Below, in pieces: positions 1-64,000 of a stretch of DNA of 64,000 nucleotides (positions are counted from its first letter, which is position 1; every line of letters starts with the position of its first letter). The DNA is taken from assembly GCA_965205865.1 (NCBI GenBank), contig CBDBHR010000025.1, forward strand, positions 1 through 64,000, in the 5' to 3' direction. The DNA comes from a bacterium (lineage in GTDB: Bacteria; SAR324; NAC60-12). A model generated the notes under the pieces. That model saw only the letters and a list, made by a program, of their open reading frames with translations. It ran no database searches and had not been told where the DNA came from. The translations under genes were made by a program, and so were the position numbers.

Positions 1-456
1 CAACAAAAAGGAGAAGGCTTCATCCACCATCTGGTGGGAGAATTCTATCGATATCAAGGTGATGAAAAAGCGGCTCAAGAAACTTACTTGGCCGGTTTAG
101 AAGTCTTTCCCCAGAACGTTTATCTAATCGTGGCCCTTAGCGCATCCTATTTGACGGAACAAAAATGGGAGCAGGCTTATGATGTCATTTTGGAGGCATT
201 GGAGCAGGAACATCCCTTGCAGACAGTTTTACTTGATCGCATGGTTTATATTGCGTATCAACTCGACAAACCCCAGGAAGCGCGACGTTATTTGCAACGC
301 TACAATCAAAACATCGATCCTATTCTTAAATCAAGCAACGTAGGTGTGGAAAAACGATTGCTTTTTCCAGTCGCCTCCCCGGTATTGGGTTATTCGATGT
401 GGACATCTCCTTCTTTGCCGGAACCCATTGATCCGACCCCAGTCCTTTCACAGTAA
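1..456 (+). CDS. TPR-like repeat protein, 3' part (begins before the window)
   Basis: Frame is open from the window edge; TPR-like helices (GEFYRYQGDEKAAQETYLAGLEVFPQN). Confidence 0.6.
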   Translation, partial: QQKGEGFIHHLVGEFYRYQGDEKAAQETYLAGLEVFPQNVYLIVALSASYLTEQKWEQAYDVILEALEQEHPLQTVLLDRMVYIAYQLDKPQEARRYLQRYNQNIDPILKSSNVGVEKRLLFPVASPVLGYSMWTSPSLPEPIDPTPVLSQ

Positions 457-701
457 CCGGAGATGCATCATCGAATCCAATTTTCGCTTTCAAATGAGAC
501 ACTGAGTAAAAAGGGAGTTCTATTTGTACTCAATCCCAAACCAGTCGTATGACAAAATTCAGACAACTTCTTTATCGTTCCAGCCCTTCTGATTCGGAAA
601 TGGCATTACTGCGTGGTGTGGTACCCCAAATCAAATGGGCCTTGCAAAATGCTGCTGAAAAAAGATGAAAAGAACAAAATACAAATCGGGTTGAGATCCG
701 C

Positions 702-1564
702 ATGCAGGATTCGAAAATAAGAAGAGTTTTGGGAATTTTACTTTTTGGGTTGCTGCTCATTGCCCTTTTGATTTGATCGCCGGTATTGAGGAAGTTCAAT
801 TCGAGTCGGGTTATTTTTTCCACCTATTCGATTTTCAATTGGCTTCGCGGATTCCTGGAGAAAACACTCGATTTTTCTTCAAATCCTCCCTTCTGATTAC
901 ATGTATTGTTTTAGTTATTTTGCTTATATTTCTGGCGGTCGTTCCCCGTGTTTGGAGAATCATTCTTAAAGCTGCCATACAATTGATTAGTTTTTATATC
1001 CTGATCAGTATATTAATCCACCGTCTCCACGAAATTTGGCATTCTTCCGATGGAACTTTACCCGCAAATGAAAATGCTTCAAAATCTCATATAAATTTGC
1101 CCCTGCCCGTCGAACCTTCGGATGCATTCGTTTACCTAATCAGTTTAATCCTGGTACTGGGATTGATAGCAGGAGTTGCCTGGCTATTTAAATTTCTCCG
1201 TACAAACACGGCGCCTTCTCCTCTCGAGGAGGTTTGCATCAAAGCTGAGGAAGCGCTGGAACAAGTTCGGTCCGGTATGGATCTAAAAAATGTCATCATC
1301 CGCTGCTATGCGGAAATGGGGGAAATTCTGGATCGATATCAACAAATCAAACGTGCTGCGATTATGACTCCGAGAGAATTTGAGACATTATTGTCCAACT
1401 ATGCGGTTCCGCAAGAACATGTCCGAAACCTGACTCATCTCTTCGAAAAAGTCCGTTATGGACGAAAGGAAGTGGGAAAAATCGAAGAAAAACAATGTAC
1501 CGCCTGTCTTGCCGCCCTCATTCAGTCATGCCGGAAAGCTCATGAAGAAACTCAATCATCGTGA
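702..1564 (+). CDS. DUF4129-domain membrane protein, apparent frameshift near 775
   Basis: C-terminal IIRCYAEM...TPREFE...LTHLFEKVRYG motif; upstream ATG at 702 encodes a hydrophobic MQDSKIRRVLGILLFGLLLIALLI* in another frame. Confidence 0.65.
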
Positions 1565-2294
1565 TCTATATTTATTAATTTTATCCGTCGGTTTATTTCT
1601 GATTGGAGGGGGTGTGGCGTTTTTTATCAAAGGCTGGGTCAAGGAAGTGTTCCTCCTTCCTGTCATCGACGCCTTATGGTGGTTGTACTTGATCGTGGAC
1701 AGTTTACCGCAACTTTTTTTGTGGTTTTTTTTTCTGGCTCTGGGGTCCCTTTTTGTGCTCATGATTATGGCTCGAAGCATCGTTGACGAGTTTGACCTAC
1801 CAAAAAACAGGAAAAAATTGACTCCAATTAATTATATGTCTGACATCACTTATCTGAGGAAAATCGACCCTTCCAATCCCTATCTCCAACAACGCCTCGC
1901 CAGGCATTTGGCAGAGATGTATTTTGAAGCCATTGGGATTCAGTCTCCTCGCGCTCCGCGAATGCGGGAGGAATTGTCGCAAAAAACTAATCAGTTGCCC
2001 CGAGAAGTAATGGAAGTATTTCAATTCGGTTTGCAAGGGAACCGCCGGTTTTACCTGGCTGAAGCCCGATGGTATTTTGCGCAACGTTTGACTTCTTATT
2101 TGAGATTAACCTGGCTGCAGATGCTCAGGATTTTTTTTTTGCGAATTCCAAGATCCAAACGAATGTTGAACTTTGATGCGCCAAATACCGAAGAGTATCG
2201 TACCCCTGAAGAAAATGAGATTCCTCCCCAGTCATTTTTCGAAAAAACCTTGTTTTTTATTGAACAGCAGTTATTCATGCACTGCAACAACTAA
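1542..2294 (+). CDS. Membrane protein, partner of the DUF4129 gene
   Basis: Overlaps the previous stop; two to three TM segments; likely start MKKLNHRD. Confidence 0.55.
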   Translation: MKKLNHRDLYLLILSVGLFLIGGGVAFFIKGWVKEVFLLPVIDALWWLYLIVDSLPQLFLWFFFLALGSLFVLMIMARSIVDEFDLPKNRKKLTPINYMSDITYLRKIDPSNPYLQQRLARHLAEMYFEAIGIQSPRAPRMREELSQKTNQLPREVMEVFQFGLQGNRRFYLAEARWYFAQRLTSYLRLTWLQMLRIFFLRIPRSKRMLNFDAPNTEEYRTPEENEIPPQSFFEKTLFFIEQQLFMHCNN

Positions 2295-2332
2295 TATTTT
2301 TTCCCCAAAATGAGTGGAGTCTTAAGGGTTTA

Positions 2333-2490
2333 GGAATGAAATTTAAATAAGTTAGAAGTATGGATACGCAAAATTAGGGGACACGTAACAGCAGGCATAA
2401 AACAGTAGAGCTGGGATGCGCAGCGGTGTACATGTCCCCCAATTTTGCTCACGCCATTGGAAGAATTACAGGTTATTTAAGGTTTGTTCC
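2333..2490 (+). mobile_element. 158-bp MITE, copy 1 (TTA duplication)
   Basis: GGAATGAAATTTAAATAA...TTATTTAAGGTTTGTTCC imperfect terminal IR, TTA on both sides; near-identical copies at 43923 and 47594. Confidence 0.85.
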
Positions 2491-2540
2491 TTAGTCAGGG
2501 GTGTTGCAGGAATTGTGGGAGCAAATTTCGATTTGCGATC

Positions 2541-4168
2541 TCAATCGAAGAAACGAATGGGAACGAACTCTTTCATATCAATATTGAGTAAGACAGGACC
2601 CTTTTCTTTTATGGCACGGGCCAATGAGGATTTGAATTTTTTGGAACTGCTCAGTTTTTCGGCCTTCACACCCATTCCTTTGGCAACCGTTACAAAGTCC
2701 GGAGTGCGCAAATCCACGTTGGTTGTCCTTCCTTCAAATCGATGGTTTTGCACGGCTCGCAGGATTCCATAGCCGCCGTCATTGAACAAACAAATGATGA
2801 TCGGCAACTGGTATTGTGCCGCAGTCGCCAGTTCCCCGATGTGGCACATAAACCCCCCGTCACCCTGAAGCAACAGAGTCTTTTTGCCATTGCCAAAAGC
2901 GGCACCTATAGCCATTGGCAGTCCAGGACCGATGGCGGCTGAGGTTGCGCTTGCTTGGGAATAAGGTTGCAGGATTGGTAATAGATGACCCCAAGCGTAA
3001 GCAGGGACGGTCGTGTCGCGAACGATGTTACTTTCTTCTGGCAATAAATCCCAAATCCCGTCCAGGATCCTTTCTTGATCCGGCCCAATTCTCAAACGAA
3101 TTTCTTTGTGCTGGCGCTCCCGAGCCTTGCGGACTTTGGTATTGAATCGGGTTGAATTGCGTGTCGCGTTGATCGCCTTGGTCAAAGCCATTAGTCCTTC
3201 ACGAGCATCGCAGTTGAGTGTTACATCCGGCTGATAATTTCGTCCCAACACACCGGGATCAATATCAATATGAATCAGTTTTCCTGGTATATCCATGCGC
3301 CAATTGAAAGTTGCTGACCCTTGAAAGCGCGTGCCGACCGCTAATACGACATCTGCTTGCTGGAATGCTTTCCGCACCGGACCAATACCCAAGGGATAAC
3401 CTGTCATAACGCCTGCGGACAACGTGTGATTCTCTGAAATGGCACCTCTCCCATTCACTGTTGTGAATACTGGCGCCTGCAACATTTCCACAAAGTTTTG
3501 CAGGGCTCCATGCGCCCCGGAAGAATGAATCCCGCCACCTGCAAGGATTACTCGCTTTTTGGAATCAGCGAGCAGAGAAACGGCCTCCTGTATCACCTTA
3601 TCTCCAGGAACAATTGGAGGCTTTAGCGAAAAATGTGGAATCTCACAATCGAATTTCTGAAATTGCAGGTCTATGGAGACCTCAACTGCAACTGGTTGAG
3701 GACGACCTTGTAGGGCATCAGCAGCCGCAAGAAAGATCGAATCGACGATATTTTGTACACTACGAGGGCTTTCGATGCGGCGAGTTACCGAGCGCAGCAT
3801 GTAACTTGATTATCTGCTTCGTGCAGAAACCCTTTGCTCTTTCCATAAAATAGAGTGTCGATTTGACCTGTAATCAACAGTACGGGAGAGGAAGCAAACC
3901 CTGCTTCGAAAAGACCCGGAATCGTATTTGCGGCGCCAGGTCCGGTGCTGGCAATGGCGACTCCCAGCTTTCCGGTCGTTCGCGCATAAGCGTCGGCCAT
4001 ATGTACAGCCGCTTGCTCATGGCGCGCATCAATCGCCCGGATGCCTCCATGACGTTTGAACGCATCATAGATAGGAATATTGTGTATACTGATAATCCCG
4101 AACACGTGCCCGACATTCAGCGAGCGCAGTGCGTAATAGATGGCATCCGCGCCGGTCATCATAGTCAT
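2541..4168 (-). pseudogene. Thiamine-pyrophosphate-binding enzyme (acetolactate synthase-like), frameshift near 3797
   Basis: N-part RHEQAAVHMADAYAR/TGPG (3785..4168) and C-part GDGG...NDGGYG (2541..3800) lie in different frames. Confidence 0.85.
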
Positions 4169-4384
4169 TTTTTTTCTCGAATTAAAAATGATTTTAAGAT
4201 TTGTTCCAATCTGAATAAGCCTATTAAACTAGCTGAAGTTTGTCAAACGGAGAAGTCTGAATTTGTTCGATTTCCTGGAATGGTTTTGCATGAATCAAAT
4301 CTTAAAATGCAGGGAACTCAGGGAAGTTATAACCCCGTTGCGCAGTGTCGAAATAGAGGAAAGAATGAAACACGGAATAGAGTT

Positions 4385-4801
4385 TCAGGAAAAGTGATAA
4401 AGCATAAGGTACACAACAATGCCGGAAACGGAAACATAGAGCCAGATGGGATAGGTCCACTTCACCAGTGCACGATGGGCTTGGCGTTGATTTTTCAATG
4501 CTTTATAAATTGCAAGGAGAATCAAGGGAAGTTGGATGGCAGCCAGCAGGATGTGGGGAACCAGCATCATAAAATAAAAAATGCGTACCAAGCCGGTTCC
4601 CTGAAATGGTACGGAACCAACCTGGGAATGATAAATCAGATAACTGGCCAAAAATAAAGTCGAGACTCCAAAAGCCGCGCACATGAGAAACTTATGGCAG
4701 GATTCCTTACCGGATTTGATGGCCCAAAACCCCAGCAGAAGCAGAGCGATCGTGATTCCATTGAAGTAGGCATTGAAGGTGGGTAGGTCAGTGAGGCTCA
4801 T
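4385..4801 (-). CDS. DUF420 family membrane protein (CtaM-like oxidase assembly factor)
   Basis: LPTFNA...FLASYLIYH...PIWLYVSVSG motifs; last gene of the cox operon. Confidence 0.85.
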   Translation of the reverse strand: MSLTDLPTFNAYFNGITIALLLLGFWAIKSGKESCHKFLMCAAFGVSTLFLASYLIYHSQVGSVPFQGTGLVRIFYFMMLVPHILLAAIQLPLILLAIYKALKNQRQAHRALVKWTYPIWLYVSVSGIVVYLMLYHFS

Positions 4802-5705
4802 GGACCGATTTGGCAAAAGAAAAACTCAACAATCCAAAAATAGTCGCTGCAAGGGTAGTATGAAAGAGGGAGACAGGAACTGGTATGTAGTAAACCGCGT
4901 TGGCAATGCCAACCAATATTTCAGTTGCCAGTAAGATCCAAATTGCATAGGCAATCGTACGATAAGTTCGATTGTGATGGCGGAAAAGCACATACCAGCC
5001 TAAAAAAGCCAGTCCTGAGGATCCCAGGATGGCAATCAAGCGATGCGACATATGGATCCATTCGTTGAGAAATTGAGGAAGGAATGTCCCTGTTGATTGC
5101 GTTTCTTCACCGACATGGAATGAGAACATGCTGCCTGCTTGACATCCGGGAAACGCAGAGCAAGCATAACCTGAATAAGTGCTGCTGTTGATTCCGCCGG
5201 AAATGAGGATAACCGAGAAAAGCAGTAGCATGCCTCCTTGCATTTTGCTGAAATGCGACAATGGCGAAAAGGCGTGGGTTTGAGGTGCTCGATTGGCGCT
5301 GTAGAGAGTATAGGTAAGATAAATGAGCAAACCAAACAGAATATTTCCTCCTAACAGGTGAAGAACTACGGTGGTTGGCGAGAGATGCATAATTACGGTC
5401 AAACCTCCCAGAATTCCCTGTATGCATACCAGCAAGAAGCAAAGGAAGGAAAGCCTGCGGTATTTTTTATATTGGGGTCGGAAGGACATAACCAATAGAG
5501 TCAGAATGAAAAGACCCAGACAACTCGCCAACAAACGGTGTCCCACTTCCAGCATTATTTTGAATTCATAAGGTGGAATGATTTTTCCGTAGCATAAAGG
5601 CCAGTCCGGGCAAGCAAGACCTGCTCCTTCAAGACGGACTAGAGTACCAAAGGAAATCAGGGGCCATGTCAAAAGAGTCGAAATCAATGCGATCTGTTTG
5701 AACAT
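4788..5705 (-). CDS. ctaA: Heme A synthase
   Basis: AGLACPDWPLCYG, EVGHR and HMSHR motifs. Confidence 0.9.
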   Translation of the reverse strand: MFKQIALISTLLTWPLISFGTLVRLEGAGLACPDWPLCYGKIIPPYEFKIMLEVGHRLLASCLGLFILTLLVMSFRPQYKKYRRLSFLCFLLVCIQGILGGLTVIMHLSPTTVVLHLLGGNILFGLLIYLTYTLYSANRAPQTHAFSPLSHFSKMQGGMLLLFSVILISGGINSSTYSGYACSAFPGCQAGSMFSFHVGEETQSTGTFLPQFLNEWIHMSHRLIAILGSSGLAFLGWYVLFRHHNRTYRTIAYAIWILLATEILVGIANAVYYIPVPVSLFHTTLAATIFGLLSFSFAKSVHEPH

Positions 5706-5778
5706 GAAAACAATTGGAGTGAAAGTAGGTTGGGGATGAGTCCGGCTGAGAGATGCCTTTGCAGAAGAGGAAAAGAGT

Positions 5779-6093
5779 TTAATCCATAGGAGTTGATTGC
5801 CGTCCGGAAGAGACAAATTTATGTCCCGGAAGGTGGTCTTCCTGACAGTCATTATTCCGATATCGTCGGTAGATCCAAAGAGAGAAGGCGGTGATCATTC
5901 CCAAGGGAAGTAAGCTCAACCCAATTGCAGTTCCCAGATAAGCCGCAGTTGTTCCTTCTTTACCGACAAAACACACCGGACAAGCATAAAGTGGGTATGG
6001 AAAATTAATGAACAGGAATGTCAGGAAAACCCGGAATGGTCTGCTTTTAATGAATGAATTCTTGACAAGAGTAATCAATAGTATTCTTTTCAT
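5779..6093 (-). CDS. Small signal-peptide/CxxC (ACPVC) membrane protein in the cox operon
   Basis: ATG overlaps the upstream TGA; hydrophobic segment, ACPVCF, then one TM helix. Confidence 0.6.
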   Translation of the reverse strand: MKRILLITLVKNSFIKSRPFRVFLTFLFINFPYPLYACPVCFVGKEGTTAAYLGTAIGLSLLPLGMITAFSLWIYRRYRNNDCQEDHLPGHKFVSSGRQSTPMD

Positions 6094-6698
6094 ACCAAAT
6101 AAACGGTGATGTACAAAACCGGCCAAACACCCACGACAAAATACCAAAAAATCTGAGGAACCACAAATTCTGTCCTGGTGAGAGGCGGAGTCCGTAAGGG
6201 AGCCAGTTTGGAATAGGCGCGGAATAGAATCAAAAGAGCGATGATCGCATGTAGCGCATGGGTACCGATGACGAGATAAAACAAGCTACCATATGTACTG
6301 GAAGTGATGGTAAGGCCGAATGAGATCAATTGTAACCATTCATAACCCTGGAACAAAACAAAAAAAGTACCCAGCAAAATAGAGACACCGAGCAGCTTTC
6401 TCACTTTGCGCAGGTAGGAATTCGGTTGCACGAATGCTTTGTAAGCCTGAAAGAGAACCCATCCGCTGAGTAGCAAGACGACGGAATTGAAAGCCGTCGC
6501 GGCAACCGGAAGACGAGGCTGACCCCAAGGAGGCCATTCCGGGGTGCCTGCGCGGAGCACCAGATAAGCGCTGATCAACGCTGCAAAAAACATGACTTCT
6601 GTTATCACAAAGATGAGCATCCCCAAGACCCCGTTGGCGATGGGAGCTTTTCTTCGATTATGGCGTTGAGCTGGATCGAAATTGGCAGTAACAAGCAT
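6090..6698 (-). CDS. Cytochrome c oxidase subunit III family protein (second copy)
   Basis: TEVMFFAALISAY, QGYEW, GTHALH, FWYFVVGVW. Confidence 0.9.
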   Translation of the reverse strand: MLVTANFDPAQRHNRRKAPIANGVLGMLIFVITEVMFFAALISAYLVLRAGTPEWPPWGQPRLPVAATAFNSVVLLLSGWVLFQAYKAFVQPNSYLRKVRKLLGVSILLGTFFVLFQGYEWLQLISFGLTITSSTYGSLFYLVIGTHALHAIIALLILFRAYSKLAPLRTPPLTRTEFVVPQIFWYFVVGVWPVLYITVYLV

Positions 6699-6703
6699 TG
6701 GCT

Positions 6704-7081
6704 TTATCTAATTATTCCATAGTTTGTAGAATCTTTGGCAGCATCCCCGGTCATAGTGCAGCTTTGGTCAATTATACAATCTTTCCATAGCGTTCCATCT
6801 CCTTTCATGATGTCTGGCGCCACTCCGAAATAAAAAATTCCAATAAATGCCAGAGAAATAATCAGCAGATACCAAATGAAACGTTTTTCCACGTTCAAAT
6901 GCATGAAATAAGCAGCCACCATCAATGCTTTCACCACCGCAATACCAAATGCCGTGACCAGCGTTACTGCCTGAATACCTAAGGTGGGACCCGCAATACT
7001 GATTGCCAGCAAAACCAACAGGATTCCCCAAATTTTTACATATCGTTTTTCGTGATTATCGTGGGCTGCGTCGTGAGCCAT
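6704..7081 (-). CDS. coxD: Cytochrome c oxidase subunit IV family protein
   Basis: AVVKALMVAAYFMHL motif. Confidence 0.85.
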   Translation of the reverse strand: MAHDAAHDNHEKRYVKIWGILLVLLAISIAGPTLGIQAVTLVTAFGIAVVKALMVAAYFMHLNVEKRFIWYLLIISLAFIGIFYFGVAPDIMKGDGTLWKDCIIDQSCTMTGDAAKDSTNYGIIR

Positions 7082-7097
7082 GCTTTGCTCCTGGAAA

Positions 7098-7676
7098 CTA
7101 TTTTGCAATATAAAGAAGTGGAAAGAGAAAAATCCAGACAATGTCCACAAAGTGCCAATAGATGCCGATCAACTCCACTCGATTCAGATGCATAGACTTT
7201 TTCACGTCCATGGAGATGATGCCCATAATGACCATACCTGCAATCACATGGCAGGCGTGGAGTCCGGTAGCGGTGTAGTAGAATCCCCAGAAAGGGTTGG
7301 AAGTGAGGACGAAACCGTGTAATATTTCAGTCGTATACTCATAGGTTTTGACGAGCATAAAAATTCCACCGCATGCAATTGTCAGCCAAATGAATTTGAA
7401 TGCGCGATCGATTTCTTTACGCTCCACGGCGGAGTGAGCTATAACGATAAAAAGACTGGAAGTGAGCAATACAAACGTATTGAGTGCCCCGGCCGGGGTG
7501 CTGGTGTTGGCCGCATAGTCTCCCCAGGCATCATGTTTCAAGCGAAAAAGTAAATAACACGCAATCAATCCCCCGAAGATGAAAACTTCGGAAGCCAATA
7601 CCCACCAGACAGCCAATCTACCGGTTGGAATTCCTGTTACACTTCTTGTTGTGGCTACGGGTGCGTGAAACGCCAT
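7098..7676 (-). CDS. coxC: Cytochrome c oxidase subunit III
   Basis: SEVFIFGG, NTFVLLTSS, TGLHACHV, YWHFVDIVW. Confidence 0.9.
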   Translation of the reverse strand: MAFHAPVATTRSVTGIPTGRLAVWWVLASEVFIFGGLIACYLLFRLKHDAWGDYAANTSTPAGALNTFVLLTSSLFIVIAHSAVERKEIDRAFKFIWLTIACGGIFMLVKTYEYTTEILHGFVLTSNPFWGFYYTATGLHACHVIAGMVIMGIISMDVKKSMHLNRVELIGIYWHFVDIVWIFLFPLLYIAK

Positions 7677-7714
7677 AAAAAACTCTCCTGTAAACAATTC
7701 ACATTAAAAATTAA

Positions 7715-8852
7715 CGGAATGATAGACATTAAGGCTTAAGCGATTAATGGTAAGTTAGGTCTCTTTCCTTGACTAATAGCATATTCCTTTCTGCAATCCG
7801 CTCATTTGTAACGTCGTGAGGTTTAACGATCTCACGGCGTTTATTTTTTGTCAATATCAACCCCCCAGGCAAAGTTTCAAGGTATCGGTGAACATGTTTT
7901 CATTGCGTCTATGGTTGTATTTGAAGCATGATTCGCCGATATAAAGATGCGCATACCGACGACTATACCAGTGATGTTGGCCATACCATGCGCGTTTTAA
8001 AAGACTCCAAAAACTCTCAATCGTGTTTGTGTGGATATTCCCGTCTACGAATTGCTTTTCATGATCAACAGAATAATGAAATATTTCATCTTTCATTGCT
8101 CGGTACCCTGAATATTGATCCGTCATCAAAACAGCCTTCGCCAGGTCAACGTGCTCCTTCAGCATCTCTTTGAAATTCTTGTTCGATAAGGACTTGTCAT
8201 CAAAGAGCTCTGCCGCAACTCCCCCCTTACGCTCCGCAATACCTACAACAGGAAGCTTTTTTGTTCCCCTACCACGCTTGTTGTCATCATCCCTGTCTTC
8301 CTTCTTGTTCTCCTTCCTGGGCTTTCCTCCGACATAGGTTTCATCCATCTCGACGATTCCTTTGAATAGACGTTGTTGCTCGCCATCTTTTCCCATGGCT
8401 TCCCGGATTCGTTTCCCGAATGACCAGGCAGTTTTGACACTCAAATCCAAGTCTCTTCCGAGTTGACGGTTTGAAATTGATTTCTTGGCATTCAAAACGA
8501 GAACGATCCCCAGGAACCATTTTCTCAAGGAAAGTTTGCTGTTATGGAAGATCGTATTGACGGTTGCCGAAAAAGAACGATGGCAGGATTGACATTGAAG
8601 CCGGCTTCTTTGGTTCTTTTCTTTGTGTCTCGACACCTTCTGGGAATGACAGTAGGGACACTCTGGTTTATCGCTCCATCGTAGATTTTCAAGATGCTTC
8701 AGTGCTTCTTCTTCTGTTGGGAATTTATTGATTATTTCCATGAGACTTGTGCTTTTCATTTTCAATCTCCTCTGATAGATTCTTGTTTAATTCATTTGAA
8801 TCTATCATAGCAGATTCCAAGTATATGCCAAGCCTTTTTGTCTATCATTCCG
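7715..8852 (-). mobile_element. IS1595-family insertion sequence, complete
   Basis: IRs CGGAATGATAGACA / TGTCTATCATTCCG; 8-bp duplication AAAATTAA at 7707-7714 and 8853-8860. Confidence 0.95.
7857..8765 (-). CDS. IS1595-family transposase
   Basis: CPYC...CQSC zinc ribbon; VEMDETYVGG, MTD, HTNTIESFWS. Confidence 0.95.
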   Translation of the reverse strand: MKMKSTSLMEIINKFPTEEEALKHLENLRWSDKPECPYCHSQKVSRHKEKNQRSRLQCQSCHRSFSATVNTIFHNSKLSLRKWFLGIVLVLNAKKSISNRQLGRDLDLSVKTAWSFGKRIREAMGKDGEQQRLFKGIVEMDETYVGGKPRKENKKEDRDDDNKRGRGTKKLPVVGIAERKGGVAAELFDDKSLSNKNFKEMLKEHVDLAKAVLMTDQYSGYRAMKDEIFHYSVDHEKQFVDGNIHTNTIESFWSLLKRAWYGQHHWYSRRYAHLYIGESCFKYNHRRNENMFTDTLKLCLGG

Positions 8853-8860
8853 AAAATTAA

Positions 8861-10573
8861 TCAAGTGGGAACGTTTTGAGGCCAATAGTCCTCCTCACGT
8901 CCTTCCACGCTGTATTCATATGGGCCGCGAAAAACCTGGATTTTGTCGAGTTCCACAAAATTGCCATGAGGAGCGGGAGAGTCTGCAACCCATTCCAAAC
9001 TATTGGCTTTCCAGGGATTTTTCGGTGCCTTCTTTCCTTTATAGAGGCTGTAGACGAAATTATAAATAAACACGAATTGGAAGAGTAGCATGATGACCAA
9101 ACTGACAGTGGCGAAAATCCGTGTATCCTGCATACCTTCTGTGGCTAAATCCGGAAAATTGTTGAAATTGTAGATACGGCGGTGCTGACCGGCCATCCCC
9201 AGGAAAAAGAGGGGAATAAAGATGCAGTTGAAGGGAATGATGGTACCCCAAAAATGGATCTTGCCCAGAGTATCGTTCATCATTCGACCAAACATCTTTG
9301 GAAACCAGTAAGTGACTGCGGCATAGACGCCAATGATGGCAATGGGAAAGAAGGTGTAATGGAAGTGGGCCAACACAAAGTAGGTATCATGGAGATACAC
9401 ATCCAAGGCGCTTGCTCCCAAATAAATTCCAGTCACGCCTCCCAATAAAAATTCCACAACAAATGATATGGCCCAAAGCATGGGTGTGTTGAGTTCAATA
9501 GATCCCCCATAGAGCGTGGCGATGTAGCAAAACATGATTTCCGCGATCGGAATCGAAATCAGCAAGGTTGTCACTGCAAAAATATTACCCATCCTCGGAT
9601 CAATCCCCGCGATAAACTGGTGGTGCGCCCAGACGGTGAAGGACAACACTCCTGTGGCGAAAGTCGTATAGAGAATCGTCCTGTAACCGAATAGTTTTTT
9701 CCTGGAAAAAGTAGTGAGTACTTCAGCCACTACTCCCAATGCCGGTAACAGCACAACGTAAACTTCGGGATGTCCAAAAAACCAGAAAAGATGTTGCCAT
9801 AAAACGGGATCACCTCCTCCGGCGGGTAGGAAAAAGCTGGTCCCAATGCGTTGGTCCATGAAAAGCATCACTGCGCCCGCAATCAAGGGACCCACCGAAG
9901 CCATAAATAAAATAACGGCAATGTCAATCATCCAGATGACCATCGGCATGTCCATCATTTTCATGCCGGCCGCTCGGGAATTCATGGTAGTGGTCAAAAA
10001 ATTAATCCCTCCCAGAAGAAATGCCGCAAATTCCAGAGCAACTGCCAAGAGCCACAAAGAGGCTCCCCAATCAGTATGATTGTAATTGCCACTGGCAGAA
10101 AGAGGTGGATAGGCGGTCCAAGCTCCTCCGAATCCTCCACCTGGAACAAAAAAGGAAATGATGAGCACGATGGTGCTGAGTAGAAAAATTTGGTAAGAAA
10201 GCCTGTTCAAACGAGGAAACACCATATCGTCACAACCAATCATCAGCGGAATCAGAAAATTCCCCAATGTTGCAATGAGGACCGGCATGGCCACCCAAAA
10301 AATCATGATCGTGCCATGATTGGTGATCAGCATGTTGTACTCTCCCGAATTCATACTTCCAAAAAATGGAATGGATTCGCCGGGAAAGGCCAGTTGCATA
10401 CGAAAGGCGTAAGCAAAAAAACCACCGATTATGGCCATGAACATCCCGGTAAACATGTACTGAAAACCAATGATTTTATGATCTGTGGAAAAAACATATT
10501 TACTCCAAAAATCCATCTCCTCATGGGCAGCGTGTTCTGCCACATGACTTGCATCGATTCCGGTGTCACTCAT
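8861..10573 (-). CDS. coxA: Cytochrome c oxidase subunit I (A1-type)
   Basis: FWFFGHPEVY, VWAHH, HFHY motifs. Confidence 0.97.
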   Translation of the reverse strand: MSDTGIDASHVAEHAAHEEMDFWSKYVFSTDHKIIGFQYMFTGMFMAIIGGFFAYAFRMQLAFPGESIPFFGSMNSGEYNMLITNHGTIMIFWVAMPVLIATLGNFLIPLMIGCDDMVFPRLNRLSYQIFLLSTIVLIISFFVPGGGFGGAWTAYPPLSASGNYNHTDWGASLWLLAVALEFAAFLLGGINFLTTTMNSRAAGMKMMDMPMVIWMIDIAVILFMASVGPLIAGAVMLFMDQRIGTSFFLPAGGGDPVLWQHLFWFFGHPEVYVVLLPALGVVAEVLTTFSRKKLFGYRTILYTTFATGVLSFTVWAHHQFIAGIDPRMGNIFAVTTLLISIPIAEIMFCYIATLYGGSIELNTPMLWAISFVVEFLLGGVTGIYLGASALDVYLHDTYFVLAHFHYTFFPIAIIGVYAAVTYWFPKMFGRMMNDTLGKIHFWGTIIPFNCIFIPLFFLGMAGQHRRIYNFNNFPDLATEGMQDTRIFATVSLVIMLLFQFVFIYNFVYSLYKGKKAPKNPWKANSLEWVADSPAPHGNFVELDKIQVFRGPYEYSVEGREEDYWPQNVPT

Positions 10574-10647
10574 CGTTTCTCTCCTTCCGGGTTTCAATTG
10601 AGGGTCAGGAATGACCCGTTATTTTTACATTCAGAGACTGTTGCTAT

Positions 10648-11397
10648 TTATTCGAAACTACGGCTTAGTTTCCGGGTAAAAAGACTTTCTTCAGAATCTA
10701 CCGCCGCCACCGTTTCTTCTATTTGAGGAACCGCGTGGCGGGCCAGCCAGGCATTGTAAGATTCTTCCGACTCGATTGTCACTCGGGCTGCCATCAAACC
10801 GTGGCCAATGCCACACATTTCCGCGCATTGCACGTCGAATTGCCCGGTCAGGATAGGTTCAAACCATCCGTTAATGGTTCTGCCGGGAATGGCATCCTGT
10901 TTCAAACGCAGAATGGGAATGGAAAAATCATGAAGGACGTCTCTCGACTGTAGTTCATAGTGATAAAGGGTATTGACTTTCAAGTGCAGGTCATTGATGG
11001 TGGCAACATCGTCTGCCGTATCCAGTTTGCCGTCAGGTCCGGAATGCACGAAGATCCAGGTCCATTGCTGAGCAACCACACGGATCTTGTCTTCCGGGGG
11101 GGGCAAGTCCATTTTCACGTCCATCCAAATTCTGACGGTGATAACTATGATAACCACATCACAAATTATCACCAAATAATGTGGCCAGTGGAGCCATCGC
11201 GTTTGATTATGCTCTTCTCCCGAAATGTATTGGGCTTTTACTCCCGGTTTTCTGCGGAAGCGGATGACAAAATAAAAAATAATAGCCTGTACCAGAATAA
11301 ACCAAAACCCAACAATGTAGGTGATCAATTCAAACAGAAAATCAATATCACTCCCAAATGTTGAACCATTTGGTATAAAAAACTCTATCATCCCCAT
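10648..11397 (-). CDS. coxB: Cytochrome c oxidase subunit II
   Basis: CuA ligands H...CAEMCGIGHGLM; two TM helices. Confidence 0.95.
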   Translation of the reverse strand: MGMIEFFIPNGSTFGSDIDFLFELITYIVGFWFILVQAIIFYFVIRFRRKPGVKAQYISGEEHNQTRWLHWPHYLVIICDVVIIVITVRIWMDVKMDLPPPEDKIRVVAQQWTWIFVHSGPDGKLDTADDVATINDLHLKVNTLYHYELQSRDVLHDFSIPILRLKQDAIPGRTINGWFEPILTGQFDVQCAEMCGIGHGLMAARVTIESEESYNAWLARHAVPQIEETVAAVDSEESLFTRKLSRSFE

Positions 11398-11463
11398 TAC
11401 TCCGTTGTCATTGTATCAATCGATCCTGTCGTCTTTCAGAAATTCAGAATGCATTGGTTGGCT

Positions 11464-11562
11464 TTACAGGATAAAAAAAATCACAGAAATCATGAAGAGG
11501 ATTGCTGTAGCTAACGTGATTTTGAAAACTTTTTTTGCTAAAATATCAGATTCGTTGTCCAT
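11464..11562 (-). CDS. 32-aa single-TM small protein
   Basis: GGAGG RBS; MDNESDILAKKVFKITLATAILFMISVIFFIL*. Confidence 0.55.
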   Translation of the reverse strand: MDNESDILAKKVFKITLATAILFMISVIFFIL

Positions 11563-11594
11563 TTTCCTCCAGAATTTCAAACCTTGACTTTTTG

Positions 11595-12506
11595 TCACAG
11601 ACTCCCCCATCCAGCCATCCTGTCCAGCACCATCGACAGCCAAAGCACCGGGAAGTATATAATAGATGCAAAGAAAACGACTCGCGCATTGACATTCGTT
11701 CTTCGTTTGAAAAAACGTAGTGTTGTTGCCAAAAACAGTATTCCCAATGCTAACGCGCATAATAAATACAGTATTCCGGTTTGTGACGTGAAAAACAAGC
11801 TGAGGCTGGCAAGGAAGAGGAGAAGCGTATTGAATATCATCTGTTGCCCGGTTTTCCGTCCGCTGGGATCTTCCAGAGAGAGCATACGGAAGCCCCCGTT
11901 TTTATAATCTTCACGGTACATCCAGGAAACTGCAAAGAAATGGGGTAGTTGCCACAAATAAAGGATTGCAAAAAGAGAGAGTGCTTGCCAATCCAGAGTC
12001 CCTCGCGCCGCTGTCCAACCCATCAAAGGAGGAAGAGCGCCGGGAATGGCGCCGACCCATGTATTCAAGACGGTCCGTCGTTTGAGAGGCGTATATATAT
12101 ATAGATAGGACGCCCAACTGGCAATCCCCAGCACTGTTGTGAGTAGATTGACTGTGAATGTCAAATAAAGCAATCCTGCGACAGAAATGATAAGTCCAAA
12201 TATCAACGCTTCATTATGGTTGAGCCGTCCCGAGGGAAGAGGACGATGTCGGGTCCGTTTCATTTGAGCATCGTATCCCCGCTCGTACCATTGGTTGAGC
12301 ACATTAGCCCCTGAACCCACACATGCCACACCTATGAGCACATTGAGAAATAAAAAGGTATCGCTTCCGGAGGCAAGATAAAACCCGATTCCCACGGTAA
12401 TGAGCACCAACAGCATCAAACGGAATTTGGTCAGTGCCAGATAATCAACGAGTTTGCCCCGTCCCAAGATTAAAATCGATTCAATTCCAATTGATTTTGC
12501 TTTCAT
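11595..12506 (-). CDS. ctaB: Protoheme IX farnesyltransferase (heme O synthase)
   Basis: NQWYERGYDAQMKRTRHRPLPSG; WQLPHF. Confidence 0.95.
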   Translation of the reverse strand: MKAKSIGIESILILGRGKLVDYLALTKFRLMLLVLITVGIGFYLASGSDTFLFLNVLIGVACVGSGANVLNQWYERGYDAQMKRTRHRPLPSGRLNHNEALIFGLIISVAGLLYLTFTVNLLTTVLGIASWASYLYIYTPLKRRTVLNTWVGAIPGALPPLMGWTAARGTLDWQALSLFAILYLWQLPHFFAVSWMYREDYKNGGFRMLSLEDPSGRKTGQQMIFNTLLLFLASLSLFFTSQTGILYLLCALALGILFLATTLRFFKRRTNVNARVVFFASIIYFPVLWLSMVLDRMAGWGSL

Positions 12507-12798
12507 TGCCTGTCAAAAAGAGTGCGTAATATCATGAGAAATTTAAAGACATGAGAAAATTCGCGGTCACTGAACATGTCCGGGTCCCCGATTTTTCGTT
12601 CTCAAATTGCTGCTCCATTCGATTCACGATCAATAATAATATTCATGCTGGCAAATTATTGAATGAATAAATTGGATATACAAGCTATTTTTTAGCAAAA
12701 TTTACTCAGACTCAAAGAAAGTTGATAGTGTCCGACTCGAACCGATTTTTATACAATTTGAATAGAAATTTGAGGACCCTTCAAAAATAGTAAAAAGT

Positions 12799-12906
12799 AG
12801 TTGACAGTTTGCCGCCTTTGTTGTCATTCCTACGCAGGCAGGAATCCAGTGGTAGTCACGAAGATGGATCCCCGCCTTCGCCAGGATGACAGAGGAACTG
12901 TCAACT
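12799..12906. repeat. REP doublet inside an AGTTGACAGTT inverted repeat (MITE-like)
   Basis: GTCATTCC...GGAATCCA...TGGATCCCCG...GGATGAC flanked by AGTTGACAGTT / AACTGTCAACT. Confidence 0.7.
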
Positions 12907-13145
12907 GGAAAATAAAAGACGCCGAAATTTGTAAAAAATTATGCGTAATTTTGGAAAAAAACTGATAATACTGGATCGGTCCATCTTTTTTGTCTTCAAT
13001 CGAAACTCGAGACTTGCCATATGGATGTGATTGATCTCACTTTTATGCCTCTCAAAGCTATATCGAGCAAATATTTGTTCCTTGCTCTACTTCCGGATTG
13101 ACGGATCTGTTTGCGGATTGTTCCGTAGATTACGAAGGAACTGAC

Positions 13146-16100
13146 ATGCCCGGACAATTGTTCACCCTTTATTTCCTCACTGACGGAATCAAAACCACTG
13201 TCGAGTGGCAGGAGTCGGTCAAAAACCCTGAGCGATTCGAGACCTTCCGAAGTGAAATCTCAACGCGATTGGAATCCTTCACAGCCTTCACCGAACCCAA
13301 CGAGGCCGTCACTGAGCAGGAACTCATCCGACCCATCCTCGATCTGCTCGGCTGGCAGGACTACCTCCCACAGCAGAGCGTCTCCGGCGGCGAAGACATA
13401 CCCGATAACCTGCTGTTCGAGGATGCCGACTCCAAGACCCGCGCCGCCTCCCGTACCGACCCCGAGGCTCGCTTTCACGACGCGCTGCTCGTGCAGGAAA
13501 GCAAGCGATTCGGCCTCCCTCTCGACTCCGCGACAGCAGCGACCAATCCCAGCGCAGTTCACCACACGCGCAGATCCTGCGCTACCTGCAGACCGCCGAT
13601 ACCGTTTCCGAGGGGCGCATCCGATTCGGCATTCTCACCAACGGTTCCGACTGGCGTCTGTACGACCAACGCGCCCGTCCACGAGCCAGTGGCTATTTCG
13701 AGGCCGATCTTCGCACGATGATCGACCACGAAAACGTGAATGACCTCCGCGCGTTCTACCTGCTCTTCCGCCGGCAGTCGTTTATTCCCCGACCTGGCGC
13801 AACAGCGACCTTCATCGAGTCCGCGCTTACCGAAGGCCGACGCTACGAGGAGCAGGTCGCCCAGGATCTCTCAATCGTCGTTTTCGATCGCGTCTTCCCG
13901 AACTTGGTCGACGCCCTGGCAAAAGCAGTGGTCGTTGGTCAATGGCCAATGATCAGAGAAGAGAATAACAGAGGACCGGCCCTGCAAGAAATCCGCGACG
14001 TGGCCCTGATTTTTTTGTACCGTCTGCTCTTCATTCTCTACGCCGAGGACAGGGGCTTGTTGCCTGTCAATGACTCGCGCTACGACGACTACGGACTGCG
14101 TAAGCGGGTGCGTGACGACGTTGCGAACAGGACGGCGGAGGGAGACGCCTTCTCCAGCGTTGCAAACAACTATTACAACCGCCTGATTGAACTGTTCCAC
14201 CTGATCGACAAAGGCGACTCTTCCATCGGTCTGCCGCCCTACAACGGTGGTCTTTTCGCTTCTGAAACCGCTCCCTTATTGGAAAAAGTCCGTCTCGCGG
14301 ACGCGAAAATCGCCCCCATCATCTACGACCTGAGTCATATAGAAACGGATGGCGCGCGCCGCTTCGTCAACTACCGCGATATGTCCGTGCAGCAACTCGG
14401 CTCGATCTACGAGCGGCTGCTGGAACGCGAACCATTCCTCGATGCGGACGGCAATGTAATCATCCGTCCCAACTCCTATGCCCGCAAGGACAGCGGCAGC
14501 TTCTACACGCCCCAGGAACTGGTAGACCTGATTGTCGACCGCACTTTGAAGCCGCTGGCGGAAGAACGTCTGAAGGCTTTCGAAGACAAAGCCATCGCCC
14601 TGAAAAGCGACCGTCGTCCCAAGAACCAACGCCTGGCCGAACTGAAAAAGCTCGACCCGGCAGAAGCCGTCCTGGATCTCAAAGTGCTGGACCCGGCCAT
14701 GGGCAGTGGACACTTCCTCGTCACTGCCGTGGACTTTCTTTCCGATTATATTGCCGGGTTGATCGAGTATGTACCCGCCGTGCCCGATTGGTTAGACAGC
14801 GCGTATGTCTCGCCGCTGGTGGAGCGCATCTCGGCCATCAGGCGCGACATCATCCACAGGGCCAGGGAAGCGAACTGGGTCTTGAACGAGGCGCAACTGA
14901 CGGACCAGGCCATCATCCGCCGTATGGTACTCAAGCGCTGTATCTACGGCGTCGATAAAAACCGCATGAGCGTCGAGTTGGCCAAGGTTTCCCTCTGGCT
15001 ACACAGCTTCACCGTCGGCGCTCCCTTGTCCTTCCTCGACCACCACCTGCGCTGTGGCGACTCGCTGGTCGGCCTGAAGGTGACGGATGCAATTGACGAA
15101 TTGAACAGGCTCAGTGGTCTGTTCGTAAGCAGCGCCATTGCCGGGGCGGAAGGTGCTGCGGCCGGTATGCGACTGATCGAAGAGATGTCTGACGCCGACA
15201 TTGCCGAGGTGCGGAATTCGGCGGCGCTATTCGGAGAAGTTGTGGAGACGACCGCCGACCTGCAAGGTCTGCTCGATTTCCTTTGCGGCTTTCGCTGGAT
15301 CACCGCAGGAATGAAAAAGAAGCAACGCGACTCCCTCGAGAGTCCTCTCATCAATGCACTGCAGGAGGATCTACAGAAAGCCTACGTCCTGCTATCTCAC
15401 GGTCCCCCCAATCAGACGGAAACAAGCCATAGGGACAATTCTCGCAATCGTACTGATCATGACGAATCCGCCTGTACGGGGGCTGCTTTTTCCGAATCAT
15501 CGATATTCGAGCAAATATGGCAGGACACCAAATCCATAGCCCGTCGTGAGGAATTCCTGCACTGGGAGGTCGCTTTTCCTGGAGTGTGGCAATATTGGCA
15601 GAACAAACGCCCTCAGGGTGGTTTTGACGCCGTCATCGGTAATCCGCCGTGGGACCGCATCAAATTGCAGGAGGTGGAGTGGTTTGCCACTCGCGTCCCT
15701 GAGTTGGCCCACGCCGCCACTGCCGCTGCGCGGAGAAACGGTATTCAGCAATTACGTCATCAGGGAGATCCTCTTGCAGAGAAATTCGACGCGGCGAAGG
15801 AGCGGGCGGATAAGTTAGGCCAATGGTTTCGCGCCTCCGGCAACTATCCGTTGCTCGGTGGAGGCGACATCAACCTCTACTCCCTTTTCGTCGAGCGGGC
15901 CATGAGCCTCGTCAAGCCCGACGGCATCGTCGGTCTGCTCACCCCATCCGGTATCTACGCCGACAAGACTGCTGCCCAATTCTTCAAATCGGTCTCCAGC
16001 GCGGGGCGCGTAGCCGGTCTGTTCGATTTTGAGAATAAGAAAATTTTCTTCAAGGACATTCACGCTTCTTTCAAGTTTTGCGCCTTGATATTCGGTGGTG

Positions 16101-17272
16101 AGCAACGACGATTCGACGAGACGAGCTGCGCTTTTTTCCTGCGCGACACCGCGGCCATCAACGACCCGCAGCGCTGCTTCCCGCTCACGCCTGAGGACTT
16201 CGCCCGGGTCAATCCCAACACCGGCACCTCCCCCGTCTTCCGTACTCGCCGCGACGCCGAGATCACTCTTTGCATCTACGAACGGCATCCCGTGCTGGTG
16301 GACCGCTCACAGGGCGAGGAGCGCTGTGCTTGGCCGGTGAAGTACCTGCGCATGTTCGACATGACCAACGACTCCCACCTCTTTCGTACCGCCACGCAAC
16401 TCGAAGCGGATGGCTTCTACCCCGTTCAAGGCAACCACTGGAAACGAGGGAAGGAATTGTATCTGCCACTTTACGAAGGAAAAATGGTGCAAGCGTTCGA
16501 CCACCGGGCGGCAAGTGTAGTCGTCAACCCGGATAATCTGAACCGACCCGCTCAGCCGCGAGAGGCAACGAATGCGCAGCATGTAAATCCTGGTTGGTTG
16601 CCGAACCCACAGTTTTTTGTAAATGAAAATTCTTTTGAATGGTATAGAGGGTTAGACTGGACAGTGTCTTTCAAGGACGTTACCGCGCCGACGAATATCC
16701 GCACAATGATTGCCTCCATTGTTCCCCGTTCAGGATTTGGCAATACGTTGCCCATCCTTGTACCGTTGGCGTATGACATTCAAGGTTATCGAGAGAGCGC
16801 ATGGCTCTGGGCAGCTTGTTTGAATTCATTCGCTTTTGACTTTACGGCACGGCAAAAAGTGCAAGGTCAGCATCTGAATTGGTACATCCTCGAACAACTT
16901 CCCGTCATCGCGTCCGACGGGTATGAGCGCCGATTCGGCGATATAAGCGCCCGCGAGTTAGTGCGCGACCACGTGCTGCGGCTCACCTACACGGCCCACG
17001 ACATGGCGCCCTTCGCCCGTGACCTCGGCTACGACGGTCCGCCGTTTATCTGGAACGAAGAAGAACGTCGCCACCTGCGCGCCCGTCTCGACGCGCTCTA
17101 CTTCCACCTCTACGGTCTCGACCGGGAGGACGCCGCTTATATCTTCGACACCTTCCCCATCGTCCGCAAGCAAGACCAAGCCGCGTTTGGCCACTACCGC
17201 ACCAAAACCATGATTCTCGCCTACATGAACGCTTTAGCTGCCAGTGACACGGAGACGGTAGTGAAGGTGTAA
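13146..17272 (+). pseudogene. Type IIG (Eco57I-like) fused restriction-modification enzyme, frameshift near 13529
   Basis: N-terminal PD...ESK nuclease; continues in another frame (QILRYL...GILTNG); MTase motifs DPAMGSGHF and NPPW. Confidence 0.85.
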
Positions 17273-17287
17273 GCTATATCGGGATAA

Positions 17288-17508
17288 TCTGAATTATAAG
17301 ATGCAATACTTTTAACAGTTTTGAAATACCTATGAAGTATTCTTTGTTCTGTACACAGAATCAATGTCATTCCTGGCTTGCCCAGGAATCCAGGGGGCCT
17401 GCCAAAGAACTTCTGGATGCCTGATCAAGTCATGCATGACACGGTCATCGGGATTGCTTGAATTATTTCAAACTTAGAAACTGACTCAGAGTTGTAAATA
17501 ATTCAGAT
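17288..17508. repeat. REP doublet inside an ATCTGAATTAT inverted repeat
   Basis: TGTCATTCCTGGCTTG...CATGACA core related to the copies at 48581 and 59307. Confidence 0.6.
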
Positions 17509-17615
17509 ACTTTTTCTAAGTATTTGAAATGATTTATTTTCAATTTATTATGAATTAAAAAAAATGTCAGAACCATTGAGATGGTCAGGATTCGGCAATC
17601 GACTTGCAAAGGAAC

Positions 17616-18160
17616 TCATCCACTACGCAGACGATCGAAACCGATTCTTGATCTGACGACAAACGGAGTGACCGTTATGTTCTTGTATTCCTCGGAAGAA
17701 AGCCTTTGAACCGGCTTTACAGGCTGCTTGTCAAATCTCGTACTGATCCTCTCACTGATCATGACATATCGCAACGGTATTTCCGATTGGATAGGATCGT
17801 CTGTAAAATGAAGTTCACATATCCTGCGAAAGTACTCCAAGAACGGAACAGACCTGCGCAGCTGATCCATTGCATACTCTTTTCTTCACCCAAGGTTCGT
17901 TTCAGCTCAATGAATACGGCATGATCGACGCCGTCATCCTCGATCACTATCAGATAGTCGCAGTGTCTCTTCCATTTCCCTTTTTCTAGGCCTGATAAAC
18001 TACCGATCCTGTTCATGTTTATAACGGTTATGTCAGCAGGGACTCCAAAAACTTCTACTTTCATCACATTTTTTTCTCTGAGAATCATCATGCCTTTGCT
18101 CGATGGCGATACCAGAGCCTTGTCAGCAAGAATCCCTTTGAGGCAAGAACTAATGTTCAT
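17616..18160 (-). pseudogene. Small PD-(D/E)xK-like nuclease, frameshift near 17875
   Basis: CDYLIV...VFIELK motif in ORF 17759..18160; C-terminus continues as ORF 17616..17870. Confidence 0.6.
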
Positions 18161-18162
18161 TT

Positions 18163-19590
18163 CTACTCCGCATCATCCGATACTCGCGATACGAGCTCGT
18201 TTGCCACGCTATTGATCTCGTCGATGGTTTTGTCGAAGACCGGCATATCGATGCCAAGCGCATCCACCTTACATCGGGTCAGACTATTATTCTCGGCTAC
18301 GTACGCGCGGACAGAATCGGGAGACAGGAAGTCGTCTGCCTGGTACTTCAACTTCCTGACAACAGCGTCCTTATCCGCAAACGATTTGCTCAACATGACG
18401 AGGTTGTTGAACTCCTTGATGAGGTAGTCACTGTGCGTGGTAATGAGCACCTTCAAACCGGCCCGCACGAAACGCGCCAGCAACCGCGCCAATTGTATCT
18501 GGTTGGCGGTGTCGAGATGACTCTCGGGCTCGTCGATAATGAGGAGATTTCCCTTTTTCGCCACGTGTTGCAGGAAAAAGTAGAAATCCGACAATCCACG
18601 GGCCGAGGAGGATGCAAGATGCAAGGGGATATTGAAGCTGCGTCCCTTACCTCGCGACTTCGAGATGAAACGTATCTCGTCACCGGATGCCCTGTAATAG
18701 CCGTCCATCATATCCTTGATATGGTCGAAAAGTTTGTGGTCATGGATCTCGCTTATGTTTCCTCTCCGGTCGGGAATGCTTCTCGTATAGTCGATGTTGT
18801 CCTTGATCGGCATCGCGTAGCGGCTAGTCGCTTTGTCTATGAACAGATAGGGAGAAATCCTCTCCCTGTTTTTGTCGTCGCCCAATTTCTGCAACAGGTC
18901 GACCAATTGGTTCTTTTTGAAGTCCAGTTCTCTGTAGAAAAGCGATATTCCGAAACGTTCGGCAGAAAGGATGAAAGGCTCAGGAAATAGATCTCCACAC
19001 AAAAACATCAAGTAAATATAAGCAATATGGAAACGCAGGTCGTAGATATTAGCTTTCTTATCTTGCTTCTCAAGACTTATTCGAAGTTCCTTTCCATCAT
19101 GCTCGATTGAAAGGATAACTCCTTCGGCGTTCACTTTTAAAGGCCGGAGATTGTTAGCATTGTCTTCGTGGAGATTCACCTCTATGGAGGCTCCTTCGAA
19201 ATCATGGTGCTGGGAACTGAACACTCCAGGCAAAAATTCTTTCGAGAAAGTACGGGCGATTGCCTGAATCACTTCCCTCCCTTGCCGTTCAAGGATTTGT
19301 TCATCCAGCAAAAGGCTGGCGTGATCTTCTTGGAGAAGCTTCTCCGCGATGCTCCTTAAATCAGGGAACTGAGCATCAGGGAATCTCTTGTCCATCAAGA
19401 AAAGATGGAAATTAGACGAATTCAACATCTTCAGGAAACCATAGAGCGTATAGACGACGTACGTCTTGCCGGTGTTGTTGCGGCCTGCAATAATTGTCAG
19501 ATCGCCAAGCTCGAGTTCAGCGTCTTTTACGGGTCCGATATTTTTGAATCGAAACGTTGCGCCGGGTGCTGGCTTTGGACTATGTCCCAT
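18163..19590 (-). CDS. AAA_15/AAA_21-type ATPase
   Basis: Walker A GRNNTGKT, signature-like ASSSA, Walker B IIDEPESHL, TTHS. Confidence 0.9.
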   Translation of the reverse strand: MGHSPKPAPGATFRFKNIGPVKDAELELGDLTIIAGRNNTGKTYVVYTLYGFLKMLNSSNFHLFLMDKRFPDAQFPDLRSIAEKLLQEDHASLLLDEQILERQGREVIQAIARTFSKEFLPGVFSSQHHDFEGASIEVNLHEDNANNLRPLKVNAEGVILSIEHDGKELRISLEKQDKKANIYDLRFHIAYIYLMFLCGDLFPEPFILSAERFGISLFYRELDFKKNQLVDLLQKLGDDKNRERISPYLFIDKATSRYAMPIKDNIDYTRSIPDRRGNISEIHDHKLFDHIKDMMDGYYRASGDEIRFISKSRGKGRSFNIPLHLASSSARGLSDFYFFLQHVAKKGNLLIIDEPESHLDTANQIQLARLLARFVRAGLKVLITTHSDYLIKEFNNLVMLSKSFADKDAVVRKLKYQADDFLSPDSVRAYVAENNSLTRCKVDALGIDMPVFDKTIDEINSVANELVSRVSDDAE

Positions 19591-19780
19591 TTTTATACCT
19601 GACTTTCTTTTCGTGATTCTTTCCACAATCCGTGAACCCACTCTGAAAACAGCTTTTCAGCCGACATACGCTTCCTTTTGTCATCGGACTCAACAGATCC
19701 TATTACCGCTTCGTATTTTATAATAAATTTTGCCATTCTTTCCTGGATAACTTCAAATAGCGATTGTAATTCCATAGCGT

Positions 19781-20029
19781 TCAGTAATAAAAGAATCGGT
19801 ATCCGCTGCCGCAAACGAAACGGTCGTCGTTTACGCCGAATAACAACCAGCCACACTCTCGCTGCTTCAAGCTGGCTTCGTTGGACAGGGCAGAGAAGTA
19901 CTTACCCAATTTATTGAAGTCGAAATCGTTTTTCGCTTCTTTGAACTCGACGCATTCCGTTTCATGCGGAAGCTTTAACAAAGAATCGAGTTGTTTGAGT
20001 AATTGTGATTTGTCTTGGTATTTTGCCAT
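19781..20029 (-). pseudogene. Truncated AlbA/Schlafen-domain protein
   Basis: ETECVEFKEAK...YFSALSNEA...LLFGVNDD; stops after 82 aa. Confidence 0.75.
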
Positions 20030-20080
20030 TTTGCTCCTTATTTGGAGGGAGTCGTGTTGGTGAACGAAATGCGCAATGAG

Positions 20081-20418
20081 TCAATCATTATCATAATTCT
20101 TCGCAAAGATTAGTTCAACGTCATGGCTATCAATCACTCCTGAGACCGCAGGCTTTGCGAGCAAACGTTCGATGTGGCGCCGACGGAAATTTAAGAGGTG
20201 AAACAAACGAGTTCGCTCTGAAAGCTTTGGAAGACATCCCAACCAGTCCTTTTTCACCCAACGGTAGAATAGACGATTCCCTAATCCCCTCAAGGTAAAT
20301 AACATCTCCAAGTGTCGACTTTACGGGGATACAAGGGAGCTTGGGAATGCTTGACAACATTCACAATTCATCAATCTATACTCACAATCAGTTCTGTGAT
20401 AAAGTCTTCCTCAGCCAT
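20081..20418 (-). pseudogene. Degraded transposase (IS982-like) N-terminal fragment
   Basis: MAEEDFITELI..KHSQAPLYP / FYRW..LSERTRLF..GVIDS with stops and frameshifts. Confidence 0.55.
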
Positions 20419-20609
20419 GGATCTCCTCTATGAAAAGATTTTTACTCTTTTTTATCATAGGATGAGAAACCATCGTAAGCGGAGTCAAAGGACCTGTTAA
20501 AAAAGTGCTTTAGAAGTGCATCTTGTTGGTAAATGAGCAATCTCCGCTAAAATACAAAGTTTAATTTTTTTCTAAATCTTAGGAATTTGCATTCTTTTTT
20601 ACATTGATT

Positions 20610-20753
20610 GTAATTATTCTGGTGCGAAAACACTGGGCTAGAGGTCGACAGAACCTCTAAATTGCGTCAATATACCTTAAAAGTGGATGATTTAGTGCGC
20701 TTTTTCTAAGGAAAATACCCACAAACCCAGGAAACTCGCACCTGAATAGTTAC
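20610..20753. mobile_element. ~144-bp MITE with GTAA(C/T)TATTC(A/T)GGTGCGA termini
   Basis: 18-bp terminal IR with 2 mismatches; right half repeated at 22049-22125. Confidence 0.75.
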
Positions 20754-20779
20754 AAATACAATTTAATCATTTAATCAAA

Positions 20780-21471
20780 GTCACCGTAAAGAACTGACTT
20801 ATAGTGGTTTCCAGCCACCTTTCGTCATTCCTCCGGTACAGATCCGGACCTGCGCTGCTAACGCATCCGGCTCCTGCTTCGAGTCAGACGCTCAAACGTT
20901 GCCGTTTGGCGCACCCTGCTTAAACCGCTCTCTGATTTTACCGGCCTCTGAGTTACGAACACAGGAGGGCAAGCAGAATTCCTCTCAGCCAAGTCCCTTT
21001 GCTCCACAGGCTCCGTTGATTTCCTTTGCATTGTTACTCTCTGCAAATGATCTCATTGTTCGCCGCTTCATCGCTACTACGAACTTGTCCGACTTCCTGA
21101 AGACGTAGATATCGGGGTTATTTATTAATTTTCCCGATCCGACTACCAATGGAATGTTGACAGTCGTCTTCAGGATCTCCCAGGTTCCGATCAAGAAACT
21201 TCCACACATGCGCCGGGTCTTTGACTCCGCCAGGCTCGACCGAGACTCGCGCTAACGCCTTCGGTCGATATTGCCTTCCCCACCAGACCACAAGGTCAGC
21301 GCCTGAAACTATGATTTCGGAGCTCAATACCGAGCCTATGTTCTCCCCTGTCAACGCTTAGCGCCTATCCTTGCGAATAACCACTCATGACTCGGGGACT
21401 CGGCGGGTCGTTACTGCCTTACCGAGTAAGAGACTTTCACTCTCTATTTCTTGCCAGCTATCCTGGCGCAC
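20780..21471 (-). ncRNA. ORF-less group II intron (IIB, class E-like)
   Basis: 5' GTGCGCCAGG; D5 GAGCCGGATGCG...GGTCCGGATC; D6 stem with bulged A 8 nt from the GGTGAC end; only fused N- and C-terminal RT remnants remain. Confidence 0.8.
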
Positions 21472-21550
21472 AGCCTGCTTCCTTCTCTTCATAGTATTCA
21501 ATAGCCTGATCAAATTCTGATTCAGCTTCCGGATGAAACAAAAATTTCAT
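21472..21550 (-). pseudogene. ParE/RelE-like toxin 5' fragment interrupted by the intron
   Basis: MKFLFHPEAESEFDQAIEYYEEKEAG, start overlaps the antitoxin stop. Confidence 0.75.
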
Positions 21551-21771
21551 AAGGAAAATCTCTTCCAAATTTTTTTAAATACTTCATCTCCTGGAATAGC
21601 CGCCACCTCACCGGACCTCAACTCTTTCAGTCTCCGCTTTGTAACGGCTGCCCATTTTTGATCAATATCTGATTCAGGGGGGTTAAGGCTTTTCAGTAGC
21701 GAATCAACCACGATCACCCTCTCTTCAACTGGAAGAGAAATCGCCTCCGCTATTAGGTCTTTGGTCTTCAT
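21547..21771 (-). CDS. Addiction module antitoxin (TIGR02574-like)
   Basis: LPVEER...LLKSL...IDQKW...RRLKELRSG...IPGDEV. Confidence 0.85.
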   Translation of the reverse strand: MKTKDLIAEAISLPVEERVIVVDSLLKSLNPPESDIDQKWAAVTKRRLKELRSGEVAAIPGDEVFKKIWKRFSL

Positions 21772-21859
21772 CGTATCTCCAATATAATTTATGAAAATGT
21801 GAATGAGCATTGAGAAAGCAAGATTTTGTTGTTTCCAACTAGTCTCCTTGAGCATTGTA

Positions 21860-21919
21860 CCTAAATCCTGCAATTAGATGACAATCAAACATGGAAATGG
21901 TAATATACTCAAATAGTTA
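21860..21919 (+). mobile_element. Orphan left end of the IS1380 element
   Basis: 60 bp matching 44093-44152. Confidence 0.9.
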
Positions 21920-22503
21920 TACTTTAGACAGGTAATATTTTCATATTCATGAAGTACTTTTTAAAATCTCAAATTCGAAGGAGCCTCTCATGATTAAAGT
22001 ATCGTTTACTGAAGAAATCATTCGTAAGCTGGATTATGAACGCTATCATTAAAAGTGGATGATTTAGTGCGCTTTTTCAAAGGGAAATGCCCGCAAGCCC
22101 AGGAAACCCGCACCTGAATAGTTACCTTATATCAACGCAGAGAGTGTTTGTCAGTTGTTGATTCAACTTGCCGAACTGAATTTAAAAATTCCTCTTACTC
22201 TTGTGCTGGATAATGCTCGATATCAAAAATGCGCGTTGGTGCGAAATTGTGCTGAGATGCTGGGAATCGAACTGCTTTATCTTCCTGCTTATTCTCCACA
22301 TCTCAATTTGATTGAACGCTTTTGGAAGTTTGTCAAAAAACAGTGTCTCTATTCAAAATATTACGAGACTTTCCCAGAGTTTAAACAAGCGATTGAGCAA
22401 TGTCTCGAGGAGGCAAATTCAACACGCCAACAGAAACTGGAATCTCTCTTGACTTGGAATTTTCAATCTTTTAAATATGTGAATAATTAACCCGTTTAAA
22501 GTA
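21920..22503 (+). mobile_element. Internally deleted IS630-family element
   Basis: TACTTTA(G/A)AC(A/G)GGT IRs flanked by TA; N-terminal MIKVSFTEE..YERYH and C-terminal LDNARYQ..LPAYSPHLNLIERFW remnants. Confidence 0.85.
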
Positions 22504-22654
22504 TAGCTTCAGTTGGTTGATTGGACCAGAAAGCCGCCGCCTGCTCTTCAGAGGCCAGCGGGCGGTGCCTTCCGAACACCCGCCATTTTTTGTAACATAC
22601 TTGCCTCCGGGATGGGGGACTGCTGCGGTGGTCCCCTGTCTTCTTCCTTCCGTG

Positions 22655-23545
22655 TCACTCAAGGGAGCTGCCTGTCAGAGCGTTTCTTGGCCCCCTCAGT
22701 ATTGTTGTGGTTGGTTTCAGTCTTTTTTTTTGTTTTTCAAGATATCCCTGAATCTCTTCAAGAGAAAGCCCTTTAAGCCGATCCTCATTCGAAAGCCCTT
22801 TAAGCCGATCCTCATTCGAAAGTCCTTTTAGTCGATCCTCCCTTGAAAACCGTTTAAGAATCTCATCGTTGGATAAAACTCCCAAATGTTCGCGAACATA
22901 ATCCTTTTGAAAATCTTCCATGGTGTATGCCATCTCTAATCCCTCCAATTGATAGTTCTCAAAAAGTTGATTTAATATTGTGCTTATTTCCTGGCTATGC
23001 CCTCGGTAGTGACGAGCAGCGAACTCAACCTCTCCTGGAATCCCACTGAATAAATGCCAAATGGCGTTATGCTCCCCATGAGGAATTTCGCTTAAAACAA
23101 TCAACTGAATGTCGTCACTACCTCGTGCTATCTCATAAACCCCTTCTTGAATTGGTTTTAACTCAAGCTGAGATGAGAGCTTCTGTGGAAATCGGGTACT
23201 GACTCCATAAAGTTGAAATTCTTCCTCTGCTAACAAATCATTGAAAGAAGGACTAATCTGTTTTCGATAATTCACATAATGACCGGTCAGTTCTTTCAAG
23301 GCCCAATCGTCGAAGGGTTCTCTTAAGGATTTATAGCTCAACAGATTATACTTTTTGAGATTGTCCATTCCATCAGGTAATGAAGCCTCTTTTGTCCCTT
23401 TCTCTTTCCGCAAGATCACCACATCCAAGAGTTGCCTTTTGAGGGATAAATCTTTTTCGAGTTCTACCACCCAAGCAGACTCAGTGAAAAAGTCGGTCAG
23501 AGCCAATCCGAATAAGCGATGCCAGTTTATCATTTTTTCATCCAT
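22655..23545 (-). CDS. Rpn-like (degenerate PD-(D/E)xK) protein with C-terminal 9-aa repeats
   Basis: WHRLFG...LDVVI...LSYKS; EDRLKGLSN repeats; internal GGAGGG-ATG (MAYTMEDF). Confidence 0.65.
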   Translation of the reverse strand: MDEKMINWHRLFGLALTDFFTESAWVVELEKDLSLKRQLLDVVILRKEKGTKEASLPDGMDNLKKYNLLSYKSLREPFDDWALKELTGHYVNYRKQISPSFNDLLAEEEFQLYGVSTRFPQKLSSQLELKPIQEGVYEIARGSDDIQLIVLSEIPHGEHNAIWHLFSGIPGEVEFAARHYRGHSQEISTILNQLFENYQLEGLEMAYTMEDFQKDYVREHLGVLSNDEILKRFSREDRLKGLSNEDRLKGLSNEDRLKGLSLEEIQGYLEKQKKRLKPTTTILRGPRNALTGSSLE

Positions 23546-23744
23546 GTATAAAATAAGAAAAAAGCATTCCTCTCTCTTCACAGTATGACGGGACGTTAAA
23601 AATGACACAAGTTAGAAATATCTCATAAAAATTAAATATCATTTTTTTGTACAATGAACGCAATTTGCCAAAATATAGAGATGCTTTTGAAGCCCAACGA
23701 AATGAAGTTCACCTGCGAGGTACGAGTCAGGTGAAACTTCTTGT

Positions 23745-25697
23745 GTGTGCCCGGCATGGGCATGAACTTATGGGGTGTGAGTCCCCTGTACATTATCCGA
23801 AAAGTATACTAGTCAGCTTATGATTACAACTTTAAAAAGTACTAGCCGAAGGCAAGTGCGGGGAGGTGACGAGCCGTGCGGAGGAAGCCTAAGCGCAAAC
23901 CTACGAGTCGACGGACAGAAACAGCATATAAGGCTGAACTTCGGGGCGAGCAAGCACAACATTGCGATGCCCACTCGGATTAAGGAGGATGGTAAATGCT
24001 GCGATTGTGTAGGGAAAGTTCATGCTCTTACCCGGGGAGATCTGCTTTACATGCGGATTGCCGGGGGAACCAAGAGACTAGAAGACCGTGGAAAACGGAA
24101 CACTCTCCTCTTGGTTTCAATGGAATTCAGCGCCTTTGGTGGTAACATCGAAGGTGATGACGCAGAAGTCAGCCGAGGGCGAGAAAATCTCATTTATGAG
24201 ATAGAAGGCCTGAGCGCAGTGTGGACAGGGAGGTATTTGTGAGTTCTGTTTCTAAATGTTTATCCTCGAACCGAGGAGTTGGAAATGGGCACGTCGCAGA
24301 AGAACCGTCTGTCAATCAAACATCCGTGGAGTATGTTGTCTCACGAGAGAGCATGATTCGCGCATGGAAAAAGGTAAGATCCAATAAAGGAAAACCTGGA
24401 ATCGACAATATATCGATTGAAAGGTATCCAAAATGGGTAAAACACAGATGGGAAGGTTTCAAAGAGCAATTGCTGAAGGGGGAATTTAAACCTCGTCCAG
24501 TTCTGCGAGTTGAAATTCCAAAGGACTCAGGAGACGGTGTGCGAAAGCTTGGTATTCCAGCTGTAATGGAACGAGTCATTATGCAGGCAATCGCTTGGGT
24601 GTTGACATCGGTGTTTGAACCTTTATTTTCTGAATCCAGCTTCGGCTTTCGGCCAGGGCGATCGGTACAGGATGCCGCACGTCAAGCCCAATGTTACTAT
24701 CAGAAGGGGTACGGATACCAGATCAATCTGGATCTGGAAAAGTTTTTCGATACGGTCAATCATGACATATTGATGAACCGTGTTTCTCGTCAGATAAAGG
24801 ACAAAGGGATTCTCCGTTTGATTGGAACCTTCCTACGGGCAGGTGTCATGGTAGACGGAAGACTGAACGCTACAAGAAAAGGGGTTCCACAGGGATCTCC
24901 GGTCTCTCCAATATTGAGTAATATCTTGTTGGATGATCTTGATAAGGAGCTGGAAAAGCGAGGGCTTGAGTTTGTCCGCTATGCAGATGATTTGGCAATT
25001 TTTGTCAAATCAGTACGAGCGGCCAAGCGAGTCATGATGAGTACGAGCCGATATCTGGAGGAGACTCTCAAGGTAAAGGTGAACACTCAGAAGAGTAGCA
25101 TCTGCAAAGTCAAAGGGGGTTCCGTTCTCGGATTCCAAATCCATCGAAAGAAGCTCCGAACCATCGACCCAAAGATAGGAAAGTTCAAATCTGAACTTCG
25201 TAAAATCTCACGTCGTTGCTCGGGGATTGCCATGGAGGGCCGCTTTCAACGTCTGGCAGAATATGCCAGGGGTTGGATGGGGCACTATGGATGCGGTATG
25301 TTGTACAATACTATCGTGGAGATGGAAGGATGGCTTCGAAGACGGGTTCGTATGGCCTACATCAAACAATGGAGGAAACCTCGTACGAAAATTCGAGAGT
25401 TGATCAAGCTGGGAGTTCCTGTAAAGCTGTCCATTAGTATTGGCCTCAGCCGAAAAGGATACTGGCGACTCTCTCGGACGCAAGCAACCAACTGGGGCTT
25501 ATCAGATGACTTTCTTGCTAAACAGGGAATGGTTTCTTTGCGTGATCTATGGATTAAGATTCATTACCCCGCTACGGCGCGGTAGACACTTGGTATCGTT
25601 TAGATACCTCTACCTGATAGTAGGCGAGGCGCCACTTACGGACCCGTATGAGTGGTGCTGTGGGAGGGAGGGGAGAAAAACCCCTTCCTATCCCGAT
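23745..25697 (+). mobile_element. Group II intron, class C (IIC-attC type)
   Basis: 5' GTGTGCCCGGCATGGG after TTGT; short D5 with CGC triad; 3' CCTATCCCGAT. Confidence 0.9.
24221..25585 (+). CDS. ltrA: Group II intron reverse transcriptase/maturase (no endonuclease domain)
   Basis: NKGKPGID, RKLGIP, DLEKFFD, GVPQGSP, RYADD. Confidence 0.95.
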   Translation: MDREVFVSSVSKCLSSNRGVGNGHVAEEPSVNQTSVEYVVSRESMIRAWKKVRSNKGKPGIDNISIERYPKWVKHRWEGFKEQLLKGEFKPRPVLRVEIPKDSGDGVRKLGIPAVMERVIMQAIAWVLTSVFEPLFSESSFGFRPGRSVQDAARQAQCYYQKGYGYQINLDLEKFFDTVNHDILMNRVSRQIKDKGILRLIGTFLRAGVMVDGRLNATRKGVPQGSPVSPILSNILLDDLDKELEKRGLEFVRYADDLAIFVKSVRAAKRVMMSTSRYLEETLKVKVNTQKSSICKVKGGSVLGFQIHRKKLRTIDPKIGKFKSELRKISRRCSGIAMEGRFQRLAEYARGWMGHYGCGMLYNTIVEMEGWLRRRVRMAYIKQWRKPRTKIRELIKLGVPVKLSISIGLSRKGYWRLSRTQATNWGLSDDFLAKQGMVSLRDLWIKIHYPATAR

Positions 25698-25828
25698 TGA
25701 TAGGCAAGGAGGGAGGGGTGGACATTTTTAATTGCCGAGAAGCGTTTCGTCGGTATCCATATTAACGAACTTTAAAAGGGGGTCAGGCCTTTGAACTTTC
25801 CCATCTTTTAGCCACTGTCATCTGGCCT

Positions 25829-26323
25829 TTGTTTGAAAAACTATTTGAAGAAGGCAGTGGTTTGAGGTATCTTGAGGATGTACTCTACTATTTATTCAAA
25901 GCTAGTTCCCACCTCAAAGAAGAGGAAGTGGCGCAACAAGTGCAAAACCTGCTCAGCTTTGAAGACGCCCACGAGGTAATTATGACAATCGCCGAACAAT
26001 TAGAACAAAAAGGACTCCAAAAAGGACTTCTGAAAGGTCGTCAAGAAGGTCGTCAAGAAGGTCGTCAAGAAGGTCATCAAGAAGGTCATCAAGAAGGTCA
26101 TCAAGAAGGTCGTCAAGAAGGTCGTCAAGAAGAAGCATATCATCTTCTAAAAAAGCTCCTTCAAAAGAAATTTGGTGAAGCCGCGGAATCTTATCAAACC
26201 ATTCTAGCAACTCTCTCTGTTGATGAACTCGAAACACTAGGAGAAAGACTCATCACTCAATCGACTTTAGAAGACATTTTTCAAGGGTTTCCCTGGAGTG
26301 GCTCTCCACCAAAGCTTTCTTAA
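25829..26323 (+). pseudogene. Rpn-family C-terminal fragment (QEGR/QEGH repeats, DUF4351-like tail)
   Basis: MTIAEQLEQKG preceded by GAGGT; 12-bp tandem repeats; no N-terminal nuclease domain. Confidence 0.75.
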
Positions 26324-26348
26324 ATGATCTGTAACAACAAAATCAAAT

Positions 26349-26525
26349 GGATCTCGCCATGAGAAAAAGAAAGTATTTGACTTCTGGATCTCGCTATAAT
26401 ATAAAGATCAAAGAGGCCTTCAAACAGGGATTCAAATAGGAATTGAAAAAGGAGTTGACTTCTGGATCTCGCCATGAGAAAAAGAAAATATTTGACTTCT
26501 GGATCTCGCTGAATATGAAAGATCT
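26349..26525 (+). repeat. Duplicated ~60-bp segment with GACTTCTGGATCTCGC subrepeats
   Basis: Four GGATCTCGC cores; the intervening DNA encodes Rpn-tail-like GLQTGIQIGIEKG. Confidence 0.65.
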
Positions 26526-26695
26526 TCATTAGAATTTATTAGAATACAGAATTAATGAATCACCGTATTAAAAAAAAGCATTGACCATCATTTGCAGAAT
26601 GAATATATTATTATTCCAAGGACGGAAAAACAATTCAGGGAGTCTCCATTTTTATATAAAAAATCTTGATAAAAGGTTAAAATGAGAGTAGTATA

Positions 26696-26800
26696 CCGAC
26701 ACCCGACACCCGACACCCGACACCCGACACCCGACACCCGACACCCAACACCCAACTCCTAGTTTCCAGTTCCCAACACCCAGTTCCCAGTCCCAAATTC
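26696..26800 (+). repeat. Heptamer tandem repeat (CCGACAC)n decaying into CCCAGTT-type units
   Basis: About 7 perfect units followed by degenerate 7-mers. Confidence 0.9.
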
Positions 26801-27141
26801 TACCCCTTTATGTCATCTCGACAGGGCTGTCGGTGCGCCGAAGCGACGCCCAGTCCGAAGGGGAGAGATCCTTGAGATTCCTCGTTTCAAATTCCAAATT
26901 CCAACCCACGTTCCAAATTCCAGGAACGGAAGGGCAAGGGGAAATTTGGAACATCAATCAAGTCAGCCGAAAATAAATTGTTATTCCTTCAACTTTTTAT
27001 AAGGAGAACCCTATGTATTTTAAGAAATTTGTCGCCCCCGTCATGGGGCTGACCGTGGCAGACGCCGTGTCTGCCACGAAAATCCGATTCGCCCCATGGC
27101 GGGTGAATCGTTCTCAACACCCTCAATTAAAAGAGGTTCTT

Positions 27142-29022
27142 ATGAGTATGATAAATAAACTTTTTGCCTCCCTCGTGGGGCGGAACCCGGCAGGCTTCGG
27201 GTCTGCTGTACAAAAGCTTGTCCTCGCAAACTTGTCCCCGCGAAAGCGGGGAGCGGGGATGCAATCCTTATTGCTCACCCTCACCCTGATGGTGGCCGCC
27301 CTCGGGGTCAGTTCGGCCGTGGCAGCTGATAAAAAGATGGTCAAAGACCCCACCACCGGCAAGATGGTACAAGCACCTGAGTATGGCGGGACATTGACCT
27401 ACGCCGAGCGGATCGAGCCTCCGGGGACTGACCCCTACTCCCAGGGCCACGGACCAAGGGCCGTCGATGCCGTTTCAGAGAAGCTGGCCATCGCGAACTG
27501 GGGAATAGACAGGGATGAATATGGCTTCACAACCAGGTATGTCCCGCTATTTGCCTTCAAAGGGAATCTGGCGGAAAGCTGGGAAACGCCTGACCCCACC
27601 ACGATCGTTCTCACCATCCGCAAGGGCGTTCGCTGGCATAACAAGGCTCCAATGTCCGGGAGAGAATTGACGGCCCAGGATGTCGAATATAACTTTCACC
27701 GTTATACGGGTCTGGGCAGCGGCTTCACCGAACCAAACCCCTTCGACTCAATGAAGGCCGCGACGTGGGAATCCATTACGGCCACCGACGATTCCACGGT
27801 TGTTTTCAAGCTGAAGGCGCCACGCAACGACGCGCTCTTGACCATCATCGGCCACTGGCCTCATTTCATAATGCCCCCCGAGGTAATCGAGCAACATGGC
27901 GACGTTCAGGATTGGAGGAACCTGGTAGGCACCGGGCCCTATATGCTGACGGACTGGGTCAAGGGCAGCTCTCTGACGTATTCCAAGAATCCTGACTACT
28001 GGGGCACCGACGAAAAATACCCGGAGAATCGCTTGCCCTATATTGACGAGTTACGGCGGGTGATTATGCCCGAACAAGCAACATGGCTGGCGGCACTGCG
28101 CTCGGGTAAGCATGATATCACAGGTTTAGCCGGCGACACTCAATTGGGGGATATCGGCCAGGTAGAGAGCCTCCAACGGAGCAACCCCGAGATCACGTGG
28201 TACCCGTGGTACTTTCGCGCGGAGACCGGTGTTGCTCTTATCCTGCGCAACCAGTCGCTCTTCAACGACATCCGGGTGCGTCAGGCCATGCAGATGGCTA
28301 TTGACCTGGAGACCATCAACAATACCTACTACAAGGGCTTTGCCAAGTGGCAACCCCAGGGGGCTATAGGGGATAGTCTGACGGGGTATTTCATCCCCTT
28401 TGAAGAGTGGCCCGAAGAGGTCAAAAAAACCTATAGGTATGACCCGGAAGGTGCCGAAGCGTTGCTTGATGCGGCTGGGCTTACCCGCGGCGCGGATGGC
28501 AATCGATTCAAGACCGTCCTTAACCACTTTAAGCGACTTGATGTAGGCTATCAAGAAATAGCCGTTGAATACTGGAAAGCGATTGGCGTTGATGTAGAGA
28601 TTCAGGTAGGTGAGGAAACTGCGTGGGTGGCGGCAATGATCGAAGGTGCTTATGAAGGGATGACTTCTTGGTCTCTCGGCGTTGACCAGGCGCCCATGGC
28701 TACGATCGGCGGGAGCGGACTTCACACGAGAAGAGGCTGGTCTCACCCCACGGGACACCAGGACCCTGTGATGGACGCCAAGGTGGAAGCCGCCGAAGCC
28801 GCGACTACCCTTGAGGAGCAGAAGAGGCTGGTTAGAGAGGCAGATATGTACATGATTGAGCAGCAGTGGTTCATATGGGGTCCTAAAGTTCCAGTCTTTA
28901 ATGCATCCCAGCCATGGATCAAAGGTTATAACGGTGAAGTGGAACTGGGACTGGCTCGCGCAGCGGCTATCTTCGCCCGCATTTGGATTGACCAGGATCT
29001 GAAGAAAGAAATGGGGCATTAG
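27142..29022 (+). CDS. ABC transporter substrate-binding protein, family 5 (DppA/OppA-like), paralogue 1
   Basis: LAESWE, VGTGPY, DIRVRQAM; signal peptide. The frame is also open from 27013. Confidence 0.92.
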   Translation: MSMINKLFASLVGRNPAGFGSAVQKLVLANLSPRKRGAGMQSLLLTLTLMVAALGVSSAVAADKKMVKDPTTGKMVQAPEYGGTLTYAERIEPPGTDPYSQGHGPRAVDAVSEKLAIANWGIDRDEYGFTTRYVPLFAFKGNLAESWETPDPTTIVLTIRKGVRWHNKAPMSGRELTAQDVEYNFHRYTGLGSGFTEPNPFDSMKAATWESITATDDSTVVFKLKAPRNDALLTIIGHWPHFIMPPEVIEQHGDVQDWRNLVGTGPYMLTDWVKGSSLTYSKNPDYWGTDEKYPENRLPYIDELRRVIMPEQATWLAALRSGKHDITGLAGDTQLGDIGQVESLQRSNPEITWYPWYFRAETGVALILRNQSLFNDIRVRQAMQMAIDLETINNTYYKGFAKWQPQGAIGDSLTGYFIPFEEWPEEVKKTYRYDPEGAEALLDAAGLTRGADGNRFKTVLNHFKRLDVGYQEIAVEYWKAIGVDVEIQVGEETAWVAAMIEGAYEGMTSWSLGVDQAPMATIGGSGLHTRRGWSHPTGHQDPVMDAKVEAAEAATTLEEQKRLVREADMYMIEQQWFIWGPKVPVFNASQPWIKGYNGEVELGLARAAAIFARIWIDQDLKKEMGH

Positions 29023-29126
29023 AGCTGTGTTAAAACCTTATTCCCCCTCCCCTGGTGGGAGGCAGAGAAGCAGTTTGGCCACAGGCGTGGCCAGTAAAAA
29101 CTACTGAACGCGGGAGGTGGCATCAT

Positions 29127-30083
29127 ATGAGAGCCTATATCATCCGGCGCTTATTGCTGGTCATCCCCACTCTGTTTCTCTTGAGCATCCTGGTTTTTCT
29201 CTCGGTGCGCTTCATCCCCGGCGACGTCATAGACGCCATGTTGGCTCAGCTGCAATCTGTGGGTGGCGATATAGACCGTGAAACGCTTGAGCGCCGGCTG
29301 GGACTGGACGCGCCGGTCTGGGTACAGTATGGACGCTGGATCGGCGAGATTCTCCGGCACGGCAGCTTGGGCCATTCCCTGTGGCGCGATTGGACGGTAG
29401 AGGAGGAGATATTCTCCAGATTGCCGGTCACCATTGAGCTTGGCCTGCTGGCCATCGTTATCGGGCTCGTGATCGCGCTGCCGGTGGGCATCTACTCGGC
29501 GATACGCCAGGATACGCTCGCCGACTACGTGGGGCGTTCCCTGGCCATCATCGGCCTGGCCACGCCGAACTTCTGGCTGGCCATCATGGTGATGATCTAC
29601 CCCACCATCTGGTGGGGCTGGACCCCACCGCTGGAATATATTCCTTTCAGCAAAGATCCGCTGGGGAATCTCTGGGGGTTCTTCATCCCCAGCCTGATTC
29701 TGGGGACGGCCTCCTCGGCTGCCACCATGCGCATGATGCGCACCATGATGCTCGAGGTGCTGCGGCAGGATTATATCCGCACCGCCTGGTCCAAGGGGCT
29801 CAAAGAGCGGGTCGTGATTATTCGGCACACCCTCAAAAATGCCCTCATCCCGGTGGTGACCCTGATCGGCCTGCAGTTGCCGATCCTGGTCGGAGGCGCC
29901 GTGATCATGGAGAACATCTTTGCCCTGCCGGGGCTCGGGCGTCTCATGCTGGATGCCCTGCAAAGCCGTGACTACCCGGTGGTCCAGGGAACCAACCTGT
30001 TTTTCGCCACCGGGGTGGTGCTGCTCAATCTCCTCATCGACCTGATTTATCCCTATTTGGATCCGAGAGTAAGGTATGAATAG
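29127..30083 (+). CDS. ABC permease, DppB-like
   Basis: QDYIRTAWSKGL EAA loop; LDPRVRY. Confidence 0.93.
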   Translation: MRAYIIRRLLLVIPTLFLLSILVFLSVRFIPGDVIDAMLAQLQSVGGDIDRETLERRLGLDAPVWVQYGRWIGEILRHGSLGHSLWRDWTVEEEIFSRLPVTIELGLLAIVIGLVIALPVGIYSAIRQDTLADYVGRSLAIIGLATPNFWLAIMVMIYPTIWWGWTPPLEYIPFSKDPLGNLWGFFIPSLILGTASSAATMRMMRTMMLEVLRQDYIRTAWSKGLKERVVIIRHTLKNALIPVVTLIGLQLPILVGGAVIMENIFALPGLGRLMLDALQSRDYPVVQGTNLFFATGVVLLNLLIDLIYPYLDPRVRYE

Positions 30084-30131
30084 TCGTTATGCTTCTGGTA
30101 AATATAGCTTTGAGATTCGTCTGTCAGAAGA

Positions 30132-30264
30132 AGTCCCGGAGGGACGAAAGGAAGTAGCTCGCTAGATCGAAGAAGTGTCGTCCCTCTGGGACTAGCTGAG
30201 GAGGAGGGGGGGTTCCTTTCCCAGCAATGAATCGCTGGGCTATTCCCTTTCGTCCCTCCGGGAC
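30132..30264. repeat. GTCCC..GGGAC-type palindromic repeat element between the permeases
   Basis: AGTCCCGGAGGGACGAAAGG / CCTTTCGTCCCTCCGGGACT inverted repeat. Confidence 0.75.
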
Positions 30265-30287
30265 TGTATTATAGAAAAATCGAGAAC

Positions 30288-31260
30288 ATGAACAACACTC
30301 ATGAAACACCATTAACAATCAGCGAGCCCAAGCGACGGGGCCGGTTTGCGGATTTCTTCATCAGGCTGTGGCAGGAGAAGCCCCTGGGTACTGCCTGCGG
30401 GATTCTCATCTTGATCTTGATTGTCGTCGCTCTCTTTTCCGAGGGTCTGGCGCCTTATCCCTATCGGGAAATACACCTGGCCGACATCATGCAAACCCCA
30501 TCCGCCCAGTATCTCCTGGGGACCGACCACCTGGGGCGAGACTTGTTGAGCCGCCTTCTCTACGGGGCTCGTATTTCGATAATGGTCGGTTTGGCCGCGA
30601 CGGCACTCAATGTGATCGTCGCTGTCCTGATTGGCGGCACTTCCGGATTCCTTGGGGGGAAAGTCGGACCTGGCTGCGCAACGTTTTGTCGATGCCTGGA
30701 TGGCTTTTCCGGGGCTGCTCTTGTTGTTAACCATCATGTCCATCGTGGGACAGGGTCTTCTCCAGATCATCGTGGTGCTGGGGATCGCCGGAGGTATCGG
30801 CGGTTCCCGAGTCATCCGCAGCGCCGTGATTGGTGTCAAAGAGAATGACTATTTTCTGGCCGCCCGGGCCGTAGGCACTTCCACGACCAAAATCCTCTTA
30901 CGGCATGTGCTGCCCAATATTATGGCGCCGATCATCATCATCTTCTCGATCAACATTGGCGGGGTCATCATTGCCGAGGCCTCGTTGAGCTTCCTCGGAT
31001 TCGGGCTGCCCGTCAAGGTGCCCAGCTGGGGAGGGATGCTCAGCCGGGAAGGACGCCAGTACATGGAGCAGGCGCCCCGGCTGGCGCTCTGGCCAGGGCT
31101 TTGCCTGACGATTGTCGTTTACAGTCTCAATATGTTCGGCGACGCCATGCGGGACCTGCTCGATCCCCGGCTGCGGGGCGGGCAGGGCAGTTACGGCGCC
31201 GCGAAGATGAAACGTAAAAGAGGATTCCTGGCCAGGTTTATTTCTCCTTTCAATCATTAG
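30288..31260 (+). pseudogene. ABC permease, DppC-like, +1 frameshift near 30660
   Basis: LGTDHLGRD; GGGGGGAAAG has one more base than the paralogue at 60853. Confidence 0.85.
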
Positions 31261-31328
31261 AAACCACCGCCAGCGGAAGAATTTCCAAGAGGCTGCCGTA
31301 ATCGTTGCTATTGAAGGTCGATTTTCCA

Positions 31329-32111
31329 TTAGCTCCGGGGAGACTTTGCTTCCGCGGCGGCTTGTAATTCTTCAGAGACGTCGCGTGCTTGCGTAGGACG
31401 GAGGCGAATCTCCTCGACCACGGTCCTTGCTGGCATGGTGGCGCAGAGGTAAATCGCCTGCGCGATGTCTTCCGGCATCATCATCGTCGAACGGGCTTCC
31501 GCATCCGGAGGCAGCGGCCGATTGTTCAGGATAGGCGTATCGACTTCGGCCGGAATGATGGTACATGCGCGGATTCCCCTGGCATTCAATTCGACGTTGG
31601 TATGATACATCAGGTTGTGAGACGCTGCTTTGGCTGAACTATATGCCGCTCCTCCCAACAGACCCGGACGTATCGAAGCATAAGAAGAAACTGTAATCAC
31701 CACTCCGCCTCCTTGTTCGATCATGGGGTTCACGCACGCTTGCGTCAAACGGTAGACGCCTTCGACATTGACTTTGTAGACACTCTGCCACTCGACTTCA
31801 CGGAGGTATCGAATGGAACGCGCTTTAGATCCATGTCCGGCATTGTTGACCAGGATGTCGACGCGGCCAAACTCGGCAACAGTCCAGTCTCCCAATTCGG
31901 CGGCGGCATTCCCGTCTTCCAGATCCGTTGCTCGCGCCACGGCATGACCACCAGCCTGCTTCACTTGGGTGGCCACCTCCTCCAGCGGTCGCAAACGTCG
32001 CCCGGCCAAAACAACTATGGCTCCTTCCCTTGCAAAGATGATGGCGGTTTCCTTACCAATTCCTGTCCCACCACCCGTAACGATGGCAACTTTTCCTTCC
32101 AGTGTTTTCAT
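31329..32111 (-). CDS. Short-chain dehydrogenase/reductase
   Basis: TGGGTGIG, NNAG, YSSAK. Confidence 0.93.
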   Translation of the reverse strand: MKTLEGKVAIVTGGGTGIGKETAIIFAREGAIVVLAGRRLRPLEEVATQVKQAGGHAVARATDLEDGNAAAELGDWTVAEFGRVDILVNNAGHGSKARSIRYLREVEWQSVYKVNVEGVYRLTQACVNPMIEQGGGVVITVSSYASIRPGLLGGAAYSSAKAASHNLMYHTNVELNARGIRACTIIPAEVDTPILNNRPLPPDAEARSTMMMPEDIAQAIYLCATMPARTVVEEIRLRPTQARDVSEELQAAAEAKSPRS

Positions 32112-32562
32112 TTGCGATCCTCCTATAAAAATATGGATAATTTGGTAAAAGGCTGAAGAAAAAAGATATGTCATCTCGAACTTGTTGCGGGATACAAGAA
32201 GCAGTTAGCGAGGCATTCCCCTGAATTCCCGATAGAGTCGACCTTGACAAAAATAAAATATCACGGGTTACTATTTGATAACAGATCCTTGGGGATTGTG
32301 GAAATCAACCATTTGAGATAAAATCAAAACGTATTGTCAAAGTAAAACAAGAATCATGAATGACAAGCACTGCCATTCTTTTTCCGTGCCAAAATGAAAA
32401 TTGTTCAAGTTTTTCAAAAAGTCCGAATTAAAGCCGGTCGAGATCTACATGGGGATGCTCATAACGCTCTTTGGTGAACGGGAAACCGTTGGAGAGCAAG
32501 CACAGGGTTTTAAGACGCAGCCGGTCTGACACCAGAAAAAAAGAAAAGCGACGAATACTGCC

Positions 32563-33441
32563 ATGCTGTTACGATCTCTACTTTTTGTCCCCGCAACCAA
32601 TGAAAAATTGCTGGAGAGCGCGCTTCGGCGTAAGGCTGACGCGATCCAGCTCGATTTGGAAGATGCCATTCCGCAGAACGAAAAAGAAGCGGCCCGCCAA
32701 GCGGCGGCCCGGGCAATCGGGAAAATACGGGGGCGTTGTCCTTATGTCGTGGTACGCATCAATGCGCCGCTGCGATTGGCGTTGCCGGACCTTGAAACGA
32801 TAATGGGTCCCGGCCTGGATGCCATTACGATCCCAAAAGTTCCCCACGCGCACTTTCTACGACTTTTGGATGAAACAATTGGAGAATTGGAAGCGGAACG
32901 TGGTCTGCCGCCGGGGGGCGTGCGTTTGATCGCCACGATTGAAAACGCGGAAGGGTTGATTCACGTCAATGAAATTGCAACCGCAACTCCTCGTCTATTG
33001 GCACTGATAGTCGGCACCGAAGATCTTTCCGCCTCATTGGGGACGCAACCTCTTCCCGATGCCATGTATGTCCCGCATATCCTGGCCTTGGTTGCCGCCC
33101 GCCAGGCTGGTATCATTCCATTGGGATACCTGGGGTCCATTGCCGTTTATAACGACAAGGAAACCTATCGGGAATGGGTCGGTCGCGCCGCCCTGCTTGG
33201 TTTTGAAGGAGCTTTCTGCATCCATCCCAATCAAGTCGAGATCTGTAACGAGGTCTTCCAACCCTCTGCAGACGAGATTGCCAAAGCCCGCCGATTGGTC
33301 GACGCCTACGAAAAACACCTCGCTTCCGGTGTGGGTGTCTTTGTCGATGAGGGCCAAATGGTAGATAATCCCGTGATCAAACGCGCCCGCGCCGTCCTTG
33401 ACAAAGCGGACGCGATTCAGGGACGATCCCTGAACCCATGA
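32563..33441 (+). CDS. CitE/HpcH-family CoA-ester lyase
   Basis: RSLLFVP, LDLEDA, VRIN, GTEDL, IHPNQ. Confidence 0.92.
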   Translation: MLLRSLLFVPATNEKLLESALRRKADAIQLDLEDAIPQNEKEAARQAAARAIGKIRGRCPYVVVRINAPLRLALPDLETIMGPGLDAITIPKVPHAHFLRLLDETIGELEAERGLPPGGVRLIATIENAEGLIHVNEIATATPRLLALIVGTEDLSASLGTQPLPDAMYVPHILALVAARQAGIIPLGYLGSIAVYNDKETYREWVGRAALLGFEGAFCIHPNQVEICNEVFQPSADEIAKARRLVDAYEKHLASGVGVFVDEGQMVDNPVIKRARAVLDKADAIQGRSLNP

Positions 33442-33478
33442 GTCTCTTCAATATCTTGAAACTGCCGGTTGCCAAAAC

Positions 33479-35113
33479 TCACTTAGAGACATTTTTTTCG
33501 ACTTTGGAAATGGCCTCCACCAGGGCAGGTCGACCTTCTCGATTGGCGGCTTCTGCCCGCTTGAACGCAGGAGCCAGACCACCCGGCGTGGCCACCCGCT
33601 CGCTATGGACTCCCAACCCTTCTGCGATTTTAGAATAATTGCCCCCCAATTCGTTGCTCCTGTAGCGTTTGGTAGCCTCTGGCAAATGGTGATCATAATT
33701 GGTCATCACCGAGTTGTTGAGCACCACAGTCAGGATGGGAATTTCGGAGCGCACGGCGGTTTCGAGATCCAAGCCCGACATGCCGAATGCGGCATCTCCC
33801 ATGATGTTGATCACCTGCTTCTCAGGAGCCGCCAATTTGGCGCCGATTGACAGGCCCAGTCCATAACCCAACTGGGTGGATTTACCCCAACCAATGTAGC
33901 CACGGGGAGAAACGGGTTTCCACATAGGCAGCAACTGATCGCGAGGATAACCGGAATCATGTGTGATGATGGTGTTGGCCGGGTCAAAGGAATTTGCCAG
34001 TTCTCGAAACACGCGGTAAGGGTTGATGGGGATTTCGTCGGAGGCATGGCGGGATTCCCACTCCGCATCAAATTCATCACGAACGGAAGCAACACGATTT
34101 GCGACACCCTGGCCATCTCCGCGCACCCTCGGACCATCCTGTCGCTGATATTCTTCGATCATTTGCTGAAGCGCCAGGCGAATTTCTCCGACCGCGCCAA
34201 ACTCGACTTCGTAATCTTTACCGATATCTTCCGCACAGTTGCTCACCTGAGCAAGAACAATACCTTCAGGCATTGGGGTCGTGAAGGTGTTCCGAGTGAA
34301 ACTGGTTCCGACTCCCATGCTGAAATCCGTAGATTCCAGAAAGCGTCGCACCATCAAAGTACGCGACAGTCCTCCTGTTCCCAAAGCCAGAGGATGATTT
34401 TCCGGAAAAGCGCTTTTGCCGGCCAAGGTGGTCATGACAGGCAGTTGAGCCAACTCTGCAAAGGCGACCAATTCGGCCGTTGCTTGCGAATACAGCACCC
34501 CTTGCCCGGCAACGATGACGGGAGAGGAAGCTTTCAACAAGGCCGTTATCAGTTCCCGCACATCTTCCTTGGAGGCGAGGGATTCTCGACGTCGAACAAT
34601 TTTGTATTCCTCGACATTTCCCGGATAATCCAATCCCATCACGTCCCCGGGCATCTCTAACATCACTGGTCCGGGGTGACCTTGTTTCATCTGTATTAAT
34701 GCGCGTCGTAACATGTGCGGAATGTCTTCAACCTTGTTGATCTGGGCAGCCCATTTGGTAACGTATTGAAAATTTCGACGGGCCTCGAAAGTCGGAGACA
34801 CTCCCTGTCGAGACAAAGGCTCTCCTCCCGCCAAAATCAGCATAGGGACCGAGTCGGCATATGCTTGGGCCACGCCGGCGAAGCAATTCTCCGCCCCCGG
34901 CCCTTGCTGCATACTAAACACCCCAAACCTGCGTCCATTCGAAATACGACTGAAACCGTCCGCGATATTGACTCCGCTGCGTTCCTGACGACAAATGATG
35001 GGCCTAATACCAATGTGGGCGCAGGCTTCGATGAGAGGTTGGGCAGGAAAGGCGGAGAGGAACTCCACTCCTTCGATCTGCAATATTCTTGCTAATGCTT
35101 CATATCCATTCAT
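33479..35113 (-). CDS. Thiamine-pyrophosphate-requiring enzyme
   Basis: RQER..ADGFSR, GPG, GDAAFG...NN. Confidence 0.92.
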   Translation of the reverse strand: MNGYEALARILQIEGVEFLSAFPAQPLIEACAHIGIRPIICRQERSGVNIADGFSRISNGRRFGVFSMQQGPGAENCFAGVAQAYADSVPMLILAGGEPLSRQGVSPTFEARRNFQYVTKWAAQINKVEDIPHMLRRALIQMKQGHPGPVMLEMPGDVMGLDYPGNVEEYKIVRRRESLASKEDVRELITALLKASSPVIVAGQGVLYSQATAELVAFAELAQLPVMTTLAGKSAFPENHPLALGTGGLSRTLMVRRFLESTDFSMGVGTSFTRNTFTTPMPEGIVLAQVSNCAEDIGKDYEVEFGAVGEIRLALQQMIEEYQRQDGPRVRGDGQGVANRVASVRDEFDAEWESRHASDEIPINPYRVFRELANSFDPANTIITHDSGYPRDQLLPMWKPVSPRGYIGWGKSTQLGYGLGLSIGAKLAAPEKQVINIMGDAAFGMSGLDLETAVRSEIPILTVVLNNSVMTNYDHHLPEATKRYRSNELGGNYSKIAEGLGVHSERVATPGGLAPAFKRAEAANREGRPALVEAISKVEKNVSK

Positions 35114-35138
35114 AGTTGATACCTCATTGCTTATCGAT

Positions 35139-36002
35139 TCAGTAAAGAATTTGTTGATTGGAAAGGCTTCCGCCACCGACTCGATCTTCAATGCTGGCCC
35201 CACGGTACTCCTTGATTTCCAGAGCGCTGAAGGCGTTGATGATCATGTATTGCGTGGGTAGGTCCTCCCAGCGAGCCCTATGGAATTTTATGGTGCCATC
35301 TCCTCGATACAAAGATTGTGGAGGCGTTGGATTTGTCGATGCCGGAGATAACACCGCATAAGCAACATCTTCCTTGCCCCATTCCCCAGTCCGGGGCATG
35401 TATTTATAATGGATTTGTCCTCTCAGTGTTCCGTCGACCGGAGGCCGAGCGGGTGTAGCAAGGTCCGCGGCGTTTACCTCTTTCATGTTGGTAAGCTTGA
35501 TATCGAGAAAACGGAACCCCATCCAACTGGCGGCGCAATGGATCTCTCCGTTGTAAACGACGGGTTCCGGCAAGTCACAATAGATTTTGGAAAAACCCAG
35601 TTGTTCCCGACCTGTGAGGATCGGATCGGTCAGGTTTTCCCAAAGCACCGTCAAAAAAGGGCCACTGGCGCGGTCTTTTTTGCCTTGGTAGACCACCGGA
35701 AAAGTGACGCCAAGAAGATTATAGCCACGCCCTGCCAGCCAATCGATCTCCTTCATGTAGGTTTCACTGACAGTCACCACCGGTTCTCCCGACAATTCGA
35801 ATCCCGGTGGTAGAAAATCTTTCAATTGCTCCGCGTTGGTAAGAAAACTGACCGAGACGCTCTTGCACTTGCGTTGGTCCTGCTCAAAAGCAAACTTCTT
35901 GCCGCCCGGGCCTTGTCTCGGCCCGGACATGGGACCGAAATGGGTCGGCATCATGTACATCAATTCCTGATTCAAGGGATATGTCATTTTTTTCTCCTTC
36001 AT
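35139..36002 (-). CDS. Acetoacetate decarboxylase family protein
   Basis: PILTGREQLGFSK motif. Confidence 0.85.
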   Translation of the reverse strand: MKEKKMTYPLNQELMYMMPTHFGPMSGPRQGPGGKKFAFEQDQRKCKSVSVSFLTNAEQLKDFLPPGFELSGEPVVTVSETYMKEIDWLAGRGYNLLGVTFPVVYQGKKDRASGPFLTVLWENLTDPILTGREQLGFSKIYCDLPEPVVYNGEIHCAASWMGFRFLDIKLTNMKEVNAADLATPARPPVDGTLRGQIHYKYMPRTGEWGKEDVAYAVLSPASTNPTPPQSLYRGDGTIKFHRARWEDLPTQYMIINAFSALEIKEYRGASIEDRVGGGSLSNQQILY

Positions 36003-36880
36003 TTGGTTTGTTTTTTTGGGTATTTGCCCATGATAAAATTATGGCCGAGAAGCGGCTGGGCTGCAAAAAGCCCACCGTCGACGGGTAAGACTACGCCCGA
36101 GATCCAACCTGCCTCGTCACTGGCCAGAAAAACGGCAGCCCAGGCGACGTCCCAGGGAGTGCCCTCGGTTCCCAACGGGACGACTTGCCGTCGTCGCTCC
36201 CGAAGATCGGAAGGCAGGTGGCTTGTAAATGCGGAGTGCAGATGACCCGGAGCGATGCAATTGGCTCGAATGCCATCCCGCCCATGCCACGCTGCGGTTG
36301 TTTGGGTTAAAATATGGAGAGCTCCTTTGGAAACCGAATAGGGCAGCCCAAAGTGGTCGGCAGCAGCAAGGGCATCGCAGGACGAAAAATTGATAATCGA
36401 TCCTCCTCCTGAGGCGATCATGGCAGGAATAGCATGCTTGCTTGCCAGCATGGCACTTTTCAGATTTAGATCCATGGCCCATTCCAATTCGTTTTCATCA
36501 AATTCCGCAACACCGGACCCTTTACTTTTCTCACTCGAGATTCGACTTTGTCCACCAAAGCCAAGATTGTTGACCAGTACGTGCAAGCCGCCAAAGCGTT
36601 CGACCGCCTCACTCACCATTGCGCGACAATCTTCATTTTTAGTACCATCTCCGGTGAAAATTGACGCCTCGCCGCTAATCTCGTCTCTAATGGTTTCTAC
36701 GGTTCGTGCCGCATTTTCAGCCGTCAAGTCGGCCACCACGACTCTGGCGCCTTCCCTGGCCAGACAAATCGCCGTGGCTCTGCCGGTACCTGACTCACCC
36801 TCGTAGCCACCACCTCCGGTGACGATAGCAACTTTGCCCTGCAGTCTGGGTTCTCGTTTTCCGTATGATTCAAAATTCAT
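35999..36880 (-). CDS. Short-chain dehydrogenase/reductase
   Basis: TGGGG...GTG, YSVSK, VDGG. Confidence 0.9.
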   Translation of the reverse strand: MNFESYGKREPRLQGKVAIVTGGGGYEGESGTGRATAICLAREGARVVVADLTAENAARTVETIRDEISGEASIFTGDGTKNEDCRAMVSEAVERFGGLHVLVNNLGFGGQSRISSEKSKGSGVAEFDENELEWAMDLNLKSAMLASKHAIPAMIASGGGSIINFSSCDALAAADHFGLPYSVSKGALHILTQTTAAWHGRDGIRANCIAPGHLHSAFTSHLPSDLRERRRQVVPLGTEGTPWDVAWAAVFLASDEAGWISGVVLPVDGGLFAAQPLLGHNFIMGKYPKKQTK

Positions 36881-36922
36881 AGTATGGCTCTCCGGTATAT
36901 GAAGCGGGGATGCGCAGGCGTC

Positions 36923-37756
36923 TCAATCCATTAAGACGCCACCGTCGATCGTAATGGACAATCCGGTCAGAAAGTCGGATTCGGAGGAAACCAAATAAGC
37001 GGCAGTTTGTGCCACGTCCCGAGGAGTGCCAATCCGTCTCAGTGGCGCGCCGGATAAGGTTCTTTTTTTGATTTCTTCCAAATGGTCTGCCGTAGAAACG
37101 CCATCAGGCGCGGTAGCTTCCGCAATATCAGTGTATCGCTCAGTTAGTATCATGCCCGGGCAGAGCGCGTGGACTTGAATGCCATGGGGTCCCAGTTCCT
37201 TGGCCAGGGATTGAGTCAACCCCCGTATGGCAAATTTCGATGCGCAGTAGGCTCCAAAGTTCGCGAAGCCAAACTTACCCGACAGGGAGGACATATTGAG
37301 AATCTTGCCTCCCCGACCCTGTTTTATCATCACTCGAGCCACGGTTTTGCAGCACAAAAATGTGCCTTTCGCGTTCACTCGCTGCACTCGGTCCCATTCT
37401 TCCTCTTTTAATTCTACCAAAGGAACTCGATCCTCACCTGCTGCCGTGCCGGCGTTGTTGACCAGGATATCGATCTGTCCGAAGCTCCGCAAAGTTTGGC
37501 GGACCATTTCCTCGACGTCACCTGCCTGGGAAACATCGCCCAGGATCGCCAAAGCTTTTCCCCCCAATTCTTCAATTTCACGCACCACATCCGGCAACCC
37601 GGCCCAACTTGTCGAGTTCCTGGGGTTAGCCATATAATCAGTGACGACCACATCGGCTCCTTCCCGCGCCAATCGAGTGGCAATGGCTCGTCCAATACCT
37701 TGTTCGCCACCCGCTCCAGTCACCAAGGCCACTTTTCCTGCAAAATTGTATGTCAT
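36923..37756 (-). CDS. Short-chain dehydrogenase/reductase
   Basis: TGAGG..GIG, NNAG, YCASK. Confidence 0.92.
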   Translation of the reverse strand: MTYNFAGKVALVTGAGGEQGIGRAIATRLAREGADVVVTDYMANPRNSTSWAGLPDVVREIEELGGKALAILGDVSQAGDVEEMVRQTLRSFGQIDILVNNAGTAAGEDRVPLVELKEEEWDRVQRVNAKGTFLCCKTVARVMIKQGRGGKILNMSSLSGKFGFANFGAYCASKFAIRGLTQSLAKELGPHGIQVHALCPGMILTERYTDIAEATAPDGVSTADHLEEIKKRTLSGAPLRRIGTPRDVAQTAAYLVSSESDFLTGLSITIDGGVLMD

Positions 37757-38232
37757 TTTGGAATCCAAAGTTTTCAAAAACTCGAATTCTATCAATTTCA
37801 TTCGGGGATTACAAGCATAAAGTTTTCTGACCGTTGATCACTTTTATGTAAAATGGAAAATTTTATTTTTGGTTTGAAAGAACCTGAGTTTTATTTTGGA
37901 CAATATTTGATAATAAACCTGTGGTTAATCACAGCCGTAAACAATTAATTTGGCCGCTCCTTCCCTTAAGAAATTTACCAAAGAATCAAAATATTCTCTC
38001 GTCAATTTCTCGTTACGCACCAAACTTTCAAATTTGATGCTCAACTTCCCAGAAAACTCACTCAATTGATAAAAGAAACCGGTCATGGTGCCATGCATAC
38101 GCTTGAACTTCCCAAAAGGAATAAAACGACTGACACTGAAATTCTTAAATACGTGAATGATCAAGACTGCGTCCTCGTCACAAAAGATCAGGATTTTGTC
38201 AATTCCTTCCTTGTCTCTCGCCATCCTGATAA

Positions 38233-38791
38233 GTCATTACCACCGGCAGAGCCGGTGGCTTGAAAAGGCCCCCAGGATGGGGGCAAAACGTGCTCGTATT
38301 CGTAAAACGTGCTCGTGAACGTGAACGAAAGGGGTTATGCCAGATCATGAAAAATTAGATGTTTACCAATGTTCCATCGAATTTTTAGCATTGAGTGTCC
38401 AAATCATTGAGACATTGCTCAGAGGAAACTCTGCCTTAGTTGATCAACTGAAGCGTGCCTCATGGTCGATTCCTCTCAATATTGCCGAGGGGTGTGGCAA
38501 AACGTCTCTTTCCGACAAGCATCGATTCTACGCGATTGCTCGAGGATCCTCTATGGAATGTGGTGCGATTCTCGATGTTCTGAAAGTTTTGAAGATCGTT
38601 CAGTCTCCATTATTCGATAAAGGAAAACAGTTACTACATCGCATTGTCGCTATGTTAACAAAAATGTGTCAACGATCTCACTAATCGTTCACGAGCACGA
38701 GCACGGCTCACGGACACGTATACGTTACTCATGTCTGACCGGCAAAGCCTATTAGGTTCGCACCAGCAGAGCTGGTGGTTTAATGAATTCA
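38233..38791 (-). mobile_element. Non-autonomous IS200/IS605-like element carrying a four-helix-bundle gene
   Basis: End hairpins CCACCGGC-AGA-GCCGGTGG and CACCAGC-AGA-GCTGGTG; extra GCCCCC..GGGGGC hairpin; no target duplication. Confidence 0.75.
38337..38684 (+). CDS. Four-helix-bundle protein (23S rRNA IVS / bAvd-like family)
   Basis: HEKLDVYQ...DQLKRASWSIPLNIAEG...IARGSSMEC. Confidence 0.92.
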   Translation: MPDHEKLDVYQCSIEFLALSVQIIETLLRGNSALVDQLKRASWSIPLNIAEGCGKTSLSDKHRFYAIARGSSMECGAILDVLKVLKIVQSPLFDKGKQLLHRIVAMLTKMCQRSH

Positions 38792-39304
38792 ATTACTGCT
38801 TGTTTCGACAGGAAATATCAAAAATCGGGAGTTAGAAAAGATATTTTCAACAAAGCCGGATCAAATCATCCGTTTATTTCAAGAATATCATTTCGTTGAA
38901 TTGAGCAAAGAGTTTCTTCTCATTCATGAGTAAGCCACCTTCACAAGTACACACACGCAACATTGTATTACAACATGTCATCTCGACGCCTGGAGAGATC
39001 TAAAGATTCCTCGCCTTTGGTTCGGAGTGATACAACAACGGATGTGCTACAATGTCATGTATTAGTAAAGCCAAAAGCTATTTCGCGTCAGCGACTCGCT
39101 ATTGTCTAAAAGGAAATTTGTAATATTTTAGCGCGCTTCTCAATAATACTTGACATTGACTGCAGGGATAGCGGATAGTGCGACAGTTTTTTGTTCCTCA
39201 GTCGGAGAGCGAAGGTTACCAAAACCGTGGTGAGCGCCTCGAGGTGGCGCCTGTTCATGCTGCTCCCAAACCTGCAATATCGTATAGGAAGGATCGAGTT
39301 TAAA

Positions 39305-40381
39305 ATGCTTGAACGATTTAAGGTTCCAGAAGAGATTGCCGTCCGCGTCAATCATAATGACATGCGAATGACGGTTGGAGCAATCTTTCAAAAGATGGAG
39401 ATGCCGGAAGCCGATGCTCGACTGGCGGCTGATGTCCTCATGTATGCGGATATCCGCGGAATCGAGACCCATGGGGTCTCCAACATGATGCCTGTTTATA
39501 TCAAAATGTTTCGCGACGGAAAGATCAATCCGACTCCCAACCCTCGGATCATCGCCGAAGCGCCTGCCGTGGCGACGCTTGATTCGGACCGGGGATTCGG
39601 CTTGGTGGTCGGCCCACAAGCCATGGATATGGCCATTGAACGCGCAAAAAAATATGGGATAGGCGCCATTACTCTAACCAACGGCGCTCATTTTGGGGCA
39701 GCCGCTTATCACGCCGCAATGGCTCTGAAACACGACATGATTGGAATGGCAATGACCACAGGCTGGTTGGCTCTGGTTCCCACTCATGGCGCCAGACCGA
39801 TGGTGGGCTTGAATCCCTTGGCAGTTGCCGTACCGGCGCAACAAGAACCCCCTTTCCTCTTTGACGCCACCATGAGTTCTGTTGCCGGGAACAAGATTGG
39901 TCTGGCAAAAAGGCTCGGCGTGGATGCTTTGCCGGGTTGGATTGCGGAGAAAGACGGCAGCCCGATTATGGAGGAAGGACCCATTCCCTCGGAATGGATG
40001 TTGCTTCCGCTCGGCGGCACCCGCGAGATAGGATCTCATAAAGGCTACTCGCTGGCGATGATGATCGAAATACTATGTGGCGTCTTGGGAGGCGATGGCG
40101 CCGGTCCCTTCAGACGTCAGGATCCGTCGCACCACTTTCTGGCCTACAACGTCAGTGCATTTGGCGATGTCGAAGCCTTCAAGCAGGAGATGGACATCTA
40201 CCTCCGTAGTCTGCAAGAAACGCCTGCGGCACCCGGTGAAGATCGCGTGGTGTATGCAGGATTGCAGGCGCGCGAAGAAGAGATTTCGCGAATGGAGAAA
40301 GGTATTCCGTATCACCCCGATGTCATCGAATGGTTCCACGGAATCACCAGCGAACTGGACTTACCGGACCGCTTCCGCTGA
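39305..40381 (+). CDS. Ldh_2 family (malate/L-lactate/ureidoglycolate-type) oxidoreductase
   Basis: ADIRGIETHG, HFGAA, GLNPLA, HKGYSL. Confidence 0.92.
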   Translation: MLERFKVPEEIAVRVNHNDMRMTVGAIFQKMEMPEADARLAADVLMYADIRGIETHGVSNMMPVYIKMFRDGKINPTPNPRIIAEAPAVATLDSDRGFGLVVGPQAMDMAIERAKKYGIGAITLTNGAHFGAAAYHAAMALKHDMIGMAMTTGWLALVPTHGARPMVGLNPLAVAVPAQQEPPFLFDATMSSVAGNKIGLAKRLGVDALPGWIAEKDGSPIMEEGPIPSEWMLLPLGGTREIGSHKGYSLAMMIEILCGVLGGDGAGPFRRQDPSHHFLAYNVSAFGDVEAFKQEMDIYLRSLQETPAAPGEDRVVYAGLQAREEEISRMEKGIPYHPDVIEWFHGITSELDLPDRFR

Positions 40382-40465
40382 AAATTTAATCAATCTTTCG
40401 GCCATCTCTTTGCCACCAGGAACGCTGAATTTTGATGGCGATGGCCGTCATGCTTCTTATTCCGG

Positions 40466-41470
40466 CTACCAGGCATAGGCTTCGGGTGCTTCTCCCCCCG
40501 GTCCGGGCCAGATGTCATCCAGTTTGTCCAGCGTCTCTCGATCCAGCGTCACCTCGGTCGCGCGTACCGAACTTTCCAACTGCGCCAATGTACGAGGGCC
40601 AATGATCACCGAGGTCACTGCCGGGTTGTGAAGGAGCCAGGCTTGAGCTACTACGGCAGGCGTCTCTCCCAATTGCTTGCAAAGGGATTCATACCGTTCG
40701 AGTTGGTTTCGATGTTCAGCCACGAATATTTCATAACCTTTATCGTGACCCCTGCGTCCACTTTTTGGAGGTTTTTGCAAGATTCCGCCGAGACGCCCGC
40801 CATGCACGGGACCCCAAGGAATCAATCCGAGTCCATAATACCGGCAAGCAGGGATCACTTCCAACTCTGCGGTACGGGTACAAAGGTTGTATCTCGTCTG
40901 CTCGCTCACCAGTCCCATCATGTTTCGCCGCGATGCTTCCTGACAAGCGGTGGCAATGTCCCAGCCTGCAAAGTTGGAGGAACCAACGTAGTTGACCTTA
41001 CCTTGCTTCACGAGACTGTCGAAAGCCTGCCAGGTCTCTTCCCAGGGACATTCCCGGTCGATATGGTGCATTTGATAAAGGTCGATAATGTCCGTTTGCA
41101 GCCGACGCAACGAACCTTCTATTTGTCGGCGGATCTTGACGGCTCCATAACATTTCGATTGTCGATTCGGTTCTGCTCTCATGCCCTCCTTCAAGAACGC
41201 GGAGTAGACCTTGGTCGTCATCACAACCGCGTCCCTGCGACCATCGCCCTGAGCGAACCAACGTCCCACGAGTTCTTCGACAAGACCATATCCCCACTGG
41301 TATCCATATGCGTCGGCGGTATCGAAGAAATTGATACCGAGCTCCAATGCTCGATCCATGATGGCAAAACTATCTTTTTCATCGGTCACCGTCCCTAAAT
41401 TCACAGTGCCGAGGCACAGGTTGCTCACCAAGGTGCCATGTCTACCCAATCGCCTGTGTTCCACTGCCAT
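40466..41470 (-). CDS. Aldo/keto reductase
   Basis: LCLGT, FFDTADAYG, DLYQMH, GSSNF. Confidence 0.93.
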   Translation of the reverse strand: MAVEHRRLGRHGTLVSNLCLGTVNLGTVTDEKDSFAIMDRALELGINFFDTADAYGYQWGYGLVEELVGRWFAQGDGRRDAVVMTTKVYSAFLKEGMRAEPNRQSKCYGAVKIRRQIEGSLRRLQTDIIDLYQMHHIDRECPWEETWQAFDSLVKQGKVNYVGSSNFAGWDIATACQEASRRNMMGLVSEQTRYNLCTRTAELEVIPACRYYGLGLIPWGPVHGGRLGGILQKPPKSGRRGHDKGYEIFVAEHRNQLERYESLCKQLGETPAVVAQAWLLHNPAVTSVIIGPRTLAQLESSVRATEVTLDRETLDKLDDIWPGPGGEAPEAYAW

Positions 41471-41917
41471 GATTTTCTCCTCGTCTCAGTTTTTCATACC
41501 AGGTACCTGCTACCTGTTTCAAATTTGCGTACTCGTAATTCAATTGGCGCAACCTTCCCCCCGCTCACGTTTCCGGTGATACAACCCCTTTACTCACTCG
41601 ACAATTCTAAGATCTCGTAAGTCATTGAAGAATTAAGTCTGTGTTATGCACTTTGTCATTCCCGCGAAGCATGTCCCCCTGAAAGGGGAAACGGGAATAT
41701 GAAAAGAGGCAAGGGGGATTGCCCAAAGCATTATCCTATCAAACGTCTCGAGGAATGACCAGCATAAATATTTGTCTAGTTGACTCTGCCGCATATTTCC
41801 GCGCTCCCGTCCGTCCGAATAACGAAGCGGAAGGAGCAGATATACGAAGAACACTCGAGACTGCAGGAGTGATTCAGGTCGATGAAGCCCGTCTTTGAAA
41901 AATATTCTTAAAAATTC

Positions 41918-42697
41918 CTACCAACAAGTGAATCCGCCATCGACAACCAGCACGCCACCTGTCATTAAACTGGAAGCTTCACTTCCCAGAAACAGGACTG
42001 CCGAGGCGATTTCGTGGGATTCGCCGATGCGATTCTGAGGAGTCGCTTCTTTCATTTTTGCCAGGATTTCCGGCCTTTCCAAGCCTTTCTTCGTCATATC
42101 CGTCGCAATATAAGTAGGGGCAACCGCATTGACCCGCACGCCCCGGCTGGCCCATTCGACGGCCAGGCATTTAGTCAGTTGGTGAACGGCAGCTTTGCTG
42201 GCATTGTAGGCGGCTTGGGAGAACCCATTGTTGACAACGATGCCGGACATGGAACCCAGATTTACAATACTGCCCCGCTCTTGCGCAAGCATGATATTTC
42301 CAAAAGCCCGGCAACACCAAAATACGCTGTTGAGATTGATGTCGATCGTTTTATTCCAACTCTCATCCTGCAGGGCTTCACCTCTTATGCCGTTCCCCCC
42401 AATGCCTTGACTGTTGACCACAATATCCACCTTTTGATACGTTTGTTGGATGGTAGCTGCCAGGGAATCGACCTGCCGGGTGCTGGTCAGATCCACAATA
42501 TGCGCCGTCGCCTCCACTTTTCTTTCCTCACGCAATCGTTGGGCGGAGGCTTCGACTTCCGGTAAGATGTCGCTCAATACCAGAGCGGCGCCACATTCTG
42601 CAAACGCTTCTGCGCAGGCATAACCGATTCCGCGGGCGCCACCATTGATGACGACGACTTTGCCGGTGAGTTTATATTTTTCCAAATACATAAGCAT
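41918..42697 (-). CDS. Short-chain dehydrogenase (polyol dehydrogenase-like)
   Basis: GGARGIG, SMSG, YNASK, VDGGFTCW. Confidence 0.92.
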   Translation of the reverse strand: MLMYLEKYKLTGKVVVINGGARGIGYACAEAFAECGAALVLSDILPEVEASAQRLREERKVEATAHIVDLTSTRQVDSLAATIQQTYQKVDIVVNSQGIGGNGIRGEALQDESWNKTIDINLNSVFWCCRAFGNIMLAQERGSIVNLGSMSGIVVNNGFSQAAYNASKAAVHQLTKCLAVEWASRGVRVNAVAPTYIATDMTKKGLERPEILAKMKEATPQNRIGESHEIASAVLFLGSEASSLMTGGVLVVDGGFTCW

Positions 42698-42914
42698 TCC
42701 TTATTTGTTAATTGGTTGACTTTGTTTTTCTATTTCAGTCCTTCCTGGTTCGAGAAAGATTCCAGGAAAATACCAGACAATGCATTTACCGGATCCCGAA
42801 TCGAGTCCGGGATGACAAACTATTGATATCATTAATTATTCTAAAAACAACAACAAATATCACCTCCTTCGGAATAATCGACGCGGAGTAATTCGAATCC
42901 AATTGATTGGAGAC

Positions 42915-43718
42915 TCAGATCTTTGCGGCAACTCCACCATCGACGTTGATGATCTCGGCAGTGAGGAAGCGTGATTCTTCGGATACCAGGAACAAGAAAA
43001 GATTGGCGACGTCCTCAGGGTAGCCGGGACCCGGAATAATCTGTGCCATCTTGAACATCTTCTCGAAAACATGATGCCCGCCGTCGGGATCGTTGATGGT
43101 TCCCCGAGTCGCACCGGGCGTCATGATTTGACCGGGACGTACGCAATTGACCCGGATGTTATGTTTACCCCCGACCCCGGCCATGTAACGGGTCAGCGCA
43201 TCGACTCCCGCTTTTGCCGCGTAGTAAGCCGGTGCGGCAGTACCGAATTCCTCGCGCATCCAGGGGCTGAAACCCCGCTGAGCGGCGAGTGACGACATGT
43301 TCACAACGGCACCGCCACCGGCTGCCACGAGGTGTGGCCAAACAGCGCGTGAAACATAGAACGTGCCGTTCAGATTGATATCGATAACATAGTTCCAATC
43401 TTCGTCGGACATGTTGGGGAAGTCTCCCGCAGCCCCTCCACCGGCATTGTTGATCAATATGTCTATGGTACCGTAAGCTTTGGCCGCTTCCGCCGCTGCC
43501 GAATCGACTGAGCCGACGTTGCTCACGTCACAGGCGATGAAAGTGGCCTCTCCACCTTCCTCGCTAACAGCTTTTTCAACTCTCGCCCCTTCCTCTTCCC
43601 GCCTGGCCATAATCACGACTTTGGCCCCTTCCCTGGCAAAAAGATGGACCGTCGCTTCACCAATCCCGCTGTTGCCTCCCGTGACAATCGCGACCTTGTT
43701 TTTCAATCGTTGTGTCAT
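42915..43718 (-). CDS. Short-chain dehydrogenase/reductase
   Basis: TGGNSGIG, NNAG, YYAAK. Confidence 0.92.
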   Translation of the reverse strand: MTQRLKNKVAIVTGGNSGIGEATVHLFAREGAKVVIMARREEEGARVEKAVSEEGGEATFIACDVSNVGSVDSAAAEAAKAYGTIDILINNAGGGAAGDFPNMSDEDWNYVIDINLNGTFYVSRAVWPHLVAAGGGAVVNMSSLAAQRGFSPWMREEFGTAAPAYYAAKAGVDALTRYMAGVGGKHNIRVNCVRPGQIMTPGATRGTINDPDGGHHVFEKMFKMAQIIPGPGYPEDVANLFLFLVSEESRFLTAEIINVDGGVAAKI

Positions 43719-43922
43719 CTTCTTCCTCCAATCTTGCTGTTTGTCATTGTACCGTTATAAAAATTTTTGATTTTATCCATCACGTTCACTTCTCGTCCAC
43801 CTTTCTCGATAGAAAAGCAGGTGGGACTATTTGTATAAATTCTTTGCAAGCACCTGTCAACAAGAATTTGGGGATCTTCGCAGGTTCCTGCAATTCGAAG
43901 CAACAATTTCCCCAAGACTTTA

Positions 43923-44074
43923 GGAACAAACCTTAAATAACCTGTAATTCTTCCAATGGTGTGAGCAAAATTGGGGGACATGTACAGCGGCATCCCAACT
44001 CTACTGTTTTATGCCTGCTGTTACCTGTCCCCTAATTTTGCGTATCCATACTTCTAACTTATTTAAATTTCATT
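43923..44074 (-). mobile_element. 158-bp MITE, copy 2 (inverted, terminal CC missing)
   Basis: Reverse complement of 2333-2490 with a small internal deletion. Confidence 0.85.
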
Positions 44075-44092
44075 AGTGTCGATAGTATAATC

Positions 44093-45788
44093 CCTAAATC
44101 CTGCAATTAGATGACAATCAAACATGGAAATGGTAATATACTCAAATAGTTAACAGCAGAATCAACATTTTAAGAGATCACCATTACCATGAAAAACAAA
44201 GGTAGCGCAAGATCGGCAAGAACGACAGCAAAAAACATCCATATCAGCCAGGGAGGCAGAGACCTGACCGCGCAAGCAGGCTTGATTCCGGTTGTCAAAT
44301 TTTTTCACAAAGAAGGGATTGTTTCAAAGACAGAGCAGACCGTAGATCATCGGCGTGGCGCCACGGGTCTTTATGACGCGGTGGACATGGTCATTTTGTC
44401 GGTGGTCGGCATTGTTGGTGGCGCCCGTTCGATTCGTTCGATTGTGACAGTTTGGAACGACCGTGTTTTGAGTCGTGTGGCCGGTTGGCTGAGGATTCCG
44501 GATGAAACCACATTCGGCCGGATACTGCGTACTTTCACACAGAAAAACATCAATGAGATGGAGAGCTTGAACCATCGGATTCGAGCCGGTATCTGGCGTA
44601 AGGCGCTTCGAAGTGGGACAAGCATCGTTGGGGTGTTACACTGTCTTGTGATTGACGTGGACTCCACTGTGAAAACGGCCTACGGCAAGCAGCAAGGAGT
44701 GTCTGTCGGATATAATCCCCACAAACGCGGTGCAGCTTCGTATCATCCTCTGCTGGCATTTTGCGCAGAGACAAAGGAGATTCTTCAGGGTTGGCTTCGT
44801 GATGGGAGTGCCTATACCAGCAATGGAGTCGTTGAATTCATGCGGCAACTTCTCGCTCACCTTCCAAATCGGACTCGCACTCTGTTTCGTGGAGACAGTG
44901 GTTTTTTTGTGGGGGATTTGCTGGATTTCCTCGAAGAACGAGGCCATGGCTATCTGATCAAGGTCAAACTCAAGGGGCTTGTCTCGTTGTTGGAAACCCA
45001 AAAATGGCAAAAAGTGAAGGGGCAGCCCGCTTGGGAAGGGTGTGAGTTTTCCCACCAATGTGAAACTTGGAGGAGGTCAAGAAAATTCATGGCCGTACGC
45101 AGGGAGAAAGAGGAGGAACTCAAAGGGATGGCCACCCTCTTTGAGATGAAGGAGTACGATTATTTTTGTTATGTTCTCACTGACGCGCTCACTCCCTGGC
45201 AGGCTCACAAAGAGTATGGCCAAAGGGCGGTCGCTGAGACATGGATTGAGGAAGCAAAAAATCAAACTGCGCTGGCTCAGATTAAAACCGACGATTTTTG
45301 GGCCAACAGTGCCTTGTTCCAATGCGCGATACTCGCTTACAACACGCTGCGCTGGATGGCCCTTTGTAGTGGTAACGCAATACTGCGCCGTTGGGAACCG
45401 GCCACCATGCGCACCTATCTTGTCCGAATGGCAGGAAAATGGACGAGTGGCGCTCGTCAACAAAAACTGAGAGTTCCGGAAAGAACACTTTACAATGCTC
45501 AATGGGATGCATGGGTCGCTGTTGGAGAGACCTGGATCCTTTGTTTCACTCCAGTGGATACATTTTGCTGAGATGTAGATTCCCAAATCCAGGGAGAAGT
45601 ACGTCTTGAATCTTGTGCCCGCGAAAGCGGGTATCAGATCATCACAAAATATGACGATCTAATGGAGGGCGGAAAAACCTTTATGAGCAAGGACTGATGG
45701 AAATTCAACTCTCAAATCCTTTTTTTTAAAAAAACCTCTCAAAGAGTGGGGGGAAACTCAATCAAAATATTCAATTGCAGGATTTAGG
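44093..45788 (+). mobile_element. IS1380-family insertion sequence, complete
   Basis: 16-bp IR CCTAAATCCTGCAATT / AATTGCAGGATTTAGG; 5-bp duplication TAATC. Confidence 0.95.
44189..45571 (+). CDS. IS1380-family transposase
   Basis: IDVDST, YHPL, RGDSGF, YGQRAVAETWIEEAK. Confidence 0.95.
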   Translation: MKNKGSARSARTTAKNIHISQGGRDLTAQAGLIPVVKFFHKEGIVSKTEQTVDHRRGATGLYDAVDMVILSVVGIVGGARSIRSIVTVWNDRVLSRVAGWLRIPDETTFGRILRTFTQKNINEMESLNHRIRAGIWRKALRSGTSIVGVLHCLVIDVDSTVKTAYGKQQGVSVGYNPHKRGAASYHPLLAFCAETKEILQGWLRDGSAYTSNGVVEFMRQLLAHLPNRTRTLFRGDSGFFVGDLLDFLEERGHGYLIKVKLKGLVSLLETQKWQKVKGQPAWEGCEFSHQCETWRRSRKFMAVRREKEEELKGMATLFEMKEYDYFCYVLTDALTPWQAHKEYGQRAVAETWIEEAKNQTALAQIKTDDFWANSALFQCAILAYNTLRWMALCSGNAILRRWEPATMRTYLVRMAGKWTSGARQQKLRVPERTLYNAQWDAWVAVGETWILCFTPVDTFC

Positions 45789-45791
45789 TAA

Positions 45792-46646
45792 TCAATAAAA
45801 GGCGGCCATGACAGGTTTATGGTCCGAACCCGAGGCTTCCTCCATCACTCGCATTTCCTGCAAAGCATTGGCAAATCCATCGCTTGCGAAAATGTAATCC
45901 ACCCTTTTTGGACTTTTAGCAAAGAAAGTCAAACCCGTTTTCTCACCATGATGCAGCGTCCACAGGTCCACAAAGCGATTGACAAAGCCTTGGTTGGTTT
46001 CTGCTGTCCCAATCATTATTTCATATTCTTCGCAGTCCGCAGTCATGTTGAAATCTCCGAGAATCAGCGTATCTTGAGGAATATCCTGCGCAAGGTCGGA
46101 AAGCTCCCAGAGATCATTTTCTGGGCCAGTCATTGCGCCTCCTTGAACTCTGCCGATATTAATAATTTTTTTTAATGCGATGACTTGTTCCAATCGCTCG
46201 TTGTCAGATGAATGACTCAGGTGGGTGCACAACAGCCTGATTCGCTTTTCCGGAGTCTTGATGACAGCGTCTATCGCAGAGCGTTGCAGACAGAGCCGAT
46301 CTATAAAATTTTGCTTAGGCAACATATGTACTCGGGCCTGCTCGATGGGCCAACGCGAAATGATCATATTGCCGAATTGTCTTCTGCGATTTTGTATTTT
46401 GTTGTCTTGAAGACGAATACTGGCATCGACATCGAGCGCTGGTCCAAAAAAAATGTAACGATCTTCGAATAATTCACTCAATCGTTTTACCTGATCCTCC
46501 ATTCCTGTACGTTGCCACCATCTGTCAATTTCCTGTAAGCCGATTACGTCGCAATGTCGGACTTCCCCGGCAATACGATCGACACTGGTTTCTCCGTCCA
46601 AACCCGTACAATATTGCGTGTTGTAGGTTACGATGCTTAATTTCAT
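45792..46646 (-). CDS. Endonuclease/exonuclease/phosphatase family protein
   Basis: TYN, LQE, THL, GDFN, DYIF, SDH. Confidence 0.92.
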   Translation of the reverse strand: MKLSIVTYNTQYCTGLDGETSVDRIAGEVRHCDVIGLQEIDRWWQRTGMEDQVKRLSELFEDRYIFFGPALDVDASIRLQDNKIQNRRRQFGNMIISRWPIEQARVHMLPKQNFIDRLCLQRSAIDAVIKTPEKRIRLLCTHLSHSSDNERLEQVIALKKIINIGRVQGGAMTGPENDLWELSDLAQDIPQDTLILGDFNMTADCEEYEIMIGTAETNQGFVNRFVDLWTLHHGEKTGLTFFAKSPKRVDYIFASDGFANALQEMRVMEEASGSDHKPVMAAFY

Positions 46647-47041
46647 TTTAATCCCCTTTGGCAATGTGGTTCACACCCACTCACTGTCCAAATACGAATG
46701 ATCGATTTTGACTGCTCGACTTTAAATATTTTTCCTCCATGCTCTTGATTTTCCAAGGCAAATCACAGTCTGCTCGAAACATACTTTTTTCTCATAAAAC
46801 GGTGGAGTAGTTAAATCAGTTCGATAATTTCCACTCAATGGAAACAACTGCCATTATTGCACGAGAGGAGACAATGGAGAAACAGGAATCTTGTCCGAAA
46901 AAGGTAATGGCTCTCCTCTTTTTCCATAAAAAATTGCGAGCGCTGATAATTGGAGTGAGATTCTTGTGTCGAACTGTTAAAAAGATGCGAGGTGGAATAA
47001 CATGGGATGGTTTCGGGAGTCTCGTTGAAGAGGAAACAATC

Positions 47042-47527
47042 ATGAATCAAGTACGTATTGAATGGGCTACCGAGGATGACGCGCAGTTGCTCATGTCACT
47101 CATCAGGGATCTCGCGGCTTACGAAAAGTTGTCGCACGACGTCATTGCGACTGAAGCTGACCTCAGACGCGCGTTGTTTAGCGAACCACCTGCCGTTGAG
47201 GCGTTGATTGCCCGAGTCGAAGACGAAGCTGTTGGTTTCGCCTTATTTTTTCACAATTTTTCCACATTCCAGGGGCGGCGAGGCCTCTATCTCGAGGATC
47301 TGTTCGTCAAGCCAGAATCACGCGGAAAAGGATACGGACGTCAACTGCTCATAAAGCTCGCCCGGATTGCGGTGGAGCGTGATTGTGGCAGGATGGAATG
47401 GTCGGTCTTGAATTGGAACGAGTTGGCAAAGAAGTCGTATCGAAAGGTCGGAGCCCGGCCCTTGGACGACTGGTCCGTCTGGCGTCTTTCGGGGGAAGAT
47501 CTCGAAATGCTCGCCGAATCAGACTGA
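47042..47527 (+). CDS. GNAT N-acetyltransferase (diamine acetyltransferase-like)
   Basis: FSTFQGRRGLYLEDLFV..RGKGYG..WSVLNWN. Confidence 0.92.
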   Translation: MNQVRIEWATEDDAQLLMSLIRDLAAYEKLSHDVIATEADLRRALFSEPPAVEALIARVEDEAVGFALFFHNFSTFQGRRGLYLEDLFVKPESRGKGYGRQLLIKLARIAVERDCGRMEWSVLNWNELAKKSYRKVGARPLDDWSVWRLSGEDLEMLAESD

Positions 47528-47593
47528 GCCTGAATCAATGGCAAGACTCGCCAGGCACTCTCGCGCTCACGATCCGAGCTTGGTCTTTACTAA

Positions 47594-47751
47594 GGAATGA
47601 AATTTAAATAAGTTAGAAGTATGGATACGCAAAATTAGGGGACACGTAACAGCAGGCATAAAACAGTAGAGTTGGGATGCGCAGCGGTGTACATGTCCCC
47701 CAATTTTGCTCACACCATTGAAAGAATTACAGGTTATTTAAGGTTTGTTCC
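47594..47751 (+). mobile_element. 158-bp MITE, copy 3 (TAA duplication)
   Basis: About 3 differences from copy 1; TAA on both sides. Confidence 0.9.
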
Positions 47752-47777
47752 TAAGGCAATTTGAAAAATATTTATTG

Positions 47778-48161
47778 TCATTGTGAAGCTACGAATCCTC
47801 CAATTATTGCCAATATCGGTTTGAGTTTTTTTTGAATTGGATCGACGTCAACTCCGAAATTCTCCAAGGCAGTTGCGCCAAGCAAAAAGAGAGAGCCCTT
47901 TGGAGCGAAAATTATTGGACAAGGAATCGTGCCTTCAAGTTCTTCAATTTGGAAATCGCAGAAACCCAATAGTCTTGTATCTTGTCGACCATCTGCAAGA
48001 ATTAAACTCCGTTTCGCCGATGGTTCTACCTCTATTTTTTCAAGATAATTTTCCGGCGCAAAAGAATAAAGCGCGCCTGTATCTACCCAAAAATCTTCTT
48101 CAAAAAACAGGTTGGGATTCTTGCTATTTGATAATTTTATTTTCTTTTTGAACATACCCAT
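47778..48161 (-). CDS. Clan AA retropepsin-like aspartic protease
   Basis: VDTGA, LADG, LLGATALE..VDP. Confidence 0.85.
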   Translation of the reverse strand: MGMFKKKIKLSNSKNPNLFFEEDFWVDTGALYSFAPENYLEKIEVEPSAKRSLILADGRQDTRLLGFCDFQIEELEGTIPCPIIFAPKGSLFLLGATALENFGVDVDPIQKKLKPILAIIGGFVASQ

Positions 48162-48326
48162 ATTACTCCTCCTTGCATACCAGATTTGTTGCTACAACAA
48201 ATTATTACAATAATATCAGTATGTTAATATTTTAAACAGTCTCTTTATTTCTCCTGTTTATCCAATAGAATTGAATATATCGTAATTTCCTTTGGCGGAA
48301 AAATACAAAAAAACGCGAGACTAAAC

Positions 48327-48464
48327 AACTCAAGGGATATACGCCTGAGAATGCCTATTCATATCCATAAAGGGATTACGGACCGCGCACGAAAAGAAGG
48401 AAAAAGTTTGAATAGATGGATCAATGAGAAGCTGGAGGCCGTCATTGCTCAAGAGTTGTCATGA
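48327..48464 (+). pseudogene. HicB-like ribbon-helix-helix fragment
   Basis: IRLRMPIHIH...ARKEGKSLNRWI. Confidence 0.55.
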
Positions 48465-48472
48465 TAAAAATT

Positions 48473-48502
48473 GTGGGAGGGCAGCGGCCGCTGCCCTCCC
48501 AC
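48473..48502. terminator. Perfect GC-rich hairpin, likely terminator of the minus-strand SBP gene
   Basis: GTGGGAGGGCAGCGG/CCGCTGCCCTCCCAC with an A-rich flank (T tract on the minus strand). Confidence 0.7.
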
Positions 48503-48520
48503 CGTTGTTAGGCAATAATA

Positions 48521-48693
48521 CTAGTACTGCTTTCAGGAAATAGTTGACCCTTATTTCAGGATCAAATATTTAGTTTGATTTGTCATTCTTGGCTTACCCG
48601 GGAATCCAGGGGACCTACCAAAATACTCCTAGATCCCGGATCAAGCCCGGGATGACACAGAAAGGGTCAGTTACTTTGTAACACTTGTACTAG
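48521..48693. repeat. REP-containing MITE-like element (CTAGTAC..GTACTAG)
   Basis: Inverted homologue of 59307-59443. Confidence 0.75.
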
Positions 48694-50477
48694 TAGCCCA
48701 TTTCTTTCTTCCTGGCGCTATCAATCCAGAGGCGGGCAAAGATGATATTACGATCCATGTCCCCCAGTTCGGTTTCCCCATTGTATCCAACAATCCACGG
48801 CTGGAAGGCGTGAAAGTGCGGAACGCGCCCCCCCCATAAATACCAGTGCTGACTATTAAAGTACATATCGATCGGTTTCGAAGCCCTCATCTGCTCCTCG
48901 AGGGTTGGAGCGGCTGACATCGCCGCATACATGGCGTCATAAATCGGATCTTTGACTTGGGCGACATTCCATGGTGAATCTACCACTGTGGCCAGCAGAC
49001 CCATCTGCCCCACGGGGTTCCACTCGTATCCCGAAATAAAAGCCATAAACTGCCCACTACCGTCCTGCAATTTGGCACCATAAGCAGGGCCATCCACTCC
49101 CTCGAGCTTGATCTCAACGCCAATCTTTTTCCAATATTCGACTGCGATTTGGTCATGCTCCAAACGGTTCTGGGTGAGACCATAATTCATAATGGCCTTG
49201 AATCGAGTACCGTCTGCGCCGCGGGGATAACCCGCCTCATCCAGAAGCTTCTCCGCCCCTTCCGGGTCATACGCATAGTATTTCTTGATCTCTTCAGGCC
49301 AATCCTCGAAATTGGTGACGTACCCGATAAAACCTTTCCCCAGAAACCCCTGGGGTGTCAAATCGGCGAGACCATTATGGAATCTATCGAAAGGGCCGTC
49401 TTTTCTAAGGTCCAGGGCCATCTGCATGGCGTGGCGCACTCGCACGTCGCTAAATGGCTTCTTTTGCGTGTTAAAAACCCAAGACGTCTCAGAGCGATAG
49501 GACATCGGCTCCAGCACGATTTCGGGATTGGTTTTCTTGAGGCTCATCACCTGGTCCATGGAGGTTAATTGACTGTAGCCGGCAGGCATGCCCAGCATAT
49601 CAACCTTCCGCGAGCGTAGTAAGGACAGCCGGGTTGCCGGGTCCGGTACGATCAGGCCCTTAAAACCGTCAAGGTAGGGCAATTTGTTCTCTGGATATTT
49701 TTCGTCGACATCCCAGTAGTTGGGATTCTTGACCCAAGTTATAGAGGAGCCCTCCACGATTTCCGTAATCTCAAAGGGACCGGTACCGACCAGGTTCCTC
49801 CAATCCTTCGCATCGCCATGTTCCTTGATTACCTCGGGGGCGTACATAAAATTCAAGTTAACCACTGCAGCTCCGAGAAAAAGGGGATCTACCTCCTTCA
49901 TCTTGAAGACAAGAGTATATTTGTCGGTGGCCTTTATTGATTCGAGCTTGCCCACATTGGCACCCCAATAGGAACTGTGTTCGCTGAAGCCGCTGCCTGT
50001 ACCCGTATAACGGTGATAGTTATATTCGGCATCAAAAGCGGTAAATTCTCTGCCATTCACCGGCGCCTTGTTTTGCCATTTAACCCCCTTGCGGATTTTG
50101 AAGACCATTGTGAGTGGGTCGGGCTGCTCCCAGCTCTCCGCCAGGTGTCCTGTATAGAGAGTCATAGGCTTGTAGGTTGTTCTGAAGTCGAATTGGTCCC
50201 TGGGCGTAGCCCAGTCCATGATACCCAGCTTCTCTAAAACACCGGCGACAACGGTTCCCGGGTGGTGATGGAACCACATGTCAACATGATTAGCATCTCC
50301 GACACTTGCCGTGGCCCAGGTGATGGTCCCGCCATACTCCGGCGCAACTACCATCTTGCCGGTCGTCGGGTCTTTGACCATCTCGGCTGCCCGGGCCGGA
50401 CCGACCCAGAGGGCGGCCGCCATCAGGGTGAGGGTTAGCAATAATGATGTGATTTTGCTTGGCATGATTTTTTTCAT
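48690..50477 (-). CDS. ABC substrate-binding protein, family 5, paralogue 2 (stand-alone)
   Basis: KDPTTGKMVVAPEYGG, LAESWE, VGTGPF; frame also open from 50570. Confidence 0.92.
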   Translation of the reverse strand: MKKIMPSKITSLLLTLTLMAAALWVGPARAAEMVKDPTTGKMVVAPEYGGTITWATASVGDANHVDMWFHHHPGTVVAGVLEKLGIMDWATPRDQFDFRTTYKPMTLYTGHLAESWEQPDPLTMVFKIRKGVKWQNKAPVNGREFTAFDAEYNYHRYTGTGSGFSEHSSYWGANVGKLESIKATDKYTLVFKMKEVDPLFLGAAVVNLNFMYAPEVIKEHGDAKDWRNLVGTGPFEITEIVEGSSITWVKNPNYWDVDEKYPENKLPYLDGFKGLIVPDPATRLSLLRSRKVDMLGMPAGYSQLTSMDQVMSLKKTNPEIVLEPMSYRSETSWVFNTQKKPFSDVRVRHAMQMALDLRKDGPFDRFHNGLADLTPQGFLGKGFIGYVTNFEDWPEEIKKYYAYDPEGAEKLLDEAGYPRGADGTRFKAIMNYGLTQNRLEHDQIAVEYWKKIGVEIKLEGVDGPAYGAKLQDGSGQFMAFISGYEWNPVGQMGLLATVVDSPWNVAQVKDPIYDAMYAAMSAAPTLEEQMRASKPIDMYFNSQHWYLWGGRVPHFHAFQPWIVGYNGETELGDMDRNIIFARLWIDSARKKEMGY

Positions 50478-50700
50478 AATTCCTCTTATATTGAGATGCA
50501 ATAATAAAGATTCTCCACACCATTGAGAGAATCGGGCGAATTGAATTATTCTTGATTTTATTGTTTCCATCGTTTCCTCTTACAATTGAGGTGCAATAAA
50601 AAGATTCACCCGCCCTGGGGCGAATCGATTCCCCGCTTTCGCGAGGACAAGTTTTTGTACAGCAGACACGAAGTCTGCCACGGCAGGGTGCCCGTCGAGC

Positions 50701-51235
50701 GGGAACTCTCTCCTTCACTAAAACAACTCAGTGAAGGCACGACTTTAGCACTTCTGCTAGTCAACCTCAAGACCCTGACGTAAAAAAATGCAGGATTCGT
50801 AAAAAAAAAAATAAAAAATCCGTTTTCACTACATACAAAGTAACTATTCAGGTCTCTGAAAAACCGTTTAGTTCAATATCATTAAAAAAGATTCCCGGGG
50901 AGGATCAATCGTTTTCAATTCCTCTCACGATATTGTTCAATCAATCGGGAACCTTCTCTGTCACTAAAACAACTCAGTGATTGCATGATCCTAGCACAAC
51001 AACCCAATGTCAACCCCCCACAGCAAAATAAATGCGGGATTCGCAAAAAAAAACAATAAATCAATAAATCTGCTCAAATCCGGGGACAGTCAGAAGCCGT
51101 TCAGTTCAATAACGTTGAAAAAAGATTCCCGGCAAGGATCCATCGTTTTCACATCCTCCCGGGGTATTGTTCAATCGATCGAGCGGGAAAACTCTCTCAC
51201 TAAAACAACTTCAATGATGTCATGATTTTAGCACT
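50701..51235 (-). repeat. Tandem ~240-bp noncoding units (promoter-hairpin-terminator-like)
   Basis: CACTAAAACAACT cores at 50716, 50962 and 51198; the full units align. Confidence 0.8.
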
Positions 51236-51634
51236 ACTACGCGGCGCAAAGCTTATAGCAAGTTTGATCAGGAGAATTGCGCAATATAAGGAGGTCAGCT
51301 AAAAAAATATTTAGCGATCCATCTTCGGCATGAACCAAAAGAGGAGTCCTAATCGCTCTTGCTTCCATTGCTCTCGTTCTTATTCAAAGAGTTGACAGGC
51401 TTCTTGAAGAGCCCCGAGCTGGGGAGTCGATGAAATGGCATTTCGACGCTCCCTGGTTTTGGGCAGGATTTACGGGGCCTGGAATGGATATCAGGGACTA
51501 AGGATAGATGGCATGAAGAAGAAAAAAAGATAAATTTCAGTACGCCTTCTGCACCCAATTAGTGTTTCGGCTGGAAATTCCGAAAAAATCACAATATTTC
51601 TTTCTTTTTCTCCTTGCTTCTCTCCTTTTAAAAT

Positions 51635-51652
51635 TGTACATTATATTGTACA
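51635..51652. promoter_or_regulatory. YefM-type operator, TGTACA-N6-TGTACA
   Basis: Two TGTACA palindromes with 12-bp spacing upstream of a Phd/YefM gene. Confidence 0.7.
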
Positions 51653-51694
51653 TTCAATTTTTTTTTTGATGACAAATTTTTCCAAAAGGAAACT

Positions 51695-52021
51695 ATGGAA
51701 GCGTTGAGTATTTCTGAGGGACGCAAACGTTTGTTTGAGTTGAGGGAGCAAATTGTATCTGACCATGACCAAGTAATTCTCATGCGCAAAGGAGGGAACG
51801 TGGTCTCGATTTCAATGGATGAATGGGAAACATGCAAAGAAACCCAACGCCTTCTCAGAGACAAAGAAGCCCTGAAAGCACTTATTCAATCTTTCGATGA
51901 TCATGATTCCGGAAAAAAACGAGGTCAATCGGCAAATAAGGCGTTAGGAAAACTACTTGACAACGACCTCTCTCTTAAAAGAATCGATGAAGCCGGACGG
52001 CACCCAAGAAGTAGTGATTGA
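51695..52021 (+). CDS. Phd/YefM-family antitoxin (no cognate toxin downstream)
   Basis: SISEGRKRLFEL...V.DHDQVIL.RKG...SMDEWE..KET. Confidence 0.8.
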   Translation: MEALSISEGRKRLFELREQIVSDHDQVILMRKGGNVVSISMDEWETCKETQRLLRDKEALKALIQSFDDHDSGKKRGQSANKALGKLLDNDLSLKRIDEAGRHPRSSD

Positions 52022-52931
52022 CGTAAAATCCGTCAGCAAATCATTCAAAGAAGTGCAAGCCGTCAAAAATCTCGACTTGCAAATACGACGGGGAGAATTT
52101 GTTGCCTTGCTCGGTCCCAATGGCGCAGGCAAAACGACCCTGGTGGAAATGATTGAAGGGATTCAATTTCCCGATGCGGGAGAAATTCGTTTGTTTGGCA
52201 GGACCTGGAACGAAGGGGCATCCTTCATCCGCCTGAAAATGGGACTGGCCCTGCAAGAAACTCGTTTTTTTGATAAATTGACAGTCGAAGAAACACTCGA
52301 TTTGTTCGCACAGTTTTACCGGATGGATCGCAGCAGAACCGATACCATATTGGCACTCGTCGATCTGCAAGAAAAGAGAAAGACTTATACCGTCCATTTA
52401 TCCGGAGGCCAACGACAACGATTGGCCCTCGGCGTCTCGTTGGTCAATGACCCGGAACTCCTTTTATTGGATGAACCAACCACCGGACTGGACCCGAATG
52501 CGCGACGGAGTATCTGGAACATACTGGAATCTTTGAAATCCAAAGGGACCACCATGATCTTGACCACCCACTACATGGAAGAGGCCGAACATCTCTGTGA
52601 ACGGATCATCTTTATGAACCAGGGAGTTTTTTTGGGACAAGGCAGTCTGGAAGAACTATTAACCGCTCATGGTTCGGGGGATTTGATCGAATTCAATATC
52701 AATCAGGAATTGCCCGGCGAGGCGATGGGCGCCATCCGGGGGTATCTGGATTTCACTTGGAATGAGGAAGCGAAGTCAGGAAAACTGAGTGTTGAAAATA
52801 CCACCACCGCCTTACCCGATTTATTGAAAGTCGTTGAGAACAATGGCTTGCTGCTCCATGAACTGCAATGCCGACGGCCGACACTGGATGACCTTTTTAT
52901 CACCCTGACAGGGAGACATTTGAATGACTAA
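51987..52931 (+). CDS. ABC-2 exporter ATP-binding protein
   Basis: GPNGAGKT, LSGGQ, LLLDEPT. Confidence 0.95.
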   Translation: MKPDGTQEVVIDVKSVSKSFKEVQAVKNLDLQIRRGEFVALLGPNGAGKTTLVEMIEGIQFPDAGEIRLFGRTWNEGASFIRLKMGLALQETRFFDKLTVEETLDLFAQFYRMDRSRTDTILALVDLQEKRKTYTVHLSGGQRQRLALGVSLVNDPELLLLDEPTTGLDPNARRSIWNILESLKSKGTTMILTTHYMEEAEHLCERIIFMNQGVFLGQGSLEELLTAHGSGDLIEFNINQELPGEAMGAIRGYLDFTWNEEAKSGKLSVENTTTALPDLLKVVENNGLLLHELQCRRPTLDDLFITLTGRHLND

Positions 52932-54030
52932 CATGGTGTTTCAATTGATGACGACCCAATTTCGCATTTTTTTCCGGGAACCCGGTGTTTTATTCTGGGT
53001 GTTCGGATTCCCCATTTTAATGGCAACCATTCTGGGAGTTGCCTTTCAACAGGGGGAGGACGAGCAGGTCCGCATCGGCATACTCTCCGGAAACGCCTCA
53101 GCAGTGGGCTCCTTTCAGAGTTGGATGGAAGGCTTGCCCGAGACCCGGCGGGAAAAATCGGAATATGGCGCAGAGTGGCATGTAAATGTAGGCGAACAAA
53201 AGGCTGAAAGGGCTCGTTTTTCATTTTTGTCGACTGAGCGCGAGCAAGCGCTGCGTTTGATCAAACGTGGCGTCATTTCTCTTTTTATCGAAGCCGATTC
53301 CCACTCCATCACCTTCCATTTCGATCCCCGGAACAGCGGAGCGCGCTTGAATTATTTGCTGATTAAAAATGCCTTGCGGGAAGGAGCTCTGCAATCATTG
53401 GAAATCAAAACCTCGCCATTGAGTTCGGCAGGCAGTCGTTATATCGATTTTCTCATCCCGGGGCTGATGGCCCTGGGAGTGATGAATTCCTGCATCTGGG
53501 GAATCGGATGGAGCTTGATCGAAATGAGGATGAAAAAGCTTCTGAGACGCTTGATTGCCACTCCCATGAGAAAATCGGCACTGCTCTTTTCCAGTTTTAT
53601 GAACCGGTTTTTATTGAGCTCCTTCGAACTATTGGTGCTTTTCACTTTCGCCATGATTACCTTCGATCTCGAAATCCAGGGGCGTGTTTTCGATATCGTT
53701 CTCTTGATTTTCTGTGGAAATATCGCCTTTGCGGGAATCGCTATTTTGATGTCTTCGCGAACGGAAAGTACCATTGTGGGAAATGGCTTGATCAACGCCA
53801 TTACGCTGCCTATGATGGCCTTATCCGGAATTTTTTTCAGCTATCATAATTTTCCCGGGTGGAGCATCCCGATCGTCCAAGCGCTGCCATTGACACTGCT
53901 TGCCGACGCAATGAGGAGCATCATCATCGAAGGCGCCAGTATCGTCGAAATGACCGTGCCGATACTCAGTTTGATCGCAACCGGTTTGATCGCATCGATG
54001 ATTGGTTTGAAATTTTATAAATGGCATTGA
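52924..54030 (+). CDS. ABC-2 exporter permease
   Basis: RYIDFLIPG...LRRLIATP; six TM helices. Confidence 0.92.
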   Translation: MTNMVFQLMTTQFRIFFREPGVLFWVFGFPILMATILGVAFQQGEDEQVRIGILSGNASAVGSFQSWMEGLPETRREKSEYGAEWHVNVGEQKAERARFSFLSTEREQALRLIKRGVISLFIEADSHSITFHFDPRNSGARLNYLLIKNALREGALQSLEIKTSPLSSAGSRYIDFLIPGLMALGVMNSCIWGIGWSLIEMRMKKLLRRLIATPMRKSALLFSSFMNRFLLSSFELLVLFTFAMITFDLEIQGRVFDIVLLIFCGNIAFAGIAILMSSRTESTIVGNGLINAITLPMMALSGIFFSYHNFPGWSIPIVQALPLTLLADAMRSIIIEGASIVEMTVPILSLIATGLIASMIGLKFYKWH

Positions 54031-54317
54031 TCCGGACTTGGGACATTCGATTTATTTTTTTAATTTTCATTATTCAATAATATCAGTTGGTTGAAATTCT
54101 GTAAAAAATAATACAGGTTGCTGTTTTCCGTTTTTGATGATACGACCTGTATTAATTCCAATACAGATTCGTAAGACTTTGATTTTATTAAACCCAAAAG
54201 TTGGACAAATTCGCCTGAATTTTTCAGTCAACGGCCACGTCCTATAAATTGCGCACCTGATTCGAATCTCAAAATCGATCGAAACGCCTTTGACGGGCCT
54301 GGAAAGATGGAGGAAAC

Positions 54318-54779
54318 ATGTTGAGAACGATCAGCGAAAAAGAACTCGATGGTATCCTGAGAGAGCACAAGACGTGGCTTGATTCAGGAAAAAAAGAAGG
54401 GACTCGCGCCGATTTGGGCAATGCCGATCTGGCCCAAACGATGCTGATCAGAACCGATCTCCGCGAAGCCGTTCTCAGAGGAGCGAATCTCAGCGAGGCG
54501 GACTTGAGCGAGGCTAACCTGACGGGGGCCGACCTGGCTGAATCAAACCTCAGTCATGGTTTTCTCTTCAAAACGAATCTGAGCCACGCCGACCTTCACC
54601 ATGCCAACTTGACGGGAGCCAAACTGGCATGGACCAAACTGAGCTTCAGCAATCTCAGGGACGCTGATTTGAGAGAATCCGCGTTGCTGAGAGCGGACAT
54701 GAACGATGCTCGATATTCAAAAGACACTCGATTTCCCGACGACTTCGACCCTCGAAAACGAGGAATGGTGCTGGAATAA
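54318..54779 (+). CDS. Pentapeptide-repeat protein
   Basis: A(D/N)Lxx repeats. Confidence 0.92.
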   Translation: MLRTISEKELDGILREHKTWLDSGKKEGTRADLGNADLAQTMLIRTDLREAVLRGANLSEADLSEANLTGADLAESNLSHGFLFKTNLSHADLHHANLTGAKLAWTKLSFSNLRDADLRESALLRADMNDARYSKDTRFPDDFDPRKRGMVLE

Positions 54780-55261
54780 GCAAAGAACCCGGTCGTCTGA
54801 AATTGCTCGCCATTGTCCGCTCCTGGCATGCGCTGATGGAAACAGAACTTATCAAATTTGAAATCGAAAAAACCCTCACGAGTGGACAAAAAATTCTTCC
54901 AGGAAAAGAAGTCGAATCAAGGATTGCTGAGGTTCTCAATGCCTGATTGGTATGAAGATGCCGCCACCCTTTTGGTAGAAATAGCGAAACAGATAGTCCC
55001 CCTCTTGAGTGTTGGTACCTGTTCCCAGTATAATTCACCCTGTGAAGTGTTGGGATTTTGCAAATAGACGGCATTTTCCGGCGTGGTTACCCCGGTTTAC
55101 AGTTATTTTTCCCGATTTTCAGAGGAACAACACTCAAGCGGACGACTATCGGAATTAGAGACAAAAGTGAAACACGAGGCTGCTAAACGTGGGCTTGTTG
55201 TTTGACGAAGCTGAACCAAGAGGTAAGTTGAGATAAAAGCGAATGATAGTGGAGAGGAAAT

Positions 55262-56437
55262 ATGGCGGTGATAGACCGGATTGCGAAGATGCATCAGGAA
55301 ATGACAGTTTGGCGGCGGGATATCCATTCACACCCTGAACTAGGCTTTGAAGAGACACGGACCTCTGACATTGTTGCAGCGAAGTTGAAAGAATTTGGCT
55401 GCGAAGTGCATCGGGGGCTTGGTAAAACCGGTGTTGTAGGGTCGTTGCGTATCGGGAATTCCACACGCGCTATTGGCCTACGAGCTGATATGGACGCATT
55501 GCCCATTCAAGAAGAAAATATCTTTGATCACCGTTCTACCGAGGATGGAAAGATGCACGCCTGTGGCCATGACGGCCATACTACCATGCTGCTGGGTGCT
55601 GCGAAATATCTAGCAGAAACAGGTAATTTTGAAGGCCAGGTCCATTTTATCTTCCAACCTGCCGAAGAAGGCATCGGTGGTGCCCAGGCCATGATAGACG
55701 ATGGGCTTTTTGAAATGTTTCCATGTGATGCCATTTTTGGCATGCACAACAGACCAAAGTTAGATTCGGGTAAATTTGCTGTACGTTCCGGCGCGATGAT
55801 GGCTGGCGGTGCGTTTTTTGATGTTGATATTACGGGATATGGAGCCCATGGAGCACGCCCGGAATCGAGTGTTGATCCGGTGGTGGTGGCAGCCCATATT
55901 GTCACTGCATTGCAGTCAATCGTCTCGCGCAATGTAAGCCCTTTGGATACTGCGGTTGTTTCAACGACCCGGATCAATTCCGGGGAGGCTTATAACGTGA
56001 TTCCTCAGACTGCTCGACTGTCCGGTACAGTACGGGCATTTTCTTCTGAGGTCATGGATTTGGTGGAAAAGCGGATGATTCAGATTGCCAAAGGTATCGC
56101 CGAAGGCTTTGGCGCTACTGTGAAAGTGGATTTCCGGGTGATTTTTGCCCCGACCATCAACCACGCGCAAGAAGCGGAATTTGCTGCTAAGATTTGTCGG
56201 GAAATTGTCGGCGCAGATCGGGTAGAACGTAACCCACCACTGATTATGGCATCGGAGGACTTTTCCTTCATGCTGAATAAAGTGCCGGGGTGTTACATCA
56301 ATATTGGCAACGGACAAGGTGAGGGAGCTTGTGAAGTGCATAACCCCGGTTATGATTTCAACGACGAAGTCTTACCCATCGGAGCTGGTTTTTTTGCCAG
56401 ATTGATAGAAACCCGTCTGGCAAAAGAAGCTATTTGA
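55262..56437 (+). CDS. M20D amidohydrolase (hippurate hydrolase-like)
   Basis: HPELGFEE, RADMDAL, MHACGHDGH, QPAEE. Confidence 0.95.
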   Translation: MAVIDRIAKMHQEMTVWRRDIHSHPELGFEETRTSDIVAAKLKEFGCEVHRGLGKTGVVGSLRIGNSTRAIGLRADMDALPIQEENIFDHRSTEDGKMHACGHDGHTTMLLGAAKYLAETGNFEGQVHFIFQPAEEGIGGAQAMIDDGLFEMFPCDAIFGMHNRPKLDSGKFAVRSGAMMAGGAFFDVDITGYGAHGARPESSVDPVVVAAHIVTALQSIVSRNVSPLDTAVVSTTRINSGEAYNVIPQTARLSGTVRAFSSEVMDLVEKRMIQIAKGIAEGFGATVKVDFRVIFAPTINHAQEAEFAAKICREIVGADRVERNPPLIMASEDFSFMLNKVPGCYINIGNGQGEGACEVHNPGYDFNDEVLPIGAGFFARLIETRLAKEAI

Positions 56438-56747
56438 TTCAGTTTTTCAGAGATTGAACCGGGTATCTTATTTTTTTCCTCATACCCAAGGGTTGCGCCA
56501 AAGCATTCCAATCGATTTCTGCTTCATCAGTGTTCGCCAGTCGGTTTGAAACGTTTCGATTTGATCGAACCTCTTTTCATCCGGCAGCCGTTTTTTCCCC
56601 TAACCGACCCCTGGACTCAAACAGGTCGCCGCCTTCATCAGGGCATTTTGTTTTTCACAGGAGGGCCAACGATCAAAATAGGCCTTCACCCCTTCTGAGA
56701 CCTCAAAGAGGGTTAAAGAATTTCTGCTGGTCTTTCGTTTACTTTTG

Positions 56748-56894
56748 TGATAGTTTTCAAGAAATCGCCTTTGGCTGAAGGATTTTAAGAATTTCGGCTT
56801 GTTTTTCTATTTCTTTTTTGATATTTTTCAACGAAATCGCCTTTGGCTGTCAGAAGGGCAATTTTGATAGTTTTCAAGAAAACGCCTTTGGCTG
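56748..56894 (+). repeat. Three ~30-bp direct repeats TGATAGTTTTCAAGAAATCGCCTTTGGCTG
   Basis: Copies at ~56748, 56819 and 56865; gaps of ~41 and ~15 bp. Confidence 0.8.
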
Positions 56895-57413
56895 ACAGAA
56901 GAAAAATAATGAGATCCTTACGCTTTGCTCAGGATGACATGAAAGTCTGAAATTAACCCGTTTCAAGTATAAAAAATCTTGTTAATGAGGTGGATATGAG
57001 AGTAAACTCAAAAATTAGTTCCCAGTAATAAGTTCCGAGCACCAAGCTCCCAATCACAAGTTCTACCCCCTTATATTATCTCGACTTCAGGGAGAGATCC
57101 CTAAGATTCCTCGTTCCCAATTCCCCGTTCCCCGTTTCGGGAAGGGAACGTCAATGAATTTGGAAAATCATGGGCGCCTGAGTGCGTTCTTCAACCTAAA
57201 TAACAAGAAAGGAAAAATTATGGAGATGACCAAAAATAAAAGAAGCAATGGTAGGGGAACAAATCCTTTTTTAATTTTGTTTTTAATCAAAAAGCAGAAA
57301 GGAGCACCATGAACCGTCAAAAAAGTAGAGAAAACGTCGAGAACGTGCTTTCGGGAGCGAAAGCAGGTTTTAAATCAATCCTTAATTTTGAACATGCAAT
57401 CGAAAGGAACAAG

Positions 57414-59224
57414 ATGGAAAATCAAAAAAGCAAATCAACCTTCAGTGCAATTCTGATGTCCCTCACCCTGATGGTGGCAGTTTTCCTTGCCGGTCCGGCT
57501 GCCGCCCAGAAGAAGTATGTGACGGATCCCTCCACCGGCAAGGTGGTGTCCGCGCCAGAGTATGGCGGGATAATCACCTATTCGCAGCCTTATAACCCTC
57601 CGAGTCCTGACGTCTATATCCATCACGATGCGGCAGAAGCCCTCGGTGTGGTTGTAGAGACGCTAGCCATCGCGGACTGGGCACTAGATAGGGACGTATT
57701 TAACTATAGAACATCGTACATGCCTGACTTTGTCTGGCGAGGGCACCTGGCTGAAAGCTGGGAAACACCCTACCCACTAACTATCGTCTTGCATATCCGC
57801 AAGGGTGTTCACTAGCACGATAAGGCGCCGATGAACGATCGGAAATAAAACCATTTCCGAGCTAACTGCCACGGATATCGAATATAACTTGCACTGTTAT
57901 TTGGGTCAGGGCAGCGGCTTCACCGAACCGAATCCCAAGTACGCCTTTCTCCCGTTCATGAATCTGCCATGGGAATCGATAACGGCCACCGACGATCGGA
58001 CGGTTGTTCTTAGGCTGACGAAGGCAGACCCCGACGCGCTACAGCTAATTTTTCAAAGCGTCCAGACTTTTATATACCCCCCCGAGGTAATCAAGGAACA
58101 CGGCGACCTTTCCGATTGGCGTAATGTGGTCGGCACCGGGCCCTTTGAGCTGACTGACTGGGTCGAGGGCAGCTCTATGACCTGGATCAAGAATCTTAAC
58201 TACTGGGGCTACGACGAAAAATACCCGGAGAATCGCTTGCCCTATGTTGACGGGTTACAGATGCTGGTTATGCCAGACGTAGCAACACGTATGGCGGCAT
58301 TACGCTCGGGAAAGATTGATGGACTGGCTGCGTTTCTCGGCTGGAGTCAACTAAAGTCTATGGACCAGGTAGACAGCCTTAGGAAGACCAACCCCGAACT
58401 GGTGATGGAGCCGTTTTCATTTCGGTCGATGTCGTCTTGGACTGCTAACTCGAGGAGGGCGCCCTTTGACGACGTCAGGGTACGCCACGCAATGCAGATG
58501 GCACTGGACCTTGACACAATTAACGCTGCGTACTGGAAGGGTTATGCAGATACGATACCCCAGGGGAAGATAGGGGGCAGGTACGGCCGGGTATTTCATC
58601 CCATTTGCAGACTGGCCTGAAGAGCTCAAGGGATACTATACCTATGACCCGGAAGGGGCAGAAGCGTTGCTTGATGAGGCTGGATATCCGCGCGGCGCCG
58701 ACGGCATTAGATTCAAGACCGTCTTGCAAGTGAGCCTCCCGATTTTTGCAGCCTATGTACAGAATAGCGAATTAGCTGCCTCCTACTGGGCTGCGATTGG
58801 CGTTGATGTAGAGGTTAGGGAGACTGAGACTTCTGTTCTTAGGGCAAGGGTTGATGAAGGTGATTTTGATATGTTCACTACTGCTTCGGGTTCGGATACC
58901 GGGGCTCTCATTCAGATACTTATGCACAAGTCGGACTCTACTTACAACCCCCCCAACGTCCGGGACCCGGTTTATGACGCCATGGTTGCAGAGGTCCAAG
59001 CCGCTACCACCATTGAGCAGCGGAAGAGGCTGGTTAAACCGATAGATATGTACATGACAGAAAAGCACTGGTATATATGGGGTTCCAGAGTTCCGCAGTT
59101 TAACGTGGTCCAGCCGTGGCTGGTAGGTTACGCCGGTGAAACCGAATTGGGAGAGACTGATCGTGCACTAATCGCGGCCCGCGTCTGGATCGATAGTGCG
59201 CTGAAAAAAGAAGTGGGTTACTAA
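57414..59224 (+). pseudogene. ABC substrate-binding protein, family 5, paralogue 3, inactivated
   Basis: TGG>TAG at ~57813, palindromic insertion at ~57840, frameshift near 58600. Confidence 0.9.
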
Positions 59225-59306
59225 GGATTCTCGGGAGAGCTGGGTGGCTCAAGCTTCCTAGCTCCCTTACTTAACTTATTGAACACCGGGAGGAGTCCTT
59301 TCGTAC

Positions 59307-59443
59307 TGTCATCCCGGACTTGATCCGGGATCCAGGAGTTCTTGGGTAGGTCCCCTAGATTCCGGGTCAAGCCCGGAATGACAAATCAAACTAAATAGTC
59401 GTTCCTGAAACAAGCCTCAACTATATCCTGACAGCAGTTCTAA
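59307..59443. repeat. REP doublet element between SBP and permease
   Basis: TGTCATCCCGGACTTGATCCGGGATCCA...GGAATGACA. Confidence 0.8.
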
Positions 59444-59468
59444 TCCGCAGAATGATGAGGAGTGTCAC

Positions 59469-60470
59469 ATGAGAGCCTATATCATCAGGCGGTTATTGCT
59501 CGTAATCCCCACTCTGTTTATCTTGACTGTCCTGGTCTTCCTCACCGTGCGTCTTATCCCGGGCGATATAATAGACGCAATGTTGGCCGACTTGTCTTAC
59601 TATTACGCGTGGATAGACCGTGAAGCTCCTGAGGCGAAATTGGGATTGGACGTGCCTGTCTACGTGCAGTATGGACGCTGGATAGGAGTGTTGCCGACTC
59701 CTGACTGGGTTACCGGTGAGTCCCACTTCAAAGGTCTTCTCCAGGGCAACCTTGGCCACTCAATGATTCGCGGCAAGGTGGCGGTAGACGAGTTGATAAT
59801 AGGTAGACTGCCGGTAACCATTGAGCTCGGTGTCCTGGCAATCGTAATCGGGCTCGTGATCGCCCTGCCCGTTGGTATCTACTCGGCGATTCGCCAGGAT
59901 ACCGCCGCCGACTACGCAGGGCGAACCGTCGCCATCCTCGGCCTGGCAACGCCTAACTTCTGGCTGGGAATGATGGTCATGATCTTCCCGGCAATCTGGT
60001 GGGGCTGGACGCCCCCGCTGAAGCTGATTCCTTTCACCGAAGACCCGCTGGGCAATCTCGGGATGTTCCTCCTTCCCAGCCTGATCGTGGGGACGGCCAC
60101 GGCTGCAAGCACCATGCGGATGACGCGTACCATGATGCTTGAGGTGCTCAGGCAGGACTATATCAGGACCTCCTGGTCCAAGGGTCTCAAGGAGAGGGTA
60201 GTCGTTCTGAGACACGCCCTGAAGAATGCACTCATCCCGGTTGTCACCCTGATAGGCATGGAGTTGCCTATCGTGGTTGGTGGCGCCGTTATCATGGAGA
60301 ACATATTCAACCTACCGCGGCTAGGTCAGCTCATGGTGAATGCCCTCAATGACAGAGACTACCCGCTGATCTCCGGGATCAACCTGTTTTTCGCCACGGC
60401 GGTTGTGGGGATCAATCTAATGATCGACCTGATTTATGCTTTCTTGGACCCAAGGGTCCGTTATAAATAA
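59469..60470 (+). CDS. ABC permease, DppB-like, paralogue
   Basis: Highly similar to 29127..30083. Confidence 0.93.
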   Translation: MRAYIIRRLLLVIPTLFILTVLVFLTVRLIPGDIIDAMLADLSYYYAWIDREAPEAKLGLDVPVYVQYGRWIGVLPTPDWVTGESHFKGLLQGNLGHSMIRGKVAVDELIIGRLPVTIELGVLAIVIGLVIALPVGIYSAIRQDTAADYAGRTVAILGLATPNFWLGMMVMIFPAIWWGWTPPLKLIPFTEDPLGNLGMFLLPSLIVGTATAASTMRMTRTMMLEVLRQDYIRTSWSKGLKERVVVLRHALKNALIPVVTLIGMELPIVVGGAVIMENIFNLPRLGQLMVNALNDRDYPLISGINLFFATAVVGINLMIDLIYAFLDPRVRYK

Positions 60471-60486
60471 AGGAAAAACAGAGAGT

Positions 60487-61455
60487 ATGAGTGACGCCAC
60501 AGGGATACCATCAGCAGCAAGTGCGCCAAAGAGACGTGCCGGTCTGGCTGATTTCTTTGTCAGGCTGTGGAAGGAGAAGCCACTGGGTACTGTCAGCGGG
60601 ATTATCATATTGATATTGATTCTAGTCGCTATCTTTGCTGATGTTCTGGCCCCTTATCCATATATTGAAGTACACCTGATAGACCGGCTTCAGGGCCCAT
60701 CAGCACAGTATCTGCTGGGTACCGACGGGTTGGGGCGAGACCTCTTGAGCCGCCTTATCTACGGGGCTCGTATTTCGTTATTTGTCGGTCTGGCGGCGAC
60801 CACTATCAATGTTTTGGTCGCCGTCCTGCTCGGCGGCACTTCAGGATTCCTTGGCGGTAAGTTGGACCTGGGTGTGCAGAGATTTGTCGATGCCTGGATT
60901 GCTTTCCCGGGACTGCTCCTGTTGTTAACCATCATGTCCATAGTGGGGCGGGGTGTGCCACAGATAATAGTGGTCCTGGGGATAGCCGGAGGCATCGGCG
61001 CCTCCCGAGTCGTCAGAGGCGCCGTTATTGGTGTTAAAGAGAATGACTATTTTCTGGCAGCCAGGGCTGTGGGTACCCCCACGAGCCTAATCCTGGTCCG
61101 CCATGTCCTGCCCAATATTATGGCGCCTGTCATCATCATATTTAGCATCAACGTCGGTGGCGTAATCCTGAGTGCGGCTTCTCTGAGCTTTCTCGGATTC
61201 GGGCTGCCAGTCGAAATTCCTGAGTGGGGAAGTCTTCTCAGCCGGGACGGGCGTGAGTACATGGAGATGGCGCCATACCTGGCTTTCTGGCCTGGTCTTT
61301 GCCTGACTATTACCATTTACAGTCTAAACATGTTCGGTGACGCCGTGAGGGACCTGCTCGACCCCAGGCTCAGGGGCGGAGAGGGCAGTTACGGCACTGC
61401 GGTGGTGAAACGCAAACGAGGCTTCCTCTCCAGACTGCTCAACCCTTTCAACTAG
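60487..61455 (+). CDS. ABC permease, DppC-like, paralogue
   Basis: LGTDGLGRD; intact paralogue of 30288..31260. Confidence 0.93.
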   Translation: MSDATGIPSAASAPKRRAGLADFFVRLWKEKPLGTVSGIIILILILVAIFADVLAPYPYIEVHLIDRLQGPSAQYLLGTDGLGRDLLSRLIYGARISLFVGLAATTINVLVAVLLGGTSGFLGGKLDLGVQRFVDAWIAFPGLLLLLTIMSIVGRGVPQIIVVLGIAGGIGASRVVRGAVIGVKENDYFLAARAVGTPTSLILVRHVLPNIMAPVIIIFSINVGGVILSAASLSFLGFGLPVEIPEWGSLLSRDGREYMEMAPYLAFWPGLCLTITIYSLNMFGDAVRDLLDPRLRGGEGSYGTAVVKRKRGFLSRLLNPFN

Positions 61456-61522
61456 TAAGCAAACCAAAAGAGCCTGTCCCTGTTACAGACGTGGTTGTCG
61501 TGAGAAACCAAAGAAAAAGAGC

Positions 61523-62108
61523 TTATACATCCGGATCTATTCCAGCTTTTTTCAAGATTTCTCTGAGACGTTTTTCTCTAGCTGCTGTCTCTTCCTCTCT
61601 CCGCAAGGCAGCTTCTCTTTCTTGCAGGGCATCTTCAAAGAGCTTTTGCCTTGTTTTTTCTTCACGGATGGCAATTTGACGGGCTTGGTATAAATGATAA
61701 TTCGCTTCTTTTTCAGAAAATCGTTTTAAGACTGCCATTGCTTGCCTCATTTCAGGGGTGTTGATTATTTCGGGTAGTTCCCTCCAGTTTTCGGCTTTGC
61801 AGTTGGGATCGATAAATATCGCTCCATGTGTAGAGCATCCTCTCCGGCAAATGTGGAAATACGGATAGTTGAATTTCTATCTGGTAGCTGGTTTTATTTT
61901 CATCTTTGGCTTTGACATCGACTATCGTCAATTTGTCCGAATAAAACTCGCGTTCATTGTAGGGGTTGAGGATTTCAACATCCGAAATGGGAGACTTTGG
62001 AACCAAAACACCGTTGAGGAAATCAATCAATAAATTTGTATTTTCTTCTGACCCCAAAATGCTCATAAAGACACAATCTACTGTCGGAGAAATGGCATGT
62101 TTCAACAT
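61523..62108 (-). pseudogene. Rpn-family PD-(D/E)xK protein, internally deleted
   Basis: PTVDCVF...VDVKA...IEIQ...ERMLY followed directly by the C-terminal MRQAM...YQARQ part. Confidence 0.85.
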
Positions 62109-62374
62109 GACGATCCTAAAAGAAGGGGAACAAGAAATCACTTGTTTTCAGTAAGTATATCAAACCGTTTGGGCAACAGCGAGATTTATTTGTTTTCGCT
62201 TTGTCTCAAAGTCATTTTCTCGATTACTCTAGACTGCTCTATGTCTGAATTTGGCATTTATCAATCTTCGCCGAATGGTTCTCCTTTCGTGAAAAGGGGT
62301 CAAAAGGGGTCAGGTTGTGCGCCAGGAAAGCTTAAATCCGGGGACAGTTACTAATTTCTAAATAAGGAGCGATC

Positions 62375-62760
62375 ATGTCTACACAAAATAACGCTAACAA
62401 CAAGGAGCAGCTCTTATTGCCCGGCCGTCTGGGTGATCCCCAGAGGGACTGGAGGACCGATCCGCGCCTTGACCCTTTTATGATCACCGCGCTCGTCCAG
62501 TGTGGCTTAGACGATGCTGCGGCGCCTGCACCGGTGAACGCGGACTCGCCCCTGGAGGAAAAGCGCGACTTTTATGCAGAACTCGAGCCTGACCATGAAG
62601 TCCGGTTCAAAGCTTTGAACCCGGACCTTCCCCCGATTGAGAATGTGGAGCGGCGTAGCGAGGTCATCAAAGGGGAGGGTGGAGTTCCGCAATGGCGCGG
62701 GCAAGCTGGGGAAACATCCCTTCCCCGCTGGCCTCAATGACTGCATGAGACGTTGCTGAT
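62375..62760 (+). pseudogene. Alpha/beta hydrolase (esterase) remnant with internal deletion
   Basis: N-cap PGRLGDP..DPR; another frame gives GVEFRNGAGKLGKHPFPAGLNDC; catalytic core absent. Confidence 0.7.
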
Positions 62761-63203
62761 TATGCCAAGCAGTTTTCAAATTGAAAATCATCTCGTAATT
62801 TGGAAATACTGTTATAAATCTCATCGTTACTTACCAAAATACACTCTTCAACAATGGCTGTGCTGGCAAGCATAATATCGATATTGTGCCTTTTCATATT
62901 CTTTGAGCTGATCTTGCGGGTTTCTTTCAGTGATTTTTTTATTTCACCAAATTGCTTGGCTTGTGGTTTTGTCAATTCAAGAGTCGGATAATGATTCTCA
63001 ACTTCTTGAATGAGCTTCTCAATCCGTTCTTTCTCTTCCTGAGAGGAATTTTCAAGACTGTATGCCAGTTCGTAATGGCATAAAATGGATACGCAGAATT
63101 CACTTTCTCTGCGAGAGAGCATCTGCTCATTGATCACTTTCCAATATTTTGATTTTTCATCATAAAAATATGAAAGGATATTACTATCCGGCAGATACCG
63201 CAT
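62760..63203 (-). CDS. VapC-like PIN-domain toxin
   Basis: DSNILS...ELAY...DIMLASTA...LVSND. Confidence 0.88.
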   Translation of the reverse strand: MRYLPDSNILSYFYDEKSKYWKVINEQMLSRRESEFCVSILCHYELAYSLENSSQEEKERIEKLIQEVENHYPTLELTKPQAKQFGEIKKSLKETRKISSKNMKRHNIDIMLASTAIVEECILVSNDEIYNSISKLRDDFQFENCLA

Positions 63204-63466
63204 TATTCGTCATGTTTAAATGAAAAATTATCCCTGAATTCTCGAGCAGTAGCGACTATTTGTGCTGAAGTTCCGTTAAGATCCACCTGATGCGCTTGAC
63301 GACTTTCAAATATCCGATCTACTTGAGTTTTACCGGATGACTCCTCTCGTTGAGTTTCTTCCTCTATCGCTTTATTGACAGTTGCCGTCAGAAATTCTTT
63401 TGGATCTTTTTTCTTGGCTTTTAATAGTGTCCAGGCAGATTCCGAGACCTCAATTTTGAGTTCCAT
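63203..63466 (-). CDS. Putative antitoxin of the PIN toxin
   Basis: Small upstream gene whose stop overlaps the toxin start. Confidence 0.7.
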   Translation of the reverse strand: MELKIEVSESAWTLLKAKKKDPKEFLTATVNKAIEEETQREESSGKTQVDRIFESRQAHQVDLNGTSAQIVATAREFRDNFSFKHDE

Positions 63467-63682
63467 TTTTTGCTCCTCTCTTTGTGTTATCATATGTTTG
63501 ATAAATATTTTGGTTTCAATGGGATTCTGGTCATTTTTTAGCCAAATCAACCCATCAAATGAAACGGATCAACCCTCATTCCAGAGTGACCAACAGATGG
63601 CAAATGTAAATAACCAAAACATTTATAATATCGACACGCCTTCTTTTACCATAACTCCCATTTTTCTACCAGCTTGGAAAGG

Positions 63683-64000
63683 GTAGAGGCAGACAGGCAT
63701 TGTCCATTTAGGTTTGGCTTATCGGTTTCCGCCCCTTTCGTCTGACGGAGTCTTAATAGCCGAACTTTGTGTCTTCCTCCAGTCCGCCCTCATCAAACCA
63801 TGCATACGGTTTTCCCAGCTTTCCGATGTTCTTCATCTCAAAGCATGCGCCTTCTTCCAAGGAGCTGAAGTTGGAAGTTCCAGCCCAGCGAGAAATTCAC
63901 TCACCCCCTCAATGCTCTCTATTGCGCTAAAGCTCCTCCCATCTATGCCAGGGGAACCTTGATTGGCGCGAACAAGATGATAAGCATGGAGGAGATTATC
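63683..64000 (-). mobile_element. Group II intron 3' remnant (class F-like) with deleted RT
   Basis: AYHLVRANQGSPGIDG (RT0) fused to PTSAPWKKAHALR*; damaged D5; D6 with GACGAAAGGGGCGGAAAC; ends CTCTAC. Confidence 0.75.

Follow-up and report, generated by a model that had tools for sequence, protein, structure and literature searches.

A probable non-autonomous IS200/IS605-type element carrying a four-helix-bundle gene of the PF05635 family in place of tnpA

The window is the whole 64,000-nt stretch of DNA analysed here, taken from assembly GCA_965205865.1 (the source genome, G000; completeness 92%). A PIN-like gene in the window is split by a 559-bp unit that carries a gene for a four-helix-bundle (4HB) protein. 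We compared this unit with its relatives in the complete genome of a congener (G001) and in a Thermodesulfobacteriota MAG (G061). The active (top) strand of the unit is the minus strand of the window; LE and RE denote its left and right ends. The features of the locus are as follows.

38027 to 38232, plus strand: N-terminal part of the host gene, DUF5615 PIN-like, profile positions 3-69 (profile match, alignment).
38233 to 38791, minus strand: mobile unit, 559 bp (4 copies aligned end to end; 49 distinct sites compared).
38233 to 38236, minus strand: putative right cleavage site C_R, TGAC, the final 4 nt of the unit; pairs with CAAG at 3/3 positions.
38240 to 38258, minus strand: RE subterminal hairpin CCACCGGC-TCT-GCCGGTGG, whose loop reads AGA on the plus strand (sequence, ssDNA folds).
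38259 to 38262, minus strand: putative guide G_R, CAAG, 4 nt 5′ of the RE hairpin foot; identical in G001.
38268 to 38284: second hairpin GCCCCCA-GGA-TGGGGGC, inside RE (ssDNA fold).
38287 to 38328: left arm of an inner inverted repeat made of phased 6-nt units, (ACGNNN)n; 76% reverse-complementary to 38685-38726 over 42 nt.
38337 to 38684, plus strand (bottom strand of the element): 4HB gene, 115 aa, PF05635 / TIGR02436 (profile, model, dN/dS).
38685 to 38726: right arm of the inner inverted repeat, 6-nt units, complement of the left arm.
38724 to 38732, minus (top) strand: ATGAGTAAC, 60 nt into the unit.
38760 to 38778, minus strand: LE subterminal hairpin CACCAGC-TCT-GCTGGTG with an outer C.C mismatch (sequence, folds; identical in the G000 and G001 consensus).
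38779 to 38782, minus strand: putative guide G_L, TAAA, 4 nt 5′ of the LE hairpin foot; pairs with TAAT at 3/3 positions.
38792 to 38795, minus strand: retained target and putative left cleavage site C_L, TAAT, followed by T at 38791 (49-site comparison, tandem dimers, paralogue).
38793 to 38933, plus strand: C-terminal part of the host gene, LLLVSTGN...LLIHE followed by a stop codon (translation, alignment).

With the 559 bp removed, ...SRHPDK runs on in frame into LLLVSTGN.... A MAFFT alignment that included five intact DUF5615 homologues placed the N-terminal part (38027-38233) and the C-terminal part (38793 onward) in adjacent columns with neither gap nor overlap, and an intact G001 paralogue reads CAT AAA TTA CTT, which contains AAATTA, at the insertion spot. 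No direct repeat flanks the window copy. The clean in-frame insertion without target duplication that was described in the first-pass annotation is thus confirmed, and the intact homologues join exactly at the insertion point, as that annotation had suggested checking. The limits 38233-38791 that it gave are one of two registers allowed by the data; 38232-38790 fits equally well because a T (top strand) is present at either junction. The host gene has no start codon where its homologues have Met-Lys. The earlier statement that the 5′ end of the toxin gene is missing was correct for the start codon only, the rest of the 5′ end being present.

G000 contains four full copies of the unit at three sites (97.5-100% identity) and two solo-end remnants. 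All four copies have kept an intact ORF and both ends. In G001, 97 left-end and 97 right-end pattern matches were found, and reversed-pattern controls gave none. About 80 of the 97 G001 copies are full length and about 10 are ORF-less derivatives, nearly all of unique length; among the 46 copies sequenced, the ORF was broken in 15. G061 gave 44 matches to a homologous 4HB element, many of them at contig ends. Element size ranges from 559 to 562 bp. A search for further copies with the same cargo at other sites, proposed from the window alone, was therefore amply answered. Comparison of the G000 and G001 consensus sequences revealed 104/111 identical positions in the right end and 92/108 in the left end, with pS of 0.50 in the ORF; the ends are conserved beyond silent sites.

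Single-stranded folding of the ends gave both subterminal hairpins in the minimum-energy and centroid structures. On the plus strand, the core of the LE hairpin reads CACCAGC-AGA-GCTGGTG (38761-38777). The left 108 nt of the window copy folded far better than shuffled sequences (z -5.2 and -5.65; 0/200 shuffles), and the right 111 nt folded no better than shuffles (z -1.1 and -1.7; 30 and 12 of 200). The second hairpin has a counterpart at the equivalent place in the 4HB element of G061 and in its IS200 relative. Hairpins with AGA loops at both ends, an extra GCCCCC/GGGGGC hairpin at one end (38268-38284) and a minus strand terminating in ...TGAC (38233) had all been noted beforehand, and all are present. 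A REP-like family of dispersed hairpins was considered and rejected: CCAC...GTGG hairpins were not enriched over other 4-mer feet, and matches to the element hairpin in G000 (up to 3 mismatches) were the element's own copies or remnants, with one exception (C24). A hairpin beside a decayed Y1 gene on C23 was unconvincing as a partner.

The insertion target was determined from 49 distinct sites. The three positions that follow the unit on the plus strand carry T (49/49), T (48/49) and A (47/49); the invariant bases to its left are A (49/49) and G (48/49). No target duplication was observed at these 49 sites. Two independent tandem dimers in G001 have ...GAGATT joined directly to AGTCATC..., followed by one shared AATTA; AATTA is therefore a target retained on one side only. 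The alternative split AG|TTA is ruled out by the tandem junction. Read on the minus strand, the left end is in each case placed 3′ of TAAT|T, and the tetranucleotide stays in the flank. Left ends in the IS200/IS605 family likewise follow a tetra- or pentanucleotide that is specific to the element and remains in the flank (PMC5027513). At one orthologous empty site, G000 has 5 nt (GATTG) where G001 has AG, the element and TTA. Other candidates (L042, L050, L057, L071 and others) have spacers too diverged for a base-exact junction, and G000 sites B and C have no syntenic empty site in G001. Integron attC (cut G|TT), IS110/IS1111, IS607, IS91/Helitron and a 3-bp TTA duplication were considered on paper only, and were dropped, the flanks being at odds with their junction rules.

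The ends were then compared with the guide and cleavage sequences of IS608, which are TTAC/AAAG (C_L/G_L) on the left and TCAA/GAAT (C_R/G_R) on the right; each of its guides is the tetranucleotide directly 5′ of the hairpin foot, and A(-2) takes no part in the pairing (PMC5934647, PMC3201880). We used a map in which guide position 1 pairs with C(-3), position 2 with C(-4) and position 4 with C(-1). This position-by-position map is deduced from the two published IS608 pairs and has about one base of freedom in the placing of the hairpin foot or cut. Under the map, the window element has TAAT/TAAA and TGAC/CAAG, each pairing at 3/3 positions. The map also correctly predicts three ends of G001 IS200 elements (type III RE, GATA to TCAT; type II RE, AAAT to TTAA; type I LE, AACC to TTAG). 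In G061, compensatory variants are found in the 4HB element (CAAC/TGAG) and in an IS200 copy (CAAA/TGAT). One end of a non-coding sister family fits at only 2/3 positions. Judged from these sequences, both ends of the element appear to obey the IS608 pairing rule, with covariation in G061.

The active strand of IS200/IS605 elements favours the lagging-strand template (PMC5027513). In G001, the predicted lagging-strand template carries the active strand in 71/97 copies (binomial p = 5e-6, calculated on copies that are not independent, at least 6 of them lying in tandem pairs). This 73% bias is weaker than expected under a strict rule. The G001 origin was inferred from dnaA (1.795 Mb) and one rRNA operon, whose single 23S gene is co-directional with that origin, because GC skew was uninformative (no replichore signal in twenty 20-kb samples). 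As an internal control, 8 of 10 canonical tnpA matches in G001 (at least 118 bits) followed the same orientation rule.

The only long ORF in the unit (38337-38684) matched PF05635 (E 3.8e-22; 79 bits, cut-off 33.8) and TIGR02436 (75.6 bits, cut-off 24). Its model has four long helices (pLDDT 92.9) and resembles 2GSC (TM 0.90), 2RLD (TM 0.83) and, less closely, DGR Avd (TM 0.77-0.79). The intact 115-aa four-helix-bundle gene reported on the opposite strand is thereby confirmed. No nuclease or recombinase family was matched by the protein in the profile search. The ORF had a dN/dS of 0.12 (G000 vs G001 consensus), and because of this purifying selection the 4HB gene must be more than ballast. 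It had been called the only cargo of the element, which is correct for the number of long ORFs; the term understates a gene under purifying selection. No sigma-70-type promoter match for the ORF was found on the plus strand. Some RNA runs contain about one third of the sampled words, a measure of word content that says nothing on expression. Phased CGT/ACG arrays also flank close relatives of the gene in other phyla: downstream arrays had at least 5 units in 11/12 close relatives, and distant control stretches had at most 2, except for one that contains another copy. The outer ends of the element are mutually complementary as well. Rfam searches revealed no intron or other RNA family in the element or in the flanks of the gene's relatives.

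The unit encloses no PF01797 (Y1 HUH tnpA) gene, and it is therefore not an autonomous insertion sequence of the IS200/IS605 family. No LE/RE pair in G001 encloses tnpA, the longer pairs being rearranged tandems. A tnpA-containing parent with the same ends, which the first-pass annotation had proposed to look for, was found neither in G000 (BLAST and fuzzy hairpin search) nor in the complete genome G001. The best PF01797 match in G000 reached 79.8 bits, and no canonical TnpA was found in that genome. G001 has 10 matches of 118-144 bits, belonging to three IS200 types of 561-621 bp, and G061 has 4 matches of 113-127 bits. RE of the element aligned to RE of the G001 type I IS200 (z 4.3; 1/500 shuffles); the other 5 of 6 comparisons between the element ends and the G001 IS200 types were no better than shuffles. 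In G061, both ends of an IS200 on L180 are built like those of the 4HB element (similar, not identical), and its tnpA lies on the strand opposite to that of the 4HB gene; the boundaries of this IS200 are predicted, because a single copy was seen. It reads CTCATGTG where the window element reads CTCATGTC. In the G001 type III IS200, the block common to the copies starts 68 nt away from the tnpA ATG. ATGAGTAAC, which is present at 38732-38724 (minus) as had been described, may be a vestige of a tnpA start or may occur there by chance. RAYT-like Y1 genes with a fused DnaA C-terminal domain are numerous in G000. These Y1-DnaA_C elements (1,060 bp) were rejected as partners; their ends are inverted repeats unrelated to those of the element.

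These findings suggest, with a probability of about 0.8, that the element is a non-autonomous, TnpA-dependent member of the IS200/IS605 ("peel-and-paste") family with the window minus strand as its active strand. The target, the tandem dimers, the guide pairing, the orientation bias and the copies all support the view of an IS200/IS605-type shell in which a 4HB gene replaces tnpA. Mobilization by a TnpA supplied in trans is probable; we infer both the dependence on TnpA and the identity of the acting enzyme. A Y1 HUH TnpA from a canonical IS200 elsewhere in the cell would cut the single strand at both sites, with TAAA (left) and CAAG (right) pairing with the cleavage sites TAAT in the flank and TGAC at the 3′ end of the element. 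A single-strand circle would be released, the donor would be resealed exactly, and the circle would be pasted 3′ of another TAAT on a lagging-strand template. The 4HB gene, in reverse orientation and framed by the inverted 6-nt arrays, occupies the usual place of tnpA. Its protein may help the element, for example by attaching to the repeat arms and bringing the ends together through folding of the strand. Two observations are not what a pure passenger predicts. The strong purifying selection on the ORF counts against the explanation preferred here, and the missing expansion of ORF-less derivatives is likewise unexpected.

The same two observations would be accounted for if the element were autonomous in a new way, the 4HB protein and host factors moving a stem-gene-stem cassette and the IS200-like ends being secondary. 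The low dN/dS, the predominance of full-length copies (about 80/97) over ORF-less derivatives that have hardly multiplied, the missing same-ended tnpA partner in G000 and G001 and the recurrence of the gene with its 6-nt repeat arms in several phyla all agree with this possibility. However, the protein is a plain 115-aa helical bundle that most resembles 2GSC, 2RLD and DGR Avd and matched no nuclease or recombinase family, the ORF is broken in 15/46 sequenced G001 copies, and both high-copy genomes (G001 and G061) contain canonical TnpA genes. A one-sided tetranucleotide target, covarying guide pairing and tandem junctions of this kind are features peculiar to TnpA chemistry. We consider autonomy through the 4HB protein improbable. 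The resemblance of its fold to DGR Avd and the presence of group II intron pieces in G000 raise another possibility, that the element moves via RNA with an Avd-like protein and a reverse transcriptase, as in DGRs or group II introns, the latter being common in G000. Orientation bias relative to replication is also known in some retroelements. This route is very improbable: no reverse transcriptase gene was seen beside any copy looked at, no Rfam intron or RNA family matches the element, it is the antisense strand of the ORF that lies on the lagging-strand template, and the ends follow the IS608 rule for DNA. A classical cut-and-paste MITE with terminal inverted repeats and a DDE transposase is already contradicted by the data. 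The ends do also read as inverted repeats (TCATTA-CCACC... / ...GGTGG-TTTAATGA), because both end hairpins are palindromic; however, target duplication was missing at 49 sites, the ends are asymmetric (9 conserved bases past the right repeat), only one side has the target, and tandem copies are joined directly to each other.

We also considered the present state of the element in G000. Because no canonical TnpA was found there, the G000 copies are probably stranded. In the contigs of 4 runs from 4 studies (36800-40200), no empty site or excision joint was observed, although contigs cannot show absence. In 3/4 runs (X3, X6 and X8), contigs spanned the left junction by 31 nt or more to either side; the X4 contig has only 26 nt inside the element at that junction. 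At the right junction, contigs of all 4 runs begin 26 nt inside the element, below the 31-nt rule. Summed contig depth was 4- to 9-fold higher inside the element, a ratio that is not a copy number. A reversible switch, in which scarless excision restores the host frame, had been suggested as a possibility; it is unsupported, since no contig has an empty site and the host PIN-like gene has no start codon. We lean towards the interpretation that the G000 copies are inert fossils, the window copy being old, fixed in a dead gene and without present function. This fits the small number of sites (3, with 2 solo ends), the missing TnpA, the spanned left junctions in different studies without a joint and the lost start codon. 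The intact ORF and kept ends of all four copies and their 97.5-100% identity speak against it, and a TnpA gene could have been missed in an assembly that is 92% complete. Inertness of the G000 copies is compatible with TnpA-dependent mobility as the explanation for the whole family.

Among known systems, the element most resembles IS200/IS605 (the IS608 paradigm and tnpA-only IS200). Shared features are subterminal hairpins on one strand, the missing target duplication, insertion 3′ of a fixed left-flank tetranucleotide with one base preferred after the cut, cleavage sites of the form T-N-A-N with N-A-A-N guides and IS608-like pairing, the preference for the lagging-strand template, and size (559-562 bp; 561-621 bp for G001 IS200). 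It differs in having an oppositely oriented 4HB gene with inverted 6-nt arrays instead of tnpA, and in its target, TAAT|T rather than the TTAC of IS608. PATEs of Haloquadratum walsbyi are transposase-free elements with near-terminal palindromes, no target duplication and ends resembling IS605-type transposons, and they form homogeneous families that expand within the genome (PMC3119063). The element shares each of these structural features; however, it carries a 115-aa gene under purifying selection, and the PATE account, in the part drawn on here, mentions no conserved gene (PMC3119063). REP/BIME sequences with RAYT (TnpA-REP) and TIRYT are short hairpin repeats believed to owe their mobility to a Y1 HUH enzyme acting in trans; the hairpin of the element is not a dispersed REP. 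DGR Avd (PDB 4DWL, 8UB7) has a similar four-helix-bundle fold at 8-9% sequence identity, 2GSC and 2RLD being much closer in structure. Neither a reverse transcriptase nor template/variable repeats are near the element; ORFs within 2 kb include a dehydrogenase-like gene and others, with no reverse transcriptase among the translations.

ORF-containing intervening sequences (IVSs) of 23S rRNA, such as those of Coxiella burnetii (S23p) and Leptospira, encode the same family (PF05635), are ~430-560 bp long, and have complementary termini that enclose the ORF and can form a long stem (PMC4990558). The element differs in that it lies in a protein gene, is multi-copy, and has defined ends and a defined target. 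Uninterrupted 23S genes are present in G000 (2940 nt) and G001 (2939 nt), with full-length matches to the 2925-position model, and no LSU rRNA match was found at the loci of 30 relatives. The origin of IVSs is described as unclear, and "remnant of a transposition" and "mobile element whose ORF serves mobility" have been offered as untested ideas (PMC4990558). The question dates from ~1990. In the open-access literature, we found no prior description of PF05635/S23-type genes in a mobile element of this kind. Here, the family occurs in an element for which target, cut sites and strand can be specified, with about 100 copies in one genome and candidate transposases in the same cells, so that the mobility of IVS genes becomes testable at the bench. 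The element suggests a testable route by which 23S-IVS-type genes spread. A wider generalization, which we regard as speculative and on balance unlikely, is that ORF-bearing 23S IVSs and many stem-bracketed 4HB cassettes are, or descend from, IS200/IS605-type transposons mobilized as single strands by a TnpA acting in trans, with the 4HB protein as a helper comparable to TnpB. Such a helper would bind the short-repeat arms and promote folding, end pairing or retention of the element. IS608 prefers rrn operons (PMC5027513); a preference of this type would explain arrival in 23S genes, and the stems would let RNase III remove the elements from rRNA harmlessly. The comparison with IS200/IS605 itself would mean that a conserved gene that is not one of tnpA, tnpB and iscB can be carried and spread by shells of this family.

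In the window, a DUF5615 (PIN-like) gene is split by a 559-bp insertion, the element, at positions 38233-38791. Its parts are as follows.

38240-38258, read on the + strand: hairpin CCACCGGC-AGA-GCCGGTGG
38268-38284, read on the + strand: second hairpin GCCCCCA-GGA-TGGGGGC
~38287-38328, read on the + strand: arm of 6-nt phased units
38337-38684, + strand: 115-aa ORF matching family profiles PF05635 and TIGR02436
38685-38726: complementary arm, 76% over 42 nt against the first arm
38761-38777, read on the + strand: hairpin CACCAGC-AGA-GCTGGTG, then TTTAATGAATTCA

The first-pass annotation had claimed hairpins at both ends plus a GCCCCC/GGGGGC hairpin, and ssDNA folding of the element ends recovered all three. 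Shuffled sequences folded far less well than the left end (z about -5.2 to -5.7), but the right end, taken whole, showed no such advantage (z -1.1 to -1.7). The claimed 115-aa four-helix-bundle (4HB) cargo was borne out by the profile matches and by the protein model, which is a four-helix bundle with pLDDT 92.9. Its closest structures are 2GSC (TM 0.90) and 2RLD (TM 0.83), followed by DGR Avd (TM 0.77-0.79).

In silico excision of the 559 bp joined ...HPDK to LLLVSTGN..., and the two halves fall in adjacent columns of an alignment with five intact homologues. An intact paralogue in the complete congener genome G001 reads CAT AAA TTA CTT at the insertion point, confirming the clean join proposed earlier. 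The toxin's 5′ end had been described as missing; its N-terminal DUF5615 domain matches the profile from position 3 onward, and what is gone is the start codon, because Gln-Thr occupies the two codons that are Met-Lys in homologues. DUF5615 is known in pairs with DUF433. No DUF433-type antitoxin ORF was visible upstream of the gene (window 37853-38026), which together with the lost start codon suggests that the host gene was already decaying.

The same cargo was found at other sites, as anticipated. G000, the genome that holds the window, has four full copies with 97.5-100% identity. Window 28-47 kb recurs at the end of contig C28 (97-99% identity), which gives two of these copies common flanks and leaves three independent sites; two solo-end remnants are also present. 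The duplication itself (window 28000-47355 versus C28:607019-627655) covers ~19 kb at 91-99% over most of its length and 84% in the first kb. It carries the element at the same site and an extra 2.7 kb with another, inverted copy. Either this is a segmental duplication, or the bin (contamination 3.7%) contains a second strain.

When G000 and the genomes of 60 relatives were searched at the DNA level, the element turned up only in G000 and its sole congener, G001. End patterns of 32 and 35 nt gave 97 and 97 matches in G001, and reversed controls gave 0; loci L035-L084 lie on a record that matches G001 in length and copy coordinates, and the two were treated as one genome. Pairing of ends yielded 93 pairs, with 4 left and 4 right ends unpaired. 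About 80 pairs were full length (TCAT..TTA; 565 bp, n = 62; 559 bp, n = 7; 566 bp, n = 4; 564 bp, n = 3; singles of 530-569 bp), 9 were internal-deletion forms of 208-445 bp, 3 were longer (1088 bp twice, 1127 bp once), and one of 3 bp was spurious. On inspection, both 1088-bp forms were overlapping or rearranged tandem copies without an extra gene, and one 208-bp form was missing exactly the ORF between the arms. Copies are distributed very unevenly: 2 lie within 0.44-1.80 Mb (1.36 Mb), a stretch on one side of dnaA, and 95 in the other 2.9 Mb. In one copy (L137, G001 C1:3273627-3274213), the first 76 nt are replaced by an inverted 106-nt right-end fragment, so that right ends point outward on both sides.

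Ends were compared at 49 distinct sites (46 in G001, 3 in G000). The bases left of TCAT were A (49/49) and G (48/49), and to the right of the unit came T (49/49), T (48/49) and A (47/49); farther into the flanks, base preference was weak. In G001, two tandem dimers that are independent and differ in their flanks have the junction ...TTTAATGAGATT|AGTCATCACC... and then a single AATTA. These junctions define the unit as AGTCAT...GAGATT (562 bp) in G001 and AGTCAT...GAATTC (559 bp) in G000, or one base rightward, and the single AATTA indicates that only one side retains the target. The same junctions exclude a target split as AG|TTA. Other tandems have AATTA-A between copies and may have moved as dimers. 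One orthologous site, empty in G000, has 5 nt (GATTG) versus AG + element + TTA in G001, which fits the gain of exactly one unit, nothing being duplicated or lost; in three further orthologous comparisons the sequences were too diverged to place the junction. The proposed search for empty-site or excision products gave no such contig in 4 runs, contigs being unable to show absence.

Between the consensus sequences of G000 and G001, the ORF is identical at 281/345 bases and 96/115 residues, with dS 0.83, dN 0.10 and dN/dS 0.12; the right and left ends are identical at 104/111 and 92/108 positions. Judged from sequence, the 4HB gene is not ballast. The 115-aa ORF is kept in 31 of 46 sequenced G001 copies and not in 15, a count biased upward because copies were picked by protein match. 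That NIAEGCGK is invariant in alignment A1 is likewise partly built in, the peptide being one search pattern.

Among 12 relatives with identities of 47% or more, drawn from Desulfobacterota, Myxococcota, Lentisphaerota, Verrucomicrobiota and Binatia, 11 have an array of at least five phased CGT/ACG units downstream of the gene. Distant control stretches had at most two units, bar one stretch holding another copy, and no such arrays were found around 18 more distant family members. In Desulfobacter latus the arms are present and the outer hairpins absent, indicating that the arm-gene-arm module occurs more widely than the IS200-type shell does. G000 also has a ~266-bp non-coding sister family (C29:793915-794180, C26:31955-32220, C30:1250161-1250420 and ~7 more) built as the element is: outer hairpin CCAC...GTGG, hairpin GGCCCC, arms of 6-nt repeats and another outer hairpin. 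It has a 100-nt spacer instead of the gene and resembles the 208-bp ORF-less G001 derivative (L140).

No tnpA was found within any copy of the element. G000 had 16 matches to PF01797 (TnpA), the best only 79.8 bits; most are RAYT-like genes (~330 aa) that include a fused DnaA C-terminal domain and whose inverted-repeat ends are unrelated. One such 1,060-bp element, encoding a 330-aa Y1 (RAYT-like) transposase-DnaA C-terminal fusion between 21-bp inverted repeats (GGGGTCAGGCTTGAAAGTTTG), is present in five copies of >99% identity within 25 kb (C29:722029-746003). The best G000 match, a 160-aa Y1 transposase gene at locus L001 (C3:79185-82529), has group II intron domains just downstream (RF02001, RF01998 and RF00029; locus positions 2087-2878). 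In G001, 10 matches of 118-144 bits fall in IS200-type elements of three kinds, with five identical copies of 561 bp, two copies of 600 bp and three of ~621 bp. The right end of the element resembled that of the 600-bp type (z 4.3, 1/500 shuffles), the sole above-shuffle case of six comparisons.

Beyond the genus, the 4HB protein has its nearest relatives (63-68% identity) in G061, a Thermodesulfobacteriota MAG with 44 matches to the homologue, many at contig ends. Nine distinct right ends all end ...GAGACTAAT-AAA, and flanks diverge beyond; the terminal 17 nt are similar to the window element's. A single left end was seen together with its flank; on the top strand it reads CAAC-(CCACCGTC TTTA GACGGTGG)-TTGTTGAG|T. 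Its guide CAAC and site TGAG form a compensatory variant of CAAG/TGAC, with the boundary from this single copy. G061 has four PF01797 matches (113-127 bits). An IS200 copy, L180, carries tnpA on the top strand between ends built like those of the 4HB element: it shares the terminal TCAACAA that precedes the hairpin and has a second hairpin after it; its right end is CAAA/TGAT (single copy; boundaries predicted). No tnpA-bearing parent with the same ends, as sought by the first-pass annotation, was found in G000 or G001; L180 comes nearest to one.

Orientation was analyzed in G001, a single contig of 4,258,857 bp with dnaA at 1.795 Mb. GC skew gave no informative replication signal, and the terminus was set half a genome from dnaA. 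The sole 23S gene (3.18 Mb, + strand) is co-directional with replication from this origin. The equivalent of the window minus strand fell on the template for the lagging strand in 71/97 copies (binomial p = 5e-6, copies not being independent), or 45/58 and 26/39 by replichore; a terminus picked from the data gave 74/97. As an internal control, the sense (top) strand was on the same template in 8 of the 10 canonical tnpA matches of at least 118 bits. This bias places the 4HB ORF mostly head-on to replication, the opposite of expectation under gene-orientation selection.

Two other repeats were observed in the window. A 1.7-kb repeat (44093-45789), presumably an insertion sequence, has ~40 copies across G000 contigs at 98-100% identity. 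A ~155-160-bp repeat that looks like a MITE occurs as two inverted copies (43920-44074 and 47593-47752) and in dozens genome-wide at 93-99% identity.

No insertion interrupts the 23S genes in G000 or G001, and none of 30 relatives' loci is in an rRNA gene. What links the element to true 23S rRNA intervening sequences is thus the protein family and layout that they have in common (PMC4990558), together with the liking of IS608 for rrn operons reported in PMC5027513. No description of such an element was found in the open-access literature searched.

According to PMC5027513, an IS200/IS605 element places its left end 3′ of a tetra- or pentanucleotide that is specific to the element and is retained in the flank. 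For IS608, PMC5934647 and PMC3201880 give C_L TTAC, G_L AAAG, C_R TCAA and G_R GAAT (cleavage sites C, guides G), each guide being the four bases 5′ of a hairpin foot; in the cleavage site, A(-2) is unpaired. The same three sources give a bias in the base that follows the cut (IS608 TTAC|C, ~70%; ISDra2 TTGAT|G, ~90%). We paired G1 with C(-3), G2 with C(-4) and G4 with C(-1), a position-by-position mapping that we inferred from both IS608 pairs and that fits both. On ends whose boundaries come from several copies, the mapping predicted the observed site for three G001 IS200 ends: type III right (GATA to TCAT), type II right (AAAT to TTAA) and type I left (AACC to TTAG). In the ~266-bp sister family it gave the left site (GAAA to TCAT; flanks T[C n = 6, T n = 2, A n = 1]AT) and fitted only 2/3 positions at the right end.

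On the minus strand, the left end of the element reads TAAT | T GAATTCAT-TAAA-(CCACCAGC TCT GCTGGTG) ... and the right end ... CAAG-(CCACCGGC TCT GCCGGTGG)-TAATGAC | T. Under the IS608 mapping, TAAT/TAAA and TGAC/CAAG each pair at 3/3 positions, and the two pairs are two compensatory changes apart. By a rough estimate, three complementary positions at both ends would arise by chance in ~1 in 4000 cases, or ~1 in 1000 with register freedom. As in IS608, both cleavage sites of the element have the form T-N-A-N and both guides the form N-A-A-N.
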